Below are positions 1 to 64,000 of a stretch of 64,000 nt of DNA, in pieces. The stretch is from a virus: positions 1 through 64,000 of IMG/VR virus record IMGVR_UViG_3300027969_000060, one strand, 5' to 3'. Position 1 is the first letter of the stretch. Every line of letters starts with the position of its first letter. The position numbers and the translations under genes were made by a program. Below the pieces are notes generated by a model. It was not told the DNA's origin and searched no databases. It saw only the letters and a program-made list of their open reading frames with translations.

Positions 1-80
1 TGTGGAGTTCCAGCCGGCCATGGATTAGTTACACCATCAGCTTCTTTAATTATATCAATATATTCGCGTAACGATTTCAT
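1..80 (-). CDS. 5' end of a putative internal head protein (partial, runs off the window)
   Basis: ATG at 78-80, 1 nt past the stop of the 82..870 gene. Reads MKSLREYIDIIKEADGVTNPWPAGTP and shares LRxYIDIxxEA and NPW with the 82..870 protein. Confidence 0.7.
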   Translation of the reverse strand, partial: MKSLREYIDIIKEADGVTNPWPAGTP

Positions 81-81
81 A

Positions 82-870
82 TTATTTCCTTGCTAGTTCT
101 ACAATACGTGCTAATGTTTGATCTTCTCTGTACGTAACAGATTCTTCAAAATTACCTGCTGAAAAATCCATGCCACTTTGCGTCACCATTGGGTTTCCGT
201 TTGAATAATCAGGTGCTGGTGTTGGCCTTGTGCCTTGGCCGCCAAATTGTTTCTGAGCTGCCTGAGTAGCTGGACCCATAACACCGTCAGCTTTAATTTT
301 TGCGCCTTTAGCAATTAAGTCTTGCTGAATTTTTAACACTGCCGGATCAGACTTAGCTGGAACTCTAGGTCTAGCTGCCTGTTGTGCCGCAGGAGCACCA
401 GCTGTTACTGTAGTTGGGGCGCCTGTTTCTGGATTAATACCATTTGGCATTGTTACGTTCTGACCGGTTGCAGGATCAACACCGTTAGCTTTTTGTGCCG
501 CTGCCAATTGTTCTGGAGACTGTGCTGGTGCCGCAGGAGCTGCCGCAGGAGCTGCCGCAGGAGCTGCCGCAGGAGCTGCCGCAGGAGCTGCCGCGCCTTT
601 CTTAGGAGCACGAGCAAGAATAAATTTATCAGTAGGATCAGCACCACCTAACCATTTTTGGTCTTCTGGTGTTAGCTTAGACCAAGCCGCTGCCTTAGCA
701 GGATCGTTAGTCCATGGATTTGCCGGCCCAGCTGGTGCTGCCACAGGAGCAGGAGTGCCAGTAGTTACAGGAGCACCGGAGCCGCTTGTTACAGGAACCC
801 CAGATCCAGATACTACGTTTGCTTCATTGACAATATCAATATAATGTCTTAAACCTTTAAATGTATTCAT
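82..870 (-). CDS. Ala/Pro-rich protein with a peptidoglycan-binding (PGBD-like) domain; putative internal head/ejected protein
   Basis: DPAVLKIQQDLIAKGAKIKADGVMGPATQAAQKQF matches the PG_binding_1 pattern (VxxLQxxL...DGxxGPxTxxA). N-terminus LRHYIDIVNEA. AGGA RBS upstream. Confidence 0.7.
   Translation of the reverse strand: MNTFKGLRHYIDIVNEANVVSGSGVPVTSGSGAPVTTGTPAPVAAPAGPANPWTNDPAKAAAWSKLTPEDQKWLGGADPTDKFILARAPKKGAAAPAAAPAAAPAAAPAAAPAAPAQSPEQLAAAQKANGVDPATGQNVTMPNGINPETGAPTTVTAGAPAAQQAARPRVPAKSDPAVLKIQQDLIAKGAKIKADGVMGPATQAAQKQFGGQGTRPTPAPDYSNGNPMVTQSGMDFSAGNFEESVTYREDQTLARIVELARK
529..594. repeat. Perfect 12-bp tandem repeat (TGCCGCAGGAGC x5.5) encoding an APAA linker
   Basis: Five exact copies plus a 6-nt partial copy. 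Single copies of the same 12-mer also occur at 385-396 and 1939-1950. Confidence 0.95.
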
Positions 871-879
871 AATTTTTCC

Positions 880-3525
880 TTAATTCTTTGGTAATTTTGA
901 TAGTATTGATTTCATTAACTCCGCAGGATTCATTTGTCCTCCTGGGAATTGGATGTTCTGGTTGGGCATACCTTGTTGAGCATTCGTAAATTGACCGCCA
1001 ACCAATTTTTGAATTTTTTTAGCCATATCATCTGGATTATTAAAATCTAATTCTTCATCTCCAAATTTAAGTTTCATGTTTTTAGCCATGTCGTTAAATT
1101 TAGTTCCTAGATCACCTGATGAATTAGCCATGTCGTTAAATTTGCCCATTACATCATCATAAGATGCAGGTTGACCGTTAATTGTGCCTGTGCTAGTAGA
1201 TGAGTTAGTAGATGTATTAGTGTTCGATGAATGCGGGCCTTGTAATTTAGCAATCAACGCATTGAGCTGGTCTAAACGAGGGTCTGCGCCTGCTTCGTCA
1301 ACTTCAATATTATGATTTGGTACGCCTGCTAAACGAATAATATCAACATGTTGATTGTGTGCGCTACCAGGATCTTTCATGTCAATAAATTTCATGACTC
1401 TTGTTAACTCTTCTGGGTTAACTTCCCCAAATGCACCGTCTTCAAACTGTTTCTTTAATTTAATTTTAATTCTTTCAGCGCCAAGTGGGAATGTACCGTT
1501 TTCTTTATTGTAGAATCCAGAGATAAATTTCATCATCTCATGAAGACCGTCTACTATCTCGCCGTCAAATCCAAAGTCTTCTGGACTCATGCCAGATTCT
1601 TTAATAGCATCGTGTAATGTAATTTCTCTAGATCCAAGATCCATTTTAGTATCAAGAGTTGCGCCTGCGTCTTTAGCTTTCTTAATTGCTTTGGCCATAC
1701 CTTGATGTGCTAGATGTTTAGCAGTACTGTGTCCTAATCCATGCTTACCGGCTTTAGCAATAGGATTCTTTCTAGGAGGATCAGGATCAAACGGTGGATC
1801 TTCGCTTTCTGGTAGAGGTGTTGGTTCTGTTGCTGGGGGTGTTGCACCTAATGCGCCGCCATCTGCTACCGCTTCTGGACCGCCTGGTAATGCAGGAGCA
1901 GGTTCAGTTGCCGCTGGAACTGGGGCCGGAGCCGGTGCTGCCGCAGGAGCAGGAGGTTGTTGTACTTCAGGATTGCCGCCATCAAAATGTATACGTGTTG
2001 CAATGTCTGGATCTCTTTGTAAAATAAATTGCTGTACTAAAGGACGTACATCTAAATCTGGATCAATATCACGTAATGAATTTAAAAATTCTACGTCGTC
2101 AATTAGGCCACGTAAACTTTCAATTGCATTAACACCTTCTGGGCCACCTTTTAATTCTTTAGAAAGAATTTGATTTAATTTTTCAATGGCGGCGTTTTGT
2201 GCATCTTTATTAGGACTAAAAATTTCATCTTTATCTTCACGAATAATATTATTCATAAAGTTTTCGTATGCTAACTCGAGATTTAAACTTTCATATACGT
2301 CAAACTCTTCTGCACCGGGAATCTTTTTGCCTGTTTCTATTTCGTGTTGTTTGGCCGCATGTCTAGCTGATTTACCTGCTTTTGAAGCAGAATCTTCATC
2401 GGGTGTGTCACTGTTAAAATAATCATCATGACGTTTTTTATGTTCTTTATAACGGTGATGCCAATCTGTTTTTATTGCAGTCTCAGTTTTAAATGATTCA
2501 TCAACTAAATCTTCAGCATTGAGTTCTAACACAGGCAACTCGGACTCGTCAACAAACTTATAAATGTATGGAAATACTGCTTTTAGTTCTTCGTTAAATG
2601 TTCGGATAGTCAAACGATCGATTAGATCGTTTGCAACTGCTTCGGGAATCATTTGTTCTTCTTGTTCTTCAAATGCTTCTACAAATGATTGGTAATATGC
2701 CGGGCGTTGTAATTTGTGAATAGTTTCTTTAATTTCTTCAATGCGCTCAATAACACGCTCTGTTACATTACCCATTGCTTCGCTGATTTGTTCTTGGCGA
2801 TTAACATATCCTTTAAACTTACGCAGACTTGCAAGCTCTTCTGACAAATTGCAAATATGTTTACCAATAGCATCGTATGGATTACCACCAGCTTTAATAT
2901 GTTCTGCCAATGCACGAGCACCATTTAAATGTTTGTAAGGATAACGGAACCGTTCGCCTTGATTGTTTTCAACATATATACTGTCAATGTGCATAGTGCG
3001 GCCAGCAGCCAAATCTAAATTGATTGGTTGTGTATGCTTAACCACTAGTCTCGCTTCCCCTAGATCTTGGTAGCTCATTCTAGCATTGCCGTACATTTTA
3101 CTTTCCATAACTGGTTCTTGAGGCATAACTGGTTCTTCCTTACGTTTTGCTTGAAACTCGTAATCTCGTTTATCCATATTACTCTTTCCAATGTTTTGTA
3201 CATCAAAATTTAAGAGTCTATCTTTAGCAAATTGTCTAAAACTACGGATGAATTTATAAGCATTATGATGTGTAGTATCGTCGTCATCGTTGACTAAATC
3301 TCCACTTACTTGCACCACAATTCCGTCATCGGCATCTAATGTAATAGCAATAGTTCCCAAAGGTTCACCGTCTTCGGTGTACTCGAATTCAAAAAATCGA
3401 GCTTTAGGAATATCTTCTTTTTTGCTTAATACAGCGGCATTTTCGTCCCCAATCTTGATGTTGGGGAAACGTGTTTGTATCTTTCCATACAAATCTTTAG
3501 CGATCTTATCTAAATTTGCGTCCAT
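880..3525 (-). CDS. Large acidic phage protein, probable prohead core/internal head protein
   Basis: 881-aa ORF directly downstream of terL, with a late-promoter motif just upstream. Acidic helical segments, a Pro/Ala linker, several hydrophobic-x-E sites and an IIRLAG motif. Confidence 0.55.
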   Translation of the reverse strand: MDANLDKIAKDLYGKIQTRFPNIKIGDENAAVLSKKEDIPKARFFEFEYTEDGEPLGTIAITLDADDGIVVQVSGDLVNDDDDTTHHNAYKFIRSFRQFAKDRLLNFDVQNIGKSNMDKRDYEFQAKRKEEPVMPQEPVMESKMYGNARMSYQDLGEARLVVKHTQPINLDLAAGRTMHIDSIYVENNQGERFRYPYKHLNGARALAEHIKAGGNPYDAIGKHICNLSEELASLRKFKGYVNRQEQISEAMGNVTERVIERIEEIKETIHKLQRPAYYQSFVEAFEEQEEQMIPEAVANDLIDRLTIRTFNEELKAVFPYIYKFVDESELPVLELNAEDLVDESFKTETAIKTDWHHRYKEHKKRHDDYFNSDTPDEDSASKAGKSARHAAKQHEIETGKKIPGAEEFDVYESLNLELAYENFMNNIIREDKDEIFSPNKDAQNAAIEKLNQILSKELKGGPEGVNAIESLRGLIDDVEFLNSLRDIDPDLDVRPLVQQFILQRDPDIATRIHFDGGNPEVQQPPAPAAAPAPAPVPAATEPAPALPGGPEAVADGGALGATPPATEPTPLPESEDPPFDPDPPRKNPIAKAGKHGLGHSTAKHLAHQGMAKAIKKAKDAGATLDTKMDLGSREITLHDAIKESGMSPEDFGFDGEIVDGLHEMMKFISGFYNKENGTFPLGAERIKIKLKKQFEDGAFGEVNPEELTRVMKFIDMKDPGSAHNQHVDIIRLAGVPNHNIEVDEAGADPRLDQLNALIAKLQGPHSSNTNTSTNSSTSTGTINGQPASYDDVMGKFNDMANSSGDLGTKFNDMAKNMKLKFGDEELDFNNPDDMAKKIQKLVGGQFTNAQQGMPNQNIQFPGGQMNPAELMKSILSKLPKN

Positions 3526-3538
3526 GTTATATTTATGC

Positions 3539-5131
3539 TTAGTTACTAGAAATGAATATAGGCAACGGTGCTTCCCAATCTTCGTCGGCTGTTGCTTCTA
3601 TTGTAAGTTTTTCAAAAACTCCCGGATCCCATTCGGCTAAAATTACAGTCATACGTACAATCAGCAGTAGTGCAGATACTAAGTCGTCATGCTGTCCGTC
3701 TTTAGCTTTAAACGTAACACCCAAAGCAATGAATGTTTTAAGTTCACTTAATAGGGTTTTGCTGTGTATTGTCATTTTATTTTCTTCAATAAAGTACTTT
3801 AAACGACTACAAGCTGATATTTTGTTGCCATGGGTAGTATTAAATCCTTTGCGGAATTTACGTACATGCCCTTTTCGAACAGGCTCGCTTAGGAATAATC
3901 CGGGAAATGTTTCTTCACCTAGGTTAGCAATAACAACTAGGGCCGCCTCGCCGATTGTGTTATTTTCAACACTCCAGTAGATATTATCGTTGTATTCTTC
4001 GCCAATTTCTTCTTTAATGTATCTAATTACATCTCTAAATAATTTAACTTGATCTTGTACAATAGTTAAATTATGTTGCCATTCAGCACATTGAATCATG
4101 CTAGGTAACTCAAATACCTGTATACCCGCAAAGTCGCCTCCTGTTCCTAAACTAGGATCTAGGCCAATAAGATAAATGTTTCCCGGCGTTGGCTTCTTAT
4201 ACCAGCGAACTTGTCCTGTTTTAAACTGCGGCTCTCTTCCTACCAGTTCTGCTAGTTTAATAGAACTAATTAATGTTTCATCAAAGATTAAAAACTCACA
4301 ACCATATTCTCGACGGAACTTTTCTTCACCGATACGACCCATTTCAACTTCTTTCCATTTATCATCTCTATCAGGGTGTTCGTGCCATTCAGCTCGAAAT
4401 CCGTGGAATCCATTACGGCCTAATCCATCAGTACGTTCGTTGCCAAACACATCAAACAAATCTTTTGATTCTTTCCATATAGTAGCAAATGTATCTTCGT
4501 CTGAATTTGGTGTGCTTGTAATAATTGCACGGCCACCAGTTGCTAGTGTAGGGGATATTGAAGTCCAAAACTCTTCCGCAATGTTCGGTTGCACAAATGC
4601 AAACTCATCGCAATATAGTAATGATATAGACATACCACGACCTGTTGTACCTGTTGTTGTCTGCGCAACAATTCGTGATCCGTTGTCAAATTCTATACTT
4701 TGTTTGTTATAACTAACAACACCACAGCGTATGAAATCTTCGCATAATTCGTATCCATAACGAATACGTTGCATAATTTCCTGGGCGCCTGTGTATTTGT
4801 GCGCGGCGACTAGAATTGTTTGATCAGGATGAAACATAGCGTACCATAGCAAGTATGCTGATGCGCATGTTGTCTTGCCGCTCTGACGGGGTAGCATATT
4901 GATATTGAATCGAAAATCGTGATAACTGCCCAACAATCGTTCCTGGTATTCAAAAGGCTGAAATTTCATTTTACCTCTTACAGGATGCTGGATATGAAAA
5001 AAGTTCTGGGCAAAGTGCAAATAGCCGTAATCGGGGTCAGCACACTTCAATAAGTGCGTAACTTGGTCTTCGCTAAACTTTTCTTTTGTGTGCGCTTTTT
5101 TGGTTAAGACGCCGTCGAGTGATTTTGCCAT
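3539..5131 (-). CDS. terL: Terminase large subunit (T4 gp17-like)
   Basis: Walker A LPRQSGKTT, Walker B LLYCDEFAF, motif III ITSTPN, nuclease acidic motifs GLDPS and HDDLVSA. Confidence 0.97.
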   Translation of the reverse strand: MAKSLDGVLTKKAHTKEKFSEDQVTHLLKCADPDYGYLHFAQNFFHIQHPVRGKMKFQPFEYQERLLGSYHDFRFNINMLPRQSGKTTCASAYLLWYAMFHPDQTILVAAHKYTGAQEIMQRIRYGYELCEDFIRCGVVSYNKQSIEFDNGSRIVAQTTTGTTGRGMSISLLYCDEFAFVQPNIAEEFWTSISPTLATGGRAIITSTPNSDEDTFATIWKESKDLFDVFGNERTDGLGRNGFHGFRAEWHEHPDRDDKWKEVEMGRIGEEKFRREYGCEFLIFDETLISSIKLAELVGREPQFKTGQVRWYKKPTPGNIYLIGLDPSLGTGGDFAGIQVFELPSMIQCAEWQHNLTIVQDQVKLFRDVIRYIKEEIGEEYNDNIYWSVENNTIGEAALVVIANLGEETFPGLFLSEPVRKGHVRKFRKGFNTTHGNKISACSRLKYFIEENKMTIHSKTLLSELKTFIALGVTFKAKDGQHDDLVSALLLIVRMTVILAEWDPGVFEKLTIEATADEDWEAPLPIFISSN

Positions 5132-5145
5132 ATGCTTATTTACAT

Positions 5146-5173
5146 AAAAAAAGGGCCATAAAGGCCCTTTTTT
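5146..5173. terminator. Intrinsic terminator hairpin, potentially bidirectional
   Basis: AAAAAAAGGGCC-ATAAA-GGCCCTTTTTT, lying between the 5190..5807 gene and the terL promoter. Confidence 0.85.
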
Positions 5174-5189
5174 GGATACTAGAAAATAG

Positions 5190-5807
5190 TTAGCCTTTTA
5201 GCCGACCATCAGCTTCTGCTGATTTTAACATGGCCGCACGGTCAGCATAGCTACCACGTTTGACATCTTTGGCTGCTGTCTTCTCACCTTTGGTAGGATC
5301 CTTAACATGTTTTAGTGCATCAAATTTATCTTCTTTAGCTTCTTTAATGTCGTTGTACATAGCTGATAATTTTTCAACTAATGATTCGTGCATCGGGTTC
5401 CCACCACCGTTAACTTTATGTGCTTCTCTACCGTCACTGGCTAAATCGTCGCCGTCAATTATATTTGTACCGGTAGTTGTAGGATTTGGTTCGTTAGCAT
5501 ATCCGTCTTCTAGATCTTGCATTTGAGAATCAAACTTGCTAGTACTGCCGATGATAATTTCGTCATCGCCGTGCATATCAGCTGGGCTTATACTATGGTC
5601 TCTGTCTTCGATGTTTTTTAAAATGCCCATTAAATCACGGATACCACCTGCGCCACTGCCATTCATGCTGACATTCATTGTTACTGAATCAGCTTGCTCT
5701 GGCCTAGGTCCTCCAATTGAAATACCCGGTAATGGCATTCCGCACTCTTCCATTGATTTACCTTCATCAATGTTTTTAATTTTTGTTAGTAGGTCTTGAA
5801 AGTTCAT
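5190..5807 (-). CDS. Hypothetical acidic protein, probable head-internal/scaffold-type protein
   Basis: 205-aa ORF with AGGA RBS. N-terminus MNFQDLLTKIKNIDEG; low complexity, with several hydrophobic-x-E sites. Confidence 0.5.
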   Translation of the reverse strand: MNFQDLLTKIKNIDEGKSMEECGMPLPGISIGGPRPEQADSVTMNVSMNGSGAGGIRDLMGILKNIEDRDHSISPADMHGDDEIIIGSTSKFDSQMQDLEDGYANEPNPTTTGTNIIDGDDLASDGREAHKVNGGGNPMHESLVEKLSAMYNDIKEAKEDKFDALKHVKDPTKGEKTAAKDVKRGSYADRAAMLKSAEADGRLKG

Positions 5808-5808
5808 A

Positions 5809-6420
5809 TTATAATCCTTTAGTAGTGGGCAATTTAACTTTCTTGCTGCCTACGGTACTTGTTGTTTTCTTTGTAGTCTTTGACTCTTTAGCATACTCTC
5901 TGTGTGCAGATTTTGCTAGTAGTTGATCGTTGACTCCGGTATATTCTTTGCCGGTATGTTTAGATTTGCTTAATTCTTTTAATAATGCCATCTTTTGTTT
6001 TTCACCAACTAAAGATTGTCCATCATTATTTGCTTCGTAATCTTTACCTAATAGTGTTTCACCTGACTTGTTGTCATGTTCATGATTAAGTTCGTCTTCT
6101 TCTTCTTCTTTTAAATTTCTTACACTAATTTTACTATCAGTGAATCCAGCACTAGCAATAGCATTTTTAACTTGTAAACTAGTTGTAGGATATGCTAATG
6201 TAACATCAAAAATAGTAACATTGGTATTCTTTAAAGATGGGAAGTCAATTGGACTTTCTTGAATCGGGGTTCTGCGAGGTGCTGAGCAATTTTCAAGTTT
6301 ATATTGCTCTAAAGCCATTTTAATTTTTTTAAGACTTTCTGGTTTAATTTCGCCAGCAAATCTTATTTTAAATTCGTAAACTTTTTTGCTTTCTGTTAGG
6401 TATTCTTTAAATGATTTCAT
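5809..6420 (-). CDS. Putative head-internal protein with a T4 capsid-targeting-like N-terminus
   Basis: MKSFKEYLTES resembles the T4 internal-protein targeting sequence MKTYQEFIAE. Late promoter motif and AGGA RBS upstream. Confidence 0.55.
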   Translation of the reverse strand: MKSFKEYLTESKKVYEFKIRFAGEIKPESLKKIKMALEQYKLENCSAPRRTPIQESPIDFPSLKNTNVTIFDVTLAYPTTSLQVKNAIASAGFTDSKISVRNLKEEEEDELNHEHDNKSGETLLGKDYEANNDGQSLVGEKQKMALLKELSKSKHTGKEYTGVNDQLLAKSAHREYAKESKTTKKTTSTVGSKKVKLPTTKGL

Positions 6421-6441
6421 TGTACATTCCTGTTACTATAT

Positions 6442-6930
6442 TTATTTCATATTCTTTAATTTTTCAATTAAACTATTACGATCAGTAACAATAAATCCTT
6501 CACCGTTGATGTTAATTCCGGGATCTTCTCCGCCAATAGCATCCTGATCTAACTTTTGCTTTTTTAATTGAAGCTCAATTATCTTAAGTTTTTTGTCAAT
6601 TTTAGCTGATTTTGCATCAATAGCGTTCTTAAGCATGCCGCCTGCTACTTCAAAAATCCTGCTTGAATAACGTGCTTCTACGTTCATGCCCAAGTCCATT
6701 AGGTCATCATATGCATCGGTAGCACGTTGAGCAAGTGCATCTAATTCTGCATCAGCAATATCTCCCAGTCCTTTAACTTGTGGTAAACTAGCAGATATTT
6801 TGTCAAATTCTTCCATACTACGTAAAAAAGTTTCTGGCTTTGCGGCCATATCTTTTTGCTTTTTCTTTTCTTCTGCTTTGATAAGTTCTTTACTAGCTGG
6901 CAGATTTAAAATTTCTTCAAGTTTTTTCAT
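6442..6930 (-). CDS. Candidate terminase small subunit (gp16-like)
   Basis: 162-aa helical/coiled-coil protein three genes upstream of terL. C-terminal IVTDRNSLIEKL resembles gp16 C-termini. The call is mainly positional. Confidence 0.45.
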   Translation of the reverse strand: MKKLEEILNLPASKELIKAEEKKKQKDMAAKPETFLRSMEEFDKISASLPQVKGLGDIADAELDALAQRATDAYDDLMDLGMNVEARYSSRIFEVAGGMLKNAIDAKSAKIDKKLKIIELQLKKQKLDQDAIGGEDPGININGEGFIVTDRNSLIEKLKNMK

Positions 6931-6945
6931 ACTAATACTTATCAG

Positions 6946-7857
6946 TTAGGGCCGTTCGTCAGGTTCAAAAATCTGTATATCTTTAAGTTTAGATCCGCTC
7001 TTATATTGTGAGGTCCAAATATATCCGTCTATTAATCCTAATTTTTTACAAAACTCTGAATTAAACACACCGTCTATTCTTAATGTAAATTTATTTTCGC
7101 TTTCAGTATCTACACCGTGATTATCAGCGGCATTAAATGTATACACTGGGCAATTATAATAGATTTTTTCTTTCTTTATCTCATCGTATACAAAAGCAGG
7201 CCTGTTTTTAGTAAATTGAATTGAAATATGATGCATCTTACTAGGTAATAATCCACTATCTCGGTGTATACAAACTGGATTGTTTTTAGAATTTTCAAAA
7301 ATTACAATTCTTCCTATCTCATCAAAAATGTTCCACGATTTAATCCAATTGTCAAGCAATGGAGTGTTTTCAATCCTTTCTCCGTTAGACTGAATTTTTG
7401 TAAAGTCAACAGCCCCCGATGCATTTCTAGAATTAAGATTTGGCCTCATAATAAACGTCATATTATTCCAACTAGGCTTTGCTAAACCAGTATTGTATAC
7501 ATAAGAGGTTATTTCTATATTTGTTTTTAAAGAAGCTCTAATATTTTCGGGAATGTATTGTTCAGCTCTCCATACATAGTAAGTTAAATATTTTTGATTG
7601 TTAATATCTTCAGGCACGTATGTGCTGTTGTATGCGTGATGAGATACTTTAGGATTTTTTATAATTTGTAATAGCTCTTGTTCAACGTCTCTAGCTTGGG
7701 TAGAGTCGACGTTAATAATATCAGAGAGATCAAAAAACGGATTTCCGCCTGTACCTATGCCAAGGATTCCAACTTCGTACCATTTAATAATCTTATATTG
7801 AAATTCTGGATTGATTTGTTTAAAACACGATATGGATGAGCGATCTTGATGTGGCAT
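6946..7857 (-). CDS. 2OG-Fe(II) oxygenase, aspartyl/asparaginyl beta-hydroxylase-like
   Basis: GRIVIF...PVCIHRD (HxD), FNAADNHGV (distal His) and FTLRIDG fit a double-stranded beta-helix dioxygenase. Confidence 0.65.
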   Translation of the reverse strand: MPHQDRSSISCFKQINPEFQYKIIKWYEVGILGIGTGGNPFFDLSDIINVDSTQARDVEQELLQIIKNPKVSHHAYNSTYVPEDINNQKYLTYYVWRAEQYIPENIRASLKTNIEITSYVYNTGLAKPSWNNMTFIMRPNLNSRNASGAVDFTKIQSNGERIENTPLLDNWIKSWNIFDEIGRIVIFENSKNNPVCIHRDSGLLPSKMHHISIQFTKNRPAFVYDEIKKEKIYYNCPVYTFNAADNHGVDTESENKFTLRIDGVFNSEFCKKLGLIDGYIWTSQYKSGSKLKDIQIFEPDERP

Positions 7858-7874
7858 GCAATTACTTATGCCAA

Positions 7875-8306
7875 TTAAGTCTGCTGGAATAAATCATTTT
7901 CGTTAAGTATACGGAATTTTATACCTTGTTGACGACACCAAAGTGACGCGGCCGCCCACTTTGCCTGATTCTTAACGAACTGTGCTTGGTTGTATTTGTT
8001 TTTCCCAACACGCTCTAAAATTGTTTGACTAGCTGGTTTAATTTCGATTAATTCAACAATCATCTTGCCTTTCTTATCTACATACTGTATAAAAAAGTCT
8101 GGCACATATATTGTATTTCTATTAGTGAGCGGGTCTCTGTAAGGTATACTGATTGCTTCGCTAGCCCATTTTTGTACACTTTTGTTTGTATCACAAAATC
8201 TCATAAAACTCCATTCCCAACTTGATCGGTACGTTGGCATCTTTGTACCAACATACTTGTCAGGTCGAGTCATTGTGAATTTACCTTGCGCAAATTTTGA
8301 AGCCAT
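7875..8306 (-). CDS. gp4: Head completion nuclease (T4 gp4-like, TnsA-type PD-(D/E)xK)
   Basis: YRSSWE-FM-FCD, KWASE-IPY, YVPDF, ELIEIKP and NQAKWAAA motifs. Confidence 0.92.
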   Translation of the reverse strand: MASKFAQGKFTMTRPDKYVGTKMPTYRSSWEWSFMRFCDTNKSVQKWASEAISIPYRDPLTNRNTIYVPDFFIQYVDKKGKMIVELIEIKPASQTILERVGKNKYNQAQFVKNQAKWAAASLWCRQQGIKFRILNENDLFQQT

Positions 8307-8307
8307 A

Positions 8308-8679
8308 TTAAATTAATATGTTTCGTGATTCGTAGGTATCAACTAATGGTGCAATTCTATAACCTAGTAAACTAGTTTTTTCTCTATAAGCATTTAGTAC
8401 CTGTGCAACTACTTGGCTTAATTGAATCTCAGTTAATTTTTTTAATGAATCAACTAATTCAAATACGTTTACATTATCAACTCTAGCTTGATTTAATAAT
8501 ACAATACTTGTACTTCTAGCACTTTCTGCATCAAATCCATGTTTTAAAAAGAATCCTACAATTGCATCAATTTGGTTACTTGGAAAGCTGATTTGATTAA
8601 CAAAGAACTTGTCAAAGAAACTTTTAACTTCTGTACTGCTGTCATTTATGTTGTTGTAAGGTAAATTTATAGATGGCAT
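8308..8679 (-). CDS. Hypothetical phage protein
   Basis: 123-aa ORF tightly packed between the tube-like gene and gp4, in the same orientation. Confidence 0.7.
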   Translation of the reverse strand: MPSINLPYNNINDSSTEVKSFFDKFFVNQISFPSNQIDAIVGFFLKHGFDAESARSTSIVLLNQARVDNVNVFELVDSLKKLTEIQLSQVVAQVLNAYREKTSLLGYRIAPLVDTYESRNILI

Positions 8680-8683
8680 ATTG

Positions 8684-9682
8684 TTAACCTAATTTAACTG
8701 GTAATGCGGCAATTGTATTAGTTATTGCATTTGCTACTGGAAATGCAATACCCTGTATGCCGCTCACGCCCTGCTGGGCAGATTTTACTAAGTTAGACAA
8801 TAGTCCCGGGGTACCTTGGGTGCCAGGCTCTTTTGTATTTTGATAACCATTGACAGTTGATGTTAAGTTATCTAAAAAGGCTTGTCCGTTGTTTTGTACA
8901 GCGCCGTTGCTTACAAAAGACGGACTTGCTGTTGTTAATCCTGCACCGCCTTGTAACGGGCTAGGTGTTGTATCATAGTGCTCTATTCCAAAGCCTTCTG
9001 GATCACCTGCAGATATCTGTCCTGACCCATAAGCCACTGCCTCGTATTGAATTACGGCAGTATTGTCGTTAACTTGTGTTCCTTGAGCAGAATCTAATGG
9101 ATTATGATTCCAGCTGGCAAAAATAGGATTAATTAATTTGTAACTAACGTATTCGTGTCTTGCTAATTGATAAATGGTTATATAATTAAAAAACGGTAGG
9201 ATACTGCCGTTATCAAACCCGTAGTTACCAGAAATGTAATTAGAATTTTTTGTAGCTGTTCTATTATATGCGCCAGCATTTTGTGCTTGGGTTGAATCAG
9301 CAAAATAATAGCTGTAATAATTTTGCCACAGTTGATTTATTAGCCCCATATTATCGTCATGGAATTTAATGTTTAAATTATTATACTTGTGACCTGTCAT
9401 CACATTTTTCTTTCTATTATATTGATTTAACGTTTCAGTACTAATAGTATAGTAAGGTAAGTCTACACTTTTAACTAACATGTTAATTTCATTTCTGTGG
9501 CGCTGTATAAGATCAATACTCTTCAACGCCGCAGGATTTATATTAAACGCTACATGGTATAGAAATTTAGTTTTAGGTAATAATCTAAAACCGTCATCGG
9601 AGAACAAACGAGCCGCGTGTTGTTGATCACGCAACTGAGTTGCCTCAGTAAGATTTAAATGTTGACTAGGTATGAATGCCAT
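8684..9682 (-). CDS. Tail-tube-fold baseplate/tube initiator protein (gp48/gp54-like)
   Basis: LVKSVDLP...NQYNRK...IKFHDDN...IQYE parallels the tube-protein pattern. Adjacent to the tail tube gene. Confidence 0.6.
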   Translation of the reverse strand: MAFIPSQHLNLTEATQLRDQQHAARLFSDDGFRLLPKTKFLYHVAFNINPAALKSIDLIQRHRNEINMLVKSVDLPYYTISTETLNQYNRKKNVMTGHKYNNLNIKFHDDNMGLINQLWQNYYSYYFADSTQAQNAGAYNRTATKNSNYISGNYGFDNGSILPFFNYITIYQLARHEYVSYKLINPIFASWNHNPLDSAQGTQVNDNTAVIQYEAVAYGSGQISAGDPEGFGIEHYDTTPSPLQGGAGLTTASPSFVSNGAVQNNGQAFLDNLTSTVNGYQNTKEPGTQGTPGLLSNLVKSAQQGVSGIQGIAFPVANAITNTIAALPVKLG

Positions 9683-9730
9683 AACAATATTTATTTAAAT
9701 AATAAACTACGCAGTTAATACACAGTCAAT

Positions 9731-9753
9731 AAAAAGCCCACATCATGTGGGCT
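9731..9753 (-). terminator. Intrinsic terminator after the sheath-tube operon
   Basis: - strand AGCCCACA-TGA-TGTGGGCT-TTTT, just after the tail tube stop codon. Confidence 0.85.
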
Positions 9754-9758
9754 AATTA

Positions 9759-10397
9759 TTAACCGATCTGGCCGCCGCCGCCGGTAATGTTTGTGCTACG
9801 TGTTTGTTTGAAGTTAGGTGTACCAACTCCAGCAGTAGCGCCAATTTGTACACAGTTGTCTGGCTGAATTGTTAAAGTAATTTCTGCTTGTGTCTGTACA
9901 GTATAGTCTAATGCTTCGTAGTTTGACACTTGTATGTAGCAACCGTAACATTCCCAAGTTTCTAAAACTTGTGGAGTTGTTGCGCCGTTGCCGCCGTCTA
10001 ACATTTCAACACGCATAGTAAACTTATAGTCACCGCCTGACGCCGCTGAACTTTGTTCAAAGAAATCAAACTGCTTTTGTAGCTGTTCACCAACTAGTTT
10101 GCTTACAGCACCAGTTACATCATCACGTAATTTGATAGCCATAGATGACCATACTGGTTTGCCGGCAAAGTTAACAGTTGAGTTATAAACACCAATAGTT
10201 TGGTTAGCAAACGTGACAGTTGGTCGAACTGCTGTAGCAACTTGTTTGGTTAGTTCTGTAGTACCTGATGAAACGCCAAAGTTTTCAAACATAATTCTAA
10301 AGCGATATTTTAGCTTTGGCATCAACATACCTTGTGAGGCTGCTGATTGTCCTGAAGCTAACGGTACTGTAAATCTCGATAATGATGCAATTGACAT
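9759..10397 (-). CDS. gp19: Tail tube protein (T4 gp19-like)
   Basis: Directly follows the sheath. PKLKYRFRI...RPTVTF...FAGKPVW...LRDD...ETWECYGC tube-family pattern. Confidence 0.85.
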   Translation of the reverse strand: MSIASLSRFTVPLASGQSAASQGMLMPKLKYRFRIMFENFGVSSGTTELTKQVATAVRPTVTFANQTIGVYNSTVNFAGKPVWSSMAIKLRDDVTGAVSKLVGEQLQKQFDFFEQSSAASGGDYKFTMRVEMLDGGNGATTPQVLETWECYGCYIQVSNYEALDYTVQTQAEITLTIQPDNCVQIGATAGVGTPNFKQTRSTNITGGGGQIG

Positions 10398-10412
10398 ATT
10401 CTTATGCTCCGT

Positions 10413-13400
10413 TTATTTGCCTAGGCCTTTGATCTCACCAGTATTCTTCAAGCGTAATGGAATGTAAATAAACTCCACTGCTTTTACTGGCTCAATTGCA
10501 ATGTCTAGATATAGTTCACTACGATCGATTCTAGATGGTGTGTTGTTTGATTCGTCACACACTACTAGGTAATCATACAATGCACGTTGTCCTACTAATT
10601 CTAACAATAGGCTTTCTGCGGCTTGTTTAATTTCGTCTCGTGTAATTTTGTCGTTTGGTTCAAATACATATGGTTTTGCCAACTGCGCAAACTGTCTACG
10701 TAAGTAAATTACTAAACGTGCTACGTTAATACGATCTAAACTACTTGCATTCTTAGCGCGAGTGTATTGTCCGTAGTTAACAAGACCTGTTCCTGTAATG
10801 AATGTTAATGGATTAACCTTAACACTTGCTAGCGTATCACGCTGGCCGTTATTCAATGCAACTGATTGGAATTCACCTTCGCTAGTGATATAACCAACTG
10901 CTGTTGCGTTAGTAATACCGCCTCGACGTGTTCCTGCCGGTGCAAACCATGGATAAGAAACGTTATCGCTTAGTGCAATAGTGCGTAGCATCATGTGGCT
11001 TGGAGGAATAACTACGTTGTTACCTAAGTTATCACTTGTGAAACCCCATGGATAGAAACAACCTAAATACTCGTCAAAGCTAACTAAACCACCATCGTTA
11101 TCTTCTAACGCTCCTGCTAAGTTATTACCCCAGTTGCTTAATGTTGTAGCATCTGGTGTTAAACGAGCAGGTGTATCTCCAACTACGAATGCTGTTAGAC
11201 CACGATCGTAGTTCAAGCTGACCATTTCACCAATTAGTTCTGGATATCCTGGGCAAGCAATTAAGTTAAACACACGTGATTCTTCATCACGGATTTGTTG
11301 GTTGCTGTTAACTAATGCTTGTAGTGCTTGTACAACAACTTTACGCTGTGCCTTGCGACCAAATGTACCACTGCCATCTTCTTGATTGCCAGCTTCACTT
11401 ACCCAACGGTGTGGATAGTATTCTGTCATCGGATCGCCACCGGCGCCACCAATTCTATAGTTAGTTTCAGTTGTGTCAATATAATCACGTACAAAACGCT
11501 TAACGTTGAAACCGCTTCTGCGTAGGTTCCATAACAACATACCTTTTGGATATAGTGCAGGATCCGGAGCGTCAAAGTCTAAGAAATTATATGTCAATAG
11601 ATTAGCAATTGAGTCCGATTCAATATCGTTGCCTGCACCTGACCAACGTGCATCAGCAAATAAAATTCCATCTTCTGTTGTTTGATCAGAATTATCAACT
11701 GCCACCCATTTCTTAGTTACATAGTTGAATTTGTAGATCTTTGGGAAATTTTCTAAATCACTAGTGTCGACCCAAATATCACCGTGGGCTAGTTCAGTTT
11801 CGCCGTCTGTACGATCAGCCGCTGTTGGCTTACTAGCACGTACAAATGGACCTGCTGGATCTGTTGCTGGGCCACCTACTGCTGTTTGGTCAAAGTTGGC
11901 ATACCCAACCCATGTTGTACCGTTATGGATCATAATGTCCACTTCGTCAATCATTGAGTTGTACCATAAACGTCCATCGGCTGGAAGTGTTGTTGGCTCA
12001 GTTGGGGTTGCTACTGCAAATCCCACGCCAGCAATAGTTGAAGACCATAATGATACTTGATAAGTTGCATCACCGCTTGGATCATCATATAAATGTGCAG
12101 TAGTGCCTACGGCCATAATCGAGTCTAGTGTGGCTCCGTTATCTGTAATTCTAAAATCACCGCCTAATTTGTGGCTAATTGTTACAATACCCGATGTTGC
12201 ATCGTATTCTGCAAGTATATTAGTTAATCCTGCTAGACCAATTTCTTCAGCTAGTGTTTCACCGTCTGTGCTATCGCCCAGTGCTGTAAATGTAATCGCT
12301 AAACTTGGACCAGATAATTCTGTACTGCCTTTTAAAGATTCGCTAATTGTAAAGTTTATAACGTCGTCTTCGGCAAATCCACCACTTATGAAACTTGTAG
12401 TTTTAAGAGTTGTAGCGCCAACACCGTTGCGATAGAACAACTTAAAGTTAGCCATGATATCGCCGGCACCATTTGTACCTTGTTCTGCATCGTCAAACTT
12501 AACATATAATGAATTCAATGCTAAATTAATGCCGCCGCCGGTTGGGTCTAATTTTGCAAGGGCTGTAGCATTGTCTGCATATAATGGAGCCCTTGAGTCA
12601 ACCCAAGCTGCCGAAGCTGAATTGTAATAACGTACCTTCCAGTTTGCACCTAAGTTAGGAGTTGTTGTCTTAACCCAAACTGAACCAGTTGCATTACCGT
12701 TATTGTACACTTCTGTAGTTCTCTTAAAATTAGGAATATCAGTATGTGGCTTAATATTCAATGCAGGGGCTTTAAATGTTAATGTTGCACCTGATTGTGA
12801 AGCTTGACTAATTAATCCAAGTTGGTAAAGTACGCTAGTTATGCCGGTTCCAGAACCGCTAATAACAATATTATTGCCATTGCCTGTAGAATAAAGTTCT
12901 AATCTACCGTTTACCTTGGCTGCTGTAACACCTAGAATGCTTGCATCATTGATGTTTTTAACAAGGCCGGCACTTACGCCGTCACCTAAAACAGTTGCGG
13001 CGCCAATGTTTACAGTACTACCATTGATTATAATAGAACCGGCATTTAGTGTTGGGTTAGATGCTGTACCACGTACAGTTGCCCAACTCTTAGCCCATAA
13101 GTCTGATCCAACTTCATGCCATTCACCGCTAGTGTTTTTAAAATATAATGTAATGGATGTTGTTGTAGCATCAATAGCATAATCACCGGCTGCGCCGATA
13201 CTAGCCTTAGGAGCACTGCCAGCACCAGATGATAATTTTGATGCGTTTGTAATTACTATTGGATATTGTACAGTAAATGTTTGACCGCCGGATACTGATT
13301 GGCTATCGCTGTTCCACTGGAAAATACCGTAGTTTGTTGCGTCAGTTTCAAACCAGTAAGTATTATTTTCTGGTTCGCCTGCTGGCGGTTCTGCGCTAGC

Positions 13401-13763
13401 ATCTAGCTGGGTAGTGTCAATATCTGCACGTACTACAAAAGCACGATTACTTACACCTAAATAACTATATGCGGCTTGTAATCCGTATTCGTTCTGTTCA
13501 CCAGCATGAATAGGATTGTTATTAGCATCAGTTTTAAATACTGGTGTACCAAAAGTATCTGCTAAATCTTTCTGGCTTGTTAGTAAATAAACCTTGCCAG
13601 CATTTGCTGTTACTGTACCAAGTGCGGTTCCTGTTGCTGAACCATTTTGCTTGCCTTCGGCAGAAGCGACGATAATTAAAGGGGTTGTGCCAGGTGCAGA
13701 CGGTGTATAGAACGATTCGTCTATTACTGTAACTGCTACGCCTGGTGAACTTAATTGAGCCAT
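10413..13763 (-). CDS. gp18: Contractile tail sheath protein (T4 gp18-like) with large internal insertions
   Basis: N-terminal LSSPGVAVTVIDES. C-terminal PWFAPAGTRRG, SSLDRINVARL, YVFEPND, VVCDESNNT and PVKAVEFIYI. Confidence 0.97.
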   Translation of the reverse strand: MAQLSSPGVAVTVIDESFYTPSAPGTTPLIIVASAEGKQNGSATGTALGTVTANAGKVYLLTSQKDLADTFGTPVFKTDANNNPIHAGEQNEYGLQAAYSYLGVSNRAFVVRADIDTTQLDASAEPPAGEPENNTYWFETDATNYGIFQWNSDSQSVSGGQTFTVQYPIVITNASKLSSGAGSAPKASIGAAGDYAIDATTTSITLYFKNTSGEWHEVGSDLWAKSWATVRGTASNPTLNAGSIIINGSTVNIGAATVLGDGVSAGLVKNINDASILGVTAAKVNGRLELYSTGNGNNIVISGSGTGITSVLYQLGLISQASQSGATLTFKAPALNIKPHTDIPNFKRTTEVYNNGNATGSVWVKTTTPNLGANWKVRYYNSASAAWVDSRAPLYADNATALAKLDPTGGGINLALNSLYVKFDDAEQGTNGAGDIMANFKLFYRNGVGATTLKTTSFISGGFAEDDVINFTISESLKGSTELSGPSLAITFTALGDSTDGETLAEEIGLAGLTNILAEYDATSGIVTISHKLGGDFRITDNGATLDSIMAVGTTAHLYDDPSGDATYQVSLWSSTIAGVGFAVATPTEPTTLPADGRLWYNSMIDEVDIMIHNGTTWVGYANFDQTAVGGPATDPAGPFVRASKPTAADRTDGETELAHGDIWVDTSDLENFPKIYKFNYVTKKWVAVDNSDQTTEDGILFADARWSGAGNDIESDSIANLLTYNFLDFDAPDPALYPKGMLLWNLRRSGFNVKRFVRDYIDTTETNYRIGGAGGDPMTEYYPHRWVSEAGNQEDGSGTFGRKAQRKVVVQALQALVNSNQQIRDEESRVFNLIACPGYPELIGEMVSLNYDRGLTAFVVGDTPARLTPDATTLSNWGNNLAGALEDNDGGLVSFDEYLGCFYPWGFTSDNLGNNVVIPPSHMMLRTIALSDNVSYPWFAPAGTRRGGITNATAVGYITSEGEFQSVALNNGQRDTLASVKVNPLTFITGTGLVNYGQYTRAKNASSLDRINVARLVIYLRRQFAQLAKPYVFEPNDKITRDEIKQAAESLLLELVGQRALYDYLVVCDESNNTPSRIDRSELYLDIAIEPVKAVEFIYIPLRLKNTGEIKGLGK

Positions 13764-13796
13764 TTGTTGATCTCCAATGAATACTATTTCTACATG

Positions 13797-13804
13797 TATT
13801 TATA
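13797..13804 (-). promoter_or_regulatory. T4-type late promoter (TATAAATA) for the sheath/tube operon
   Basis: Exact gp55 consensus 33 nt upstream of the sheath ATG, with a GGAG RBS in between. Confidence 0.8.
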
Positions 13805-13877
13805 GGATTTTGACTTTTTGTACTTGTTATACCATTCAAAAAAGGGGTCAAAAAGGTTTAGTTTTTTTAAATACAGT

Positions 13878-14213
13878 ATGAGACCGTTATGTATATGTGG
13901 CCAAAGGCCTTGTGCTGTTAATTATAAAAAAAACAACAAAATCTATTACCGTAGTTTGTGTGAACAATGTTTAGCACACGGAACATATCACGGAATACCA
14001 AGATGGTCTAGGGCTGGTTATAAGATAAAACCAGTCTGTGACAAATGCGGATTTAAATCACCACACCAAGAAGTTTTTAGTGTATTTCACGTGGACGGCA
14101 ATCTTGATAATTGCCGTCCTGCTAATCTAAAAACAGTTTGTTCTAACTGTGCTCGAGTCCTGCATAAGGAAGGTGTTCGCTGGCGACAAGGGGATCTTGT
14201 ACCAGATCTTTAA
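13878..14213 (+). CDS. Zn-binding HNH-like protein
   Basis: Likely start at MRPLCICG (13878), right after TAAATA. CxC/CxxC pairs and VFHVDGNLDNC...NLKTVCSNC (HNH-type core). Confidence 0.75.
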   Translation: MRPLCICGQRPCAVNYKKNNKIYYRSLCEQCLAHGTYHGIPRWSRAGYKIKPVCDKCGFKSPHQEVFSVFHVDGNLDNCRPANLKTVCSNCARVLHKEGVRWRQGDLVPDL

Positions 14214-14823
14214 CTTTAGCAAACAACTCATCTATTGTACTATCGTTAGTTAATACCGCATCAAATTTAGTGCCAACCCAGGCTGTTTCGCTAGCATGAA
14301 TACCTAGGTTTTGCATACGAGTTTTTGCTATCATATAATTCATACAACGATCGCCGGCATTCATATCACACGCATCTTGATACCAAACTGGATCATCACC
14401 ACGTTTTACACAAATAACAATGCCGCCGGCATTTTTAATTGATTTGATTTCGTTAGGAAAACGACAGTCTGAAATGACAATATCGTCCTTGCTATTACGG
14501 AGTTTGTTTTCTACGCTGGCAATCCAGATATCGTCGTGAAATCCATGCCTACAAACTTCAGTTCCCCAGAATTGTAACACCCAACGTGGAGTAAGGTTAG
14601 GCATCATCAAACGTTCTGCCCACCATGGATCAACTTGTTCTCGCCATTCACGGGCCATTTTTGTGCGCCCTTCTAGCATAGTACGGTCCCAACCAAATAC
14701 GTGGGCTACTGCATCTTTTAAACTGTTGGCGAAGCTTTCTCGTCGGAAACCATGGAAGTTAGTTAGATAGTCTGCAATAGTATCTTTACCACTGCCAATA
14801 AATCCGCATACGCCAATAATCAT
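14143..14823 (-). CDS. Deoxynucleoside monophosphate kinase (T4 gp1-like)
   Basis: MIIGVCGFIGSGKDT P-loop, SFANSLKD, TPRWVLQFWGTE, VISDCRFPNE and HASE motifs. Confidence 0.93.
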   Translation of the reverse strand: MIIGVCGFIGSGKDTIADYLTNFHGFRRESFANSLKDAVAHVFGWDRTMLEGRTKMAREWREQVDPWWAERLMMPNLTPRWVLQFWGTEVCRHGFHDDIWIASVENKLRNSKDDIVISDCRFPNEIKSIKNAGGIVICVKRGDDPVWYQDACDMNAGDRCMNYMIAKTRMQNLGIHASETAWVGTKFDAVLTNDSTIDELFAKVKDLVQDPLVASEHLPYAGLEHS

Positions 14824-14846
14824 AAGAATCCCCTGTAAGTTGTGTT

Positions 14847-14875
14847 AGTATATAACACTTTTGCACAGGGGTCAA
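14847..14875 (-). promoter_or_regulatory. Sigma70-type promoter for dNMP kinase
   Basis: - strand TTGACC-N17-TATACT, followed by AGGGGA RBS and ATG. Confidence 0.75.
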
Positions 14876-14883
14876 ATTATTTA

Positions 14884-15654
14884 TTAGCCAATTACAAATG
14901 TTAACGGAGTTCCGCCCGAAACCATATTGTCAATTTCTTTGTCCAGGGCGGTTAGTTCTTCTTTGCCAGCTGATAGCAAAGCCGTACCGTTCATTGTAAT
15001 ACCGCCACCGCCAGGGCCAGCAATACTGGCAAATTTGCTACGTGCTTCACCTAGCATTAGTTTACAAACTGCTAGAGTATAATCGTATAACCACTGCTTT
15101 GCATAGATATCAGTTAGCAATACCCAATCTGGGCGATAATTATGACATCGAATTAAAATTTGTTCACCTTGAGCAAACGGGCGTTGTAAGATAGTTAAAA
15201 TATGGCTTTGCGATTTCCATTTAAATTCGATATAGCTACCAAACATACGCCCTACTAACTTTTGGTATCCAGCAAATAACTCGTAGGTTGCTAGTCCACC
15301 CATCATAGTGCCTGATAGCAAGTAGGTGTTTGTGTACGCCAAGTTGAACGGCTCGAACAATGTTCCGCCTGCACCCAAACCACTACGGCTACCAATTGCA
15401 CGTCTAAAAATGCTTTGTACTTCTACAACTTCATCAGGAAGCCTATACTCGTTTTGATCTTGTATAAGTTCTAAGAACATATAGCTTTCTTCAACAGCAT
15501 TACTGCTACGTTGTCTAAAACGTGTTATAGCACGATTAAGTGCCGTTTCGTAATGTTTAGGATCTAGCTCTACTTCGATCATGCCGTCGCCTAGCATGTC
15601 TTTAACATACTCAAACACTTTGTTACGTTCAATTAATGAGGTGGAATCTGACAT
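14884..15654 (-). CDS. gp13: Neck protein (T4 gp13-like)
   Basis: LGDGMIEVELD, WLYDYTLA-K-MLGEARSKF, PGGG-ITMNG-L and C-terminal FVIG. Confidence 0.88.
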   Translation of the reverse strand: MSDSTSLIERNKVFEYVKDMLGDGMIEVELDPKHYETALNRAITRFRQRSSNAVEESYMFLELIQDQNEYRLPDEVVEVQSIFRRAIGSRSGLGAGGTLFEPFNLAYTNTYLLSGTMMGGLATYELFAGYQKLVGRMFGSYIEFKWKSQSHILTILQRPFAQGEQILIRCHNYRPDWVLLTDIYAKQWLYDYTLAVCKLMLGEARSKFASIAGPGGGGITMNGTALLSAGKEELTALDKEIDNMVSGGTPLTFVIG

Positions 15655-15671
15655 TTTTTACTCTCCATTCA

Positions 15672-15691
15672 TATTTAGCTAACGATAAATA
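15672..15691. promoter_or_regulatory. Back-to-back divergent late promoters for gp13 (-) and gp14 (+)
   Basis: TATTTA at 15672-15677 and TAAATA at 15686-15691, within a 41-nt intergenic gap. Confidence 0.7.
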
Positions 15692-15695
15692 TCAT

Positions 15696-17258
15696 ATGCC
15701 AAGACTCTCACTGTATAAGCCCGAACGAGGGCAGGACTATAAATTTATAGATCGCCAAATTTCTGAAATGTTTCAGGTTGGCGGTACTGATGTATATTTG
15801 CACAAATACCTAGGGCCTAAAAATCCCACTAACGGTACCTTAGATCAACCAATTTATACCACTCAAAACGTGGCAAATATTCAAGATTTGTTGTTCTTAG
15901 AAAACCGTGATAGAAAATATGGTACAGAAATTTATCGTATTCGTGGCCTGTATAATGTTGCAAATATCGACTTTAACCTAAGTCAGTTTGGTTTATTCTT
16001 AGACCAAGACACTGTATTCATGACAGTGCATATTAACGATTTTATCAAATATATTGGTCGTAAACCTATGAGTGGTGACGTAGTTGAATTACCACATTTA
16101 AGAGATCAGTTTGCGCTTGGTGATGCAGATATAAGTCTTCCTAGATACTTTGTAATTGAAGACGTGGGGCGGGCTAGCGAGGGATTCTCAGCTACATGGT
16201 ATCCTCATTTATACAGATTAAAACTTAAGAAACTTACAAACAATCAACAATTTGCTGATATTCTTAACATGCCAGCAGGTGCCGACCTTGATAAATTTGC
16301 TGGGGATTATGATCCTGAAGTTACATATCATGCTGGTGAAATTATTAGATATAATGGAACACTATATACTGTTACAGCAGATACCACAGGCAATGTTCCA
16401 CCAAACACTAGTTTCTTTAGTGAATACAACAATACGTTAGAAAGTATTTTAAGTACTCGCGCAAAAGAATTAGAAATTAATGATAGAATCTTGCAACAAG
16501 CAGAAGTTGATGCTCCCAAGAGCGGATATGAGACTAGACAATTTTATACACTAGCTGTTGGAACAGATGGCAAACCAATTTTAAATACTGCTGATGCTAC
16601 TAATTTTGATGCTAGTAATAGTACTATTACCGCACAAGAAAGTAGTGCTAGGCCGGTTAGAACAGGCTACACTGGATATCTAGTTGGTGATGGGTTCCCG
16701 GTAAACGGTCACGATTTTGGTCATGGAATTCAATTTCCCGAAGGAGCCGTTACTGATGATTTCTTTTTGCGTACTGATTTTTTACCAAACAGATTATTTC
16801 GATTCAATGGTAGTCGTTGGACAAAAATTGAAGATGCTGTGCGCATGTCAATGACTAATGACAGTAATCGTCAAACTTTGAAAACCGGATTTATTAATAA
16901 TACTGAATACATTTATAATGAACCAACTAGTATTATTGATTCAGTTGCCTTAGAGCGTGGTGATATTGTTATAGATACTATTATTGATTATGCAACAGCA
17001 CCGTATATTCGATTAAAATTATCAGTTGTTATTCTAGGGTTCTCAACAGCCGACTATTCAAATATACTGTCATCATATTCATATACCAACCCAGTTACAC
17101 TAGTGGTAAGTGATAAAGTTAGAATCACGTTGCCGATTATAAACGGTGATCAAATTGTAATACCCGAGACTGGAATTTGGAGTGTTGGTTTATACAATAA
17201 TAGAGAAGAAGTAAGACAGAGTCTTAGTAAAGCTCTTCGACCTAAGGCGGATCTATAA
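15696..17258 (+). CDS. gp14: Neck/head-closure protein (T4 gp14-like) with insertions
   Basis: Likely start MPRLSLYKP. QDLLFLENRDRKY, LSQFGLF and RKPMSGDVVELP are gp14-like. Inserted YDPEVTYHAGEIIRYNGTLY is a CBM5/12-like repeat. Confidence 0.75.
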   Translation: MPRLSLYKPERGQDYKFIDRQISEMFQVGGTDVYLHKYLGPKNPTNGTLDQPIYTTQNVANIQDLLFLENRDRKYGTEIYRIRGLYNVANIDFNLSQFGLFLDQDTVFMTVHINDFIKYIGRKPMSGDVVELPHLRDQFALGDADISLPRYFVIEDVGRASEGFSATWYPHLYRLKLKKLTNNQQFADILNMPAGADLDKFAGDYDPEVTYHAGEIIRYNGTLYTVTADTTGNVPPNTSFFSEYNNTLESILSTRAKELEINDRILQQAEVDAPKSGYETRQFYTLAVGTDGKPILNTADATNFDASNSTITAQESSARPVRTGYTGYLVGDGFPVNGHDFGHGIQFPEGAVTDDFFLRTDFLPNRLFRFNGSRWTKIEDAVRMSMTNDSNRQTLKTGFINNTEYIYNEPTSIIDSVALERGDIVIDTIIDYATAPYIRLKLSVVILGFSTADYSNILSSYSYTNPVTLVVSDKVRITLPIINGDQIVIPETGIWSVGLYNNREEVRQSLSKALRPKADL

Positions 17259-18748
17259 TGCAACATTTTTATGATGGTCAAATTAGACGTTACATTACAC
17301 AAACTATTCGTGTACTTAGTAACTTTGTAGTTAAGTACGGTGATGGTAGTTTAGTTCGCGTACCAGTTATGTATGGTGATGCTGATCGTCAAGTAGCTAG
17401 TATTATGCGCAATAATTCAGAAAATTCAGTGAATAGTGCTCCAAGAATTAGTGTTTATATATCTGGATTGGACATTGATCGTACTAGACTAAGTGATTCT
17501 TCCTATGTAGGGAAAATGCATTTTAGAGAACGAGAAATTGATACTTCTACAGATCCAGATAGTTACACAACGCAAGAAGGTAAAAACTATACAGTAGAAC
17601 GGTTAATGCCTACTCCGTTTAAATTAACTATGAAGGTTGATATTTGGTCAACTAGCACTGATCAAAAATTACAAATACTTGAACAAATTCTTGTATTGTT
17701 TAATCCTAGTCTTGAATTACAAACTAGCGACAACTACATAGACTGGACTAGCCTTACTGTTTTAGAATTAGCATCGTTAACCTGGAGTAATAAATCTATT
17801 CCAGTAGGAACAGATACACCAATTGACGTTGCTACAATGACTTTAGAAACACCTATCTGGATTAGTCCGCCGGTTAAAGTTAAGCACCTTGGTGTTATTA
17901 CAAATATTATTGCTAGTATTTACGAACGTGCAGAAGTTGATGATGATATGTATGTAGACGGTTTAGGTAATCCTCTTGGCGGTTCAGAAGTAACATTAGG
18001 TTCAATGTTGTCATCAGATAGAATTACAATTTCAAATTATCACATACAAGTATACAACGGTAAAGCATTATTATTAGGTAAAAATGAAAATGTTGTTCCG
18101 GCAGGACTTACATTAGAAATTCCTGTGCGGCAAGGTCCGCCCTTAAGTTGGGATTTGCTATTTGCAGAATATCCCGGAAAACTCAAAGCTGGATCTAGTA
18201 GAATATTTTTAGTACAGCAAGATGGCACTGAAGTTGTTGGCACAATTGCTGTTAATCAACTTGATCCTACAATACTTGCAATTAACTGGGATCCTGATAC
18301 ATACCCAAAAAATTATGGAATTGATAGTGACGGTAGAATACAATATATTGACTCAGAGTATGATCCTGGGTCAAGCAACAGGCCGGCAAGTCCGGGTACA
18401 TTTGACGCTATCATTGATCCCCAGAAAGTATGGCCGGGGCACGGTATGCAAAATGTAGTAGCTGGGGATAGGTTTTTAATTATAGAAGATATAGGTGCAG
18501 AAGGCAACGAAGACGGCCCGGATGCATGGAAATCAACCGCAGACAACGATTTTATAGCTAAGGCCAACGACATCATCGAGTGGGACGGCAATCAATGGAG
18601 CGTAATATTTGATAGCACTCACAAATCTCAAGTTTTGCTCTATCAAACGAATATATACACTGGAGTACAGTATGCATGGCATGGCGTCATGTGGACCAAG
18701 TCATTCGAAGGTGAATATAGGGCAGGACGATGGAGAATAGAACTTTAA
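17258..18748 (+). CDS. gp15: Tail terminator/sheath stabiliser (T4 gp15-like) with C-terminal extension
   Basis: HFYDGQIRRY, VRVPVMYG, APRIS, MPTPF and LQILEQILVLFNP. Start overlaps the gp14 stop (TAATG). Confidence 0.88.
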   Translation: MQHFYDGQIRRYITQTIRVLSNFVVKYGDGSLVRVPVMYGDADRQVASIMRNNSENSVNSAPRISVYISGLDIDRTRLSDSSYVGKMHFREREIDTSTDPDSYTTQEGKNYTVERLMPTPFKLTMKVDIWSTSTDQKLQILEQILVLFNPSLELQTSDNYIDWTSLTVLELASLTWSNKSIPVGTDTPIDVATMTLETPIWISPPVKVKHLGVITNIIASIYERAEVDDDMYVDGLGNPLGGSEVTLGSMLSSDRITISNYHIQVYNGKALLLGKNENVVPAGLTLEIPVRQGPPLSWDLLFAEYPGKLKAGSSRIFLVQQDGTEVVGTIAVNQLDPTILAINWDPDTYPKNYGIDSDGRIQYIDSEYDPGSSNRPASPGTFDAIIDPQKVWPGHGMQNVVAGDRFLIIEDIGAEGNEDGPDAWKSTADNDFIAKANDIIEWDGNQWSVIFDSTHKSQVLLYQTNIYTGVQYAWHGVMWTKSFEGEYRAGRWRIEL

Positions 18749-19386
18749 CAGATATAAGTCATATTGCACAAGTTGTAGATGACTTTTTACCAGAAGCGTT
18801 CCAAAACGAGATTCAAAAAACTATTGAGCTAATGCCGTGGTTTTGGACCGAGGCAATTTCGTTATTTCCAGAAGATAGATACAAAGATGCAGGATTGCCG
18901 TTTGAAGACCCTAGGGTGTCAGACGCATTTGCCTTTGCGCATGTTTGTTTTTCAGACGGTCGTGTCCAGTCACAATATTACGAGTTCTTTAGAACAATAC
19001 TTAGATTTTTAGAATTAAAATTAGGTATTGAAGTGGTTGAGGTTATTAGAATTCGTCTTCGTCTTACTCCACAATTTCCTGGGCATAAAGAAGGCATGTT
19101 TAATGCTCCCCACGTTGACATTGGATCAACTCAAAAATTTAGAACCCTAGTGTACTATGTTAACAATAGCGATGGTGATACTGTTATCTTTAATAAAAAA
19201 TACGAACATGATGGAAACCCAGTTGTATTAAATAAAAATCAACCAGACCTCCTGCCTATTTTTACTAACACTCCTAAAAAAGGATCAGGTCTATATTTTG
19301 ATGGACAATATTATCATGCTGGTAATTCTCCATTAACTGTTAGAAGCAGATGTATTATTAATTTTGATTTTAGGATAAAAGAATAA
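18730..19386 (+). CDS. 2OG-Fe(II) oxygenase
   Basis: PHVD (HxD), LVYYVNNSDGDT, FDGQYYHAG (His) and SRCIINF (2OG-binding Arg); a family common in large myophages. Confidence 0.85.
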   Translation: MENRTLTDISHIAQVVDDFLPEAFQNEIQKTIELMPWFWTEAISLFPEDRYKDAGLPFEDPRVSDAFAFAHVCFSDGRVQSQYYEFFRTILRFLELKLGIEVVEVIRIRLRLTPQFPGHKEGMFNAPHVDIGSTQKFRTLVYYVNNSDGDTVIFNKKYEHDGNPVVLNKNQPDLLPIFTNTPKKGSGLYFDGQYYHAGNSPLTVRSRCIINFDFRIKE

Positions 19387-19830
19387 GTGACAGTAACAAA
19401 AGATAAAATTGTTTGTAGCGGTGCGCTATTTTATTCTAGGAATGCCGGTAGGGTATTATTATTACAGAAAGCGCAAGGTAAACACGAGGGCACCTGGGGG
19501 CTTGTAGGCGGTACTACTAACGAAGGTGAAAATCCCTGGCAAGGTTTACAGCGTGAAATTGCTGAAGAAATTGGTTCAATACCTGCTATTATTAAAACCC
19601 TACCATTAGAAACATTTGTATCTAACGATGCTGTTTTTAATTTCCATACCTACTTCTGCATCATTGACAACGAATTTATTCCTATCTTAAGTGATGAGCA
19701 TACTGCATGGGGATGGTTTGACCTAAACTCATTACCTAAACCAGTACATAGTGGGCTAAGTCTTAGTCTGCGTAATAAAATTATACAGACTAAGATTCAA
19801 ACTATCATCGATATCATCGATATTGTTTAA
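19387..19830 (+). CDS. Nudix hydrolase
   Basis: Nudix box G-TTNEG-E-NPWQGLQ-REIAEEIG; later LSDEHTAWGW. Confidence 0.92.
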   Translation: MTVTKDKIVCSGALFYSRNAGRVLLLQKAQGKHEGTWGLVGGTTNEGENPWQGLQREIAEEIGSIPAIIKTLPLETFVSNDAVFNFHTYFCIIDNEFIPILSDEHTAWGWFDLNSLPKPVHSGLSLSLRNKIIQTKIQTIIDIIDIV

Positions 19831-22800
19831 GCCTGTGCTTCACCCCAACGCACAACCAAGTTAGTCGGAATATTTCCAGCACCCGAAGCACGATATACGT
19901 TAATGGCTAATACGTCTGGGCCATTTGGATATGTTCCTCTGCCACCTAATGTAGTATTAGTCAACTCTTTCAACTCTGACAAATCTAGTGAGCTAGTAGT
20001 ACCCGGAGCCGCAATAAACGAAAATACAGTTTCACCCGGTTGTGCGTAAGGCGGTAGACCGAACTGGAATGTAATTGTGCTACCGTTTGAAATGGCTATA
20101 ATTGAACTTTGTGTAAAGTTTATACGATAATATTGTACGCTGGCAAATGATGATAGTGCGCCAATGCTTGCAACTTTTGTACCAGACGGAAACTTAGTTG
20201 GATCAACGATTTCAGTACCAGCAGTTGCACCATAAGTAGCAACTAATGTTTCCCAACTTGCTTTTGTAAAATACAAGAACGAAGTATTAGTTGCAATCAC
20301 CGCTGGTGTAAATGCTATTGTAGAAGCGGCGGTAATAGTACTAGTTGCCGTTTTACTCAATGTTAATGTATAGTACGGAGTAAATGTAAATGTTACCGCA
20401 ACACTGGATGCCTGTGCTGCCAACAATCCAGTATTAAACGTCACTGTATAATAGTTAACACCTGCAAAAGTTTTTACAGCACTAATATTTGAAATTGAAG
20501 TCCCGTTAGCAAACTTAGCAAGGTCATTAACAGTATTACCAACTACCGCTGATCCAATTGGTAATCCAGTCCAACTAGATTGCGTAAAGTTTAATGTTGT
20601 TGCAAGAGATGATGCTTGACCAGTTACAAAGAATGTAGTAGTCGAAGTAGCCAAGTGCGACGATGTTGCGTTTTGGCTCATTGTTAATGTATAATATGAT
20701 AAGCCAGCCGCAATTGCTGGACCTGCAACGTTGGTAACAGTAGTACCTACCGGGTAGTCGGCACTATATATTGCCGAGGTTACAATTCCATTAAGAGCTC
20801 CCCAGCTAGCTTGGGTGACAAATAAAACATTACTACCGCTAATTGTACCGGCAAATGCACCTACAAATTGACTAATACTAACTTGATATGTGCCTACACC
20901 GCCTGATGTCCCAGATAGCTGGGCAGTAATTCGAGTACTTGCGGCTGTTGTTCCGCCAGTTATTGTAGTGTTTGAACTAATGTATCCTGTAACTATACCT
21001 GATACAGTTAGTGTTGTTCCACTAATTGAACAATTACTTGCGGTGGCGCCACCGCCTTGATTAAAAATAGCATTATTAGGAACTGTTACAGTTCCAGTAA
21101 TAAGACCTAATGTTGTTGCAATTGGGGATGGGTTTTCAGTTACGGTTGAAACTGTTGTTCCGCTTGGATATTTTGTTTCACTTGCCGCAACTGAGAATCC
21201 GGTAGTGGCTCCTAAGGTATCCCAGCTGGCCTTATCTAAGTAAAGTATGTTTGAACCAATTGCACTTGCAAAGGCTGCGTTGCTTGGTACTGTTGCTGTT
21301 CCAGTTAATGCCGCAGTAGTTGTGGCAGTACTAGTGGCAGTGGTTGCGCCGCCAGCCCATGATACAGAACCACCAGGGGCTACTTGCGCAAAACTTGGTT
21401 GACCACCTGCTGAACTTCCTGCTAGCCCTGCCCAAGAAATTGCCGTTGGATCTACTGGATAGTTTTGTGGATTTAAAATACCTTCAACAACTAGACCACC
21501 AGTACCTGTATCTGATGTCACTTCGATTGCTTTTAACAACAACTGCGCACGATTAATAAGTTCTCTATCACCTAAGTCGCCAATAATAGCGTTTGACACA
21601 CTTGGTGCTAGTCGAATCAAGAATGCAGTTTGTTTTGTAGTTGATACTTGAATACCGGTAGACGCATAGTTAAACAAATATCCGCGATCTTCGTCAAAGC
21701 GTCCGTCTGTTAACATTGCACTACCCCAGTGACTAATAATTGGACTAATAGTATTGCTGACTAAAATCACACCAGTGTTAACTTCATGAACTGTTGCAGT
21801 ACCTGCACGGAATGTACGCTGGGCACCGCCGACAAAGTTAGTCATTGGGCCTGCTCTAGTACATCCAATTAATGAGTTGCCTGATTTGCCAGTAAACACT
21901 ATTAGTTCGTTATCAACATAGACTACGCCTGATTCATTAGGAAATGCACTTGCATCGTACAATGGGAGTGTTGTTTGAGTAGCAGTTACTGACTGCCGCA
22001 ATTTTCCAATTGCACCTTCATTAATAACTTCGTAACGCACCGGCATGTTACCAGTGCGCATGTAGGCTTCTGTGTTTACGTTTGAGTTACGAATACGATG
22101 GCAGAATACGTAATTACCGTCTGAGCCACGTAACATGTAGTCAATAAATCCAGCGCCGTACCATGACCATTGCATACCGATCATCTGCATTTTTGTAATG
22201 TCAAGATTATAGCCGCTCGGCCCGGTACCGTCTAACCGATCTAAATTAAATTCGCTTTGGTTAATAATTAAATCTTGCACTAGACAAAGTTTACCGCTTA
22301 CGCAATTGCTTGCGCCGCGATAGTCAGGAGTAACTGACATTGATGTTTGACTATATACGTTAGATACAACGTGAGTCATGCCTTTAATAACAATGCGGTC
22401 GCCTGCTTTACATTGATCACGGAAACGTGTGTTTACACCAGTTAATACGTTGCTGTCTTTAGCAATACTTGCCACGCCAGCTAACTGTAAGGTACTTGAA
22501 CGACGACCAACAGCTAATTGTGTTCCATCGTATTGCCAGAACATACCGTTTTGATCGTCATATGTTCCAGCGCGGACCGTTGCACCGTGCCACCCAAGGA
22601 TTGACATCTGTGCCGCAGTAGTAATTGTAGCATATACATTAGCTAATGTTGTTTGTGCTTGAACTTTAAATTGACGTTCTGTAACAATGTCAGTGATTGT
22701 ATATTCGCCGTTGTAGCCAGCTGTGTCAACGCCAATGATTCTAACTCGGCCGCCAACTTGGCACCCGTGATCAACGTCGTCAGTTGTAAACGTAATGTAA

Positions 22801-25800
22801 GAACCAACTGCTGTCCCTGTAGCACCTGCTGATTGCAAACTATAGCTTGGCGCAAATAGTGCGCCCGTAGTATACATAATACCTTTACCAGATTGGTAAC
22901 GAATATATTTCTTACTCATACGAATTGCTTGTGCGCCATGCTGTGGGCCACCAGTACCTAACTGTACACCACCGTCATACGGCCTATGAATAAAGTAACT
23001 GTCCGGTCTTGAATAAACAGTACCTACTAAACTAGTTCCAGTATCAATAGTACCGGTTGTCCTAGCAGTGTATCGAACAACGGTTGAGCTTGGGACACTT
23101 TCTACATAAAAAGGTCCTTTGGCCAGTGCATGATTAGTGCCGGATGATGTTATATCAACTAGTACAGTTGCGCCTGGTACCAGTCCGTGAGCTGAGGAAA
23201 ATGTTAATTGTAATGTTGCAATAGCACTTGTGCTAATACTTGTTGCATCTGGTATACTTGCTATTGTAGATTCACTTAACGATACCGCTGAATAAAAGTC
23301 AACGGCAGCACCAAGAACAGCAGTTCCACTTGCAGTAGCAGATGTCACTATTCCAGCGGCGGTACTAGTAACTGTAACGGTTACATTGTTTGTTGGTGTT
23401 GCGCCATCAAAGTTTGCACCAGCAAATAGAATTTTGTCATTAATTTCGTATCCAGTACCAGCTATATTAGGTACCGCAGTAGTGTATGCTCCGCCTGCTC
23501 GAGTAATATCAAAAGATGCATTTATACCTGGAGCAATTTTAGTTGCTGACAAACTAGTAAATGCCGCATCAACAGATGATGGAGTTCCTGCTGTATTAAA
23601 TGCAAGAATGCCGCCGCCAAAAGAATCTGCGCTAGTAACAGTTAATGTTAGGTCATTTCCTGGAGTTGTTCCTCCAAGTTGAGTACCGTAAATTTTAATA
23701 ATTTCACCGAATGAAAAAGTTGAACCTGGATTATTAATAATAACATCATACGTACCGCTCAACGTGCTAACATCAAATGTTGCATTAATGCCAGATGCAC
23801 TAGTTGTATCAAATGCTAGTGCAGAGTATGATCTCTCTCCACTAACACTGGTACCCGAAACAACATCTACAACGTTAATTAGTCCGCCTACAAAATTTCC
23901 AGTACCTGTAATCGAAGCCGCATAAATTGATCCAACGCCTGCACCAGAGCCTGTTAGATTATTAAACAAGTTAATACCGTTACTAAGATCAACATCAACA
24001 ACAGTAATTGTTAAATTATTTGCAGGTGTTGTGCCACCCAAACTTGTACCTGCGATAGTAATAACATCTCCAGGAGTGTAACCTGTACCCGGAGTGGTAA
24101 CTGTTAGTGCGTATAGGGCTCCAGTGCGTACTACAGTAAATTGAGCACCTGTGCCCGGAGTTCCCGTGGCAGATGTTTGTAATACTCCAGTATATGTTCT
24201 TGTAACTGTGGTCACAGTGACCACAGCATTATTAGCTGGGGCAGTACCACCTAAGTTAGTACCTAGTAGTGTAACAGTTTCGCCAACAGCATAGCCAGTT
24301 CCATTTGAATGAATAGCTAGAGAATATACATTAGTAGGGCTAATTAGAATGTCAAATGCCGCGCCAGTTCCCGATGCACTAGCAGTTCCACTAACAGTTG
24401 AAAAGGTATCTAAGTTAGTTATAGAAGTAATCTTAAGGATTAAATCGTTTGCAGGTGTTGTGCCGCCTAAGTCAGAGCCTAACAATTTAATTCTTGAATT
24501 TAGTACATAGTTGGTGCCGGGACTAGTTACTGTAATATTTGAATAATTTCCAGCTACTCGATCAACACTGAAAACTGCACCAGCTCCTGCTGGAATAATA
24601 TTTGTTCCTGTTTTATTTAAATAGGTTTGTGTTGCACCGCCCCTTACTGAAGTCAACGGTTGTGTAAATATAATAGTATTGCCAATTATGCCGCTTACAA
24701 AAACAGCAGTGCCAGTGCCATTGTCAATAGCCATTCCTTCTAATATTCCAGCTGTATCTACAAAAGAAACAGATGTATCGCCAATCGCTGCCGGAATGCT
24801 AACACTTGCTGTTACTATACCACCAGTACCAACAGTACCCGTTATCTGGGTACCTGGATTAATTCCAGTAGCAGTAATTGGAGCACCAAGTGAAGGTAAT
24901 GCGCCAGTAACTGCAATTTGATCAGTGCCTGATGTAGTTATATATTTTGTTGTAAATGATCCGGTAATACCGTTACTAAACACACTAACAACCGGTTGTC
25001 CAATACTTGCGCCTGTATAAAACGCACCTTTACGTAATTGCGTATAGGTTGTTGCAAGAACTTGGCCATTGCTTGTTCCTACTTTAGCTGTTGAGTAGTA
25101 TGAAAATGTGGTTGGGCTACCTATTGAAATTACAATAAACGTGCCCTCTGCACGACTAAATCCGCTAATGGTATTTGCTAATGCACGAATAGTAATAGGA
25201 GTACCTGCACTAAATCCGTGTGCTCCTGATGTAGTAACTGTGATTAATGAGTTGCCGATACCGGCAGTGCCTGCAGACGCATCTGTTACTACAGTTACTA
25301 CTGCGGTGTCAGATCCTGGAATTTCATATACTGATGGGTATCCACGAGCAACGCCAATCGCTTGCCACTTAGTTGGCTGTAAGCCGTACTCAAAGTCAGC
25401 GTCAAGCATGGACTGTGGCTGTGCAACACGCATACGTTCAATAGCGTCTGTGCCAAAGTCATACGGTCTAGTTTTTTGTTCTTCTGCTTCAATAAAAATT
25501 TGTATATCGTCTGTACTAGAACAGGTACTTGTATCGGCTTGTAATTCTAATACAGTGATGTAATCGGTAACATTAATATATGCTGGATAGTCATCATCTT
25601 GATCAACTCCATTACTATTATGGGGTGAATCAAACGTTGCAGTTGCTCCTAAATTACCGTCACTAAAATTGTAAATAATTTGATTGTTTACACTGTTGGT
25701 AATTAATAATAGTTTATCAAGTGGGTAGTAACCTTGTAATTTAATACTAGTCACGCCGCCTTGAACTGCAGGTAAACTACTTAGACCATTTTGAATAACA

Positions 25801-27686
25801 GAAGTAACAACTCCAGATAGTGTAGTGATTCTTGCACGACTGCCAGCTTCACCAGCAATGCCGCTTAATAATACTCTTGGTTCAGTGTTTTGTAAAGCAG
25901 TATAACTTGTAACAAGGTCAATAATATCAGCCTTATTAGTTTCAATAGCTGTCTTAGCTGTTTGTAATCCGGCAGTAGCCCATGTTACATCTGGAAACGT
26001 TTCGACTATGCTAGTAAGATATGCAAGGGCGGCTGCTTTTGAACCAGAATTAATAACATCTGCAGTAATTTGAACTAGACCCTGGCATGATGTTGCTGTG
26101 CCAGCATTGGCATTGTTACCGGTAGTAATTTGTGTTTCAGTATTGGGACTAGCTCCAGTTGTTGTTTTAGTAACAGTTTGTCCTTGAACCACTTGGCCAA
26201 TAATTGCCTTTAATCTTCCATAGGCTGCAACAGTTACTGCCTTATGTGAAGCAAGGATTCCTGGGGAGCCGTCTGCAAAACTATAGAAAAAGAATTTTGA
26301 TTGAGAATATGTAGCTTGATTGCTGTCATATAAAATATCATAGCAAATTGCATCAACTGCATAGTGTACATCTCTAGTACACTTTGCAGGATCGTGATCA
26401 GCTGCCGGATATGTTGCTGCCACCCATGCGTTAACTTCTGCCGCTAAGAACTCTCTATTGGCAATAATTTTATCTTTGGCAGCTATTTGACTTGCAGTTG
26501 CGCTGGTTGGATTAGGAAATACCAATGGATCTGCCGCTGTACGACCGTTTTGTATGATATTAACCACTTCAGCAAAGAAAGTATTCGATCTGCTAAGAGC
26601 AGTAGCATCAGAAGATACCGCAGTTAGATTTGAAACGGCATTACCTGCTGCCAGTATACTAGTAATAACATTACTACTAGTTTCTAAAGAATTGTATTCT
26701 GCTAGACCTAAAAATACTTGGTTATAATTTGTGCCTAAGGCAACATCATATCTTACGCCATCTAGTAAGTATCCAATGTCTCTGGCACACTTGCCGCCGT
26801 CAAATATTACATTGTTAATTAAATTACGGATGAAAGTATGGGTAGCAATCTCTGGTTTTCGATCGCCGTCAACTTGCGGTATTTCTCCGTTCCAATACTT
26901 GCTACTCATTAATCTTGTACGAACATTTCCACCGTATCTTAAATCGTGTGTGTATGCCTTAACAACATATCCTATGTCGCGCTCGCACTTTGGTCCATCA
27001 TACGTATATCCTGGGAAATTATATACTGAATATACTGTTGTAGGTAATGTTGATAAACCACCATTGATAACATTACTAATGGTATTTTGACAGCCGGCCA
27101 TTTGTGCTATTGCGCCTGCTTCGGCGGCACCGCCTGTGGTATATTGAATCCGTGTATTTCCTACGCTAACCGGACTTAGTGTAATGGCATTTAGTACAAA
27201 CCCTATAATAATATTCCACAAGCGTGTTTGGATTGCAACTTCTACCGCAGGAGCTATAATTTGAATAACTCCGCTTAGATAATATTGGCTTGCTACAAAA
27301 GTTAGACGTTCGTTCCCGCCGTATCTAATATCATAGATAATAGCATCGATAAGGTATCCCATATCTCGCTTACATTTTTCAATTTCTGTAGTTCCGTAGG
27401 TATAGTTATAAAATGTTCCGCCAGCACTGGCAGCGGCAACTTGGGCAGTAGTCCATGCACTCACTTCGTCAATGATAAACAGTTTATTATTTGTTAGTAG
27501 AGTAACAGCTTTAGGATAAAGATTGTTGGCACTATCAACAATAACTTGTTGTGCAATATAAGCGTTTGCTTCTTTTTTAATAAAATCTAAATTAGCATCT
27601 AACAAAGAATATGCATTGGGGTACGCATTACTTGCGTTTGACACTCCCGGTTGAAATACATAATTTGCTATTCTTTTCTTTGACAT
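19827..27686 (-). CDS. Giant virion structural/fibre protein (2619 aa) with four phycobiliprotein-like helical modules and beta-rich repeats
   Basis: Late promoter motif and GGAG RBS. Thr/Ser/Gly/Ala-rich. Four KCxRD modules (C105, C234, C300, C436) and five [10 protein letters not shown]-type repeats. Confidence 0.7.
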   Translation of the reverse strand: [2619 protein letters not shown]

Positions 27687-27707
27687 TTATATCTCCAAGT
27701 CTTGTAT

Positions 27708-28190
27708 TTATGAAAGGGCTACTGCCAGAGCCGCTGCCAAGGCTTTGATGTTTTGTGTACCAACATATAAGTCAGTCGTTGCAGTCAATGTGGTAAAAGT
27801 TCCAGTTGCCGGAGTATCTACACCAATGCTAATATTATCTAAAGTTCCAGTTGTGCCTGAAGTAAGTGTTATAGCACCAGACGGTGTTATAGTAAGGCTA
27901 TTGGAGTTAATTTCAATTAATGGTGCTGTTAAGTTAATAAGTGTATCTGATAAAATATTAATATCTGATCCTGCATCTACACTAAGTCCAGCTAACGTAC
28001 CAACACTAGTTAAACTACTGTTAACAACTGAACTAGCTAGTGTAGTTGTACTTAATACATCAGAGCCGTTGATCTTTAGTGTGCCCGTAGCGTCAAGGGT
28101 AGTTACCGAAAAATTACCGGAGCCGTCGACAGAAAACCCCGGGCTTCTAAAACCCGAAGTTGACGTTAGTTGTTTTTGTATTACACCCAT
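27708..28190 (-). CDS. Small fibre-like structural protein with hydrophobic C-terminal helix
   Basis: SSLTSVGTL and TPATGTFTTL are phage-fibre motifs; ends KALAAALAVALS. Confidence 0.6.
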   Translation of the reverse strand: MGVIQKQLTSTSGFRSPGFSVDGSGNFSVTTLDATGTLKINGSDVLSTTTLASSVVNSSLTSVGTLAGLSVDAGSDINILSDTLINLTAPLIEINSNSLTITPSGAITLTSGTTGTLDNISIGVDTPATGTFTTLTATTDLYVGTQNIKALAAALAVALS

Positions 28191-28244
28191 TGTTGTTCCA
28201 GTTCGTGATTATATCTATATTTATTCGGTATCATGCACATAATT

Positions 28245-29207
28245 TTACACCTCTTGTACAACATAGGTTAATGTAACTGTTATTGCAGATGTTGTACCAC
28301 CGTTGTTATAAATTTTTAAATAAGCACTAGTAGTTACTGGTGATTCTGCATTATATCCGGCAACTGCTGGGCTCATGAATACTAGGTCTGCACTAGCAGT
28401 AATAACTTCTGCTACTACACCGGCGCCTGGTAAGGGATCTGTTGAAATTGTTCTAGATGCATCTGATGTCCTAGCTGCCGAACTAGTGTACAAAGTTACC
28501 CATGCTGCCGAAGACGTTTGTATACTATAAAGCAGATAGCCTTTTGCTATTGCTACGTTTGCTGTTGTACTTGCTCCAGATGCTAAACTCACAGTAGTCG
28601 ATACTGCAGATCTACTAACAGCCGCAGTAGATGATATTACTCCGCCGCTGATAGTAATGCTTGTTCCGTCAACTTTAACGCCGCCTAATACACCACCACT
28701 ACCTACTCCAGCTGTTGGCAAAACGTATGTTGATCCACTGCCGCCACCTTCTGTATTTCCACCAGTACCGGCAGTATAACCTGGGCCCGTCGAAACAGCC
28801 AACGGCGGAGTTAATGGATTAATTGTTTCACCGTAGAATGCCAGCATTGTAACTTTTACACCTAAAAATATCGGGTCAGTTGGGCTAGCTTTTAATGAAA
28901 AAATACTATTGGTTACAGAGGCATCCAACGTGATTAATTCGTCATCAATGCTAGTTCTTCCATATACGTTGTAGCTAGCTTGATCTGGTCTTGCTACTAC
29001 ATTTATGTGCATCACTTCTTTTTTGTTTGAGTTGTGTTCTACTGTAAGTAGATAAGAGGCTGTTGAAAATTCACCGACGTGCCAACTATCAAGTACGGTA
29101 TTTGGAAATACTTGTACCCAATCACCCTTATAGGTTAGGGCAGGCTTTCTTAAAAATTTTAAAATACCCTTCGCACTAGTGGTAAAAAATGAAGATAAAT
29201 TGCTCAT
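28245..29207 (-). CDS. Putative structural protein (320 aa)
   Basis: Likely start is MSNLSSFF at 29207, after a TAAATA motif; the longer ORF overlaps the next gene. YVLPTA...LGGVKVDG is a fibre-type motif. Confidence 0.6.
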   Translation of the reverse strand: MSNLSSFFTTSAKGILKFLRKPALTYKGDWVQVFPNTVLDSWHVGEFSTASYLLTVEHNSNKKEVMHINVVARPDQASYNVYGRTSIDDELITLDASVTNSIFSLKASPTDPIFLGVKVTMLAFYGETINPLTPPLAVSTGPGYTAGTGGNTEGGGSGSTYVLPTAGVGSGGVLGGVKVDGTSITISGGVISSTAAVSRSAVSTTVSLASGASTTANVAIAKGYLLYSIQTSSAAWVTLYTSSAARTSDASRTISTDPLPGAGVVAEVITASADLVFMSPAVAGYNAESPVTTSAYLKIYNNGGTTSAITVTLTYVVQEV

Positions 29208-29247
29208 TATTAGTCTCTTTATAGTATATTTAGCTGACTCAAAACTC

Positions 29248-29276
29248 TTGCTTTCCTTTCTAAAATCTGCTAAATT
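29248..29276 (+). promoter_or_regulatory. Candidate sigma70-type promoter for the GT/SGNH/carbamoyltransferase operon
   Basis: TTGCTT-N17-TAAATT with an extended -10 TG; AGGA RBS before the ATG at 29302. Confidence 0.5.
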
Positions 29277-29301
29277 ATAGTATATTATTATAGGACGGTT
29301 T

Positions 29302-30303
29302 ATGACCCAACGAGCAAAAGCATTTTTTATCAACGGTGGCGCTGGCAGAGTAGTATGTTCAATCCCTGCACTTGAAAAGTATGCTGAAGAACACGGCAAC
29401 GATTTTATCATTGTTTGCGAAGGCCCAACAGATTTTTATAAGGGTCATCCAATTTTACACGAACGAGCCTACGACCATTGGCACAAAAACCTCTTTGAAG
29501 ACAAGCTAATTAATATGGATTTAGTCAGTCCAGAACCATACAGAGTTTGGGAATACTACAATCAAAAATGTTCAATTGCACAGGCATATGATATTGCAAT
29601 TAATAATAAAGGTATAAGAGACTTACCAAAGCCAACTATGAAACTTTCCAACGAAGAAATGTTTACTGGTTTTAATGTACTGGCTGAAGTTAAAGAAAAG
29701 ACCAAGAAAGATAAAGTAATAGTGTTCCAGCCGTTTGGTCGGGGCGTACAGTCACAAAACAATGTTATTTTTGATCCGTCTGCTCGCAGTTTTGAAGGTC
29801 AAAGTGTTATTAATATTGTTAAAGAACTACAGAAAAAATATGCTGTGATTCTTATGAGTGAACTGGGCATTGATTTCCAAAAACATGGATGTAAAGATCC
29901 CGTAGCACATCCTCAAGGTATTAATTTGCGCCAGTGGGCTGGGGTTATTGCCAATGCAGATTACTTCTTAGGTTGTGATTCTGTGGGGCAACACCTAGCA
30001 TACGCACTAGATAAGCCTGCTACAATTGTAGTAGGATCTACGTTTGCAATTAATGTGTCATTTCCAGATTACGAAAAGTTTGATGTATTAGATATGGGTG
30101 GTAGTATTCGTCGATACAGTCCAATACGTATTACCATGGACGAAGTTGCAGATCGAGGTAACGACGGTATTATGTTAATGAATGACAAAGTCGAAGAAGC
30201 TATTGTAAAATCAGTAGTTGACGGCGTTAAAAAGTTTAATAATACTAATAAGGCTCAACCAATAACAGCTACTACCCCTGCGGCTCCTGCTTGCGGACAC
30301 TAA
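29302..30303 (+). CDS. Glycosyltransferase, GT9 (heptosyltransferase)-like GT-B fold
   Basis: N-terminal GGAGRVVCSIPAL, central VFQPFG, C-terminal LRQWAGVIANADYFLGCDSVGQHLAYALDKP (GT9 signature DSxxxHLAxALxxP). Confidence 0.75.
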   Translation: MTQRAKAFFINGGAGRVVCSIPALEKYAEEHGNDFIIVCEGPTDFYKGHPILHERAYDHWHKNLFEDKLINMDLVSPEPYRVWEYYNQKCSIAQAYDIAINNKGIRDLPKPTMKLSNEEMFTGFNVLAEVKEKTKKDKVIVFQPFGRGVQSQNNVIFDPSARSFEGQSVINIVKELQKKYAVILMSELGIDFQKHGCKDPVAHPQGINLRQWAGVIANADYFLGCDSVGQHLAYALDKPATIVVGSTFAINVSFPDYEKFDVLDMGGSIRRYSPIRITMDEVADRGNDGIMLMNDKVEEAIVKSVVDGVKKFNNTNKAQPITATTPAAPACGH

Positions 30304-30304
30304 T

Positions 30305-31225
30305 ATGGCCAAACGGGTATTTGTTTTTGGTTGTAGTTATACATGTTATAGTTGGCCAACTTGGGCTAACATGCTGGAACTTGAATATGGTCACATTGAA
30401 AACTGGGGACTACCTGGGCTTGGCAATCGTGCTATTGCCGAACGACTTGCAGAATGTCATGCTAAAAATACATTTACTGCCGATGACCTAGTTATTGTAC
30501 AATGGTCTGGTCATTTACGAAATGATTGGTGGCATCAAGAACCAGTATTAAATCGTACACGAGGGTGGAAAACCTATGGTAGTATTTTTAACTATCATAA
30601 TGATAAACTCTATGATAAAAAATGGATCGACACCTTTTTTTACGAACCTGCATTTTTAATGCATACACTTAACAATATTGTGTTATCTCAGGCATTGTTA
30701 AAATCTACAGGTTGCCAATGGTACATGACCAGCATGAGTGATATTCGTAATATGGGTTCAGATATGCGAGTTAATACTACATACGGAGAGCGCAGTCCTC
30801 TTATTGATAAGCACAAATCTCAAGGTTCATACACTGCATGGGAAATGGTACCCACTCTTAAAATATATGACAAATCGATATGGCAAGATCACAAAGATCA
30901 CTGGTTAATGCCTTTAGAACTATTCTGTCAATCACATGTTGAATTAACTTTTGACTTTTTAGATAAAACAAATGTCCATTTCCTTGATATACACCCCAGT
31001 GTCGCCCAACATAGATTATGGTTAGAGCAAGAATTAGGTAGCAAATTAGGTATAAAAGATGTTACACTAGCACTAGCACAAGACTTAGTAGATGGTATTA
31101 ATATAGTACATAAAAAATTTAAGTATGATAAGTCAGCATTTGAATATGCATTAGCAAGAAAACAGGGATTCCCTCAAGCGGCAATTGATAAAATGAATTG
31201 GCCAGGAAGCCCGTTAGGATTTTAA
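30305..31225 (+). CDS. SGNH/GDSL-like hydrolase or acyltransferase
   Basis: Block I FGCSYT, block II NWGLPGLGN, DLVIVQWS, and C-terminal DIHP. Confidence 0.6.
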   Translation: MAKRVFVFGCSYTCYSWPTWANMLELEYGHIENWGLPGLGNRAIAERLAECHAKNTFTADDLVIVQWSGHLRNDWWHQEPVLNRTRGWKTYGSIFNYHNDKLYDKKWIDTFFYEPAFLMHTLNNIVLSQALLKSTGCQWYMTSMSDIRNMGSDMRVNTTYGERSPLIDKHKSQGSYTAWEMVPTLKIYDKSIWQDHKDHWLMPLELFCQSHVELTFDFLDKTNVHFLDIHPSVAQHRLWLEQELGSKLGIKDVTLALAQDLVDGINIVHKKFKYDKSAFEYALARKQGFPQAAIDKMNWPGSPLGF

Positions 31226-31234
31226 AGGATAAAC

Positions 31235-33043
31235 ATGAAAGAACTTAGAAAAGATATATGGATTGCAGGTATTACCCGTGGGCATAATAGTAGTGTATGC
31301 TTGTTAAAAAACGGTGAAATCATTTTTAGTATAGAAGAAGAGCGCCTATCTAGAGCGAAGTATGACGGTGGGCCATATGCCGCTATGCTTAAAATTCTTG
31401 AATATACTGATAAGTTAGACTATATTGCTATTGCACATACACAGTCTTTATCAGAAACTGCTGGTAAAGTTGATTTTTCAGGCGAAGATGTCTATACCGG
31501 ACTTGCAAGAAAATTAGGATTAATTAGTCGGAAAGAAAATCCATTTAAACATCCACAAGTTATTGACATGAGTTCAGTACATCATAAATTACATGCCGCA
31601 TGTGCATTTTATCGCAGTGGATTTAAAGAAGCAGTGGGTGTTATTGTTGACGGCGCTGGTACATTTGTACCATTGCAAATTAGCAATGATGATCACCAGT
31701 GGACTGGATGGGAAACTGAATCAGTTTTCGATTGTCAATATCCAGCATGGTTTAAGACTGTTTATAAGCATATTGGCACACGTGGGCCACATCCTGGTGT
31801 TCTTGCTACAGAATTTGATAGTAGCATTTACCAAGAACCGGGACAAACGCACGAAGCATTAGTAACTGATCGTGCTGGTATTACTAAAGTATACGAAGCG
31901 GTAACACAATACTGCGGGTGGGCGCCAATCGAAGCTGGCAAAACTATGGGACTATTTCCATACGGTGGCCCTAACGACGCTATTCCGCCACTATTTGACG
32001 AGACAACAATTGCTCCATTGCCAAATAGAAATATAATTATTCCTACTTACCCTAATGGCGCGGTAGTTAACATTGGATTATATGATGCTCTTAAAGATTA
32101 CGGTGATGGCGGTGATGTAACACTACTACAAAATCGTAGAGATTTAGCATATGCTTGCCAAACTCAAACCCAAGCTCAAGTTGTAAAGTTAATTCGTAAA
32201 GCAGTTGCAATGACTGGACAAAAGAATGTTGTTATTAGCGGTGGCTATGGTTTAAATTGTGTTGCTAACTATCATTATTTAGAAGCATTAAAGGATGACG
32301 GTATTAACATTTATGTCGAGCCAATTAGTAACGATGCTGGCACTGCTATCGGCGCCGCTATTATGATGTATAAGAATTTAGTTCCAGCAGGTGACATTGA
32401 TTATACTAAAAATAGACTATATTTAGGATTTCAATATAATTATACCGATGCATATTTACAAAAATATGTTGAGTCGCACGGTGTTGAGATCACAGATGCA
32501 ACACACGAAGACGTAGTTGAATTATTATTGAATAAAAACATTGTTAGTATGTTCCAAGGTCGTAGTGAAAACGGGCCACGTGCATTAGGTAATCGTAGTA
32601 TATTGTTTAATCCCACGTATATTGACGGCAAGGATTTTGTAAACCAAGTTAAAAATAGAGAATATTTCCGACCGTTTGCAGGTTCTATTATGCAGGATCA
32701 TGTGCATGAATGGTTTGATTTACGAGGTATGGAAGATAGTCCTTATATGATGTATGCTGTTAACTGCCAACCTGGCATCGAAGAAAAGATTCCTGCTATT
32801 ATTCACATAGATGGAACTTGTCGTATTCAAACAGTTACAGAAGAACAGAACAAACACTATTATGATTTGATCAAAGTATTCCATAGTCGTACAGGAGTAC
32901 CTATCTTGTTTAATACCAGCTTTAACCTAGGTGGTGATCCGTTAGTAGAAACATTAGATGATGCAATTGATACATTATCTAGATGTAACATTGAATATTT
33001 GTATTTGCCAGAATACAGTAAATTAATTAAAGTAGCTAACTAA
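31235..33043 (+). CDS. O-carbamoyltransferase (NodU/CmcH/TobZ family)
   Basis: EEERLSRAK, HHKLHA, DGAG, AGKTMGL, SGGYGLNCVAN, DAGTAIGAA, GPRALGNRS, REYFRPFA, DGTCRIQTV and NTSFN motifs. Confidence 0.95.
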   Translation: MKELRKDIWIAGITRGHNSSVCLLKNGEIIFSIEEERLSRAKYDGGPYAAMLKILEYTDKLDYIAIAHTQSLSETAGKVDFSGEDVYTGLARKLGLISRKENPFKHPQVIDMSSVHHKLHAACAFYRSGFKEAVGVIVDGAGTFVPLQISNDDHQWTGWETESVFDCQYPAWFKTVYKHIGTRGPHPGVLATEFDSSIYQEPGQTHEALVTDRAGITKVYEAVTQYCGWAPIEAGKTMGLFPYGGPNDAIPPLFDETTIAPLPNRNIIIPTYPNGAVVNIGLYDALKDYGDGGDVTLLQNRRDLAYACQTQTQAQVVKLIRKAVAMTGQKNVVISGGYGLNCVANYHYLEALKDDGINIYVEPISNDAGTAIGAAIMMYKNLVPAGDIDYTKNRLYLGFQYNYTDAYLQKYVESHGVEITDATHEDVVELLLNKNIVSMFQGRSENGPRALGNRSILFNPTYIDGKDFVNQVKNREYFRPFAGSIMQDHVHEWFDLRGMEDSPYMMYAVNCQPGIEEKIPAIIHIDGTCRIQTVTEEQNKHYYDLIKVFHSRTGVPILFNTSFNLGGDPLVETLDDAIDTLSRCNIEYLYLPEYSKLIKVAN

Positions 33044-33044
33044 C

Positions 33045-33070
33045 AAAAAAGCACCCTAGGGTGCTTTTTT
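33045..33070. terminator. Bidirectional intrinsic terminator between convergent operons
   Basis: AAAAAAGCACCCTAGGGTGCTTTTTT is a perfect palindrome with A/T tails. Confidence 0.92.
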
Positions 33071-33077
33071 ATTGTAC

Positions 33078-34082
33078 TTAGAATACATTTCCATCAATGT
33101 GGGCTAATGGATTTCCCAACGGCTTAGTAGGATCTGCTGGATCAAAGTCTGGGTGACCGTTTGTACCATCTACTCCGCCTGTACCGTCTGGTGCTGTATA
33201 TGCCCCAATCTTGTGTGGTTCGGTTCCCGGACACGGACTAAATGCCACTTCATCGTTGTAACCTGCTGTAGGTGCTAATACTAACGGCTTATCTAATTCA
33301 ACAACTTTATTAACTGGGTCTACACTAACTACACGAGTATGATCACTGAAAATATCAGTAGTAGGCCAACCACGAACACCAATATCGTCACCAATATTAA
33401 TACTAGCAGTGCTAACTACTTTAATTGAAGTTTGCCCTGGAGTATTAAGCGGTGCGGATGCAGACAAATCTAAAAAAGTATGCACATTAGATGCGCCGTG
33501 AATTTGCGGCATATCACGTAACAGTTGACGATGCTCTTCCCAAGGCTCTCTAACCCTAGCAGGTACGTATTCGTGTACTTTATCATCAGATATCATTAAC
33601 AAATTATTACGCCACAATCTTAGACGATCCCAATCTGAGTGATTACCCTTCCACGGAAAAGTAGATACACTTGGAGGAACACCGTCTGGTGTAAACTCAA
33701 TGTCCTGAATATCGTGGGTGTGATCTGGTGGTGGATGCAACGGACGTTTGTATGTTAATCCGTCTGGTAATAATTCCTCATGCTGATCTAAATCTGCATA
33801 ATCTGGTTTTTCAATTTCGCAATGTGCTAAAGCGCATAGCAATGGATTTTCTTCGCAATTGACATGTACGTGATACTCATCAAGTGCAACCGGAATGTTA
33901 TCCTTATCATGATCGTGTGTTAAAAATTTACCAGCATACTTGTTTGTCTCTGATTTTACAACTAGACACACTTCGTCTGGACCAATATAAGTCCATTCTG
34001 CTGTCTTACCTAATGTTCTTTCTTGACTTAGATAATCATCGGGTAAGTTATATGTAAAAACTTTAGTAATAATATTTGCCAT
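33078..34082 (-). CDS. Tail fibre assembly chaperone-like protein with an extra C-terminal module
   Basis: WDRLRLWRNNLLMISD...WEEHRQLLRDMP (phage tail assembly chaperone motif); paralogue of 35607..36290. Confidence 0.7.
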   Translation of the reverse strand: MANIITKVFTYNLPDDYLSQERTLGKTAEWTYIGPDEVCLVVKSETNKYAGKFLTHDHDKDNIPVALDEYHVHVNCEENPLLCALAHCEIEKPDYADLDQHEELLPDGLTYKRPLHPPPDHTHDIQDIEFTPDGVPPSVSTFPWKGNHSDWDRLRLWRNNLLMISDDKVHEYVPARVREPWEEHRQLLRDMPQIHGASNVHTFLDLSASAPLNTPGQTSIKVVSTASINIGDDIGVRGWPTTDIFSDHTRVVSVDPVNKVVELDKPLVLAPTAGYNDEVAFSPCPGTEPHKIGAYTAPDGTGGVDGTNGHPDFDPADPTKPLGNPLAHIDGNVF

Positions 34083-34088
34083 TTTAAA

Positions 34089-34841
34089 TTATCCGTATGT
34101 TACTGAAACAAATCCGTTTGCGCCAATTGCACTATAACAGCAAACGTTTGCCGATGCAACTGCACTTGGGCCGCCGCCGCCCGGAATCATAGTACAACCC
34201 CAACTTTGTCCGCCACCCCACTGGCAACCATGTCCTGTGACACTAGGGCCTGAAGCAGTTGCTGGGGCATATGGCGCTTGGCCTGCCGCATGCATTCCGC
34301 AGTATTGTGTTAGTTTAGCAGATCCTTGATATCCGGGAATATTTAAATCTCCACCGTTAGCACAAGAACAACAATATTGAATTCTACAACCAGTATAGCA
34401 ACTCCAATATCTCCAGCAATCTGTACAACCCTGGCCGCCGCCTGCGGCACAGAAGTTACTTAATCCGTAACCATTTACATATGATGTAAATCCACTACAA
34501 CCAGCAGTTGATTGTGAACAACCGCTTGAACTACCGGCACAGATTGTATATTGACATCCCGCTAGAGTGCCGGTAGTAGCATAAACTGTTTTTATTGAGT
34601 ATGCGCCTGCACCACCACCAAAGCCCGTAGTACAACAACAGCTATTACCACCTGATCCGCCGCCACCCCACATTTCAAATGTAACAAAAGTTGTTCCTGC
34701 TGGAACAGTCCATAGACAGCATTTTCCGCCATTTAATGCGTTAATACTGGCGCATTCATTATAAACAATAAATTCTTGAGGGAAATTTGTACTAGTTACC
34801 GTAGCAGTTACCGTATACAGTAGTGATCTTAAATTTGACAT
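34089..34841 (-). CDS. Cys/Gly-rich adhesin-like protein, paralogue 3
   Basis: GGKCCLWTVP...FEMWGGGG...CCC...PGGGG; about 23 Cys in 250 aa. Confidence 0.65.
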   Translation of the reverse strand: MSNLRSLLYTVTATVTSTNFPQEFIVYNECASINALNGGKCCLWTVPAGTTFVTFEMWGGGGSGGNSCCCTTGFGGGAGAYSIKTVYATTGTLAGCQYTICAGSSSGCSQSTAGCSGFTSYVNGYGLSNFCAAGGGQGCTDCWRYWSCYTGCRIQYCCSCANGGDLNIPGYQGSAKLTQYCGMHAAGQAPYAPATASGPSVTGHGCQWGGGQSWGCTMIPGGGGPSAVASANVCCYSAIGANGFVSVTYG

Positions 34842-34850
34842 TCTTTATCC

Positions 34851-35603
34851 TTATTTGTATGTGATAATTACAAGTCCGCCAGCACCAAGACTGCCATACT
34901 GGCATGATCCGTCGTGGGTGTTAGCTGTTCCGCCACCACCACCTGGGAACGATCCGCAACCGTTCATAAATGTTCCGCAAGCAATACGACAATGATCTTG
35001 TGATACACGTAGTCCGCCACCAATATATGTTGGTTCAGGAGTATAATGGAACGCTGAAAAACCACAACTTGTGTTATGTGCGGCACCGGTAGGGCCGCAA
35101 AGAGCAAAATCATGCCCGCAAGCACAGCCGCAAATACAACTGATACAGTGATAACATCCGTTGTTTGCTACAAAACACTGTGTAAATCCACCAGAGCCGC
35201 CTTGCGCACACAAGCATAGTGGATATGTTGCACTTGGGTTACACGCATATGAATCAAAACCTTTGGCTCCTCGACAATCAGGAGTACAATTTGTAGTACC
35301 CGCGGCACATATAGTATATGATTGTCCAGGTACTACTCGAATAGTTTTACGAGCATATGTTCCGGCACCACCACCCATTTGTGCATGTTGGCAACAACAT
35401 GCACCACCACCACCACCACCACCACCCCAGAGTTCAAATTTTGCCCAAGTAGCGTTTGCTGGAACTACCCATAGGCAACATTTGCCGCCGTTTGACGGCG
35501 TTGCATTGTCAGCAGGATAGACATAAACAACGTTATACGGATTGTTGACTGTTACGCTTTGTAGAAATCTTGAGTCAGGAAATAAATCTCTTAAATTTGA
35601 CAT
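34851..35603 (-). CDS. Cys/Gly-rich adhesin-like protein, paralogue 2
   Basis: GGKCCLWVVP...FELWGGGGGGGGACCC...FPGGGGG...GAGGLVIITY. Confidence 0.65.
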   Translation of the reverse strand: MSNLRDLFPDSRFLQSVTVNNPYNVVYVYPADNATPSNGGKCCLWVVPANATWAKFELWGGGGGGGGACCCQHAQMGGGAGTYARKTIRVVPGQSYTICAAGTTNCTPDCRGAKGFDSYACNPSATYPLCLCAQGGSGGFTQCFVANNGCYHCISCICGCACGHDFALCGPTGAAHNTSCGFSAFHYTPEPTYIGGGLRVSQDHCRIACGTFMNGCGSFPGGGGGTANTHDGSCQYGSLGAGGLVIITYK

Positions 35604-35606
35604 CGA

Positions 35607-36290
35607 TTATACCCCCGGTTGATTAATCGGTGGATCAGTTGGAGGTAATTCTTCTCTTTCAGGATCTGACGGAAACGGAACCTTCCACGGATCAACGCCG
35701 GCAAATACAGCAGGGATATCTCTTAATATTTGACGATATTCTTCCCACATTGCAATTTTATCGGGCATGGCTTTTTGAATTCTAGTATCAGTAGTTGATA
35801 GCAATTGATTACGCCACTTAATTAAATCATCCCACGTAGTATGCGGTTTTTTCCAGCAATCTGGATATGTAAATTCAAATTCTGCTGTTTCTTCGTTCCA
35901 CTTAATTTCGTTGAGTTCATAAGTATGATCAGGTGCTTGTGGATCAGGAGTACTGTATGTGCTACCGTCTGGTAATATATCTACTTTCTGTGGAAGAGTA
36001 GCATAATTATGTTCGTTATGTATCATAGCTGAGATAAGTGGATTAACCTCTGCATCTACTAACACTTTAATTTGGCCAGCTGGTGTTGGTACATCTGCAC
36101 CATTGTCGCGTTCTGTATAGTGAAAGCGGCTGATAATTTTTTTAGTAGTTGCATCTGCAAATATCCACAAGTAACGCGGGCCTGAATAAGACCAAGTGCC
36201 CTTGCGTTGTAAATCATTTGTTAAATGTAAGTATTCATCTGGTAAATCGTACTCAAATGTTTTGTTTTCAATTCTTGTAATTTCTGGCAT
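35607..36290 (-). CDS. Tail fibre assembly chaperone-like protein
   Basis: TWDDLIKWRNQLLSTTD...WEEYRQILRDIP...FP. Confidence 0.72.
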   Translation of the reverse strand: MPEITRIENKTFEYDLPDEYLHLTNDLQRKGTWSYSGPRYLWIFADATTKKIISRFHYTERDNGADVPTPAGQIKVLVDAEVNPLISAMIHNEHNYATLPQKVDILPDGSTYSTPDPQAPDHTYELNEIKWNEETAEFEFTYPDCWKKPHTTWDDLIKWRNQLLSTTDTRIQKAMPDKIAMWEEYRQILRDIPAVFAGVDPWKVPFPSDPEREELPPTDPPINQPGV

Positions 36291-36303
36291 TTTTTTTACC
36301 CTT

Positions 36304-37074
36304 TTAACCGTATGTTATTAAAACTAATCCGCCGGTGCCCCAGCCGCCCCAACAGCAAGGACCACCGCAGGCTTGGCCTGATGCGCCCGGGCCGCCTGGC
36401 CATGTTGTCATTTGTCCATGATAATAGTAACATCCTGATACTGTCATACCAACTCCACAAGAGTCAGCTCCGTGACGCATATTTGGAGTATATTTTAAAC
36501 CTGTTTGTGTATATGGAAGTGCCGCACTTGTACAGAAGTTGTTCTGCATGTCACCGTTGGATACACTTGGCAGTGCTAGGTCGTAGCCACCACCCTGACA
36601 TCCTTGCCAGCAACCTGGTACGCAAATACCTGTACATGCCTGACCGCCCATTCGATGACATACTGTACATCCGCCTGAGCCGCCACCGGCGCAAGACGAT
36701 GTTGCTAATGTACAGCAAAGTACAAAACTTGGGAATCCGCAACCACCGCAACACTGCTGACTACAGCATCCTGATCCAGCGGCACAAATAATAAAAAATG
36801 AATTAGCTGAATTTACTGCCAACGTTTTTTTAGCATATTGGCCTGTTCCAGGATTACGATACGGCCCCATACAGCAACATGCTCCGCCACCATCACCACC
36901 TGCTCCCCACATTTCAAACGTGGCCCAAGTGGTTCCTGAAGGAATTAACCAGCAACAGCATCTTCCGCCATCCTGCGCACTAGTACCTTCTCGTCCGTTA
37001 AACACAGCAAGTTGCTGTTGTTTATAACTAGAGCTAATTGGCGTAGTAAGTATTAAATCTCGTAATGTTGACAT
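36304..37074 (-). CDS. Cys/Gly-rich adhesin-like protein, paralogue 1
   Basis: GGRCCCWLIP...FEMWGAGGDGGGACCC...WPGGPG...GTGGLVLITYG. Confidence 0.65.
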   Translation of the reverse strand: MSTLRDLILTTPISSSYKQQQLAVFNGREGTSAQDGGRCCCWLIPSGTTWATFEMWGAGGDGGGACCCMGPYRNPGTGQYAKKTLAVNSANSFFIICAAGSGCCSQQCCGGCGFPSFVLCCTLATSSCAGGGSGGCTVCHRMGGQACTGICVPGCWQGCQGGGYDLALPSVSNGDMQNNFCTSAALPYTQTGLKYTPNMRHGADSCGVGMTVSGCYYYHGQMTTWPGGPGASGQACGGPCCWGGWGTGGLVLITYG

Positions 37075-37087
37075 TGTAACTCTCTTA

Positions 37088-37414
37088 TTATTTAATAATT
37101 AACCAACCCAATGCTGTTGAATACACTAATGTAGTTGTAGAGTTATTAACGTTGATTGTTAAATTCTCTGCTAATAGTTGAATATTAGCTGGCCCGTTCC
37201 TTGCAATAGTTATGTTGCTACCAGACGAATTGCCAAATGCGTCAATAACTTGCACCGTGTCGCCGTCGATACAGCTTGTACTAACGGGCAATGTAATTGT
37301 TTGGCCGCCAGCAGTGCATAGTATACGATCATTAACTATTGCTGTGTAAGCAGTACCAGCATTAATTCTAGTTACTGTGCCAGCAGTTCCTGTTGTTGTA
37401 ATATATCTTCCCAT
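37088..37414 (-). CDS. Small baseplate/fibre connector domain protein (T4 gp9/gp10-like motif)
   Basis: TITLP...GDTVQVID...NITIARNG...LVY...GW pattern; late promoter motif upstream. Confidence 0.55.
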   Translation of the reverse strand: MGRYITTTGTAGTVTRINAGTAYTAIVNDRILCTAGGQTITLPVSTSCIDGDTVQVIDAFGNSSGSNITIARNGPANIQLLAENLTINVNNSTTTLVYSTALGWLIIK

Positions 37415-37438
37415 TTCAATGTTCCTTTATCAGTGTAT

Positions 37439-37759
37439 TTATGCTGTTGGGGTCTCAATACCCATTGCTACTGCTGAACAGTTGGCTGTGCTGGTTTGCA
37501 CAACTATGTTTTTACCAGCATCTACTACTATACCTGTTCTTTCAAGTACACCTTTTGGTAGAATTTCAGTGTCGTATTCTAAATATTCGTCGTTAGCTGG
37601 AGTTGTTGTTGTAGATAGTGATACCCTACAAGTAACTGCCGAGTTAGATCTATTACAAATAGACACTGTTACCACTGCAAACGTTGTTGCAGGGCATGTG
37701 TATAGTGTAGCGTTTGTTGCTGCCGAAAGGTTTGCAGTACCTAATCTTCCTGTTGCCAT
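37439..37759 (-). CDS. ~106-aa small structural protein, family copy A
   Basis: LYTCP...VSICN...; similar to 52837..53166 and 62281..62601. Confidence 0.65.
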   Translation of the reverse strand: MATGRLGTANLSAATNATLYTCPATTFAVVTVSICNRSNSAVTCRVSLSTTTTPANDEYLEYDTEILPKGVLERTGIVVDAGKNIVVQTSTANCSAVAMGIETPTA

Positions 37760-37773
37760 AATTTATTTCTCCG

Positions 37774-40700
37774 TTATCCTAAAAGTAAGAAGTCCATTGC
37801 TACTGGCAACCCGTTAATTCCGCCAGTGAAGTTCATTGTTGCTGTTACGTTAATCTGCACACCAGTAGTAGTACTAATACTATTACCAGCAATGTAGATA
37901 ACACCAGCCGTTAGTGTATTTACGTTCAATGCACTTGATCCGCCACCAATTTGGCTACTAATATATGATTTAATAGCTTTTTGCGTTGGAACAATGTTGT
38001 CACTGTTGGCTGTAAAATACTGGTCTGTTGAGAAACTAGTAATAGTTGCTCCAGATCCGCCTAGTGCCACAGAACCCAGTGTTAGTGAGTTCAAACCTGC
38101 TAGATTAAATGCGTCAGCATTAATACTTGCTACACCCGTTGCTTGCTGAACACTAAACAAAGTACCAACGCGGAAGTTACCGTCTTGGTCTGTACTTGTG
38201 TAGAACACGCGACCACCACCGTTACCTACTGTTTCATTAGCTGGAATAGCTGGCTGTGTCGGGGTTCCTGGATAGTTAGTAGTAGTGGTGTTACCCGTTC
38301 CAATACTTAAAAAGTCATGTCCAGTTAAACGAACTTGACTGTATTTTAATCTCAAGGTAATCAATGTACCGTGAGTAGGATTATTAGAAGCTGTTAATGC
38401 TGGACTTATTTGGAAACGAGCACTATATGGAGTTGAGCCGCCTGCCGCAGTCCATCCCTGATAACTATTTCTATCGGTACCTAAGAAGTTATTTACTGCA
38501 ACTAGTTTATAATAAGTTCCATTAAGTGCAAATTGTACATTTGATCCAGGTGTTGGTGAACTTGGTAAATTATATACGTTGACATAATATCCTGTTTGAT
38601 ATATGTCTGCGTACCCGTTACCAGTTACTGTTGCTGTAGCAGTAGCATACTGGCTACCTCTGTTTGTAAACGTTGGGCTAGCCAATGCTCCGTTACCAAT
38701 ACGAATCTGCCAAGTTGCTGCCGAAGTATAGTTAGGATCAATTAAAGTCATAGTTGGCGTTACAGCATAACCACTGCCTGGCTCTATAATTCTAACTTCA
38801 CTAATTGCACCGTTAGATACCTTAACGCGAGCTTGTGTTGTCGCGCCCATTACTACACTATTAGCGACTAATGATGTAGTACGTACAAACGCCCACTGCG
38901 GTGTTCGTGTTGGATTACCGTAGGCAAGCGCAGTCCAAGTAGCGGCTGTGCTTAGAGCTTGTTGATACCATGTATATCCATTGTCAGAAGTTACAATAGT
39001 AGCAGTTGATGTTGTTCCTGCAATAGCAACAAATAATCCAGCACCGTATCTAACTTTAGACCAGTTACTAGCTTGGATTGTTCCTTGTGCAGATTGTACC
39101 CATGTTATACCGTCTTTACTGTATGCAGAAATTGTGCTACCTGATGCAACTGCAACAAATGTGCCATCGCCAAATGCAACACTAGACCAAGTTGCTGATG
39201 TTGGTAGTGAACGAGTGGTCCATGATAGTCCATCTGAACTTGAAGCAGCCTGTGTGCCGCCGCTGGCAATTGCTACATAAACGCCGTTACCATAAGCAAC
39301 GCCGGTCCATGTTGTATTTGCAGGCAATGCCGCAGTATTTGACCAACTTGTACCGTTAGTACTATAGGCCGCTGTTGCTGTTCCACTAGCAACCGCCATA
39401 AACTGTCCGTTACCGTAGGTAATTGCTGACCAGTTAGCGTTTGTAAGAAGTCCGCCAGTTGTCCATGCTACTGTTGGGTCGGTTGTGTTTGCTGTAGCTG
39501 TACCATTAGATACTGCTACCCACCGTCCTGCACCATAAGCAATTGCAGTCCATGATGCACTTGCAATGGCTCCGCCTGCTATAAATGTGGTTCCATTAGC
39601 ACTAATTTGTGTGCCTGTGCCACTTGTCGGAATTGCAACAAAGTATCCACCAGATCCTACGCCATCATATGTAAAGTTTTGGATAGCTCCTGCAGGTGAA
39701 CTAACATTATTAACTGTAAGTACAACATTATTTGCACTTGTTCCGCCTAGGTTAGTACCTAAGATTGTTAATGTGTCACCTACAGTATATCCTGTTCCTG
39801 CACCACTTACTGATACAGTATAAGCAAGTCCAGATTTTACTACGTTAAATGTAGCACTAGATCCTGTGCCGCCACTAACAGTAATACTGCTGAAGGTAGT
39901 AATCCAATCGCCGTAGGCCATATCGGCCCATGTGCCACTTGTTGAAGTAGTAGCAGTAGCAGTATATGTTGGACTGGTAAATACCACTCTTGGTTCAATG
40001 ATATATGCTGTGGTTAAATCTAATGAAGATGAAATGGTTGTACCTGGTACTATATGATCCCATCCCGGTTGATGAATTAACACACTTTGGCCTGTTGTAG
40101 CCGACACTGTTTGAGCAGTTGTTGAACTTGATAGTGTACCTACGCTGATAGTTGTGCCGCCAGGAATAACGCCTATAGCATAATATGTTGTAAATGCTAA
40201 TAACCCGCCAATTGCCGAGCTTAATATAACTGGCATAGTATTGTACGCAGGAGTTGCTCTAGACAAGGTTAGCGTATTTTGTGTACCAGTAGTTGCACCA
40301 CTAGTTGTTTGGCTAATACTAACTTGCCAAGTACTTGCAGTTGTTCCTGTACCTGTTAAGTTAGCAACAATATATGTACCAGCTGTGGTTGTTCCACCTG
40401 TAACAAACATACCTGGAACAATTGTTCCTACGCTGACAGCAGATACTGTTAATGTTGTGCCACTAATTCCCGAACTTACAAATGTCGTAGACGATGTTGT
40501 TGTCGCTGTTACAGTAGTGTAAGGGAAGCTTTCTTTGGCAACTGAGCCAAACTTAGTACCTGAGTTATAATTTATAAAGTAACCTTGTTGGCCAACACCT
40601 GAACCACCAGTGACCATTACTCGCATACCAACATAGGCTGCACTAATTGCCGAATCAGTTGCTGCCAGTGTAATTCCTAGCGCCGTTCCGCCCTGTGCCA

Positions 40701-43700
40701 CGTTAGTAATAGATGCATAATTAGCACCGTTACTTAACAATCTTCCTTCAAATACTGCGCCGTCACGGAATTCATCACCTACTGCTGTGGCTCCAAAACC
40801 TGTTCCACCAATATTTCCCACATAACTAGCAGTTGAATAATTTGTTCCTGCATTAGTAAACTCAAGTCGATAGATTTGATTAACGCTGTCAGTTAATGCA
40901 AGACCAATTTGTGCATGTGTGTAACGATTGTTTACCGATGCATAAATTGGAGTTTCGTAAGTATCAACACCTTCAGCTAACGAACCATATGTGCCATATG
41001 AGTTATTACCGTTAGTAGCTCGCATTTTGCCGCCAAGCTCTGCTAAGTAGCCTGCATATGAATAGTAGGCAAACACAGAAACAAGTTCTGTTAATGCATT
41101 TGAACCAGTACACCATACTCCAATACCATCGCTGATAATAGTAGTATAGTCGTTAGCAACAATAGATTTATTTCCGCCTGCATGTAGTGATGAATCAATT
41201 TTCATTCCTATACAACCAGTACCAAATAATGTTAAGTTTTGAGTATAGGGTGAGCGAGTTGAAATCCAAGCATTATAATCTGTTGGGCCATATCCTGGAT
41301 CTAAGCTAGAATAGGCACCTGCTGTTGGTCTACGGGTTCCATATATATTAGGTGCGCCTATAGTACCGGTTAATCCGGTAACTGTCATGTTACGTAACCC
41401 CGTTGAATTACGTAGATAGAACATGTCAGACTGAATAGAGCCGCTAACTGCATTTTTATAGCTAACAATAGATCGTAAAGACTTATAATTACCAAGATAA
41501 TTTATGTCATATATCCAGCCGTTGACATATTCTGTCATATCGCGTTGGCATGCTGCCTGACTAAACTGGTATCGAACAGTCATTGATCCTGATCCGTTAT
41601 TAATAATTAACGGACTTGTGCCGACCGATGTGCTAGCTACAGTAAATTCTGTTCCCGACGGCACTGTTAATACATAGTAAGTACTGCCTAATATTACACC
41701 TCCGAGCAACGAACCGCCTGTAAATGTTACAGGATCACCTATAGTGAAATTGTGTGCAGAACTTGTTGTAAATCTGCCGGTTGATTGAGTTGTAGTTGTT
41801 ACTGTGCCGCCGTAACTTTGAGTTACCCAAGCCGTTGCTTCGTTAGCTAAGAATGCTGTATTAGCTCTTAAAATTTCAACACCCTTAATAGTACTTAACA
41901 CATTATTATATGTGTTTGTACCAGCGTATTCAAATCCACCACCTGCGGTAGCAGTTAATAAACTAGAAGTATTTGTTAAAGTAATTGGAGTTGCACTGCC
42001 AAAGGTCGATGTTACTTGAATTGTAGTTGCGTCAACAATAGAAATAATCCAATAAGTCTGATTAACACTGATGCCGCCTGTTGAGCCGTTAAACACAATT
42101 GGCATTCCTACCACCATACCTGCAGTCGATCCAACTGTAATATTTCCACCAACAGCGGTAGCTGAAGCAGTTGTTGTTATAGTACCAGCAATTGATAGAA
42201 TCATATCGTCAATAATTGTACCGATCTGTGTGGCACTGCCGTAGGCTGCAATTTGTCTAGCTTTTTGTGCAATAAAATTAACAGCACCAATTTCTGCTGT
42301 TAACTGATTATTAATAACATACTGAGCACTAGTTGTTGCTCTGTAATATGCCATACCGGCTTTAACAGAGTTAAAGTTTGTACCAAACACTAGGTCGTAA
42401 CTTAATGCGTCAACAATATATCCTGTATCTCGTGAACACGTTGCCGAGTTAAAGTTCATTGATTGATAGAACTTCTGGACCCATGCTACTGTATCAGCTT
42501 GAATTTCTGATCGTGCCGCTTGCAATGCATTGTATCCGTTTTGTAATGCGGTTGAAGACAACGCAATGGCCGCTGTTGGTGCGACAGTTGCAGGTGCTGT
42601 ACCATTAGTAATCCAGTCAATTATATCTTGGATACGAGCTTGTGCAAATGTTGCCGCACCTGCTGAACCTGCTGTGCCAGCTGTGGTTTGTGTTGGGTTA
42701 GCACCACTTACTGCAACCGGGCTTCCGCTCGAACCAACTGTTTGGCTGGCACTAACTGTCCATGTTGAACCGGAACCAGCGCCGCCAGCAATGTAACCAG
42801 TAATATAAGTACCGGCTGTAGATCCAACCATAGTTAGAACATGTCCAACCATGATAGTTCCAGTAACTGCTGAACTGATAGTTAATGTAGTTCCACTGAT
42901 GTAACCAGTTGTACTAAATGTAGTGTTAGGACTGTTAACTGTAGGTGTAGTCTTTAAAACAATGTTTGAAATCATTGTTTTTAAAGTTGTGTATGCGGCT
43001 AATGTTGCTGTCTTTTCTGTTGACGCAATATTTAACGCAGAACTTGTAAAATATGAACTACCAGCAATTAATGTCTGGGTATTGCCGCCATAGGTCATAT
43101 CATATTGTAATGCATCTAACAAGTAACCAATATCACGTTGGCAGGTTGCTACGTTAATTGCATTGTATACTGATAGATAATTGTTAAACAAATACTGGCT
43201 GATATAAGTTTTAATATATTGATAGTTTTGAACAACCTGTGCCTTACCATCACCGTATCCTGTTAAGAATCCAACGTTATATCCTGTTGGATTTGTAAAT
43301 GTAAATGCTGGCGCCGCTGTGATTGTATTTTGTAAAATATTTCTAATAGTTGCGCCGTTAGTTAATACTGACGAAACTGCCGCAGTACTACCAACATCAC
43401 CCACGGGCAATGTAGTAACTTGAGCGGTTGTGTTTCCTGTAGTAGGAGTAACTGTACCGTTAGCAACAAGCGTTGGAATGATCGCTTTCATGCGAGTCAA
43501 TACTGAAATCGTTTTTGGTTTGTCGTTTACTAAGTTTGTAACTGCACCTGCTGGCTGTATTACACTTGAACGAAGTTCATCACCAACTACCGCAGTATTT
43601 CTTGGAACAACTATAGGTAAAATTTCTAAATATGTTCCTGTCTTAACACTAATTGTTGTTCCTGGATTAATTACAGATGGAATTGCCGATGTTGTTCCTG

Positions 43701-46458
43701 CGCTTAGTCCTGTTGTAATAATTGACACTAAGGTTGTCAGTGTAGTCGTAGTACCTGACTCAGAAGTTAGGCTAGTATCTATAATTTGCTCTGCTTGGTT
43801 AGCCAGTAATACTCCGTTTAGTGTTTGATAATTTGCTACAGGTGCAGAATTAACTAGTACCTTATTTGAAACAGTTACTAGATAATTTAGTGCGCCAACA
43901 AACGCAGTAATATCATATGCATAAACACCGCTAATATAAGCATTACCTGCACTGGTAAAATATGCTAATGCCGCAGATGTTGTTTTAAATGTTCCGCTAT
44001 GACTTATATCAAAAATCAATGCATCAAGAATAATACCTGCATCGCGTTCTGTCTTAGATGAACTATACACATACGAACCAGTCATTGAGCCTGAACCAGC
44101 AGTTAATGTTCTACGAGTTACATCTGCATAATTATTTTTAATACCAAATGTTGTAGTGTTAGGAATATCAAATATGTAGTAGGTTACGCCGGCAGTTACA
44201 CCGCCAGTTGTTCCCGTAAAGCTAATTGGCATGCCAACATATAAACCTGCAGTTGAATTACATGTGAATACTGTTGTTGATGCAGATGCTACTGTTGTAG
44301 TATTTGTATACTGAACAAAATTATTAACCTCTTTAGTTATAAATTGTTTATTTTTAGCTAGTAATGCGGCAGCATTGGGATTCAAATAGCCGTCCTCAAC
44401 TTGTTTTGCCGCATAGCGAACAGTTCTCCAGGGTTTATCCATAGTTAACCCTTGGCCGTTTCCAAGAACGTCAACACCGTTCAATGCAACATACACTACA
44501 TTATTAATAACACCAAAATAAGACCATGCCGGAGTATTGTTGTTTACACGTAGTACTTGTCCATCAGTGCCGATTGGTAGGCGAGTTGGGCCAGCACCGC
44601 CATAATAAATTGTATCACCTTGGGTTGTCAATATAGAAGTAATCGAACCAACTGACATTACGTTCCAGTAAGTACCTGTTGTGTCGTTATCAGGGCGGTT
44701 GCCGTTTGATCCGGTATGAGCTAATATACAAATATAAGTGTTAACACCCATCAGTACTGCATCACCTAATACATAATCAACACCAGTTTTCCATGATACT
44801 GCAACCCCAGCAACTGACACTGCGGTTATAGCCCCACTAGGTGCAGTGACTGTGATAATAATATCATTAGCTGGAGTAATACCGCCAACTTGAGTACCTA
44901 ATATTTTAATAGTGTTACTAGTTGCATATCCAGATCCTGTAGCATTGACTGTAACTGTATATTTTGTGTTAGACAACGCAACATCGAATGTTGCGCTAGT
45001 GCCTGTACCGACAATGTTTGTGCCACTTAGGCCTGTAAATGTTTGGCCCGTTGCCGCCCATTTAACACCACTATTTAAGCGTGACCAGTAGGTTAGGTTT
45101 GGTGGGGTATTGCCGGTGTGGTCAAGGATTGCTACATAGGTGTAACCGTTTAGTCTTACTACCTGGCCAACTTTATATGCAGTTGCATTTGACCAGTCGC
45201 CCTGGAAACTAAATCCAGTAGTAAATAAATCCCAATCAGAAATATAAGCAGTAGGAGTTTTATTAGTATTATTTGTTTTAGCTACGTATGCATATCCACC
45301 ATAGGATACTATGTCACCTGGTTGGTAAACTTCTGAGCTTGACCAACTATTTTCAAATTCTAATCCGCCAACAAATATAACCCAGTTTGCTTCTGCAAAT
45401 GTACCGGAAGATGTATGGTCAGTTGTACAAATCCAAAGGTCTGCTCCAAATTTTACAATATCGTTTTTGCGATAGCGAACAGCGGCACCTGTGATTGTAA
45501 TTTGTGCTCCAACACTGCCTGTTGTTTGTGAAAAGTTTACAGTATATGTTCCGGTAGTTCCTGGGAATGTACCAGTTAACAATTCAGTAATAGTAGTTCC
45601 AGAGGTTACTCCAGCACCAGATAATACTTGACCAATAGATAAATGTCCAGATGATACTGCACTAACAGTTAATGTTGTTCCAGAAATATATCCAGTAACG
45701 CTGGCGCCTGATGACCAGTAACCTAAATATTTAATACCTTTATGGAACGGATCCCATAGCCCCTGATCTGCTTCTAAACCTGATGCAAGAGTGGCGGCAG
45801 ATTGATGGCCTGTATTACATACGTAAGTGATGCCACCGTATAAAATAACATCGTTTTGTTTGTAACGTGTATTAATAGTCCACTGGCCAATCCAATCAAA
45901 TCCTTTGGCGTAAATATCCCATTTACTTAGGTCTTGTTCGAGACCATCAGAGTCAGTATTGTTAGTAGCTGAACTTGTATGCCCAGTATTACAGATATAA
46001 CTGATACCACCGTATCTAACAACGTCATCTGTTTTGTATCGAGTACCGGTAGTCCAGTCGTTCTTCCAGTCTAAACTTGCGGCAAATAAATCCCATTTAT
46101 TTTGATCTGCTTCCAAGCCCGCAGTTACTTCTGGGCTAGTACCAGATGTTGCTAGTACATTGCTTTGATGTCCGGTGTTACATAAGTAAACTCTGCCGCC
46201 AAATCGTACTAGGTCGTTAATCTTGTAATATGTATCAGTATCCCAATCGCCCTTCCAGCTTGTGCCGTCAGCAATTTGGTTCCAACGTGTCGGACCATGG
46301 TTTAGGTCGACGTAGAAATCTGCATTGGCAGTATGTCCTGCTACGCAAACAAACGTCTTACCACCGTATCTTACAACATCGTCTTTTACGTATGTTGTAG
46401 ATGCACTCCAGTTGTTTTTCCAAACAAAGCGGATTCTACCTAGTTTAAATTCAGCCAT
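37774..46458 (-). CDS. Giant virion fibre/spike protein (2894 aa): CBM-like repeats, beta-helix, four phycobiliprotein-like modules, propeller-like repeats
   Basis: W-x4-Y-xx-D-x-V-x-YGG-xx-Y-x-C-xxx-H repeats; VYVA-x2-G-x-D...PWRTVRYA beta-helix start; xRD modules at T803, C1106, C1341 and C1637; W-x2-IAYG repeats. Confidence 0.75.
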
Positions 46459-46512
46459 TCAATGCTCCGATTTTCATTATATTGTATTTATTCATTTGTT
46501 AATATTGCTTTT

Positions 46513-49500
46513 TTACTTTCCTGCATCGCTGCCGCCAACGGAAAATCCGTGTGCAAAGAAGCTTTTAGCTAACATAGTTCCGTTAATACCTTTTGTCATT
46601 CTCATAGAGTTTCTAACAAATAGTTGTTGCTGGGTTGACGAGTAAATCCTATTAGGACCACCAACACCAAATGTACCTGCAACAATTGCGCCTGCTTGTG
46701 CATTTGCACCACCACCTGCAATGTTTCTAGCAATATAGGCTTTGATTGCTCTCTGAGTCGGGACAATACTATCACTATTTGCTGTAAAATAACTATCAGT
46801 ACTAAACTGTGTAATTACTACAGAGTTTGTTCCTAACTGGAATCCGCCAAGTGACAGTGTTTGTAGACCTGTTAAACTCAACTGATCTGCTGAAATTGTA
46901 ACAATACCAGATGCTTGTTGTACCGCAAACAAGTTACCAACTTTAAAGTTGCCGTCTTGGTCTGTTGAAGTTTGGAATACTCGTCCTCCGTTATTTTCAG
47001 CAATTTGCTGGTATGGAAGTGCTGTATTAACATCAACATTTGGATAATTCGTCGTTTCTTTATTTCCAGTACCAATTAACAAGAAGTCATGTCCTGTAAT
47101 ACGGCACTGGCTATATTTTTGTCGAATATTGATACTTGTATTATGCTCAGGTGCTAATAAAATAGTCAACGGAGGACTTATTTGGAATTGCGCTTTATTT
47201 GCACCTAAGTCGGTAATAAGAACAATTCGATACTGATTAGGGTTACCGTTGATTGTTAAAGCGGCGCCTGGAGTTGGTAAAAATCCTAAGTTAGAAACTG
47301 TTAAGAATTTGCTAGGTTGATATATATCAGCATAGCCGTCTCCTGATTGAACTGTTATAACTGTTGTCGATGTCCTGTATCCTGTACCTCGATTAACAAA
47401 AGTTGGATTTCCCAAGACCTTGTTACCTATTCGCGCTAGTGTTGTAACAAATGATGTTGGATTAGGATCAGTAACCCCTAGTGTAGCTGAAATATATCCA
47501 CTGCCGGGCTCTAACAGTTTAATAGCACTAATTTTATTAGAAGCTACAGTAGCTCGACCAAACGCCTGAGCTCCGCATGCCACGGCTAATCCGCTAGCCG
47601 ACGAAGATACTACGGAAAATAGTGGAGTTGAGTTAGTATTACCAAATGCAACGCTTGCCCACGATCCAGACGATGATAAGGTACGTTGAGTCCATACAAT
47701 ACCGTCAGGACTAGATAGCGCGGTCGAAGTCCCGTTGCCGACTACTATAAAAGTTCCTTGGCCGTATGTAATTTGTTGCCAGGATGCTGTTACAGGCATT
47801 GTGCTAGCTGTCCAAAGTTTGCCATCGAATGAGTATGCGGCTGCACTTCCTCCAGTGGAAATTGCAACAAATCTACCATTTCCCCATATAACAGAAATCC
47901 AGTTTGACGAAGTTGGTAGCTGAACGTTAGTCTGCGTTATGCCGCCGTCTGTAGAATATGTTGTAAGCCACGTTGTTCCGTTGTCTAATGAGTATGTGGC
48001 AATATTACTACTTCCTGCAATAGCAACCCACACACCAATGTTACTGTATGCAATAGATTTCCAACTAGCAGTAGTAGGTAATGTTACTGCGCTCCATGTT
48101 GATCCATTAATAGAGCTTGAAGCAACTGCACTACTTGTAGTTTGTAAAGCAATATAATTATTATTACCCCATGCAATATCAGCGTGGCCGCCACCTAATG
48201 TAGTGTTACCCGAAGTCCAAGATGTACCATCAATAGAATATGCTATACTGCTACTATTAGAAGTTATTGCATAGAAAAATCCGCCGACAAATTTTAGTTT
48301 TGCATACGTTCCGGTGGGCAAGGCAGTACCTGTAGTCCAAGCTGTTCCATTTAATGAATTTGCAGTTGCTCCTGTTGAGGTCATTGCAATATATTTTCCG
48401 TTGCCGTATGTAACTGATACCCAGCCAGTAGTAGGTAATGTTACCGCGCTTGAAGAATAGCTTGGTTGGCTAAATCTAACACATGGCTCAATTGAATATA
48501 CGCTGGTTGAATCTAATAAGGCAACCGCCGGGGTGCCGCTAACAATATTTTGCCATCCTACTGCATGTACATCCATCTTTGTTCCATAAGTTTGTGTAGT
48601 TACTGATTGAATTGTTCCGCCAAAACTTGTAGATATTGAAAACTTTGTTGCTGAATAGTTTGTTGCAATTACATAATAAATTTGTCCTGCTGTTAAGCCG
48701 CCTAACATTCCGCCAGCTACTGTGGCCATTTGTCCCGAACCGTTAGTTAATGTTTTTACTGGACCTTGATAGGTATCACTAATAGTAATTTGATTTCCTA
48801 TAATTGCATTAATAATATAATACGTTGCTCCACTTACAATTCCGCCAAATGTTGTTCCGGAAAACACAATTTGTTCTCCAATAACCATTCCTGCAGAGGA
48901 GGTTAGGGTTATTAAATTATTAGTTCCAGTAATTGTAATTGGTACTGCTTGACTACCAACTACTTGTGCTACACTAATTTGCCAAGTACTTCCGCTACCG
49001 GTTCCGGCATTATTAGCTGTGATGTATGTGCCGCTAGTTACCCCAGCCCCAGTCAAGGTCATACCAACTGCAACGGCTCCGGCACCCATTGAAACAACAT
49101 ATAATGTGTTGCCTGCAATATAAGCAGTAGTCATTGTAGCAATAGTACGAATAGTCTGGAAAGCAGTAGTATTTTGTTGAGTAGGAACAAAAACAATTGC
49201 ACTGCCGGGAGTAAATCCAGCGGTTGTTGGTACATTAATTGTATTATCTATAGCGGAGGTAGACGACGATGTTTGTTGTGTAACACTTTCATTGGCAATG
49301 GTTGCAATTTTACCAACAGCATCGTAGCCTGCAATGTATCCGTATTGTCCAACACCAGTACCAGATGTAACTATTAATCTCATACCATAGTAAGTAGCAA
49401 ACGTATTTTGATCGTTACTTGCAATGGTAATTGTTTGAGTATTTCCAGCCTGTGCTTGGTTAACTGCGGTGATATATCCTAATCCACCTGCGGCAAAATC

Positions 49501-52434
49501 GCTACCTAAAATTCTAACTTCATATACTCCACCATCGCGGAACTCGTCACCGACTGCAATTGCGCCGGTTCCTGATCCGCCAAACGCATAAGTTACACCA
49601 GTATATTCTTGCCCAGCATTAGAATATTCAAATTTTAAAATTTTGTTAGTTGCTTCACCAATAAACGCGGCAGCAATCTGAGCTTGTTGATTTCTGTTAT
49701 TTACAGTTGCAGTGATTGGACTTTCTGTTGTATCATATCCTTCGGCAACGCAACCAAAATTTCCATAAGATGTGTTACCGTTAGTAGCACGAATACGTCC
49801 GCCGTCTTCTGCTAGGTAACCGCAATGGCCGTAATATGAGAACACTGATACTAATTCTGTTAATGATCCTGTTCCAGTACACCAAGCACCAATTCCAGCA
49901 GATAAAATTGTTGTAAAGTCGTTAGCAACAATAGATTTATTACCACCGTTGTGTAATGTTCCATCAATCTTTACGCCAACACATCCTTGTCCAAACATTG
50001 ATACGTTTTGGGCATAAGGAGATTTTGTAGTAATTTGCACTGATGTATCATTTGGGCCAGTGCCTGGATCCAGTGATACGTAAGCTCCCGCTGTTGGGCG
50101 TCTTGTTCCGTAACTATTAGGGCTACCTAATCCGCCAAGTAAACCAGTTAAGGTCATGTTTCGAATACCAGTTGCATTTGCAACTAAGAACATATTTTTA
50201 ATTGCATCTCCGCCATACACATTAACTGTTTGACTAGTTGACTCAGATAAACTAACTGCGGCTGTACCGCCGTTAATGTTAGAAATTTTAAAACTTGTTG
50301 GAGTTATAGTTGAACCAATAACATAGTATGTTTGGCCAATTGTTAGTCCAGCAAATCCACCTGCTATAACAGCCATTGCTCCTTGAGCATCGGTTACTGC
50401 AAACGTCGGGCCGTTATAACTTGCACTAATTGTAATAGTTTGTGTTGCCGAGTCGTATGTTTTAATATAATATACTTGGCCTGAAACCAGCCCACCAAGA
50501 CTTGCACCGTTAAACACAATAGTTTCATTTACATATAAATTAGCAACATACGCTAACGTAATTTTATTAGTTGAGGCAACTGTGGCAAGAGCTGTAGTAA
50601 TTAATGTTTCAACTACAAACTGAATAGGATCGTTTGCTGATATACCAACAGTAGTGTTTAATGTAATTATTCCTGTTGCGCTACTTGATGCAGTAGCAAT
50701 ACAGTTAATAATTTTTGCTGGTTGGATTACTGTTCCGCGAAGTTCATCGCCTACTAGAGCAACACCTGCTGGTACCCTGATTGGCAATGTTTCACCGTAT
50801 GTACCAGTTTTAATAAAAATTGTGGCAGGTCCAGCAACTTGACTACACGCATATTTTACAGTTTTCCACGGAGTAGATATTGTTGTACCGTATGATGCAG
50901 TGTCAACTCCGGTAGGTGACACGTAATAGACCTTTCCAATAATTCCCCAATTATCCCATGACGGGATCGGCAGGTAATTGTTAGTACTGAGTGTTCTAGT
51001 CTTTAATAAATTTCCTTCACCACCAATAGGAGTTGCGGTCCACTGACTGTTGTTATAGGTTTGAATATCACCTTGATATTGTAATGTTTCAAACTGATCA
51101 CCTCGAACATATATAACCCAATATATGTTTGTGGTATCTTGTGCTGGAGCTAATATTGCACCAGAAGTATGTTTAACAAGACAAATATAAGAAGTTGAAT
51201 AATAAGTAACAACGTCGCCGACTACATATACTTGATCTGCGGCCCAGCCGCCGCGCCAGTACATACCTGGATTTACTAATTCCCATTTACTAGTATCTGT
51301 AGGTTCAATACTTACGCTATCCATGATCGCAACATACAAATATCCATCTCTTCGAATAAGGTCGCCAGTGCGATAATTACCAACCGAGGTCCAATCGCCC
51401 ATTATGTTGTAATTTTTAACTACTAGTGTCCAACTGATTAGGTCGGTTGACGGAATATTATTAATATTATTTTGAACATTGCTTGTATACTGATATCCAC
51501 CATATGTAACAACATCGCCTTTATCGTAAGCTATTGAATTTAACCATGCATTTGCAAATTCTAAGCCTGGAACCCAAATTTTAAAACTTGCTGTATCAAA
51601 AGTACTAGTCGATTGGTGTGCAACAATACAGATATATAAATCTGGTCCTTGTTTTACTACATCGTTCAACTTGTATCGTGTCAGTGCCTGCCACGTAAAT
51701 TTGTAATCTATTCCAGTGTGTACAATTTCCCATTTTAAAATGTCAGGATCTATACCAACAGTTGCAGTTGCTCCGCTAATGTGTGCATCAGTACACTTAT
51801 AAATAATCCCGCCGTATCGAACTACATCACTTAGTTTGTAACGAGTCAAAGGAGCCCAGTCAGTCTTCCAATCATTGGCATACAGGACTGCATCCCAGTA
51901 TGCTTGATGAGATTCAAGGCCGCCTGGGAACGATGTAGTAGATGAACTAGTATGACCAAAATTACATCTATAAATTGTTCCGCCGTATCGAACTAGATCG
52001 TTTAATCGATAACGAGTATTAATGGTCCATGCTTTGAGCCAGTCGTCTGTGACTGCATAACGTGCCCACTTGCTTTGGTCTACTTCAAGTCCGCTGGCAA
52101 TAGTTGTTGCTGAGGTATGGCTAGTAATACAAATATAGACAATGCTGTTATATCGAATATAATCACCAAGGTTATATAGTGTATTAGTTGACCAAGTGTT
52201 CCTCCACTCGTAGCCGTCTAACCATAATTGCCATTTTGGCGCGGCCTCGTCTGGCGTTGTAGAAACATCAATATAATTTAAATCGGTATTAAAATCTGCA
52301 GACGAAGTATGCCCAACTAGACATACGTATGATTTACCACGGTAACGAACAATATCGTCTTTGGTATATGCCGTGTTGGTTACCCATGTATCTTTCCATG
52401 TAAATCTAATTCGGTTTATCTTAAAATCTGCCAT
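46513..52434 (-). CDS. Giant virion fibre/spike protein (1973 aa), paralogue of the 2894-aa protein
   Basis: Same N-terminus (MADFKINRIRFTWK), CBM-like repeats, beta-helix, propeller-like repeats and [19 protein letters not shown]-terminus; lacks the CxRD modules. Confidence 0.75.
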   Translation of the reverse strand: MADFKINRIRFTWKDTWVTNTAYTKDDIVRYRGKSYVCLVGHTSSADFNTDLNYIDVSTTPDEAAPKWQLWLDGYEWRNTWSTNTLYNLGDYIRYNSIVYICITSHTSATTIASGLEVDQSKWARYAVTDDWLKAWTINTRYRLNDLVRYGGTIYRCNFGHTSSSTTSFPGGLESHQAYWDAVLYANDWKTDWAPLTRYKLSDVVRYGGIIYKCTDAHISGATATVGIDPDILKWEIVHTGIDYKFTWQALTRYKLNDVVKQGPDLYICIVAHQSTSTFDTASFKIWVPGLEFANAWLNSIAYDKGDVVTYGGYQYTSNVQNNINNIPSTDLISWTLVVKNYNIMGDWTSVGNYRTGDLIRRDGYLYVAIMDSVSIEPTDTSKWELVNPGMYWRGGWAADQVYVVGDVVTYYSTSYICLVKHTSGAILAPAQDTTNIYWVIYVRGDQFETLQYQGDIQTYNNSQWTATPIGGEGNLLKTRTLSTNNYLPIPSWDNWGIIGKVYYVSPTGVDTASYGTTISTPWKTVKYACSQVAGPATIFIKTGTYGETLPIRVPAGVALVGDELRGTVIQPAKIINCIATASSSATGIITLNTTVGISANDPIQFVVETLITTALATVASTNKITLAYVANLYVNETIVFNGASLGGLVSGQVYYIKTYDSATQTITISASYNGPTFAVTDAQGAMAVIAGGFAGLTIGQTYYVIGSTITPTSFKISNINGGTAAVSLSESTSQTVNVYGGDAIKNMFLVANATGIRNMTLTGLLGGLGSPNSYGTRRPTAGAYVSLDPGTGPNDTSVQITTKSPYAQNVSMFGQGCVGVKIDGTLHNGGNKSIVANDFTTILSAGIGAWCTGTGSLTELVSVFSYYGHCGYLAEDGGRIRATNGNTSYGNFGCVAEGYDTTESPITATVNNRNQQAQIAAAFIGEATNKILKFEYSNAGQEYTGVTYAFGGSGTGAIAVGDEFRDGGVYEVRILGSDFAAGGLGYITAVNQAQAGNTQTITIASNDQNTFATYYGMRLIVTSGTGVGQYGYIAGYDAVGKIATIANESVTQQTSSSTSAIDNTINVPTTAGFTPGSAIVFVPTQQNTTAFQTIRTIATMTTAYIAGNTLYVVSMGAGAVAVGMTLTGAGVTSGTYITANNAGTGSGSTWQISVAQVVGSQAVPITITGTNNLITLTSSAGMVIGEQIVFSGTTFGGIVSGATYYIINAIIGNQITISDTYQGPVKTLTNGSGQMATVAGGMLGGLTAGQIYYVIATNYSATKFSISTSFGGTIQSVTTQTYGTKMDVHAVGWQNIVSGTPAVALLDSTSVYSIEPCVRFSQPSYSSSAVTLPTTGWVSVTYGNGKYIAMTSTGATANSLNGTAWTTGTALPTGTYAKLKFVGGFFYAITSNSSSIAYSIDGTSWTSGNTTLGGGHADIAWGNNNYIALQTTSSAVASSSINGSTWSAVTLPTTASWKSIAYSNIGVWVAIAGSSNIATYSLDNGTTWLTTYSTDGGITQTNVQLPTSSNWISVIWGNGRFVAISTGGSAAAYSFDGKLWTASTMPVTASWQQITYGQGTFIVVGNGTSTALSSPDGIVWTQRTLSSSGSWASVAFGNTNSTPLFSVVSSSASGLAVACGAQAFGRATVASNKISAIKLLEPGSGYISATLGVTDPNPTSFVTTLARIGNKVLGNPTFVNRGTGYRTSTTVITVQSGDGYADIYQPSKFLTVSNLGFLPTPGAALTINGNPNQYRIVLITDLGANKAQFQISPPLTILLAPEHNTSINIRQKYSQCRITGHDFLLIGTGNKETTNYPNVDVNTALPYQQIAENNGGRVFQTSTDQDGNFKVGNLFAVQQASGIVTISADQLSLTGLQTLSLGGFQLGTNSVVITQFSTDSYFTANSDSIVPTQRAIKAYIARNIAGGGANAQAGAIVAGTFGVGGPNRIYSSTQQQLFVRNSMRMTKGINGTMLAKSFFAHGFSVGGSDAGK

Positions 52435-52465
52435 TATCTACCTCAATATTTTTAATTTTGTATAT

Positions 52466-52825
52466 TTATACGCCGCTTGGGTACTGGTATTTTGTATCTA
52501 CTCTTACAACTAGTTGTCCGTCATCATCAATATAATAATACAAATTTCTGTTGTCCCAACGCATTTGTTCAAAATTTAAATTTTCAAAAACTAGCTCGTG
52601 TATTGCATCGCGGCCCTCAAAGAAATCTACACCTACTTCAAAATCTGGATAGTTGCCGTCTGCTGTTCCGTCGTTGTTAATCTGAATACTGTCTTCTCTA
52701 CTAAGTTGATTAACTCGTGTAAAATACAATACTCCGTCATCTGTTCTGCGTAGGGCATAAAAGTACTTGGGAGTATCTCCCAATACATCTTCTTGTGACC
52801 TGCCAAATTGATAATTGCTTGCCAT
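52466..52825 (-). CDS. Hypothetical protein (119 aa) in the structural operon
   Basis: GGAG RBS; packed in the operon; aromatic- and acid-rich. Confidence 0.7.
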   Translation of the reverse strand: MASNYQFGRSQEDVLGDTPKYFYALRRTDDGVLYFTRVNQLSREDSIQINNDGTADGNYPDFEVGVDFFEGRDAIHELVFENLNFEQMRWDNRNLYYYIDDDGQLVVRVDTKYQYPSGV

Positions 52826-52836
52826 AATAAATCTCC

Positions 52837-53166
52837 TTAAACAATCTCGGCGTAACTAGCAATTAGATCAATGCTATTTGCCGTATCGCTTACTATTGTC
52901 ATTGTTGTACTTTCTGCTAGAATAATCTTTTCACCATTTGTTACTATCTTTGCACTAGTATACGGATCTATTACTAGTCCTTTGATATAGTACCCGGTTA
53001 CTGCGGTTGAATCAGTTATAGTGATGTCAACTATCACAACTTCGTCTGTAGTGTTTGCTAGATTGCAACCGATCAATGTAAATCTGTTGCCGGGACTAGT
53101 TTCTAATACATCAACAGGTGTTGTACCGATGTTCTTTGCTACTTTTGTTCTAAAGAATGATGCCAT
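52837..53166 (-). CDS. ~106-aa small structural protein, family copy B
   Basis: LIGCNLAN...GEKIILA; similar to copies A and C. Confidence 0.65.
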   Translation of the reverse strand: MASFFRTKVAKNIGTTPVDVLETSPGNRFTLIGCNLANTTDEVVIVDITITDSTAVTGYYIKGLVIDPYTSAKIVTNGEKIILAESTTMTIVSDTANSIDLIASYAEIV

Positions 53167-53172
53167 AATTTT

Positions 53173-56100
53173 TTATCCAAATATGAGCGCGGAAGCAATA
53201 CCAATCTCTGTTGCTTCTAAACTCGTTACGCCGCCGGATGCACCTGCAACACTTGACCAAGTTACTCCGTTAAATACTTCTACTAAGTTGTCGTATGTAT
53301 TAAATCGAATCATTCCAATTTCAGGAACTGCAGGCCGATCATTTAATACATCACCGCTTGGAATAACTACACCATTAGAGCCCGCAATCCGTACATACCC
53401 TGTTCCTGTTTCGGAAAATTCTGTAATTGCTCCGCTTACAATATTAGTAATTGTATTGTTAAAAATCTTTAAGTTACCTAAGCGAACCCCGCCGGTACCT
53501 GTTGTTGTTAAATTAAGATTGCTATCTGCTAATACAGGTGTAATAGTATTGCTATATAAATCTAAATTAACTGTTTGAAAACGCTGGGTAAACAATTTTG
53601 TACTGTCTATTGTTGCTGTTAAGTTACCGTCAGCATAAAAATAAAGTGTATTGTCGTTTGCGCCAGGGGTTGCTTCTGCAATAATCTTGGTATTACCATC
53701 AACGTCTTGCAGGCCGCCTAATTTTACCCAATAACCATTATTATATCCTTCATACCTAGTTAGGTCTGAGTTATAACGAATCATACCGTTTGACGGAGTT
53801 CCTGGTTGTTGAGCAGTTGTTCCAACTGGAACTTGAATACTTTGATTACTATTAATTATTACACCGCCGGTGCCTTGTGGTACTAATGTAATATTTGAGT
53901 CTGTAACAATGCTTTGTATATTGTTGTCGCTAAACTTAATGCCTTCTAATACAACATTGCCGATGCCATTGGCCCTTAATTCTAAATCTAAATCTGTCAC
54001 AGTTGTAGAAATTACATTATTCTCAAGTCTAATTTGCGATAATTGCAAATATGTTGAGCCGGTAATATTACCAGTAACTTGCGTATTACCGCTAGTAACA
54101 AAATTACCAGTTTGATTAATGTTACCAGTCTGCGTAATGTTGCCTGTAACTGTTGTATTTTTTAGATATGTAGTACCGCTAGTTACTGTAAGATTTTGAG
54201 TTACTGTTAAGTTTTGATCAATTTGTACATTGTTGCTTGGAATATAAATTCTTCCTGCACCTGCGGCAGTTAGTGTTAAATCATCATTTCCAATAGATGT
54301 ACTAATTTGATTAGAATCAATAATTACGCCGTCAATTTCAGCACGACTTAAGAACGCTGTATTCCACCGTAATAAACTTGTGCCTAAATCATAGAACGCT
54401 GTCAGTGACGGAATTAAACTACTGTCAATGCTAGCAACAAAATTAATAGTGTCAGTACTTTGATCACCAATAGTAATATTTCCGCCAATGGTAATATCGC
54501 CTGTAACATCTAAGTTACCTGTAACAAACGTATTGTTTTGTAAATTAATTACACCGTTGGCAGCAGTAACATCAATTTGCCCTGTGGTAGAATCAATGTT
54601 ATTATCGTGTATTCTGATATTACCAGTAGTAATATCAGTTGAAGTAATAGTTGTAGTATGTGTACCGTCAGTGAATGTAACACCGGTTAAACTAGTAACA
54701 GTTAAGTTTTGATTGTTAAATAAAACTTCGCCAGTTTTTTGATTAATATAAAAATTGTCACCAACTTTGAAGTTTCCTTCATTGTCAACACTAGTATAAT
54801 AAATCTTTGCATCGTTTAATTCTACTACTTCATTAGCGGCAATACGATCGTTAGGATCGTTTGTTGATAGTTTTCCAGCACCTATGTATGCAAAGTTTTG
54901 TGAAATTAAGTAAGCAATAACACCGGGGCCGTCCCCGTACACCCCATAATTACCATAGACACTGGCTGATGCAATTGAACGAATCTCAGCACCGAAGTCT
55001 GAGTAGTCGGCAAAGTCAATTAATGTTGCGGTGCCACCGGCACTAGTTCTTAAGTCTTGGAATGTAATGCCATCGTCTAAAATAGTTGTAGAATTATTGT
55101 TACCGTTAAAATGTAATAATAATACTGTTCCTAAATCGCCTGTCAATGCTGTAGTGGGCGCAGTAAACGTTGTCGTATATCTTGCTACACCTTTACTAAT
55201 TTTTACATCGTCAATATAACCAGTGAATCCGTATGCTCCGCTGTAGTCAGCACCAATGCGTAATGGTTTGGTTGTTCCGTAGTCAGTTATGTCGGCCCAA
55301 GAAGAACCCGACTGTGTGCCATTTAAATATATTTTTGTTGAGGCGTTTCTTCTAACTAATGCTACGTGTGTCCAGGTTGACAACGATACTGTTGCGGCTG
55401 TGGTGATAGTTATAACGCCGTTTACATACAAGTACAGTTGATTGCTAGTATTGATAGCTAGATAAATTGATTTTTCAATAGCGGCTGATCTAAAATCAAA
55501 TAGTGTTCGATATGTTCCGGCTGCTGTAGGATAAATCCACCCCTCAATAGTAAAGTCAGTTGCTGTTCCGTAGGAAGCGTCGTCAACAATGGTTGAATTT
55601 CCGTTGACTAATAATTTAGTATTAAAGTCGTCAACAAATGCTGTAGTAGTAGGAGTAAATGTTGCGGTATATCTTGCGGTATTGCTTACTCTAAAGTCAT
55701 CAATATAACCATTAAATGCTGTTGTTCCGTTGTATTGAGCACCGACTACTAAGGGCTTTGTAGTTCCATAGTTAGTTGTATCAGTATAGGTAGCGGTAGA
55801 TACCACACCATTTATAAAGAATCTTGTCACTCCACTAGCACGAGAGATAGCAACGTGATTCCAAGCATTATTAGTATGAGCATTACTACTTGTTAATACA
55901 AATGCGCCATTTACAAATAATCTTAAAGAGCCTGAACCGTTAGACTGAACAACAACGGAGTTTTCAGTTAGGGTTGTTCTTGTATCAAACAAATATTGTG
56001 TAGATACTGCTGTTTTATAGAACCAGCCTTCAATAGTAAAGTCCCCAGTTCCAAATCCATAATCTGTATCTGTAGCAAGACTAAGATAGTCACCTGTACC

Positions 56101-58125
56101 GTCAAACGCAATACTACTGCCGCCAAACTTGCTTTGTGTTGCGCTGACTGCGGCGTTGCCGTTGACTGTAATTGTCTTAGGTAGTCTTGATATAGTTGAC
56201 GGAAAAGCAAAGTCTGGTTGGGTTGCTATACTAGCATAATCGCCTGTGCCGTCTAGTGCCAAACTTGCCGTGCCAAATTTCTTAACTGCTGTGGAAAGTT
56301 TAGCGTTGCCTTGAGCGTATACTGTTTTTCCTGCACGGTCTGTAATTGTTTCAAATCCTAGTTGTCTGCCAGTAAGATTTACATAATTCCCGTCAATACT
56401 TGAAATAACACCGCTAGCTAACAGTGTTGAGCCGTTAGTATCATAGTAACTTACAGTATTTCCTACTGCCCAAGTACCCACTCTTGTATTAATTCTTAAG
56501 TGTGTTTTACCTTGTTGTGCAAAACCATAATTATTTGATGATGCATACATACCGCGAGTTGCAAAGTATGTAAACGAGTTTAACCACTCAACTCGAACGC
56601 CGTTAGTTGCGGTGATAGTATCAACACCCGGAGTAATAAACGTTGCGTTATGAAACAGCATACTTGCTTCTTTGCTTAGTACATTTGCGTATGCCCCGTC
56701 AATATATGCGCCTTTACCTGCGTTACCTGCGTTAAATCCCAATGGGTCACTTAGGCTAGTTACTGAACCTTTTGTAATAACCGATACGTTTCGAATATAT
56801 GGACTACGACTACTTACAGTTAATCCGCTAGCAAAACGGAAAGCGTATCCGTTATCTGGAAATACTCGTGTGCTACCATTACAACTAAATGTTAAGTTTG
56901 ATAAGAAGATAGTACCGGTAGCTGTGCCGCCAGCATGAGTAACAGTTGTTATTCCTGTTAAGTAATTATAAGTTGCTGTAATAACAGCATAGTCAGTGCC
57001 GTTAACGTTAACTGTGCCGCCACTAGTATAAGTATGTGCAAACGGTGATGTTCCAGCATTAAATGTTACGGATCCGCTAGATGCACTAGTAACTGTAAAA
57101 TAATTTCCGTTGCTAAAGAAATCAGCAACAGTTAAATCTTCAATTGTAGTTTCGCCGTTTAATACAAATGCATCATTGTATTGAGTTGCAACCGTTGGGA
57201 CAATTTTAACTGCTCGAATACCAGCGCCTCGAACAGATATACCTACATTAACTATTAGAGGAAATTCTTCAGTATAAATTCCTGGATAGATGTAAACTAC
57301 ATCACCGGAAGAAGCTAATGATAAAGCATGTTTAATTGTGAGTACAGGGTTATTTTCATGTAGTCCTGCATTGCTATCATTTCCTGCCTCTGCAACATAA
57401 ATGATATTTCCTTGAGGTAATGCTAAATCAATACCATTAACAGTAATGCTATTTGAATTAAAATTAGTTGCTTGTATGTCGTGTATGTAGGCTGTTTTCC
57501 ATGCTTGGGTAACACTACCTAAATCCCATTTAGGATCACCAATTGCATGACTTCCCGGGACTCCGGGATCACCAGCTTGCCATACTTCTGGAATTACATT
57601 ACTATTAATATCTGCATTAAAAATAACGTTGTCGTTATTAGCACTTCCAATAGTAATATCGCCATCGGCTGTAATATTTCCAGTAGCGTGTAAATTTCCG
57701 TTAACAAGCATATCGCTGTTAACATTAACTTGTCCGGTACCTGAAGTATTAAATTCTAAGTCAGCGTCAGCATCAGTAGTTGATATTGCGTTAGTAGTAA
57801 CTTGTAAATTGTCATTAACAAGTAATTTACCTTGATAAACTACTGGATTAGAACCACTAGGTTCTAAATTAATTGTTCCGTTAGAACTAGCAATTGTATC
57901 GCCGCTAATTGTAAATGTAGCAATGTCTGCTTGATTGTCTACTATTAAATTTGTAGTACGAGTTGTTCCGTTAACTTCTAGGTCGTGCCCGGGTGTTGCA
58001 GTATTAATACCAATACGGCCATTAACAACATCTAGATAAAGTAAGTTCGTCTCAAAAGCAAGATTCACACCTTCTCGAAGAAGGTTTGCCTTTAAGAGCG
58101 GACCCGTAATGCGACCAACAGCCAT
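53173..58125 (-). CDS. Virion fibre protein (1650 aa) with a beta-helix and two LamG/concanavalin-A-like domains
   Basis: IIYVAEAGND...TIKHAL beta-helix start; two DFTIEGW...WxHVA...GYIDD...ARY lectin-like domains; GMIRYN and GMIRFN repeats. Confidence 0.78.
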   Translation of the reverse strand: MAVGRITGPLLKANLLREGVNLAFETNLLYLDVVNGRIGINTATPGHDLEVNGTTRTTNLIVDNQADIATFTISGDTIASSNGTINLEPSGSNPVVYQGKLLVNDNLQVTTNAISTTDADADLEFNTSGTGQVNVNSDMLVNGNLHATGNITADGDITIGSANNDNVIFNADINSNVIPEVWQAGDPGVPGSHAIGDPKWDLGSVTQAWKTAYIHDIQATNFNSNSITVNGIDLALPQGNIIYVAEAGNDSNAGLHENNPVLTIKHALSLASSGDVVYIYPGIYTEEFPLIVNVGISVRGAGIRAVKIVPTVATQYNDAFVLNGETTIEDLTVADFFSNGNYFTVTSASSGSVTFNAGTSPFAHTYTSGGTVNVNGTDYAVITATYNYLTGITTVTHAGGTATGTIFLSNLTFSCNGSTRVFPDNGYAFRFASGLTVSSRSPYIRNVSVITKGSVTSLSDPLGFNAGNAGKGAYIDGAYANVLSKEASMLFHNATFITPGVDTITATNGVRVEWLNSFTYFATRGMYASSNNYGFAQQGKTHLRINTRVGTWAVGNTVSYYDTNGSTLLASGVISSIDGNYVNLTGRQLGFETITDRAGKTVYAQGNAKLSTAVKKFGTASLALDGTGDYASIATQPDFAFPSTISRLPKTITVNGNAAVSATQSKFGGSSIAFDGTGDYLSLATDTDYGFGTGDFTIEGWFYKTAVSTQYLFDTRTTLTENSVVVQSNGSGSLRLFVNGAFVLTSSNAHTNNAWNHVAISRASGVTRFFINGVVSTATYTDTTNYGTTKPLVVGAQYNGTTAFNGYIDDFRVSNTARYTATFTPTTTAFVDDFNTKLLVNGNSTIVDDASYGTATDFTIEGWIYPTAAGTYRTLFDFRSAAIEKSIYLAINTSNQLYLYVNGVITITTAATVSLSTWTHVALVRRNASTKIYLNGTQSGSSWADITDYGTTKPLRIGADYSGAYGFTGYIDDVKISKGVARYTTTFTAPTTALTGDLGTVLLLHFNGNNNSTTILDDGITFQDLRTSAGGTATLIDFADYSDFGAEIRSIASASVYGNYGVYGDGPGVIAYLISQNFAYIGAGKLSTNDPNDRIAANEVVELNDAKIYYTSVDNEGNFKVGDNFYINQKTGEVLFNNQNLTVTSLTGVTFTDGTHTTTITSTDITTGNIRIHDNNIDSTTGQIDVTAANGVINLQNNTFVTGNLDVTGDITIGGNITIGDQSTDTINFVASIDSSLIPSLTAFYDLGTSLLRWNTAFLSRAEIDGVIIDSNQISTSIGNDDLTLTAAGAGRIYIPSNNVQIDQNLTVTQNLTVTSGTTYLKNTTVTGNITQTGNINQTGNFVTSGNTQVTGNITGSTYLQLSQIRLENNVISTTVTDLDLELRANGIGNVVLEGIKFSDNNIQSIVTDSNITLVPQGTGGVIINSNQSIQVPVGTTAQQPGTPSNGMIRYNSDLTRYEGYNNGYWVKLGGLQDVDGNTKIIAEATPGANDNTLYFYADGNLTATIDSTKLFTQRFQTVNLDLYSNTITPVLADSNLNLTTTGTGGVRLGNLKIFNNTITNIVSGAITEFSETGTGYVRIAGSNGVVIPSGDVLNDRPAVPEIGMIRFNTYDNLVEVFNGVTWSSVAGASGGVTSLEATEIGIASALIFG

Positions 58126-58260
58126 GAGCTCTCCTCGTACCCCGTGTTACACGGTTAACCACCTTTGAGCTTGCGCTCGCATCCTAAATTTTACTTAGGC
58201 TCTTTGCGGGTTTACCACAGTCGAATATCGTAAAAACTTGGTCAGTTCTTACAGTAATAG
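58126..58260 (-). ncRNA. Candidate structured cis-regulatory RNA leader
   Basis: Four hairpins, one with a GCAA tetraloop, between the TAAATA motif (58261-58266) and the GAGGAG RBS. This is the longest intergenic region in the window. Confidence 0.55.
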
Positions 58261-58280
58261 TATTTATCGGATTGGGCTTT

Positions 58281-61200
58281 TTAGCCTAGGACAAGGCCCC
58301 ATAAGTCCATAATATCAAGGACTTCGGAGAGAGGTGCGGCCCCTAAAGTACCAACGGCTGGGATCCAATTAGTACCGTCAAAAACTTCCATATAGTTTAT
58401 TTGGCTGTTATATCTAACTTCGCCAAGAGCTGGAGTTAGTCTGCGTTGACTAGTATCACCATATGGAAATACTACTCCGGCGGTTCCTGTAAACTTTACA
58501 TACCCTGTGCCTGTACTTTGAAGTGTTACTGCTCCTGCGGCAGTATTTGTAATACTGTCGTCTTTAAATAATAACCCGTTAACATTTATAGAGCCTGTAC
58601 CTGTAGGTTGAAATACTGTATCAGAATTTGTAACAGGGTTGTTAATAGTATTTCCAGATAGTATAAAATTACCAACTTGCAGTACAGCATCTGACATCAT
58701 AGTTGATGTAATAGTTGCTTTAAGAGCGTTATTAACAACAAATCTTAATGTGTTATCATTAGTGCCGATGGTTAATTCTGGAGTAATATATGTATTTTTA
58801 TCAGTGCTGTAGACGTTTACAAAACTTTCAGTTCCGGTAGACAAATAACCTTCGTATGCTTGAGTTGTGCTATTTTGTCTAATTTCGCCAGGTGCAGAAA
58901 GTACCTTTGTTGAGTCATTACTATAGGGTATTTTTAAATATTTTGTTGAGTTAACTACTACATTGCCTGTTCCATTAGGAGTAAAATATATACTTTTTTG
59001 ACTGTTTGTAGTTGCACCAGTCCAGTTATTTGTAATAACATTATCTTTAATCTTTAACTTTTGGTCAACAATAATGCTACCGTTGTTATTAGCTACAACT
59101 TCTAAATCAGTTGCAGGCGCTATTGTAGTAATAATATTATTTTGTATTTTAATGCTAGGAACTTGGAAATATGATCCTGCTCCTAAAATATTAATATCAG
59201 CATTACCAAACAATCCAGTAATATAAGTATCGCCAGTTTGTCCAATATCGCCAGTAAGTGTTAGTGTTTTTGGAGATAATATTGTTCCAATTTCTACATA
59301 TTGTAGACTGGTTGTACCGTTAACAGTTGCCGTTGTTCCGCCTACTGTTAAACTTTGATCTGCTTGTACATCTGTAGATGTTACTTTAACTGTACCTGTG
59401 CCCGCGGCAACAAATCTTAAATCTGTTCCGCTAGTTAACGTAGAAATTGTATTGTTAGTTACTTGTGTAACACCGTCAATGTCTAGTGTAGTTAAAAAAG
59501 CAGTGCGCCATATTCTAGGATCAATAAGATCGTTATTGCCTAATGAGTATGTTCTATCAAGTTTAGGATTGATATTTTGTGTTAGTTTTGGAAATACAGT
59601 AACTAAATCGTATTTTGTATCACCTAAGTATACATTGCCGTCAACATACGTATTGCCGGTTACTCCAATGTTTCCAGTTACAAATACGTTTGTGTTAAGA
59701 TTAGTTGTACCGTTAGCGGCAAAAAAGTTTACTGGGCCTATTAACGACTGAATTTCATTATCGTGAATCCTGATATTTCCAGTTTGTATCTTTGTTGCAT
59801 CAATAATAGTTTGGCCGTTAGGGCTATCAAACGTAATATTTCCGCCAGCTGTAAAACTAATTGACTGTGCATTAAATGTTACATTACCAGTTTGTTGGTC
59901 AACATAAAATACATCACCGACTCGAAAATTACCCTTATGGTCCATGCTGTCATAGTACAGCTGGCCGCCATTAATTGCTATGATTTCATTGGCTTGTAAG
60001 GTTAACTGATCGTCATTTTGACTGTCAGTGCCCGACCCAATATAACCAAAGTTATGTCCAATTAAGTATCCTAACGTGTCTGCGCCATCAGCTCTTGCGC
60101 CATATGTACCATATACGTTAGCTGATCCAATACTGCGCATCTCTGCGCCAAATTTTAATCCTAAACTAGCAAAACCCAGTGTACCTTGTGTTAAATTTAT
60201 ACCTATGTTGGCAAAGTATGTAAACGAGTTTAACCACTCGACCCGGGCACCGTTTGTTGCTGTTATGCCGTCGGCACCTGGAACAATAAAGGTCACGGCA
60301 CTGAATAACATAGTTGCGGTGTTTGATGATGGGTCTGCTACACTGCCGTCTACTAATGCGCCTCTTCCTGCGTTAGGCGCCGTGTTAATAACTGTTATGT
60401 TTAGAACATAGGGACTACGAGTAGTAGTTGTAAATCCTTGTGCTAATCTAAATCCGTAACCGGTATCATTAACGCTATCGTACTTAACTCCACTAACTGC
60501 TAGATTGCTAACAGTTGTTTCTCCATTAAGCAAAAATGCATCTTTATCACTAGTTCCAACGGTTGGACTAATGGTAACTGCTCTAATGCCAGCACCACTT
60601 ACACTAACACCTTGTGGTATAGTTAGCGGAAATTCTTCAACATACGTACCTGGAAATATTACAATGTTATCTCCGGCAACGGCTTGACTTAGAGCATATT
60701 TTATTGTTCTATAAGTTGCGTGTAAATGGTCTCCGTAATAAAGATCGTCACCATTAATGCTAACATAGATAGTATTACCTTGTGTCAACAACATATCAAT
60801 GTTGTTAACGGTCAACGTGTCTAAGGTTGTAGTATCAACTTCAATTGTATCAACGTATAACTTTTTCCACTGCTGACTAAGTTTACCTAAATCCCAAAAG
60901 TTATCATCGTTGGGTATAAAATCACTGTTAATGTCGGCTTCAAATACTACATTGTCAGTGTTACTATCACCAATTGTAATAGTACCGTCCCAGGTAATGT
61001 TACCTGTTGCGTGTAAGTTACCATTGACATTTACCCTGTCGGTATTAAAAACTACTCGGCCAGTGCCATCGGCAGTTAATTCGATATGTGTATCAACACT
61101 ACGAGTAGTAATTGCACGATCAAACAGGGTTAACTGACTAGTACGTACTTCGTTAGCAGTTATTGTTGGGTTGCTGAGTTGGTCAGGTACAATGTAAATC

Positions 61201-61484
61201 CTGCCAAGATCGTTTTGAATTTTGTAAGATACAAATCTTACATTGTCAAATTCGGCTTGAGTATCAACAAATAGTTCAGCATCACCGTTAATGTACGGAT
61301 TTGTACTGGTACGAGTAGTACCTACTACCTCTAATCGTTGAGAAGGACCTGCGGTGTTAACGCCAATACGGCCGTTACTAACATCAAGATAGAGTAGATC
61401 AGTTTCAAATGCAAGATCTGCGCCTTGGCGAAGTAAGTTCTTCGCCAACAGCGGGCCGCTAATTCTACCTAATTCTGCTCCCAT
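58281..61484 (-). CDS. Virion fibre protein (1067 aa), paralogue of the 1650-aa protein without LamG domains
   Basis: Shared GRIxGPLLxxNLLRxGxxLAFET N-terminus, beta-helix, EWLNSFTYFA and C-terminal architecture. Confidence 0.78.
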   Translation of the reverse strand: MGAELGRISGPLLAKNLLRQGADLAFETDLLYLDVSNGRIGVNTAGPSQRLEVVGTTRTSTNPYINGDAELFVDTQAEFDNVRFVSYKIQNDLGRIYIVPDQLSNPTITANEVRTSQLTLFDRAITTRSVDTHIELTADGTGRVVFNTDRVNVNGNLHATGNITWDGTITIGDSNTDNVVFEADINSDFIPNDDNFWDLGKLSQQWKKLYVDTIEVDTTTLDTLTVNNIDMLLTQGNTIYVSINGDDLYYGDHLHATYRTIKYALSQAVAGDNIVIFPGTYVEEFPLTIPQGVSVSGAGIRAVTISPTVGTSDKDAFLLNGETTVSNLAVSGVKYDSVNDTGYGFRLAQGFTTTTRSPYVLNITVINTAPNAGRGALVDGSVADPSSNTATMLFSAVTFIVPGADGITATNGARVEWLNSFTYFANIGINLTQGTLGFASLGLKFGAEMRSIGSANVYGTYGARADGADTLGYLIGHNFGYIGSGTDSQNDDQLTLQANEIIAINGGQLYYDSMDHKGNFRVGDVFYVDQQTGNVTFNAQSISFTAGGNITFDSPNGQTIIDATKIQTGNIRIHDNEIQSLIGPVNFFAANGTTNLNTNVFVTGNIGVTGNTYVDGNVYLGDTKYDLVTVFPKLTQNINPKLDRTYSLGNNDLIDPRIWRTAFLTTLDIDGVTQVTNNTISTLTSGTDLRFVAAGTGTVKVTSTDVQADQSLTVGGTTATVNGTTSLQYVEIGTILSPKTLTLTGDIGQTGDTYITGLFGNADINILGAGSYFQVPSIKIQNNIITTIAPATDLEVVANNNGSIIVDQKLKIKDNVITNNWTGATTNSQKSIYFTPNGTGNVVVNSTKYLKIPYSNDSTKVLSAPGEIRQNSTTQAYEGYLSTGTESFVNVYSTDKNTYITPELTIGTNDNTLRFVVNNALKATITSTMMSDAVLQVGNFILSGNTINNPVTNSDTVFQPTGTGSINVNGLLFKDDSITNTAAGAVTLQSTGTGYVKFTGTAGVVFPYGDTSQRRLTPALGEVRYNSQINYMEVFDGTNWIPAVGTLGAAPLSEVLDIMDLWGLVLG

Positions 61485-61517
61485 AATTTACCCCTATAGT
61501 GTATTTATGGGGAAATA

Positions 61518-62276
61518 TTATTTGTCAAAGCCTATCAATACAGTTATAGGTTTACCAATCATACTTAGATATTCTGGGTCTGATGTGAAATTTAAATAAT
61601 AACCAGTTGGCGCTGTAAATGTTATAGCATGTCCAGTAAGAATATTTCCACCAGTCACAGGATTGTTTAGTGTAACAGTAGTTCCGTTAGTTACAGTTGC
61701 AGTTGTATTTGGAAGCAAATACGGAGATCCAGTTACAGTTGACCCGTTAGGAATAGCCGCTGTACTTGTAAATGTTAAAGTGGTTGCGCCAGCATTTGAA
61801 TCTGCGGTAGTAACTAGCCCTGCTGTTGGATTTTGATCTACAACATAGTTAGTGTTATAAATTTGAAATACGTTTTCAATAAACACTAAAATATTTTGGC
61901 CGCCAAACTGTCCAGCACCCTGCCCACCTGTAGGCGGCACATTGCTTGATATGTTTGTTGGATCGTACATTGAATTTAACGGTCCATAAAAGTAACTATA
62001 TCCATCTAACTGCCCTAGACTCTGCTGGATAATTTTGCTTGCTTCTTTAAATTTTATTGCTCGCCAAGTTGCCGAGCTTCCTTGATAAACTTCAACTTCG
62101 TCTGTGCCGGTATTGTATCTTATATTTCCAGAAATAGGTGAAGTAATAGTGCCAGTGCTTTTTGGCAATGTCATTACTGTGCTGTCTGCTAGTGTAAAAT
62201 TGTTACTAGTGTCTAGCGCCACACGACTATCGTAAATTGCTCTACGGTTAAGTGTTAACGTTTTTAAAAATCTCAT
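61518..62276 (-). CDS. Putative structural protein (252 aa)
   Basis: GNIRYNTGTDEVEVYQG repeat shared with the fibre proteins; NILVFIENVFQ beta-module. Confidence 0.6.
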   Translation of the reverse strand: MRFLKTLTLNRRAIYDSRVALDTSNNFTLADSTVMTLPKSTGTITSPISGNIRYNTGTDEVEVYQGSSATWRAIKFKEASKIIQQSLGQLDGYSYFYGPLNSMYDPTNISSNVPPTGGQGAGQFGGQNILVFIENVFQIYNTNYVVDQNPTAGLVTTADSNAGATTLTFTSTAAIPNGSTVTGSPYLLPNTTATVTNGTTVTLNNPVTGGNILTGHAITFTAPTGYYLNFTSDPEYLSMIGKPITVLIGFDK

Positions 62277-62280
62277 TGTT

Positions 62281-62601
62281 TTATACCGCCAATGTACTTA
62301 CTGTTGCTGTTAACCCACTTGCTGAACAAATGGCTCTAACCTCATCTCCGGTTGCCAATACTAATTTTTCTTGGTCAAAACTAACAGTATCGCCCGCTGG
62401 AACTATCAGCGCATTAACAATCATATTTGATGAACTTGCAGTTGTTCCTGGACTTGGGACAGCGTATAATGTTAAAGTTCTATCAGCTACACCTGTATTA
62501 CAAACAATGATAGTAGTAACAGCTCGAGCGCCGGTACCTGAATCTAATTTGTCTGAGCTGCCTGCTGATGTTGCTGTAATTACTTTGTTATAAATTGCCA
62601 T
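62281..62601 (-). CDS. ~106-aa small structural protein, family copy C
   Basis: AVTTIIVCN...EKLVLATGD; similar to copies A and B. Confidence 0.65.
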   Translation of the reverse strand: MAIYNKVITATSAGSSDKLDSGTGARAVTTIIVCNTGVADRTLTLYAVPSPGTTASSSNMIVNALIVPAGDTVSFDQEKLVLATGDEVRAICSASGLTATVSTLAV

Positions 62602-62610
62602 GTTCTTTCC

Positions 62611-63636
62611 TTAAAATAGTATACTAAACAATAGTGCTCTATTCTTAGCTACTAGTTCGTCTGAGTTTCCGTAATTGGTAAAATATATACCTGTTTTACC
62701 TGGTGCTGGTGTTGTATCTGAATCTTTTGTATAAATTTTTGTTGAACCATATATTGCAGTCGGGCTTAACCCTTTATCGTCTAGTTGTAATACTGCATCA
62801 ACTTCGAGAGTATCGGTAAGCGCACTTAGAATTAAATTATTTCCTATACTAACATTAGTGATAGTATCTTCAAATATGTTTATATTACTGACAGTTACAC
62901 CAGTAGCTGTTACAGAGGCTATTAAAGTGTGTGCAATTTCAAAATCAATGTGATTTCCGTATGCCCTAATTGATGATGTGGCCGCTGTAATACTACCACT
63001 AATAGGATAATAAAGTCGGTCAACGGTAGCAATACCGCCAGATGCCGCCACATAATCGTTAACATATTGTTTATTAGGTATATCGTTTGGATCAATTATA
63101 CGATCTTCGTAATTGCTTAGACCAACTGTAGAGTTAACAATTCTTAACTTAGTAAGACTGTTACCCATATCAAATACCATATCGTAAGAATCTGGGGGGC
63201 TAATACTAGCTAGTCGGAGGCCGCTTAGGGCAGTATCAGTTGTTTGTAGTACAAAAGTTCCGTCTACCTGATCATTTAAAATTGGATCATAGTGGCTAAT
63301 ATTTTCGTCAAATAATAATTCAGCATCATATATTGTGCCAGAAGAGTGTGTGCGCTGTCCTCGATCAATCCTAATACCAGAGGTGCTACCGTTTAAGGTA
63401 ACACCTACGTTTGGTTCGCCATTATTAAGGATAATGATGTTGTCAGCAATACTAGCGTTAGTTGATTCAATAGTAGTAGTAGTTCCTAAAACGTCAAGAT
63501 TACCGGTGATAACTACAGTACCACGAGGATTATACGGATCATCTAAATCAGCCGTACCAACATCTAGCCAGATTTTCCCCCCGGACTTTACCTGTAATCT
63601 ATAATTACTATCACTAACTTTTAGTATTCTTGACAT
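62611..63636 (-). CDS. Putative structural/fibre-base protein (341 aa)
   Basis: VVITGNLDVLGTTTTIES...DNIIILN...GIRIDRG phage-fibre motif; hydrophobic end RALLFSILF. Confidence 0.62.
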   Translation of the reverse strand: MSRILKVSDSNYRLQVKSGGKIWLDVGTADLDDPYNPRGTVVITGNLDVLGTTTTIESTNASIADNIIILNNGEPNVGVTLNGSTSGIRIDRGQRTHSSGTIYDAELLFDENISHYDPILNDQVDGTFVLQTTDTALSGLRLASISPPDSYDMVFDMGNSLTKLRIVNSTVGLSNYEDRIIDPNDIPNKQYVNDYVAASGGIATVDRLYYPISGSITAATSSIRAYGNHIDFEIAHTLIASVTATGVTVSNINIFEDTITNVSIGNNLILSALTDTLEVDAVLQLDDKGLSPTAIYGSTKIYTKDSDTTPAPGKTGIYFTNYGNSDELVAKNRALLFSILF

Positions 63637-63651
63637 TTATTATCCTTAAGT

Positions 63652-63669
63652 TGGGGACCTAAGTCCCCA
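63652..63669. other. Intergenic GC-rich hairpin without a U-tract
   Basis: TGGGGAC-CTAA-GTCCCCA between two co-directional genes. Confidence 0.55.
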
Positions 63670-63676
63670 TGCCTAA

Positions 63677-64000
63677 TTAAGCGTTTTCAATCTGTACACG
63701 GTTACCAGATGCGGCTGCAAATGACCACTGAGCTGTTGTGCCATTGGCCACCAACCAGGTTGATTCATTATTTGTCCACTGTGTTAACAATGCTTTGTGC
63801 GCTGTTAGTTTAGTTACAAAATATGTGTTGCCATTGGCGTCAGTTGCTTTGATATAAGCTTCAAACGTTGCTGGAGTATCGTCGGCTACTAATTTACAAA
63901 CTGCTGTACCGTCAGTTGTTTTAACTTTGTAACGACGACCTGAAGTTTGTTTAATAATATCACCAACACGAACTGTAGCTTCAGCATCAATTTTAGCACG
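63677..64000 (-). CDS. 3' part of a probable virion protein (partial)
   Basis: Frame is open from the window edge: RAKIDAEATVRVGDIIKQTSGRRYKVKT...YFVTKLTAHKA...RVQIENA*. Confidence 0.75.
   Translation of the reverse strand, partial: RAKIDAEATVRVGDIIKQTSGRRYKVKTTDGTAVCKLVADDTPATFEAYIKATDANGNTYFVTKLTAHKALLTQWTNNESTWLVANGTTAQWSFAAASGNRVQIENA

Follow-up and report, generated by a model that had tools for sequence, protein, structure and literature searches.

Divergent phycobiliprotein-type globin modules inserted in a phage tail fiber keep the residues of the bilin attachment site

To our knowledge, phycobiliproteins (PBPs) have been described solely as subunits of the light-harvesting antennae of cyanobacteria, red algae, and cryptophytes. 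Their free 160-aa subunits (PF00502) combine a globin-type fold with an N-terminal X-Y helical hairpin used in alpha/beta pairing, and form the (alpha-beta)3 discs of the phycobilisome. A PBP-type domain within a much larger multi-domain protein is found in the core-membrane linker ApcE, whose bilin-binding (PB) domain attaches its bilin without a lyase and has its attachment Cys at another position. Globin-fold bilin binders outside the phycobilisome are the photocobilins and the bilin biosynthesis-associated globins (BBAGs) of non-photosynthetic bacteria. Pigmented virions have not, as far as we know, been reported for cyanophages, and no published description of phage modules of the kind analyzed here was found in the literature.

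The window, i.e., the whole stretch of viral DNA analyzed (64 kb, from an uncultured aquatic phage), contains P0001, a 2894-aa tail-fiber gene at 37774..46458 (ORF list; phrog_9851 'tail fiber protein', E 8e-162). This gene and all other features given below lie on the minus strand. Its only Pfam match was CBM_5_12, with seven repeats (7 matched stretches) at the N-terminus. An earlier note, made from the DNA letters, had placed four motif modules at T803, C1106, C1341, and C1637 of this fiber, and all four were located in P0001 at these residues. The A2 profile, the rows of which come mostly from other viral contigs, detected modules 1 to 4 with domain E-values of 3e-19, 1e-30, 6e-36, and 3e-6.

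Module 1 (aa 690-940, 43639..44391; HMM domains 690-734 and 794-940) is a complete PBP-type globin domain in which Thr803 (codon 44050-44052) stands in place of the Cys. A beta barrel of ~78 aa (aa ~719-798; model residues 45-121) lies between its helix-B-like helix and its helix-E-like helix, the latter carrying the motif. It is followed by a half-module without Cys, which consists of the C-terminal helices only (aa 975-1060, 43279..43536; A2 profile positions 109-191, domain E 6.8e-10). Module 2 (aa 1068-1195 and a last helix at 1247-1297; 42568..43257; A2 domain E 1.2e-30 and 2e-5) has the motif with Cys1106 (codon 43141-43143), and a small beta domain separates its last helix from the remainder. 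Module 3 (aa 1293-1440, 42139..42582; A2 domain E 5.8e-36) is uninterrupted, with Cys1341 encoded at 42436-42438 and six helices in its AlphaFold model. Module 4 (aa 1511-1555 and 1630-1677; 41428..41928; A2 domain E 1.2e-3 and 2.7e-6), with the motif at Cys1637 (codon 41548-41550), is split by a ~78-aa beta domain and ends after the helix next to the Cys helix. The half-module, the truncation of module 4, and the ~78-aa beta domains in modules 1 and 4 had been overlooked in the previous inventory.

Another set of four modules occupies the N-terminal part (aa 52-572, 25971..27533; Cys105, 234, 300, and 436) of P0003, a 2619-aa virion protein. Outside P0001 and P0003, the motif was not found in the 64-kb window by six-frame regular expression search or by A2 search of the other ORFs.

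The insertion sites were defined by alignment with P0002 (46513..52434), a 1973-aa paralogue of P0001. The two proteins share 36% identity over 1548 aligned columns that cover most of P0002, and the P0002 scaffold is shared with Pelagibacter phage Mosig and cyanophages. Insert 1 (P0001 aa 688-933, 43660..44397), located by the motif positions in both proteins, corresponds to module 1. P0002 has ~3 residues at this site, and the flanks are common to both proteins, with W-K/R-T-V-K/R-Y-A...QV before and I-x-x-K-T-G-T-Y after it; in the AlphaFold model of the module 1 region of P0001, strands follow the insert. Insert 2 (aa 971-1677, 41428..43548) takes the place of a 173-aa segment of other small beta domains in P0002 (aa 574-746). 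All modules of P0001, including the half-module, are confined to these two inserts, and both are missing in P0002, which the earlier note had correctly described as lacking modules. No A2 profile match was obtained anywhere in P0002. A weak single match of the A1 profile at aa 725-780 was rejected as an artefact, as one A1 row contained beta-strand sequence.

The modules are homologous to PBPs, as distant relatives. In searches of PDB sequences, an 8-row profile of the window modules gave 36 matches at E ≤ 10, 36/36 of them PBP alpha chains (best E 5.2e-5), and with a 114-row profile PBPs accounted for 38 of the 41 matches. Comparison with an alignment of 23 real PBPs by hhalign gave a probability of 92.1% (E 6.1e-7) over 101 columns. 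The module Cys pairs with PBP Cys84 in both the HMM and the hhalign alignments; the module motif K-C-x-R-D-x-G-Y aligns to Lys83-Cys84-x-Arg86-Asp87, and the G-G turn after the helix is shared. The beta-subunit Cys motif AACLRDMEIILRY, which had been quoted beforehand for comparison, is present in real PBP sequences. Phycocyanin alpha (CpcA, TIGR01338) was the best match by sequence, spanning PBP positions 81-159 with E 1.2e-5 for the P0003 modules, and different modules matched different parts of PBPs, jointly covering positions 26-159. PF00502 matched the P0003 modules with E 0.003 and is already annotated on 7 of the 120 relatives listed. In a tree from a quick IQ-TREE search that included no allophycocyanin sequences, the modules formed one group outside alpha and beta PBPs, so they do not appear to descend from one particular subunit class; the window modules were dispersed among those of other contigs. 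A megablast search of the window region against phage records gave no match.

An unrelated helical repeat could by chance have come to contain a short phycocyanin alpha-like motif. Such convergence would fit the modest HMM scores against PBPs (17-27 bits), which were not improved by deepening the profile, and the PF00502 scores of the window modules (18.0 and 15.9 bits), which stay under the curated cut-off of 22.2 bits. However, the profile-profile match, the joint coverage of PBP positions by different modules, and the template-free models make this explanation highly improbable. The earlier note had named failure of an HMM to retrieve PBPs as a ground for giving up the relationship; almost only PBPs were retrieved from PDB sequences.

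AlphaFold models calculated without templates reached a pLDDT of 90.1 for module 3 and 92.6 for module 1, and the predicted structures contain the PBP-type globin fold with helices A/B, E, F, G, and H. For the module 3 model, the best 50 Foldseek matches were all PBPs (TM 0.66-0.79). With VIA, it superimposed on allophycocyanin over 125 residues with Z 15.6 and an rmsd of 2.2; PBP and ApcE chains as a whole (Z 13.6-15.6, rmsd 1.8-3.1, 121-129 residues) ranked above every other fold, allophycocyanin and phycoerythrin chains being the best by structure. The best 8 structural matches of the module 1 model were PBP or ApcE chains (Z 11.1-13.6). In the module 3 comparison, the next-ranking structures were photocobilins and heme globin sensors (Z about 9-13.4, globin sensors ≤12).

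The modules differ from PBPs in several respects. They share the globin-type part of the chain (PBP residues ~28-159), but the N-terminal X-Y hairpin was not found: the module 3 model covers chain residues 28-159, that of module 1 reaches back to 17-19, and a repeat period of 140-165 aa is too short to accommodate it. Without this hairpin there is no alpha/beta pairing surface. The modules are, moreover, arranged in tandem or inserted in virion proteins of 2000-7000 aa instead of being free subunits, and this context together with the missing hairpin argues against assembly into (alpha-beta)3 phycobilisome discs. Ahead of the Cys helix, the loop is ~9 residues shorter than its PBP counterpart (hhalign), so part of the bilin cover is missing. 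The invariant Arg93 of PBPs is replaced by Asp, and the modules have near-invariant residues of their own that PBPs lack, Asp60 (99%) and Tyr76 (96%), which point to module-specific constraints.

Among described systems, the PB domain of ApcE is similar in being a PBP-type domain inside a much larger protein (Z 14.8 for module 3; 12.7 for module 1, to 4xxi_A). It also bears a large insertion in the helix B-E loop, where modules 1 and 4 have their beta barrel, although this likeness is architectural. Unlike the phage proteins, ApcE has a single such domain, located in the phycobilisome core and not in a virion. Photocobilins (Z 12.9-13.4) and BBAGs resemble the modules as globin-fold proteins outside the phycobilisome; in contrast, they are cellular and soluble, their structural scores lie below those of PBPs, and no sequence-level match of photocobilins or BBAGs to the modules was found.

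The structural proximity of photocobilins and heme globin sensors, and the many ligands that the globin fold binds, raise the question of a different chemistry. The Cys/Arg/Asp/Asp/Tyr site might hold heme, a metal, or a host surface ligand, or might be a redox-sensitive or cross-linking site locking the fiber, and the near-invariant Asp60 and Tyr76 suggest a remodelled site. Yet the module profile has no conserved heme-ligating His, and the sequence similarity is specific to PBPs, not globins. The Cys count is one per module, so an intramodule disulfide is impossible. We consider a site of this kind improbable.

Conservation was assessed by hmmsearch and column counts in 1599 modules from 150 proteins. 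Identity among modules is only ~25%; 94% of them retain the Cys, 95% the Arg, and 98% the Asp. These residues do not vary freely among homologues, an outcome that the earlier note had named as refuting. In the window, the Cys84-x-Arg86-Asp87 motif is present in 7 of 8 copies, the exception being module 1 with Thr. Among 108 orthologues of module 1, Thr or Ala replaces the Cys in 45, or 47 counting Ile, while Arg-Asp is invariant. Judging from these substitutions, the Cys is dispensable at module 1, and since it is lost there while Arg-Asp stays, Arg and Asp are perhaps kept for structural reasons. Selection on the site, as suggested for the Cys in the earlier note, is supported by this conservation across the family, module 1 being an exception for the Cys.

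We tentatively favor, at somewhat less than even chances, that the modules are divergent PBP-type globin domains in two loops of the fiber body which carry the chromophore triad and take up bilin. The fiber would fold inside a bilin-rich cyanobacterial cell, where each Cys-bearing module would take up a linear tetrapyrrole, with attachment being autocatalytic, as in ApcE, or aided by a phage or host lyase. Modules with Thr for Cys may bind non-covalently or be empty. The virion fiber would thereby become a chromoprotein; the bound bilin would stabilize the module and could render the conformation of the fiber light-responsive.

It is also quite possible, if somewhat less so, that the modules are PBP-derived but chromophore-free, their only role being to lengthen and diversify the fiber as rigid helical spacers or hinges, with Cys, Arg, Asp, Asp60, and Tyr76 holding the helix packing. 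Copy number is highly variable (0-11 modules in each reference cyanophage genome, as many as 34 matched stretches within a single protein), as is typical of spacer repeats; truncated and half modules occur; and beta domains sit inside modules. The Cys replacements at module 1, the invariant residues missing from PBPs, the shorter loop, and the lack of a tie to bilin synthesis genes agree with this explanation as well. Packing alone, however, hardly explains a lone Cys kept this strictly at such low identity in extracellularly exposed proteins, as a packing Cys would normally be interchanged with Ala, Ser, Thr, or Val. Furthermore, the three conserved residues are the very ones that contact the bilin in PBPs, the family is restricted to phages of bilin-rich hosts, and it co-occurs with a bilin lyase gene. 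Even if the modules were empty, they would clearly show that a host photosynthesis protein has been reused to build a virion.

Searches with tblastn against 50,697 phage records matched 105, 53, and 251 records, all from cyanophages or marine single-cell viruses. At 50% identity the family comprises 1349 clusters, and in reference cyanophages the modules occur in several kinds of giant structural protein. A degenerate motif pattern gave 15 stretches only in GTDB genomes, all on aquatic MAG contigs, which we read as putative mis-binned viral contigs. The modules constitute a virus-only family of 140-165-aa repeats that build giant baseplate and fiber proteins of cyanophages, a large branch of PBPs in the phage attachment apparatus with the pigment-site residues kept, and a new context for the fold. 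The previous proposal of a mobile, exchangeable domain holds for insertion and shuffling, given the absence from the paralogue, the varied proteins and copy numbers, and the scattered tree; there is no sign of a self-mobile element. The core genes of the present phage resemble those of PA5oct-type jumbo phages and phages of Proteobacteria, not those of T4-like cyanophages. This resemblance counts against bilin uptake in this particular phage. The occurrence of modules on a PA5oct-type-like lineage and the Cys replacement in module 1 orthologues are the new observations from this window.

S-PM2, P-HM1, and P-HM2 adsorb only in light, and P-SSM2 and P-SSP7 adsorb in the dark (PMC6628666; PMC2984593). 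We counted 9, 4, and 4 modules in the former and 0 in both of the latter, so that module presence agrees with the published phenotype in 5/5 phages, which are few and related, with phylogeny ignored. Baseplate and fiber proteins of cyanophages might be bilin chromoproteins and act as the virion's own photoreceptor, in which light absorbed by the modules changes the fiber conformation and gates attachment. We consider this rather unlikely. If true, it would explain the light-dependent adsorption of the three phages and give the widespread phage cpeT lyase a phage-encoded substrate; here the same device would belong to a jumbo phage lineage that has no relation to the classical T4-like cyanophages. 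Pigment carriage and light sensing by such virus particles are now testable, and light-only adsorption of some cyanophages and the presence of a bilin lyase gene in most T4-like cyanophages become experimentally approachable.

The cpeT bilin lyase gene was present in 11/13 module-bearing vs 1/5 module-free reference cyanophages (n = 18; one-sided Fisher p 0.022, or 0.05 without the podovirus, for few, related genomes and with phylogeny ignored). T-type lyases such as CpeT serve the Cys153-type site and not Cys84 (PMC10452541), which counts against bilin uptake. A Cys84-specific lyase traveling with the modules was unsupported, as the S-type lyase (PF09367) was absent from the 18 reference cyanophages and S-CREM1; the cluster C phages that carry cpcV (PMC10665884) lay outside this sample. 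Co-encoded bilin synthesis genes had been suggested as a further check, but ho1 and pebS/pcyA did not co-occur with modules in the 18 reference cyanophages, and among the bilin genes sought only cpeT did. P-SSM2 and S-SSM7 have both heme oxygenase and bilin reductase genes and 0 modules; the benefit of phage bilin genes to Prochlorococcus phages has been called unclear (PMC2984593). Heme oxygenase, ferredoxin-dependent bilin reductase, CpeT, CpeS, and psbA were absent from the 109-kb record of the present phage, which is ~30% complete. A bilin lyase gene is carried by most T4-like cyanophages; in S-PM2, the cpeT gene is found 1.4 kb upstream of the gene for a 3792-aa module protein.

The 2894-aa tail-fibre ORF, P0001 (window 37774-46458, minus strand), and its 1973-aa paralogue P0002, which lies upstream of it (46513-52434), both appear in the ORF list and share 36% identity across 1548 aligned columns, that is, most of P0002. 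Both proteins start with seven CBM_5_12 repeats, which are the sole Pfam matches in the fibre ORF, and both match a PHROG tail-fibre family with E ~1e-160. The four phycobiliprotein-like motifs that the earlier note had reported in P0001 are real (T803, C1106, C1341, and C1637), and the 2619-aa virion protein P0003 (window 19827-27686) carries four further motifs (C105, C234, C300, and C436). The motif was absent from the remaining frames of the 64-kb window, and a module profile (A2; 114 rows, mostly modules from IMG/VR and MAG contigs) found no match in the remaining window ORFs.

Insert 1 (P0001 residues 688-933) faces about three residues in P0002, and insert 2 (residues 971-1677) faces 173 residues that form other small beta domains, in agreement with the claim that the paralogue has nothing at the first site and different beta-modules at the second. 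The contents of the inserts were resolved with A2. Module 1 comprises residues 690-734 and 794-940. Module 2 spans residues 1068-1195, and its final helix follows at 1247-1297; module 3 takes up residues 1293-1440 and module 4 residues 1511-1555 and 1630-1677. All four proposed modules therefore stand, with the amendment that one (module 4) is truncated, two are interrupted by beta domains, and a C-terminal half-module without the Cys (residues 975-1060) is present in addition.

Two small beta domains were seen within these inserts. A beta barrel of ~78 aa occupies the B-like/E-like loop of modules 1 and 4 (window 44065-44304, P0001 residues ~719-798, and 41560-41800); as modelled, it is similar (Z 6-8) to EF-Tu domain 2, to the FCCH domain of ubiquitin E1, and to phage tail-tube barrels, and its G-G-x-x-x-G-x-x-Y-Y-V type unit was found again in P0002. 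The second domain, of ~65 aa, starts with [10 protein letters not shown] and precedes the last helix within module 2 (window 42700-42910, P0001 residues ~1185-1250). It is also present at P0001 residues ~257 and ~1997, in P0002, and in P0003.

HMMs built from the modules retrieved phycobiliproteins (PBPs), as the kinship claimed earlier predicts. A1, a profile made from all eight modules of the window, was searched against 177,635 distinct PDB sequences, and all 36 matches at E ≤ 10 were PBP alpha chains, the best with an E-value of 5.2e-5 and with Cys84 aligned to the module Cys. For A2, 38 of 41 PDB matches were PBPs. Aligned by hhalign with real cpcA, cpcB, cpeA, and cpeB genes from metagenomes, A2 gave a probability of 92.1% (E 6.1e-7, 101 columns). 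Single modules of P0003 also gave matches: Pfam PF00502 to residues 59-128 (E 0.003; 18 bits, not reaching the cut-off of 22.2), phycocyanin alpha chains to residues 175-254 by phmmer, and NCBIfam TIGR01338 (phycocyanin alpha, positions 81-159) to residues 298-377 (E 1.2e-5). Combined, these three cover PBP positions 26-159.

The predicted fold points in the same direction. AlphaFold2, run without templates on module 3, returned six helices (pLDDT 90.1, pTM 0.85), and the top 50 Foldseek matches in the PDB were all PBPs (TM 0.66-0.79). In an all-against-all VIA comparison, eight PBP/ApcE chains ranked first (Z 13.6-15.6, rmsd 1.8-3.1, 121-129 residues), with model residues 1-129 aligned to chain residues 28-159; photocobilins (Z ~13) and heme globin sensors (Z ≤ 12) ranked lower. 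Module 1, the Thr variant, was modelled with 34 orthologues (pLDDT 92.6), and its eight best structural matches were again PBP/ApcE chains (Z 11.1-13.6). Residues 45-121 of this model form the beta barrel between the B-like and E-like helices, a loop in which ApcE likewise has an insertion. The AlphaFold2 model of the module 1 region terminates in strands. We conclude from profiles and models that the modules are homologous to PBPs and do not possess the X-Y hairpin of the latter. The original observation is confirmed, and its interpretation is supported.

When 1.84 billion representative proteins were scanned with A1 (HMMER), 1349 clusters matched at E ≤ 1e-3 and 493 at the stricter E ≤ 1e-30, with proteins of up to 6382 aa and up to 34 matched stretches. 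The repeat period of the modules peaks at 140-165 aa, and module 3 shares mostly 20-30% identity with other modules. Across 1599 module instances, Cys (94%), Arg (95%), and Asp (98%) do not vary freely; two more profile positions are also conserved, 60 with a second Asp (99%) and 76 with Tyr (96%). In a quick ML tree, a single long branch (SH-aLRT 100) divides all viral modules from alpha and beta PBPs, and those from the window (all eight) are dispersed among those of other contigs. Hence the modules are old and position-specific rather than recent tandem copies.

Three different module queries were compared by tblastn with 50,697 phage records and matched 105, 53, and 251 of them, all Synechococcus or Prochlorococcus phages, 'Cyanophage' entries, or marine single-cell viruses. 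At least 120 IMG/VR contigs contain the module pattern, and in 596 Gb of prokaryote genomes a degenerate pattern was matched by just 15 stretches, each on a MAG contig of aquatic origin. Among the matches listed, named relatives were always annotated as 'hypothetical protein', and our literature search found no publication on PBP-like domains in proteins of the virion.

Putative bilin binding by the modules is plausible, at slightly less than an even chance in our judgement. In a set of 17 T4-like cyanophages and the podovirus P-SSP7, 13 of the 18 carry 2-11 modules each; P-SSM2, S-SM2, S-SSM7, P-SSM4, and P-SSP7 have none. Of the 13 phages with modules, 11 have cpeT, which encodes a bilin lyase, versus one of the five without modules (Fisher one-sided p 0.022, or 0.05 with the podovirus excluded, both uncorrected for phylogeny). 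In S-PM2, a module protein of 3792 aa is encoded with cpeT 1.4 kb upstream of it. The proposed link to bilin biosynthesis genes was not borne out, as heme oxygenase and bilin reductases showed no association with modules in the 18 phages; an S-type lyase was found in none of the scanned reference cyanophages. Dark adsorption is absent in P-HM1 and P-HM2 and present in P-SSM2 and P-SSP7, and S-PM2 needs light, independently of photosynthesis (PMC6628666; PMC2984593; PMC7112961). The module counts (four, four, zero, zero, and nine, respectively) match light-dependent adsorption in five of five phages, which represent only three or four independent lineages.

Several features count against pigment binding. 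In PBPs, the loop that precedes the Cys helix is ~9 residues longer than in the modules (hhalign), the module-specific invariant residues suggest a remodelled site, and the site that T-type lyases are known to serve is of the Cys153 type (PMC10452541). At the module 1 site, 108 orthologues have Cys (59), Thr (40), Ala (5), or Ile (2), and every relative with more than 60% identity carries Thr or Ala. Arg-Asp was found in 106 of 106 motif-pattern matches, the pattern itself demanding Arg-Asp.

In the RefSeq entry of S-PM2 (NC_006820, 165928-177267), the CDS of the 3792-aa 'short tail fiber protein' contains 16 annotated tRNA features, all under one locus tag. As the frame is open and stop-free, this placement looks like an annotation coordinate error.

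The full record is a 108,991-bp IMG/VR contig with a CheckV completeness of 30%, which implies a genome of ~360 kb. P0001 orthologues occur on contigs as long as 378 kb; among the matches listed, eight such contigs measure 312-378 kb. For the terminase and tail sheath (window 3539-5131 and 10413-13763; full record 65500-73332), the nearest matches come from jumbo phages of Proteobacteria (Pseudomonas phage PA5oct, at 53% and 41%; Sinorhizobium phage Phosso; Erwinia phages of 355 kb) and not from Kyanoviridae or T4-like cyanophages. The fibres have modules and scaffold in common with cyanophages, and the module-free scaffold is shared by cyanophages and Pelagibacter phage Mosig. Our guess is a cyanobacterial host, because the modules were found in no other cultured phages. 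The remainder of the record contains T4-type capsid and portal genes; psbA and additional modules were not found there.

By query coverage, the top phage-isolate match of P0002 is Pelagibacter phage Mosig EXVC030M (61% covered, 30.6% identity). As it outranks the cyanophages, fibre scaffolds seem to be common to marine myoviruses of unrelated hosts. Outside the window, a giant ORF of >4613 aa without a PBP-like module extends from 90162 to beyond 104000 of the full record (L276:6162-20000), followed by a subtilase-family gene (L277:1256-2911). Among the minus-strand fibre genes, a plus-strand block (window 29302-33043) includes a Nol/NodU-type carbamoyltransferase (phrog_1601, E 1e-169).
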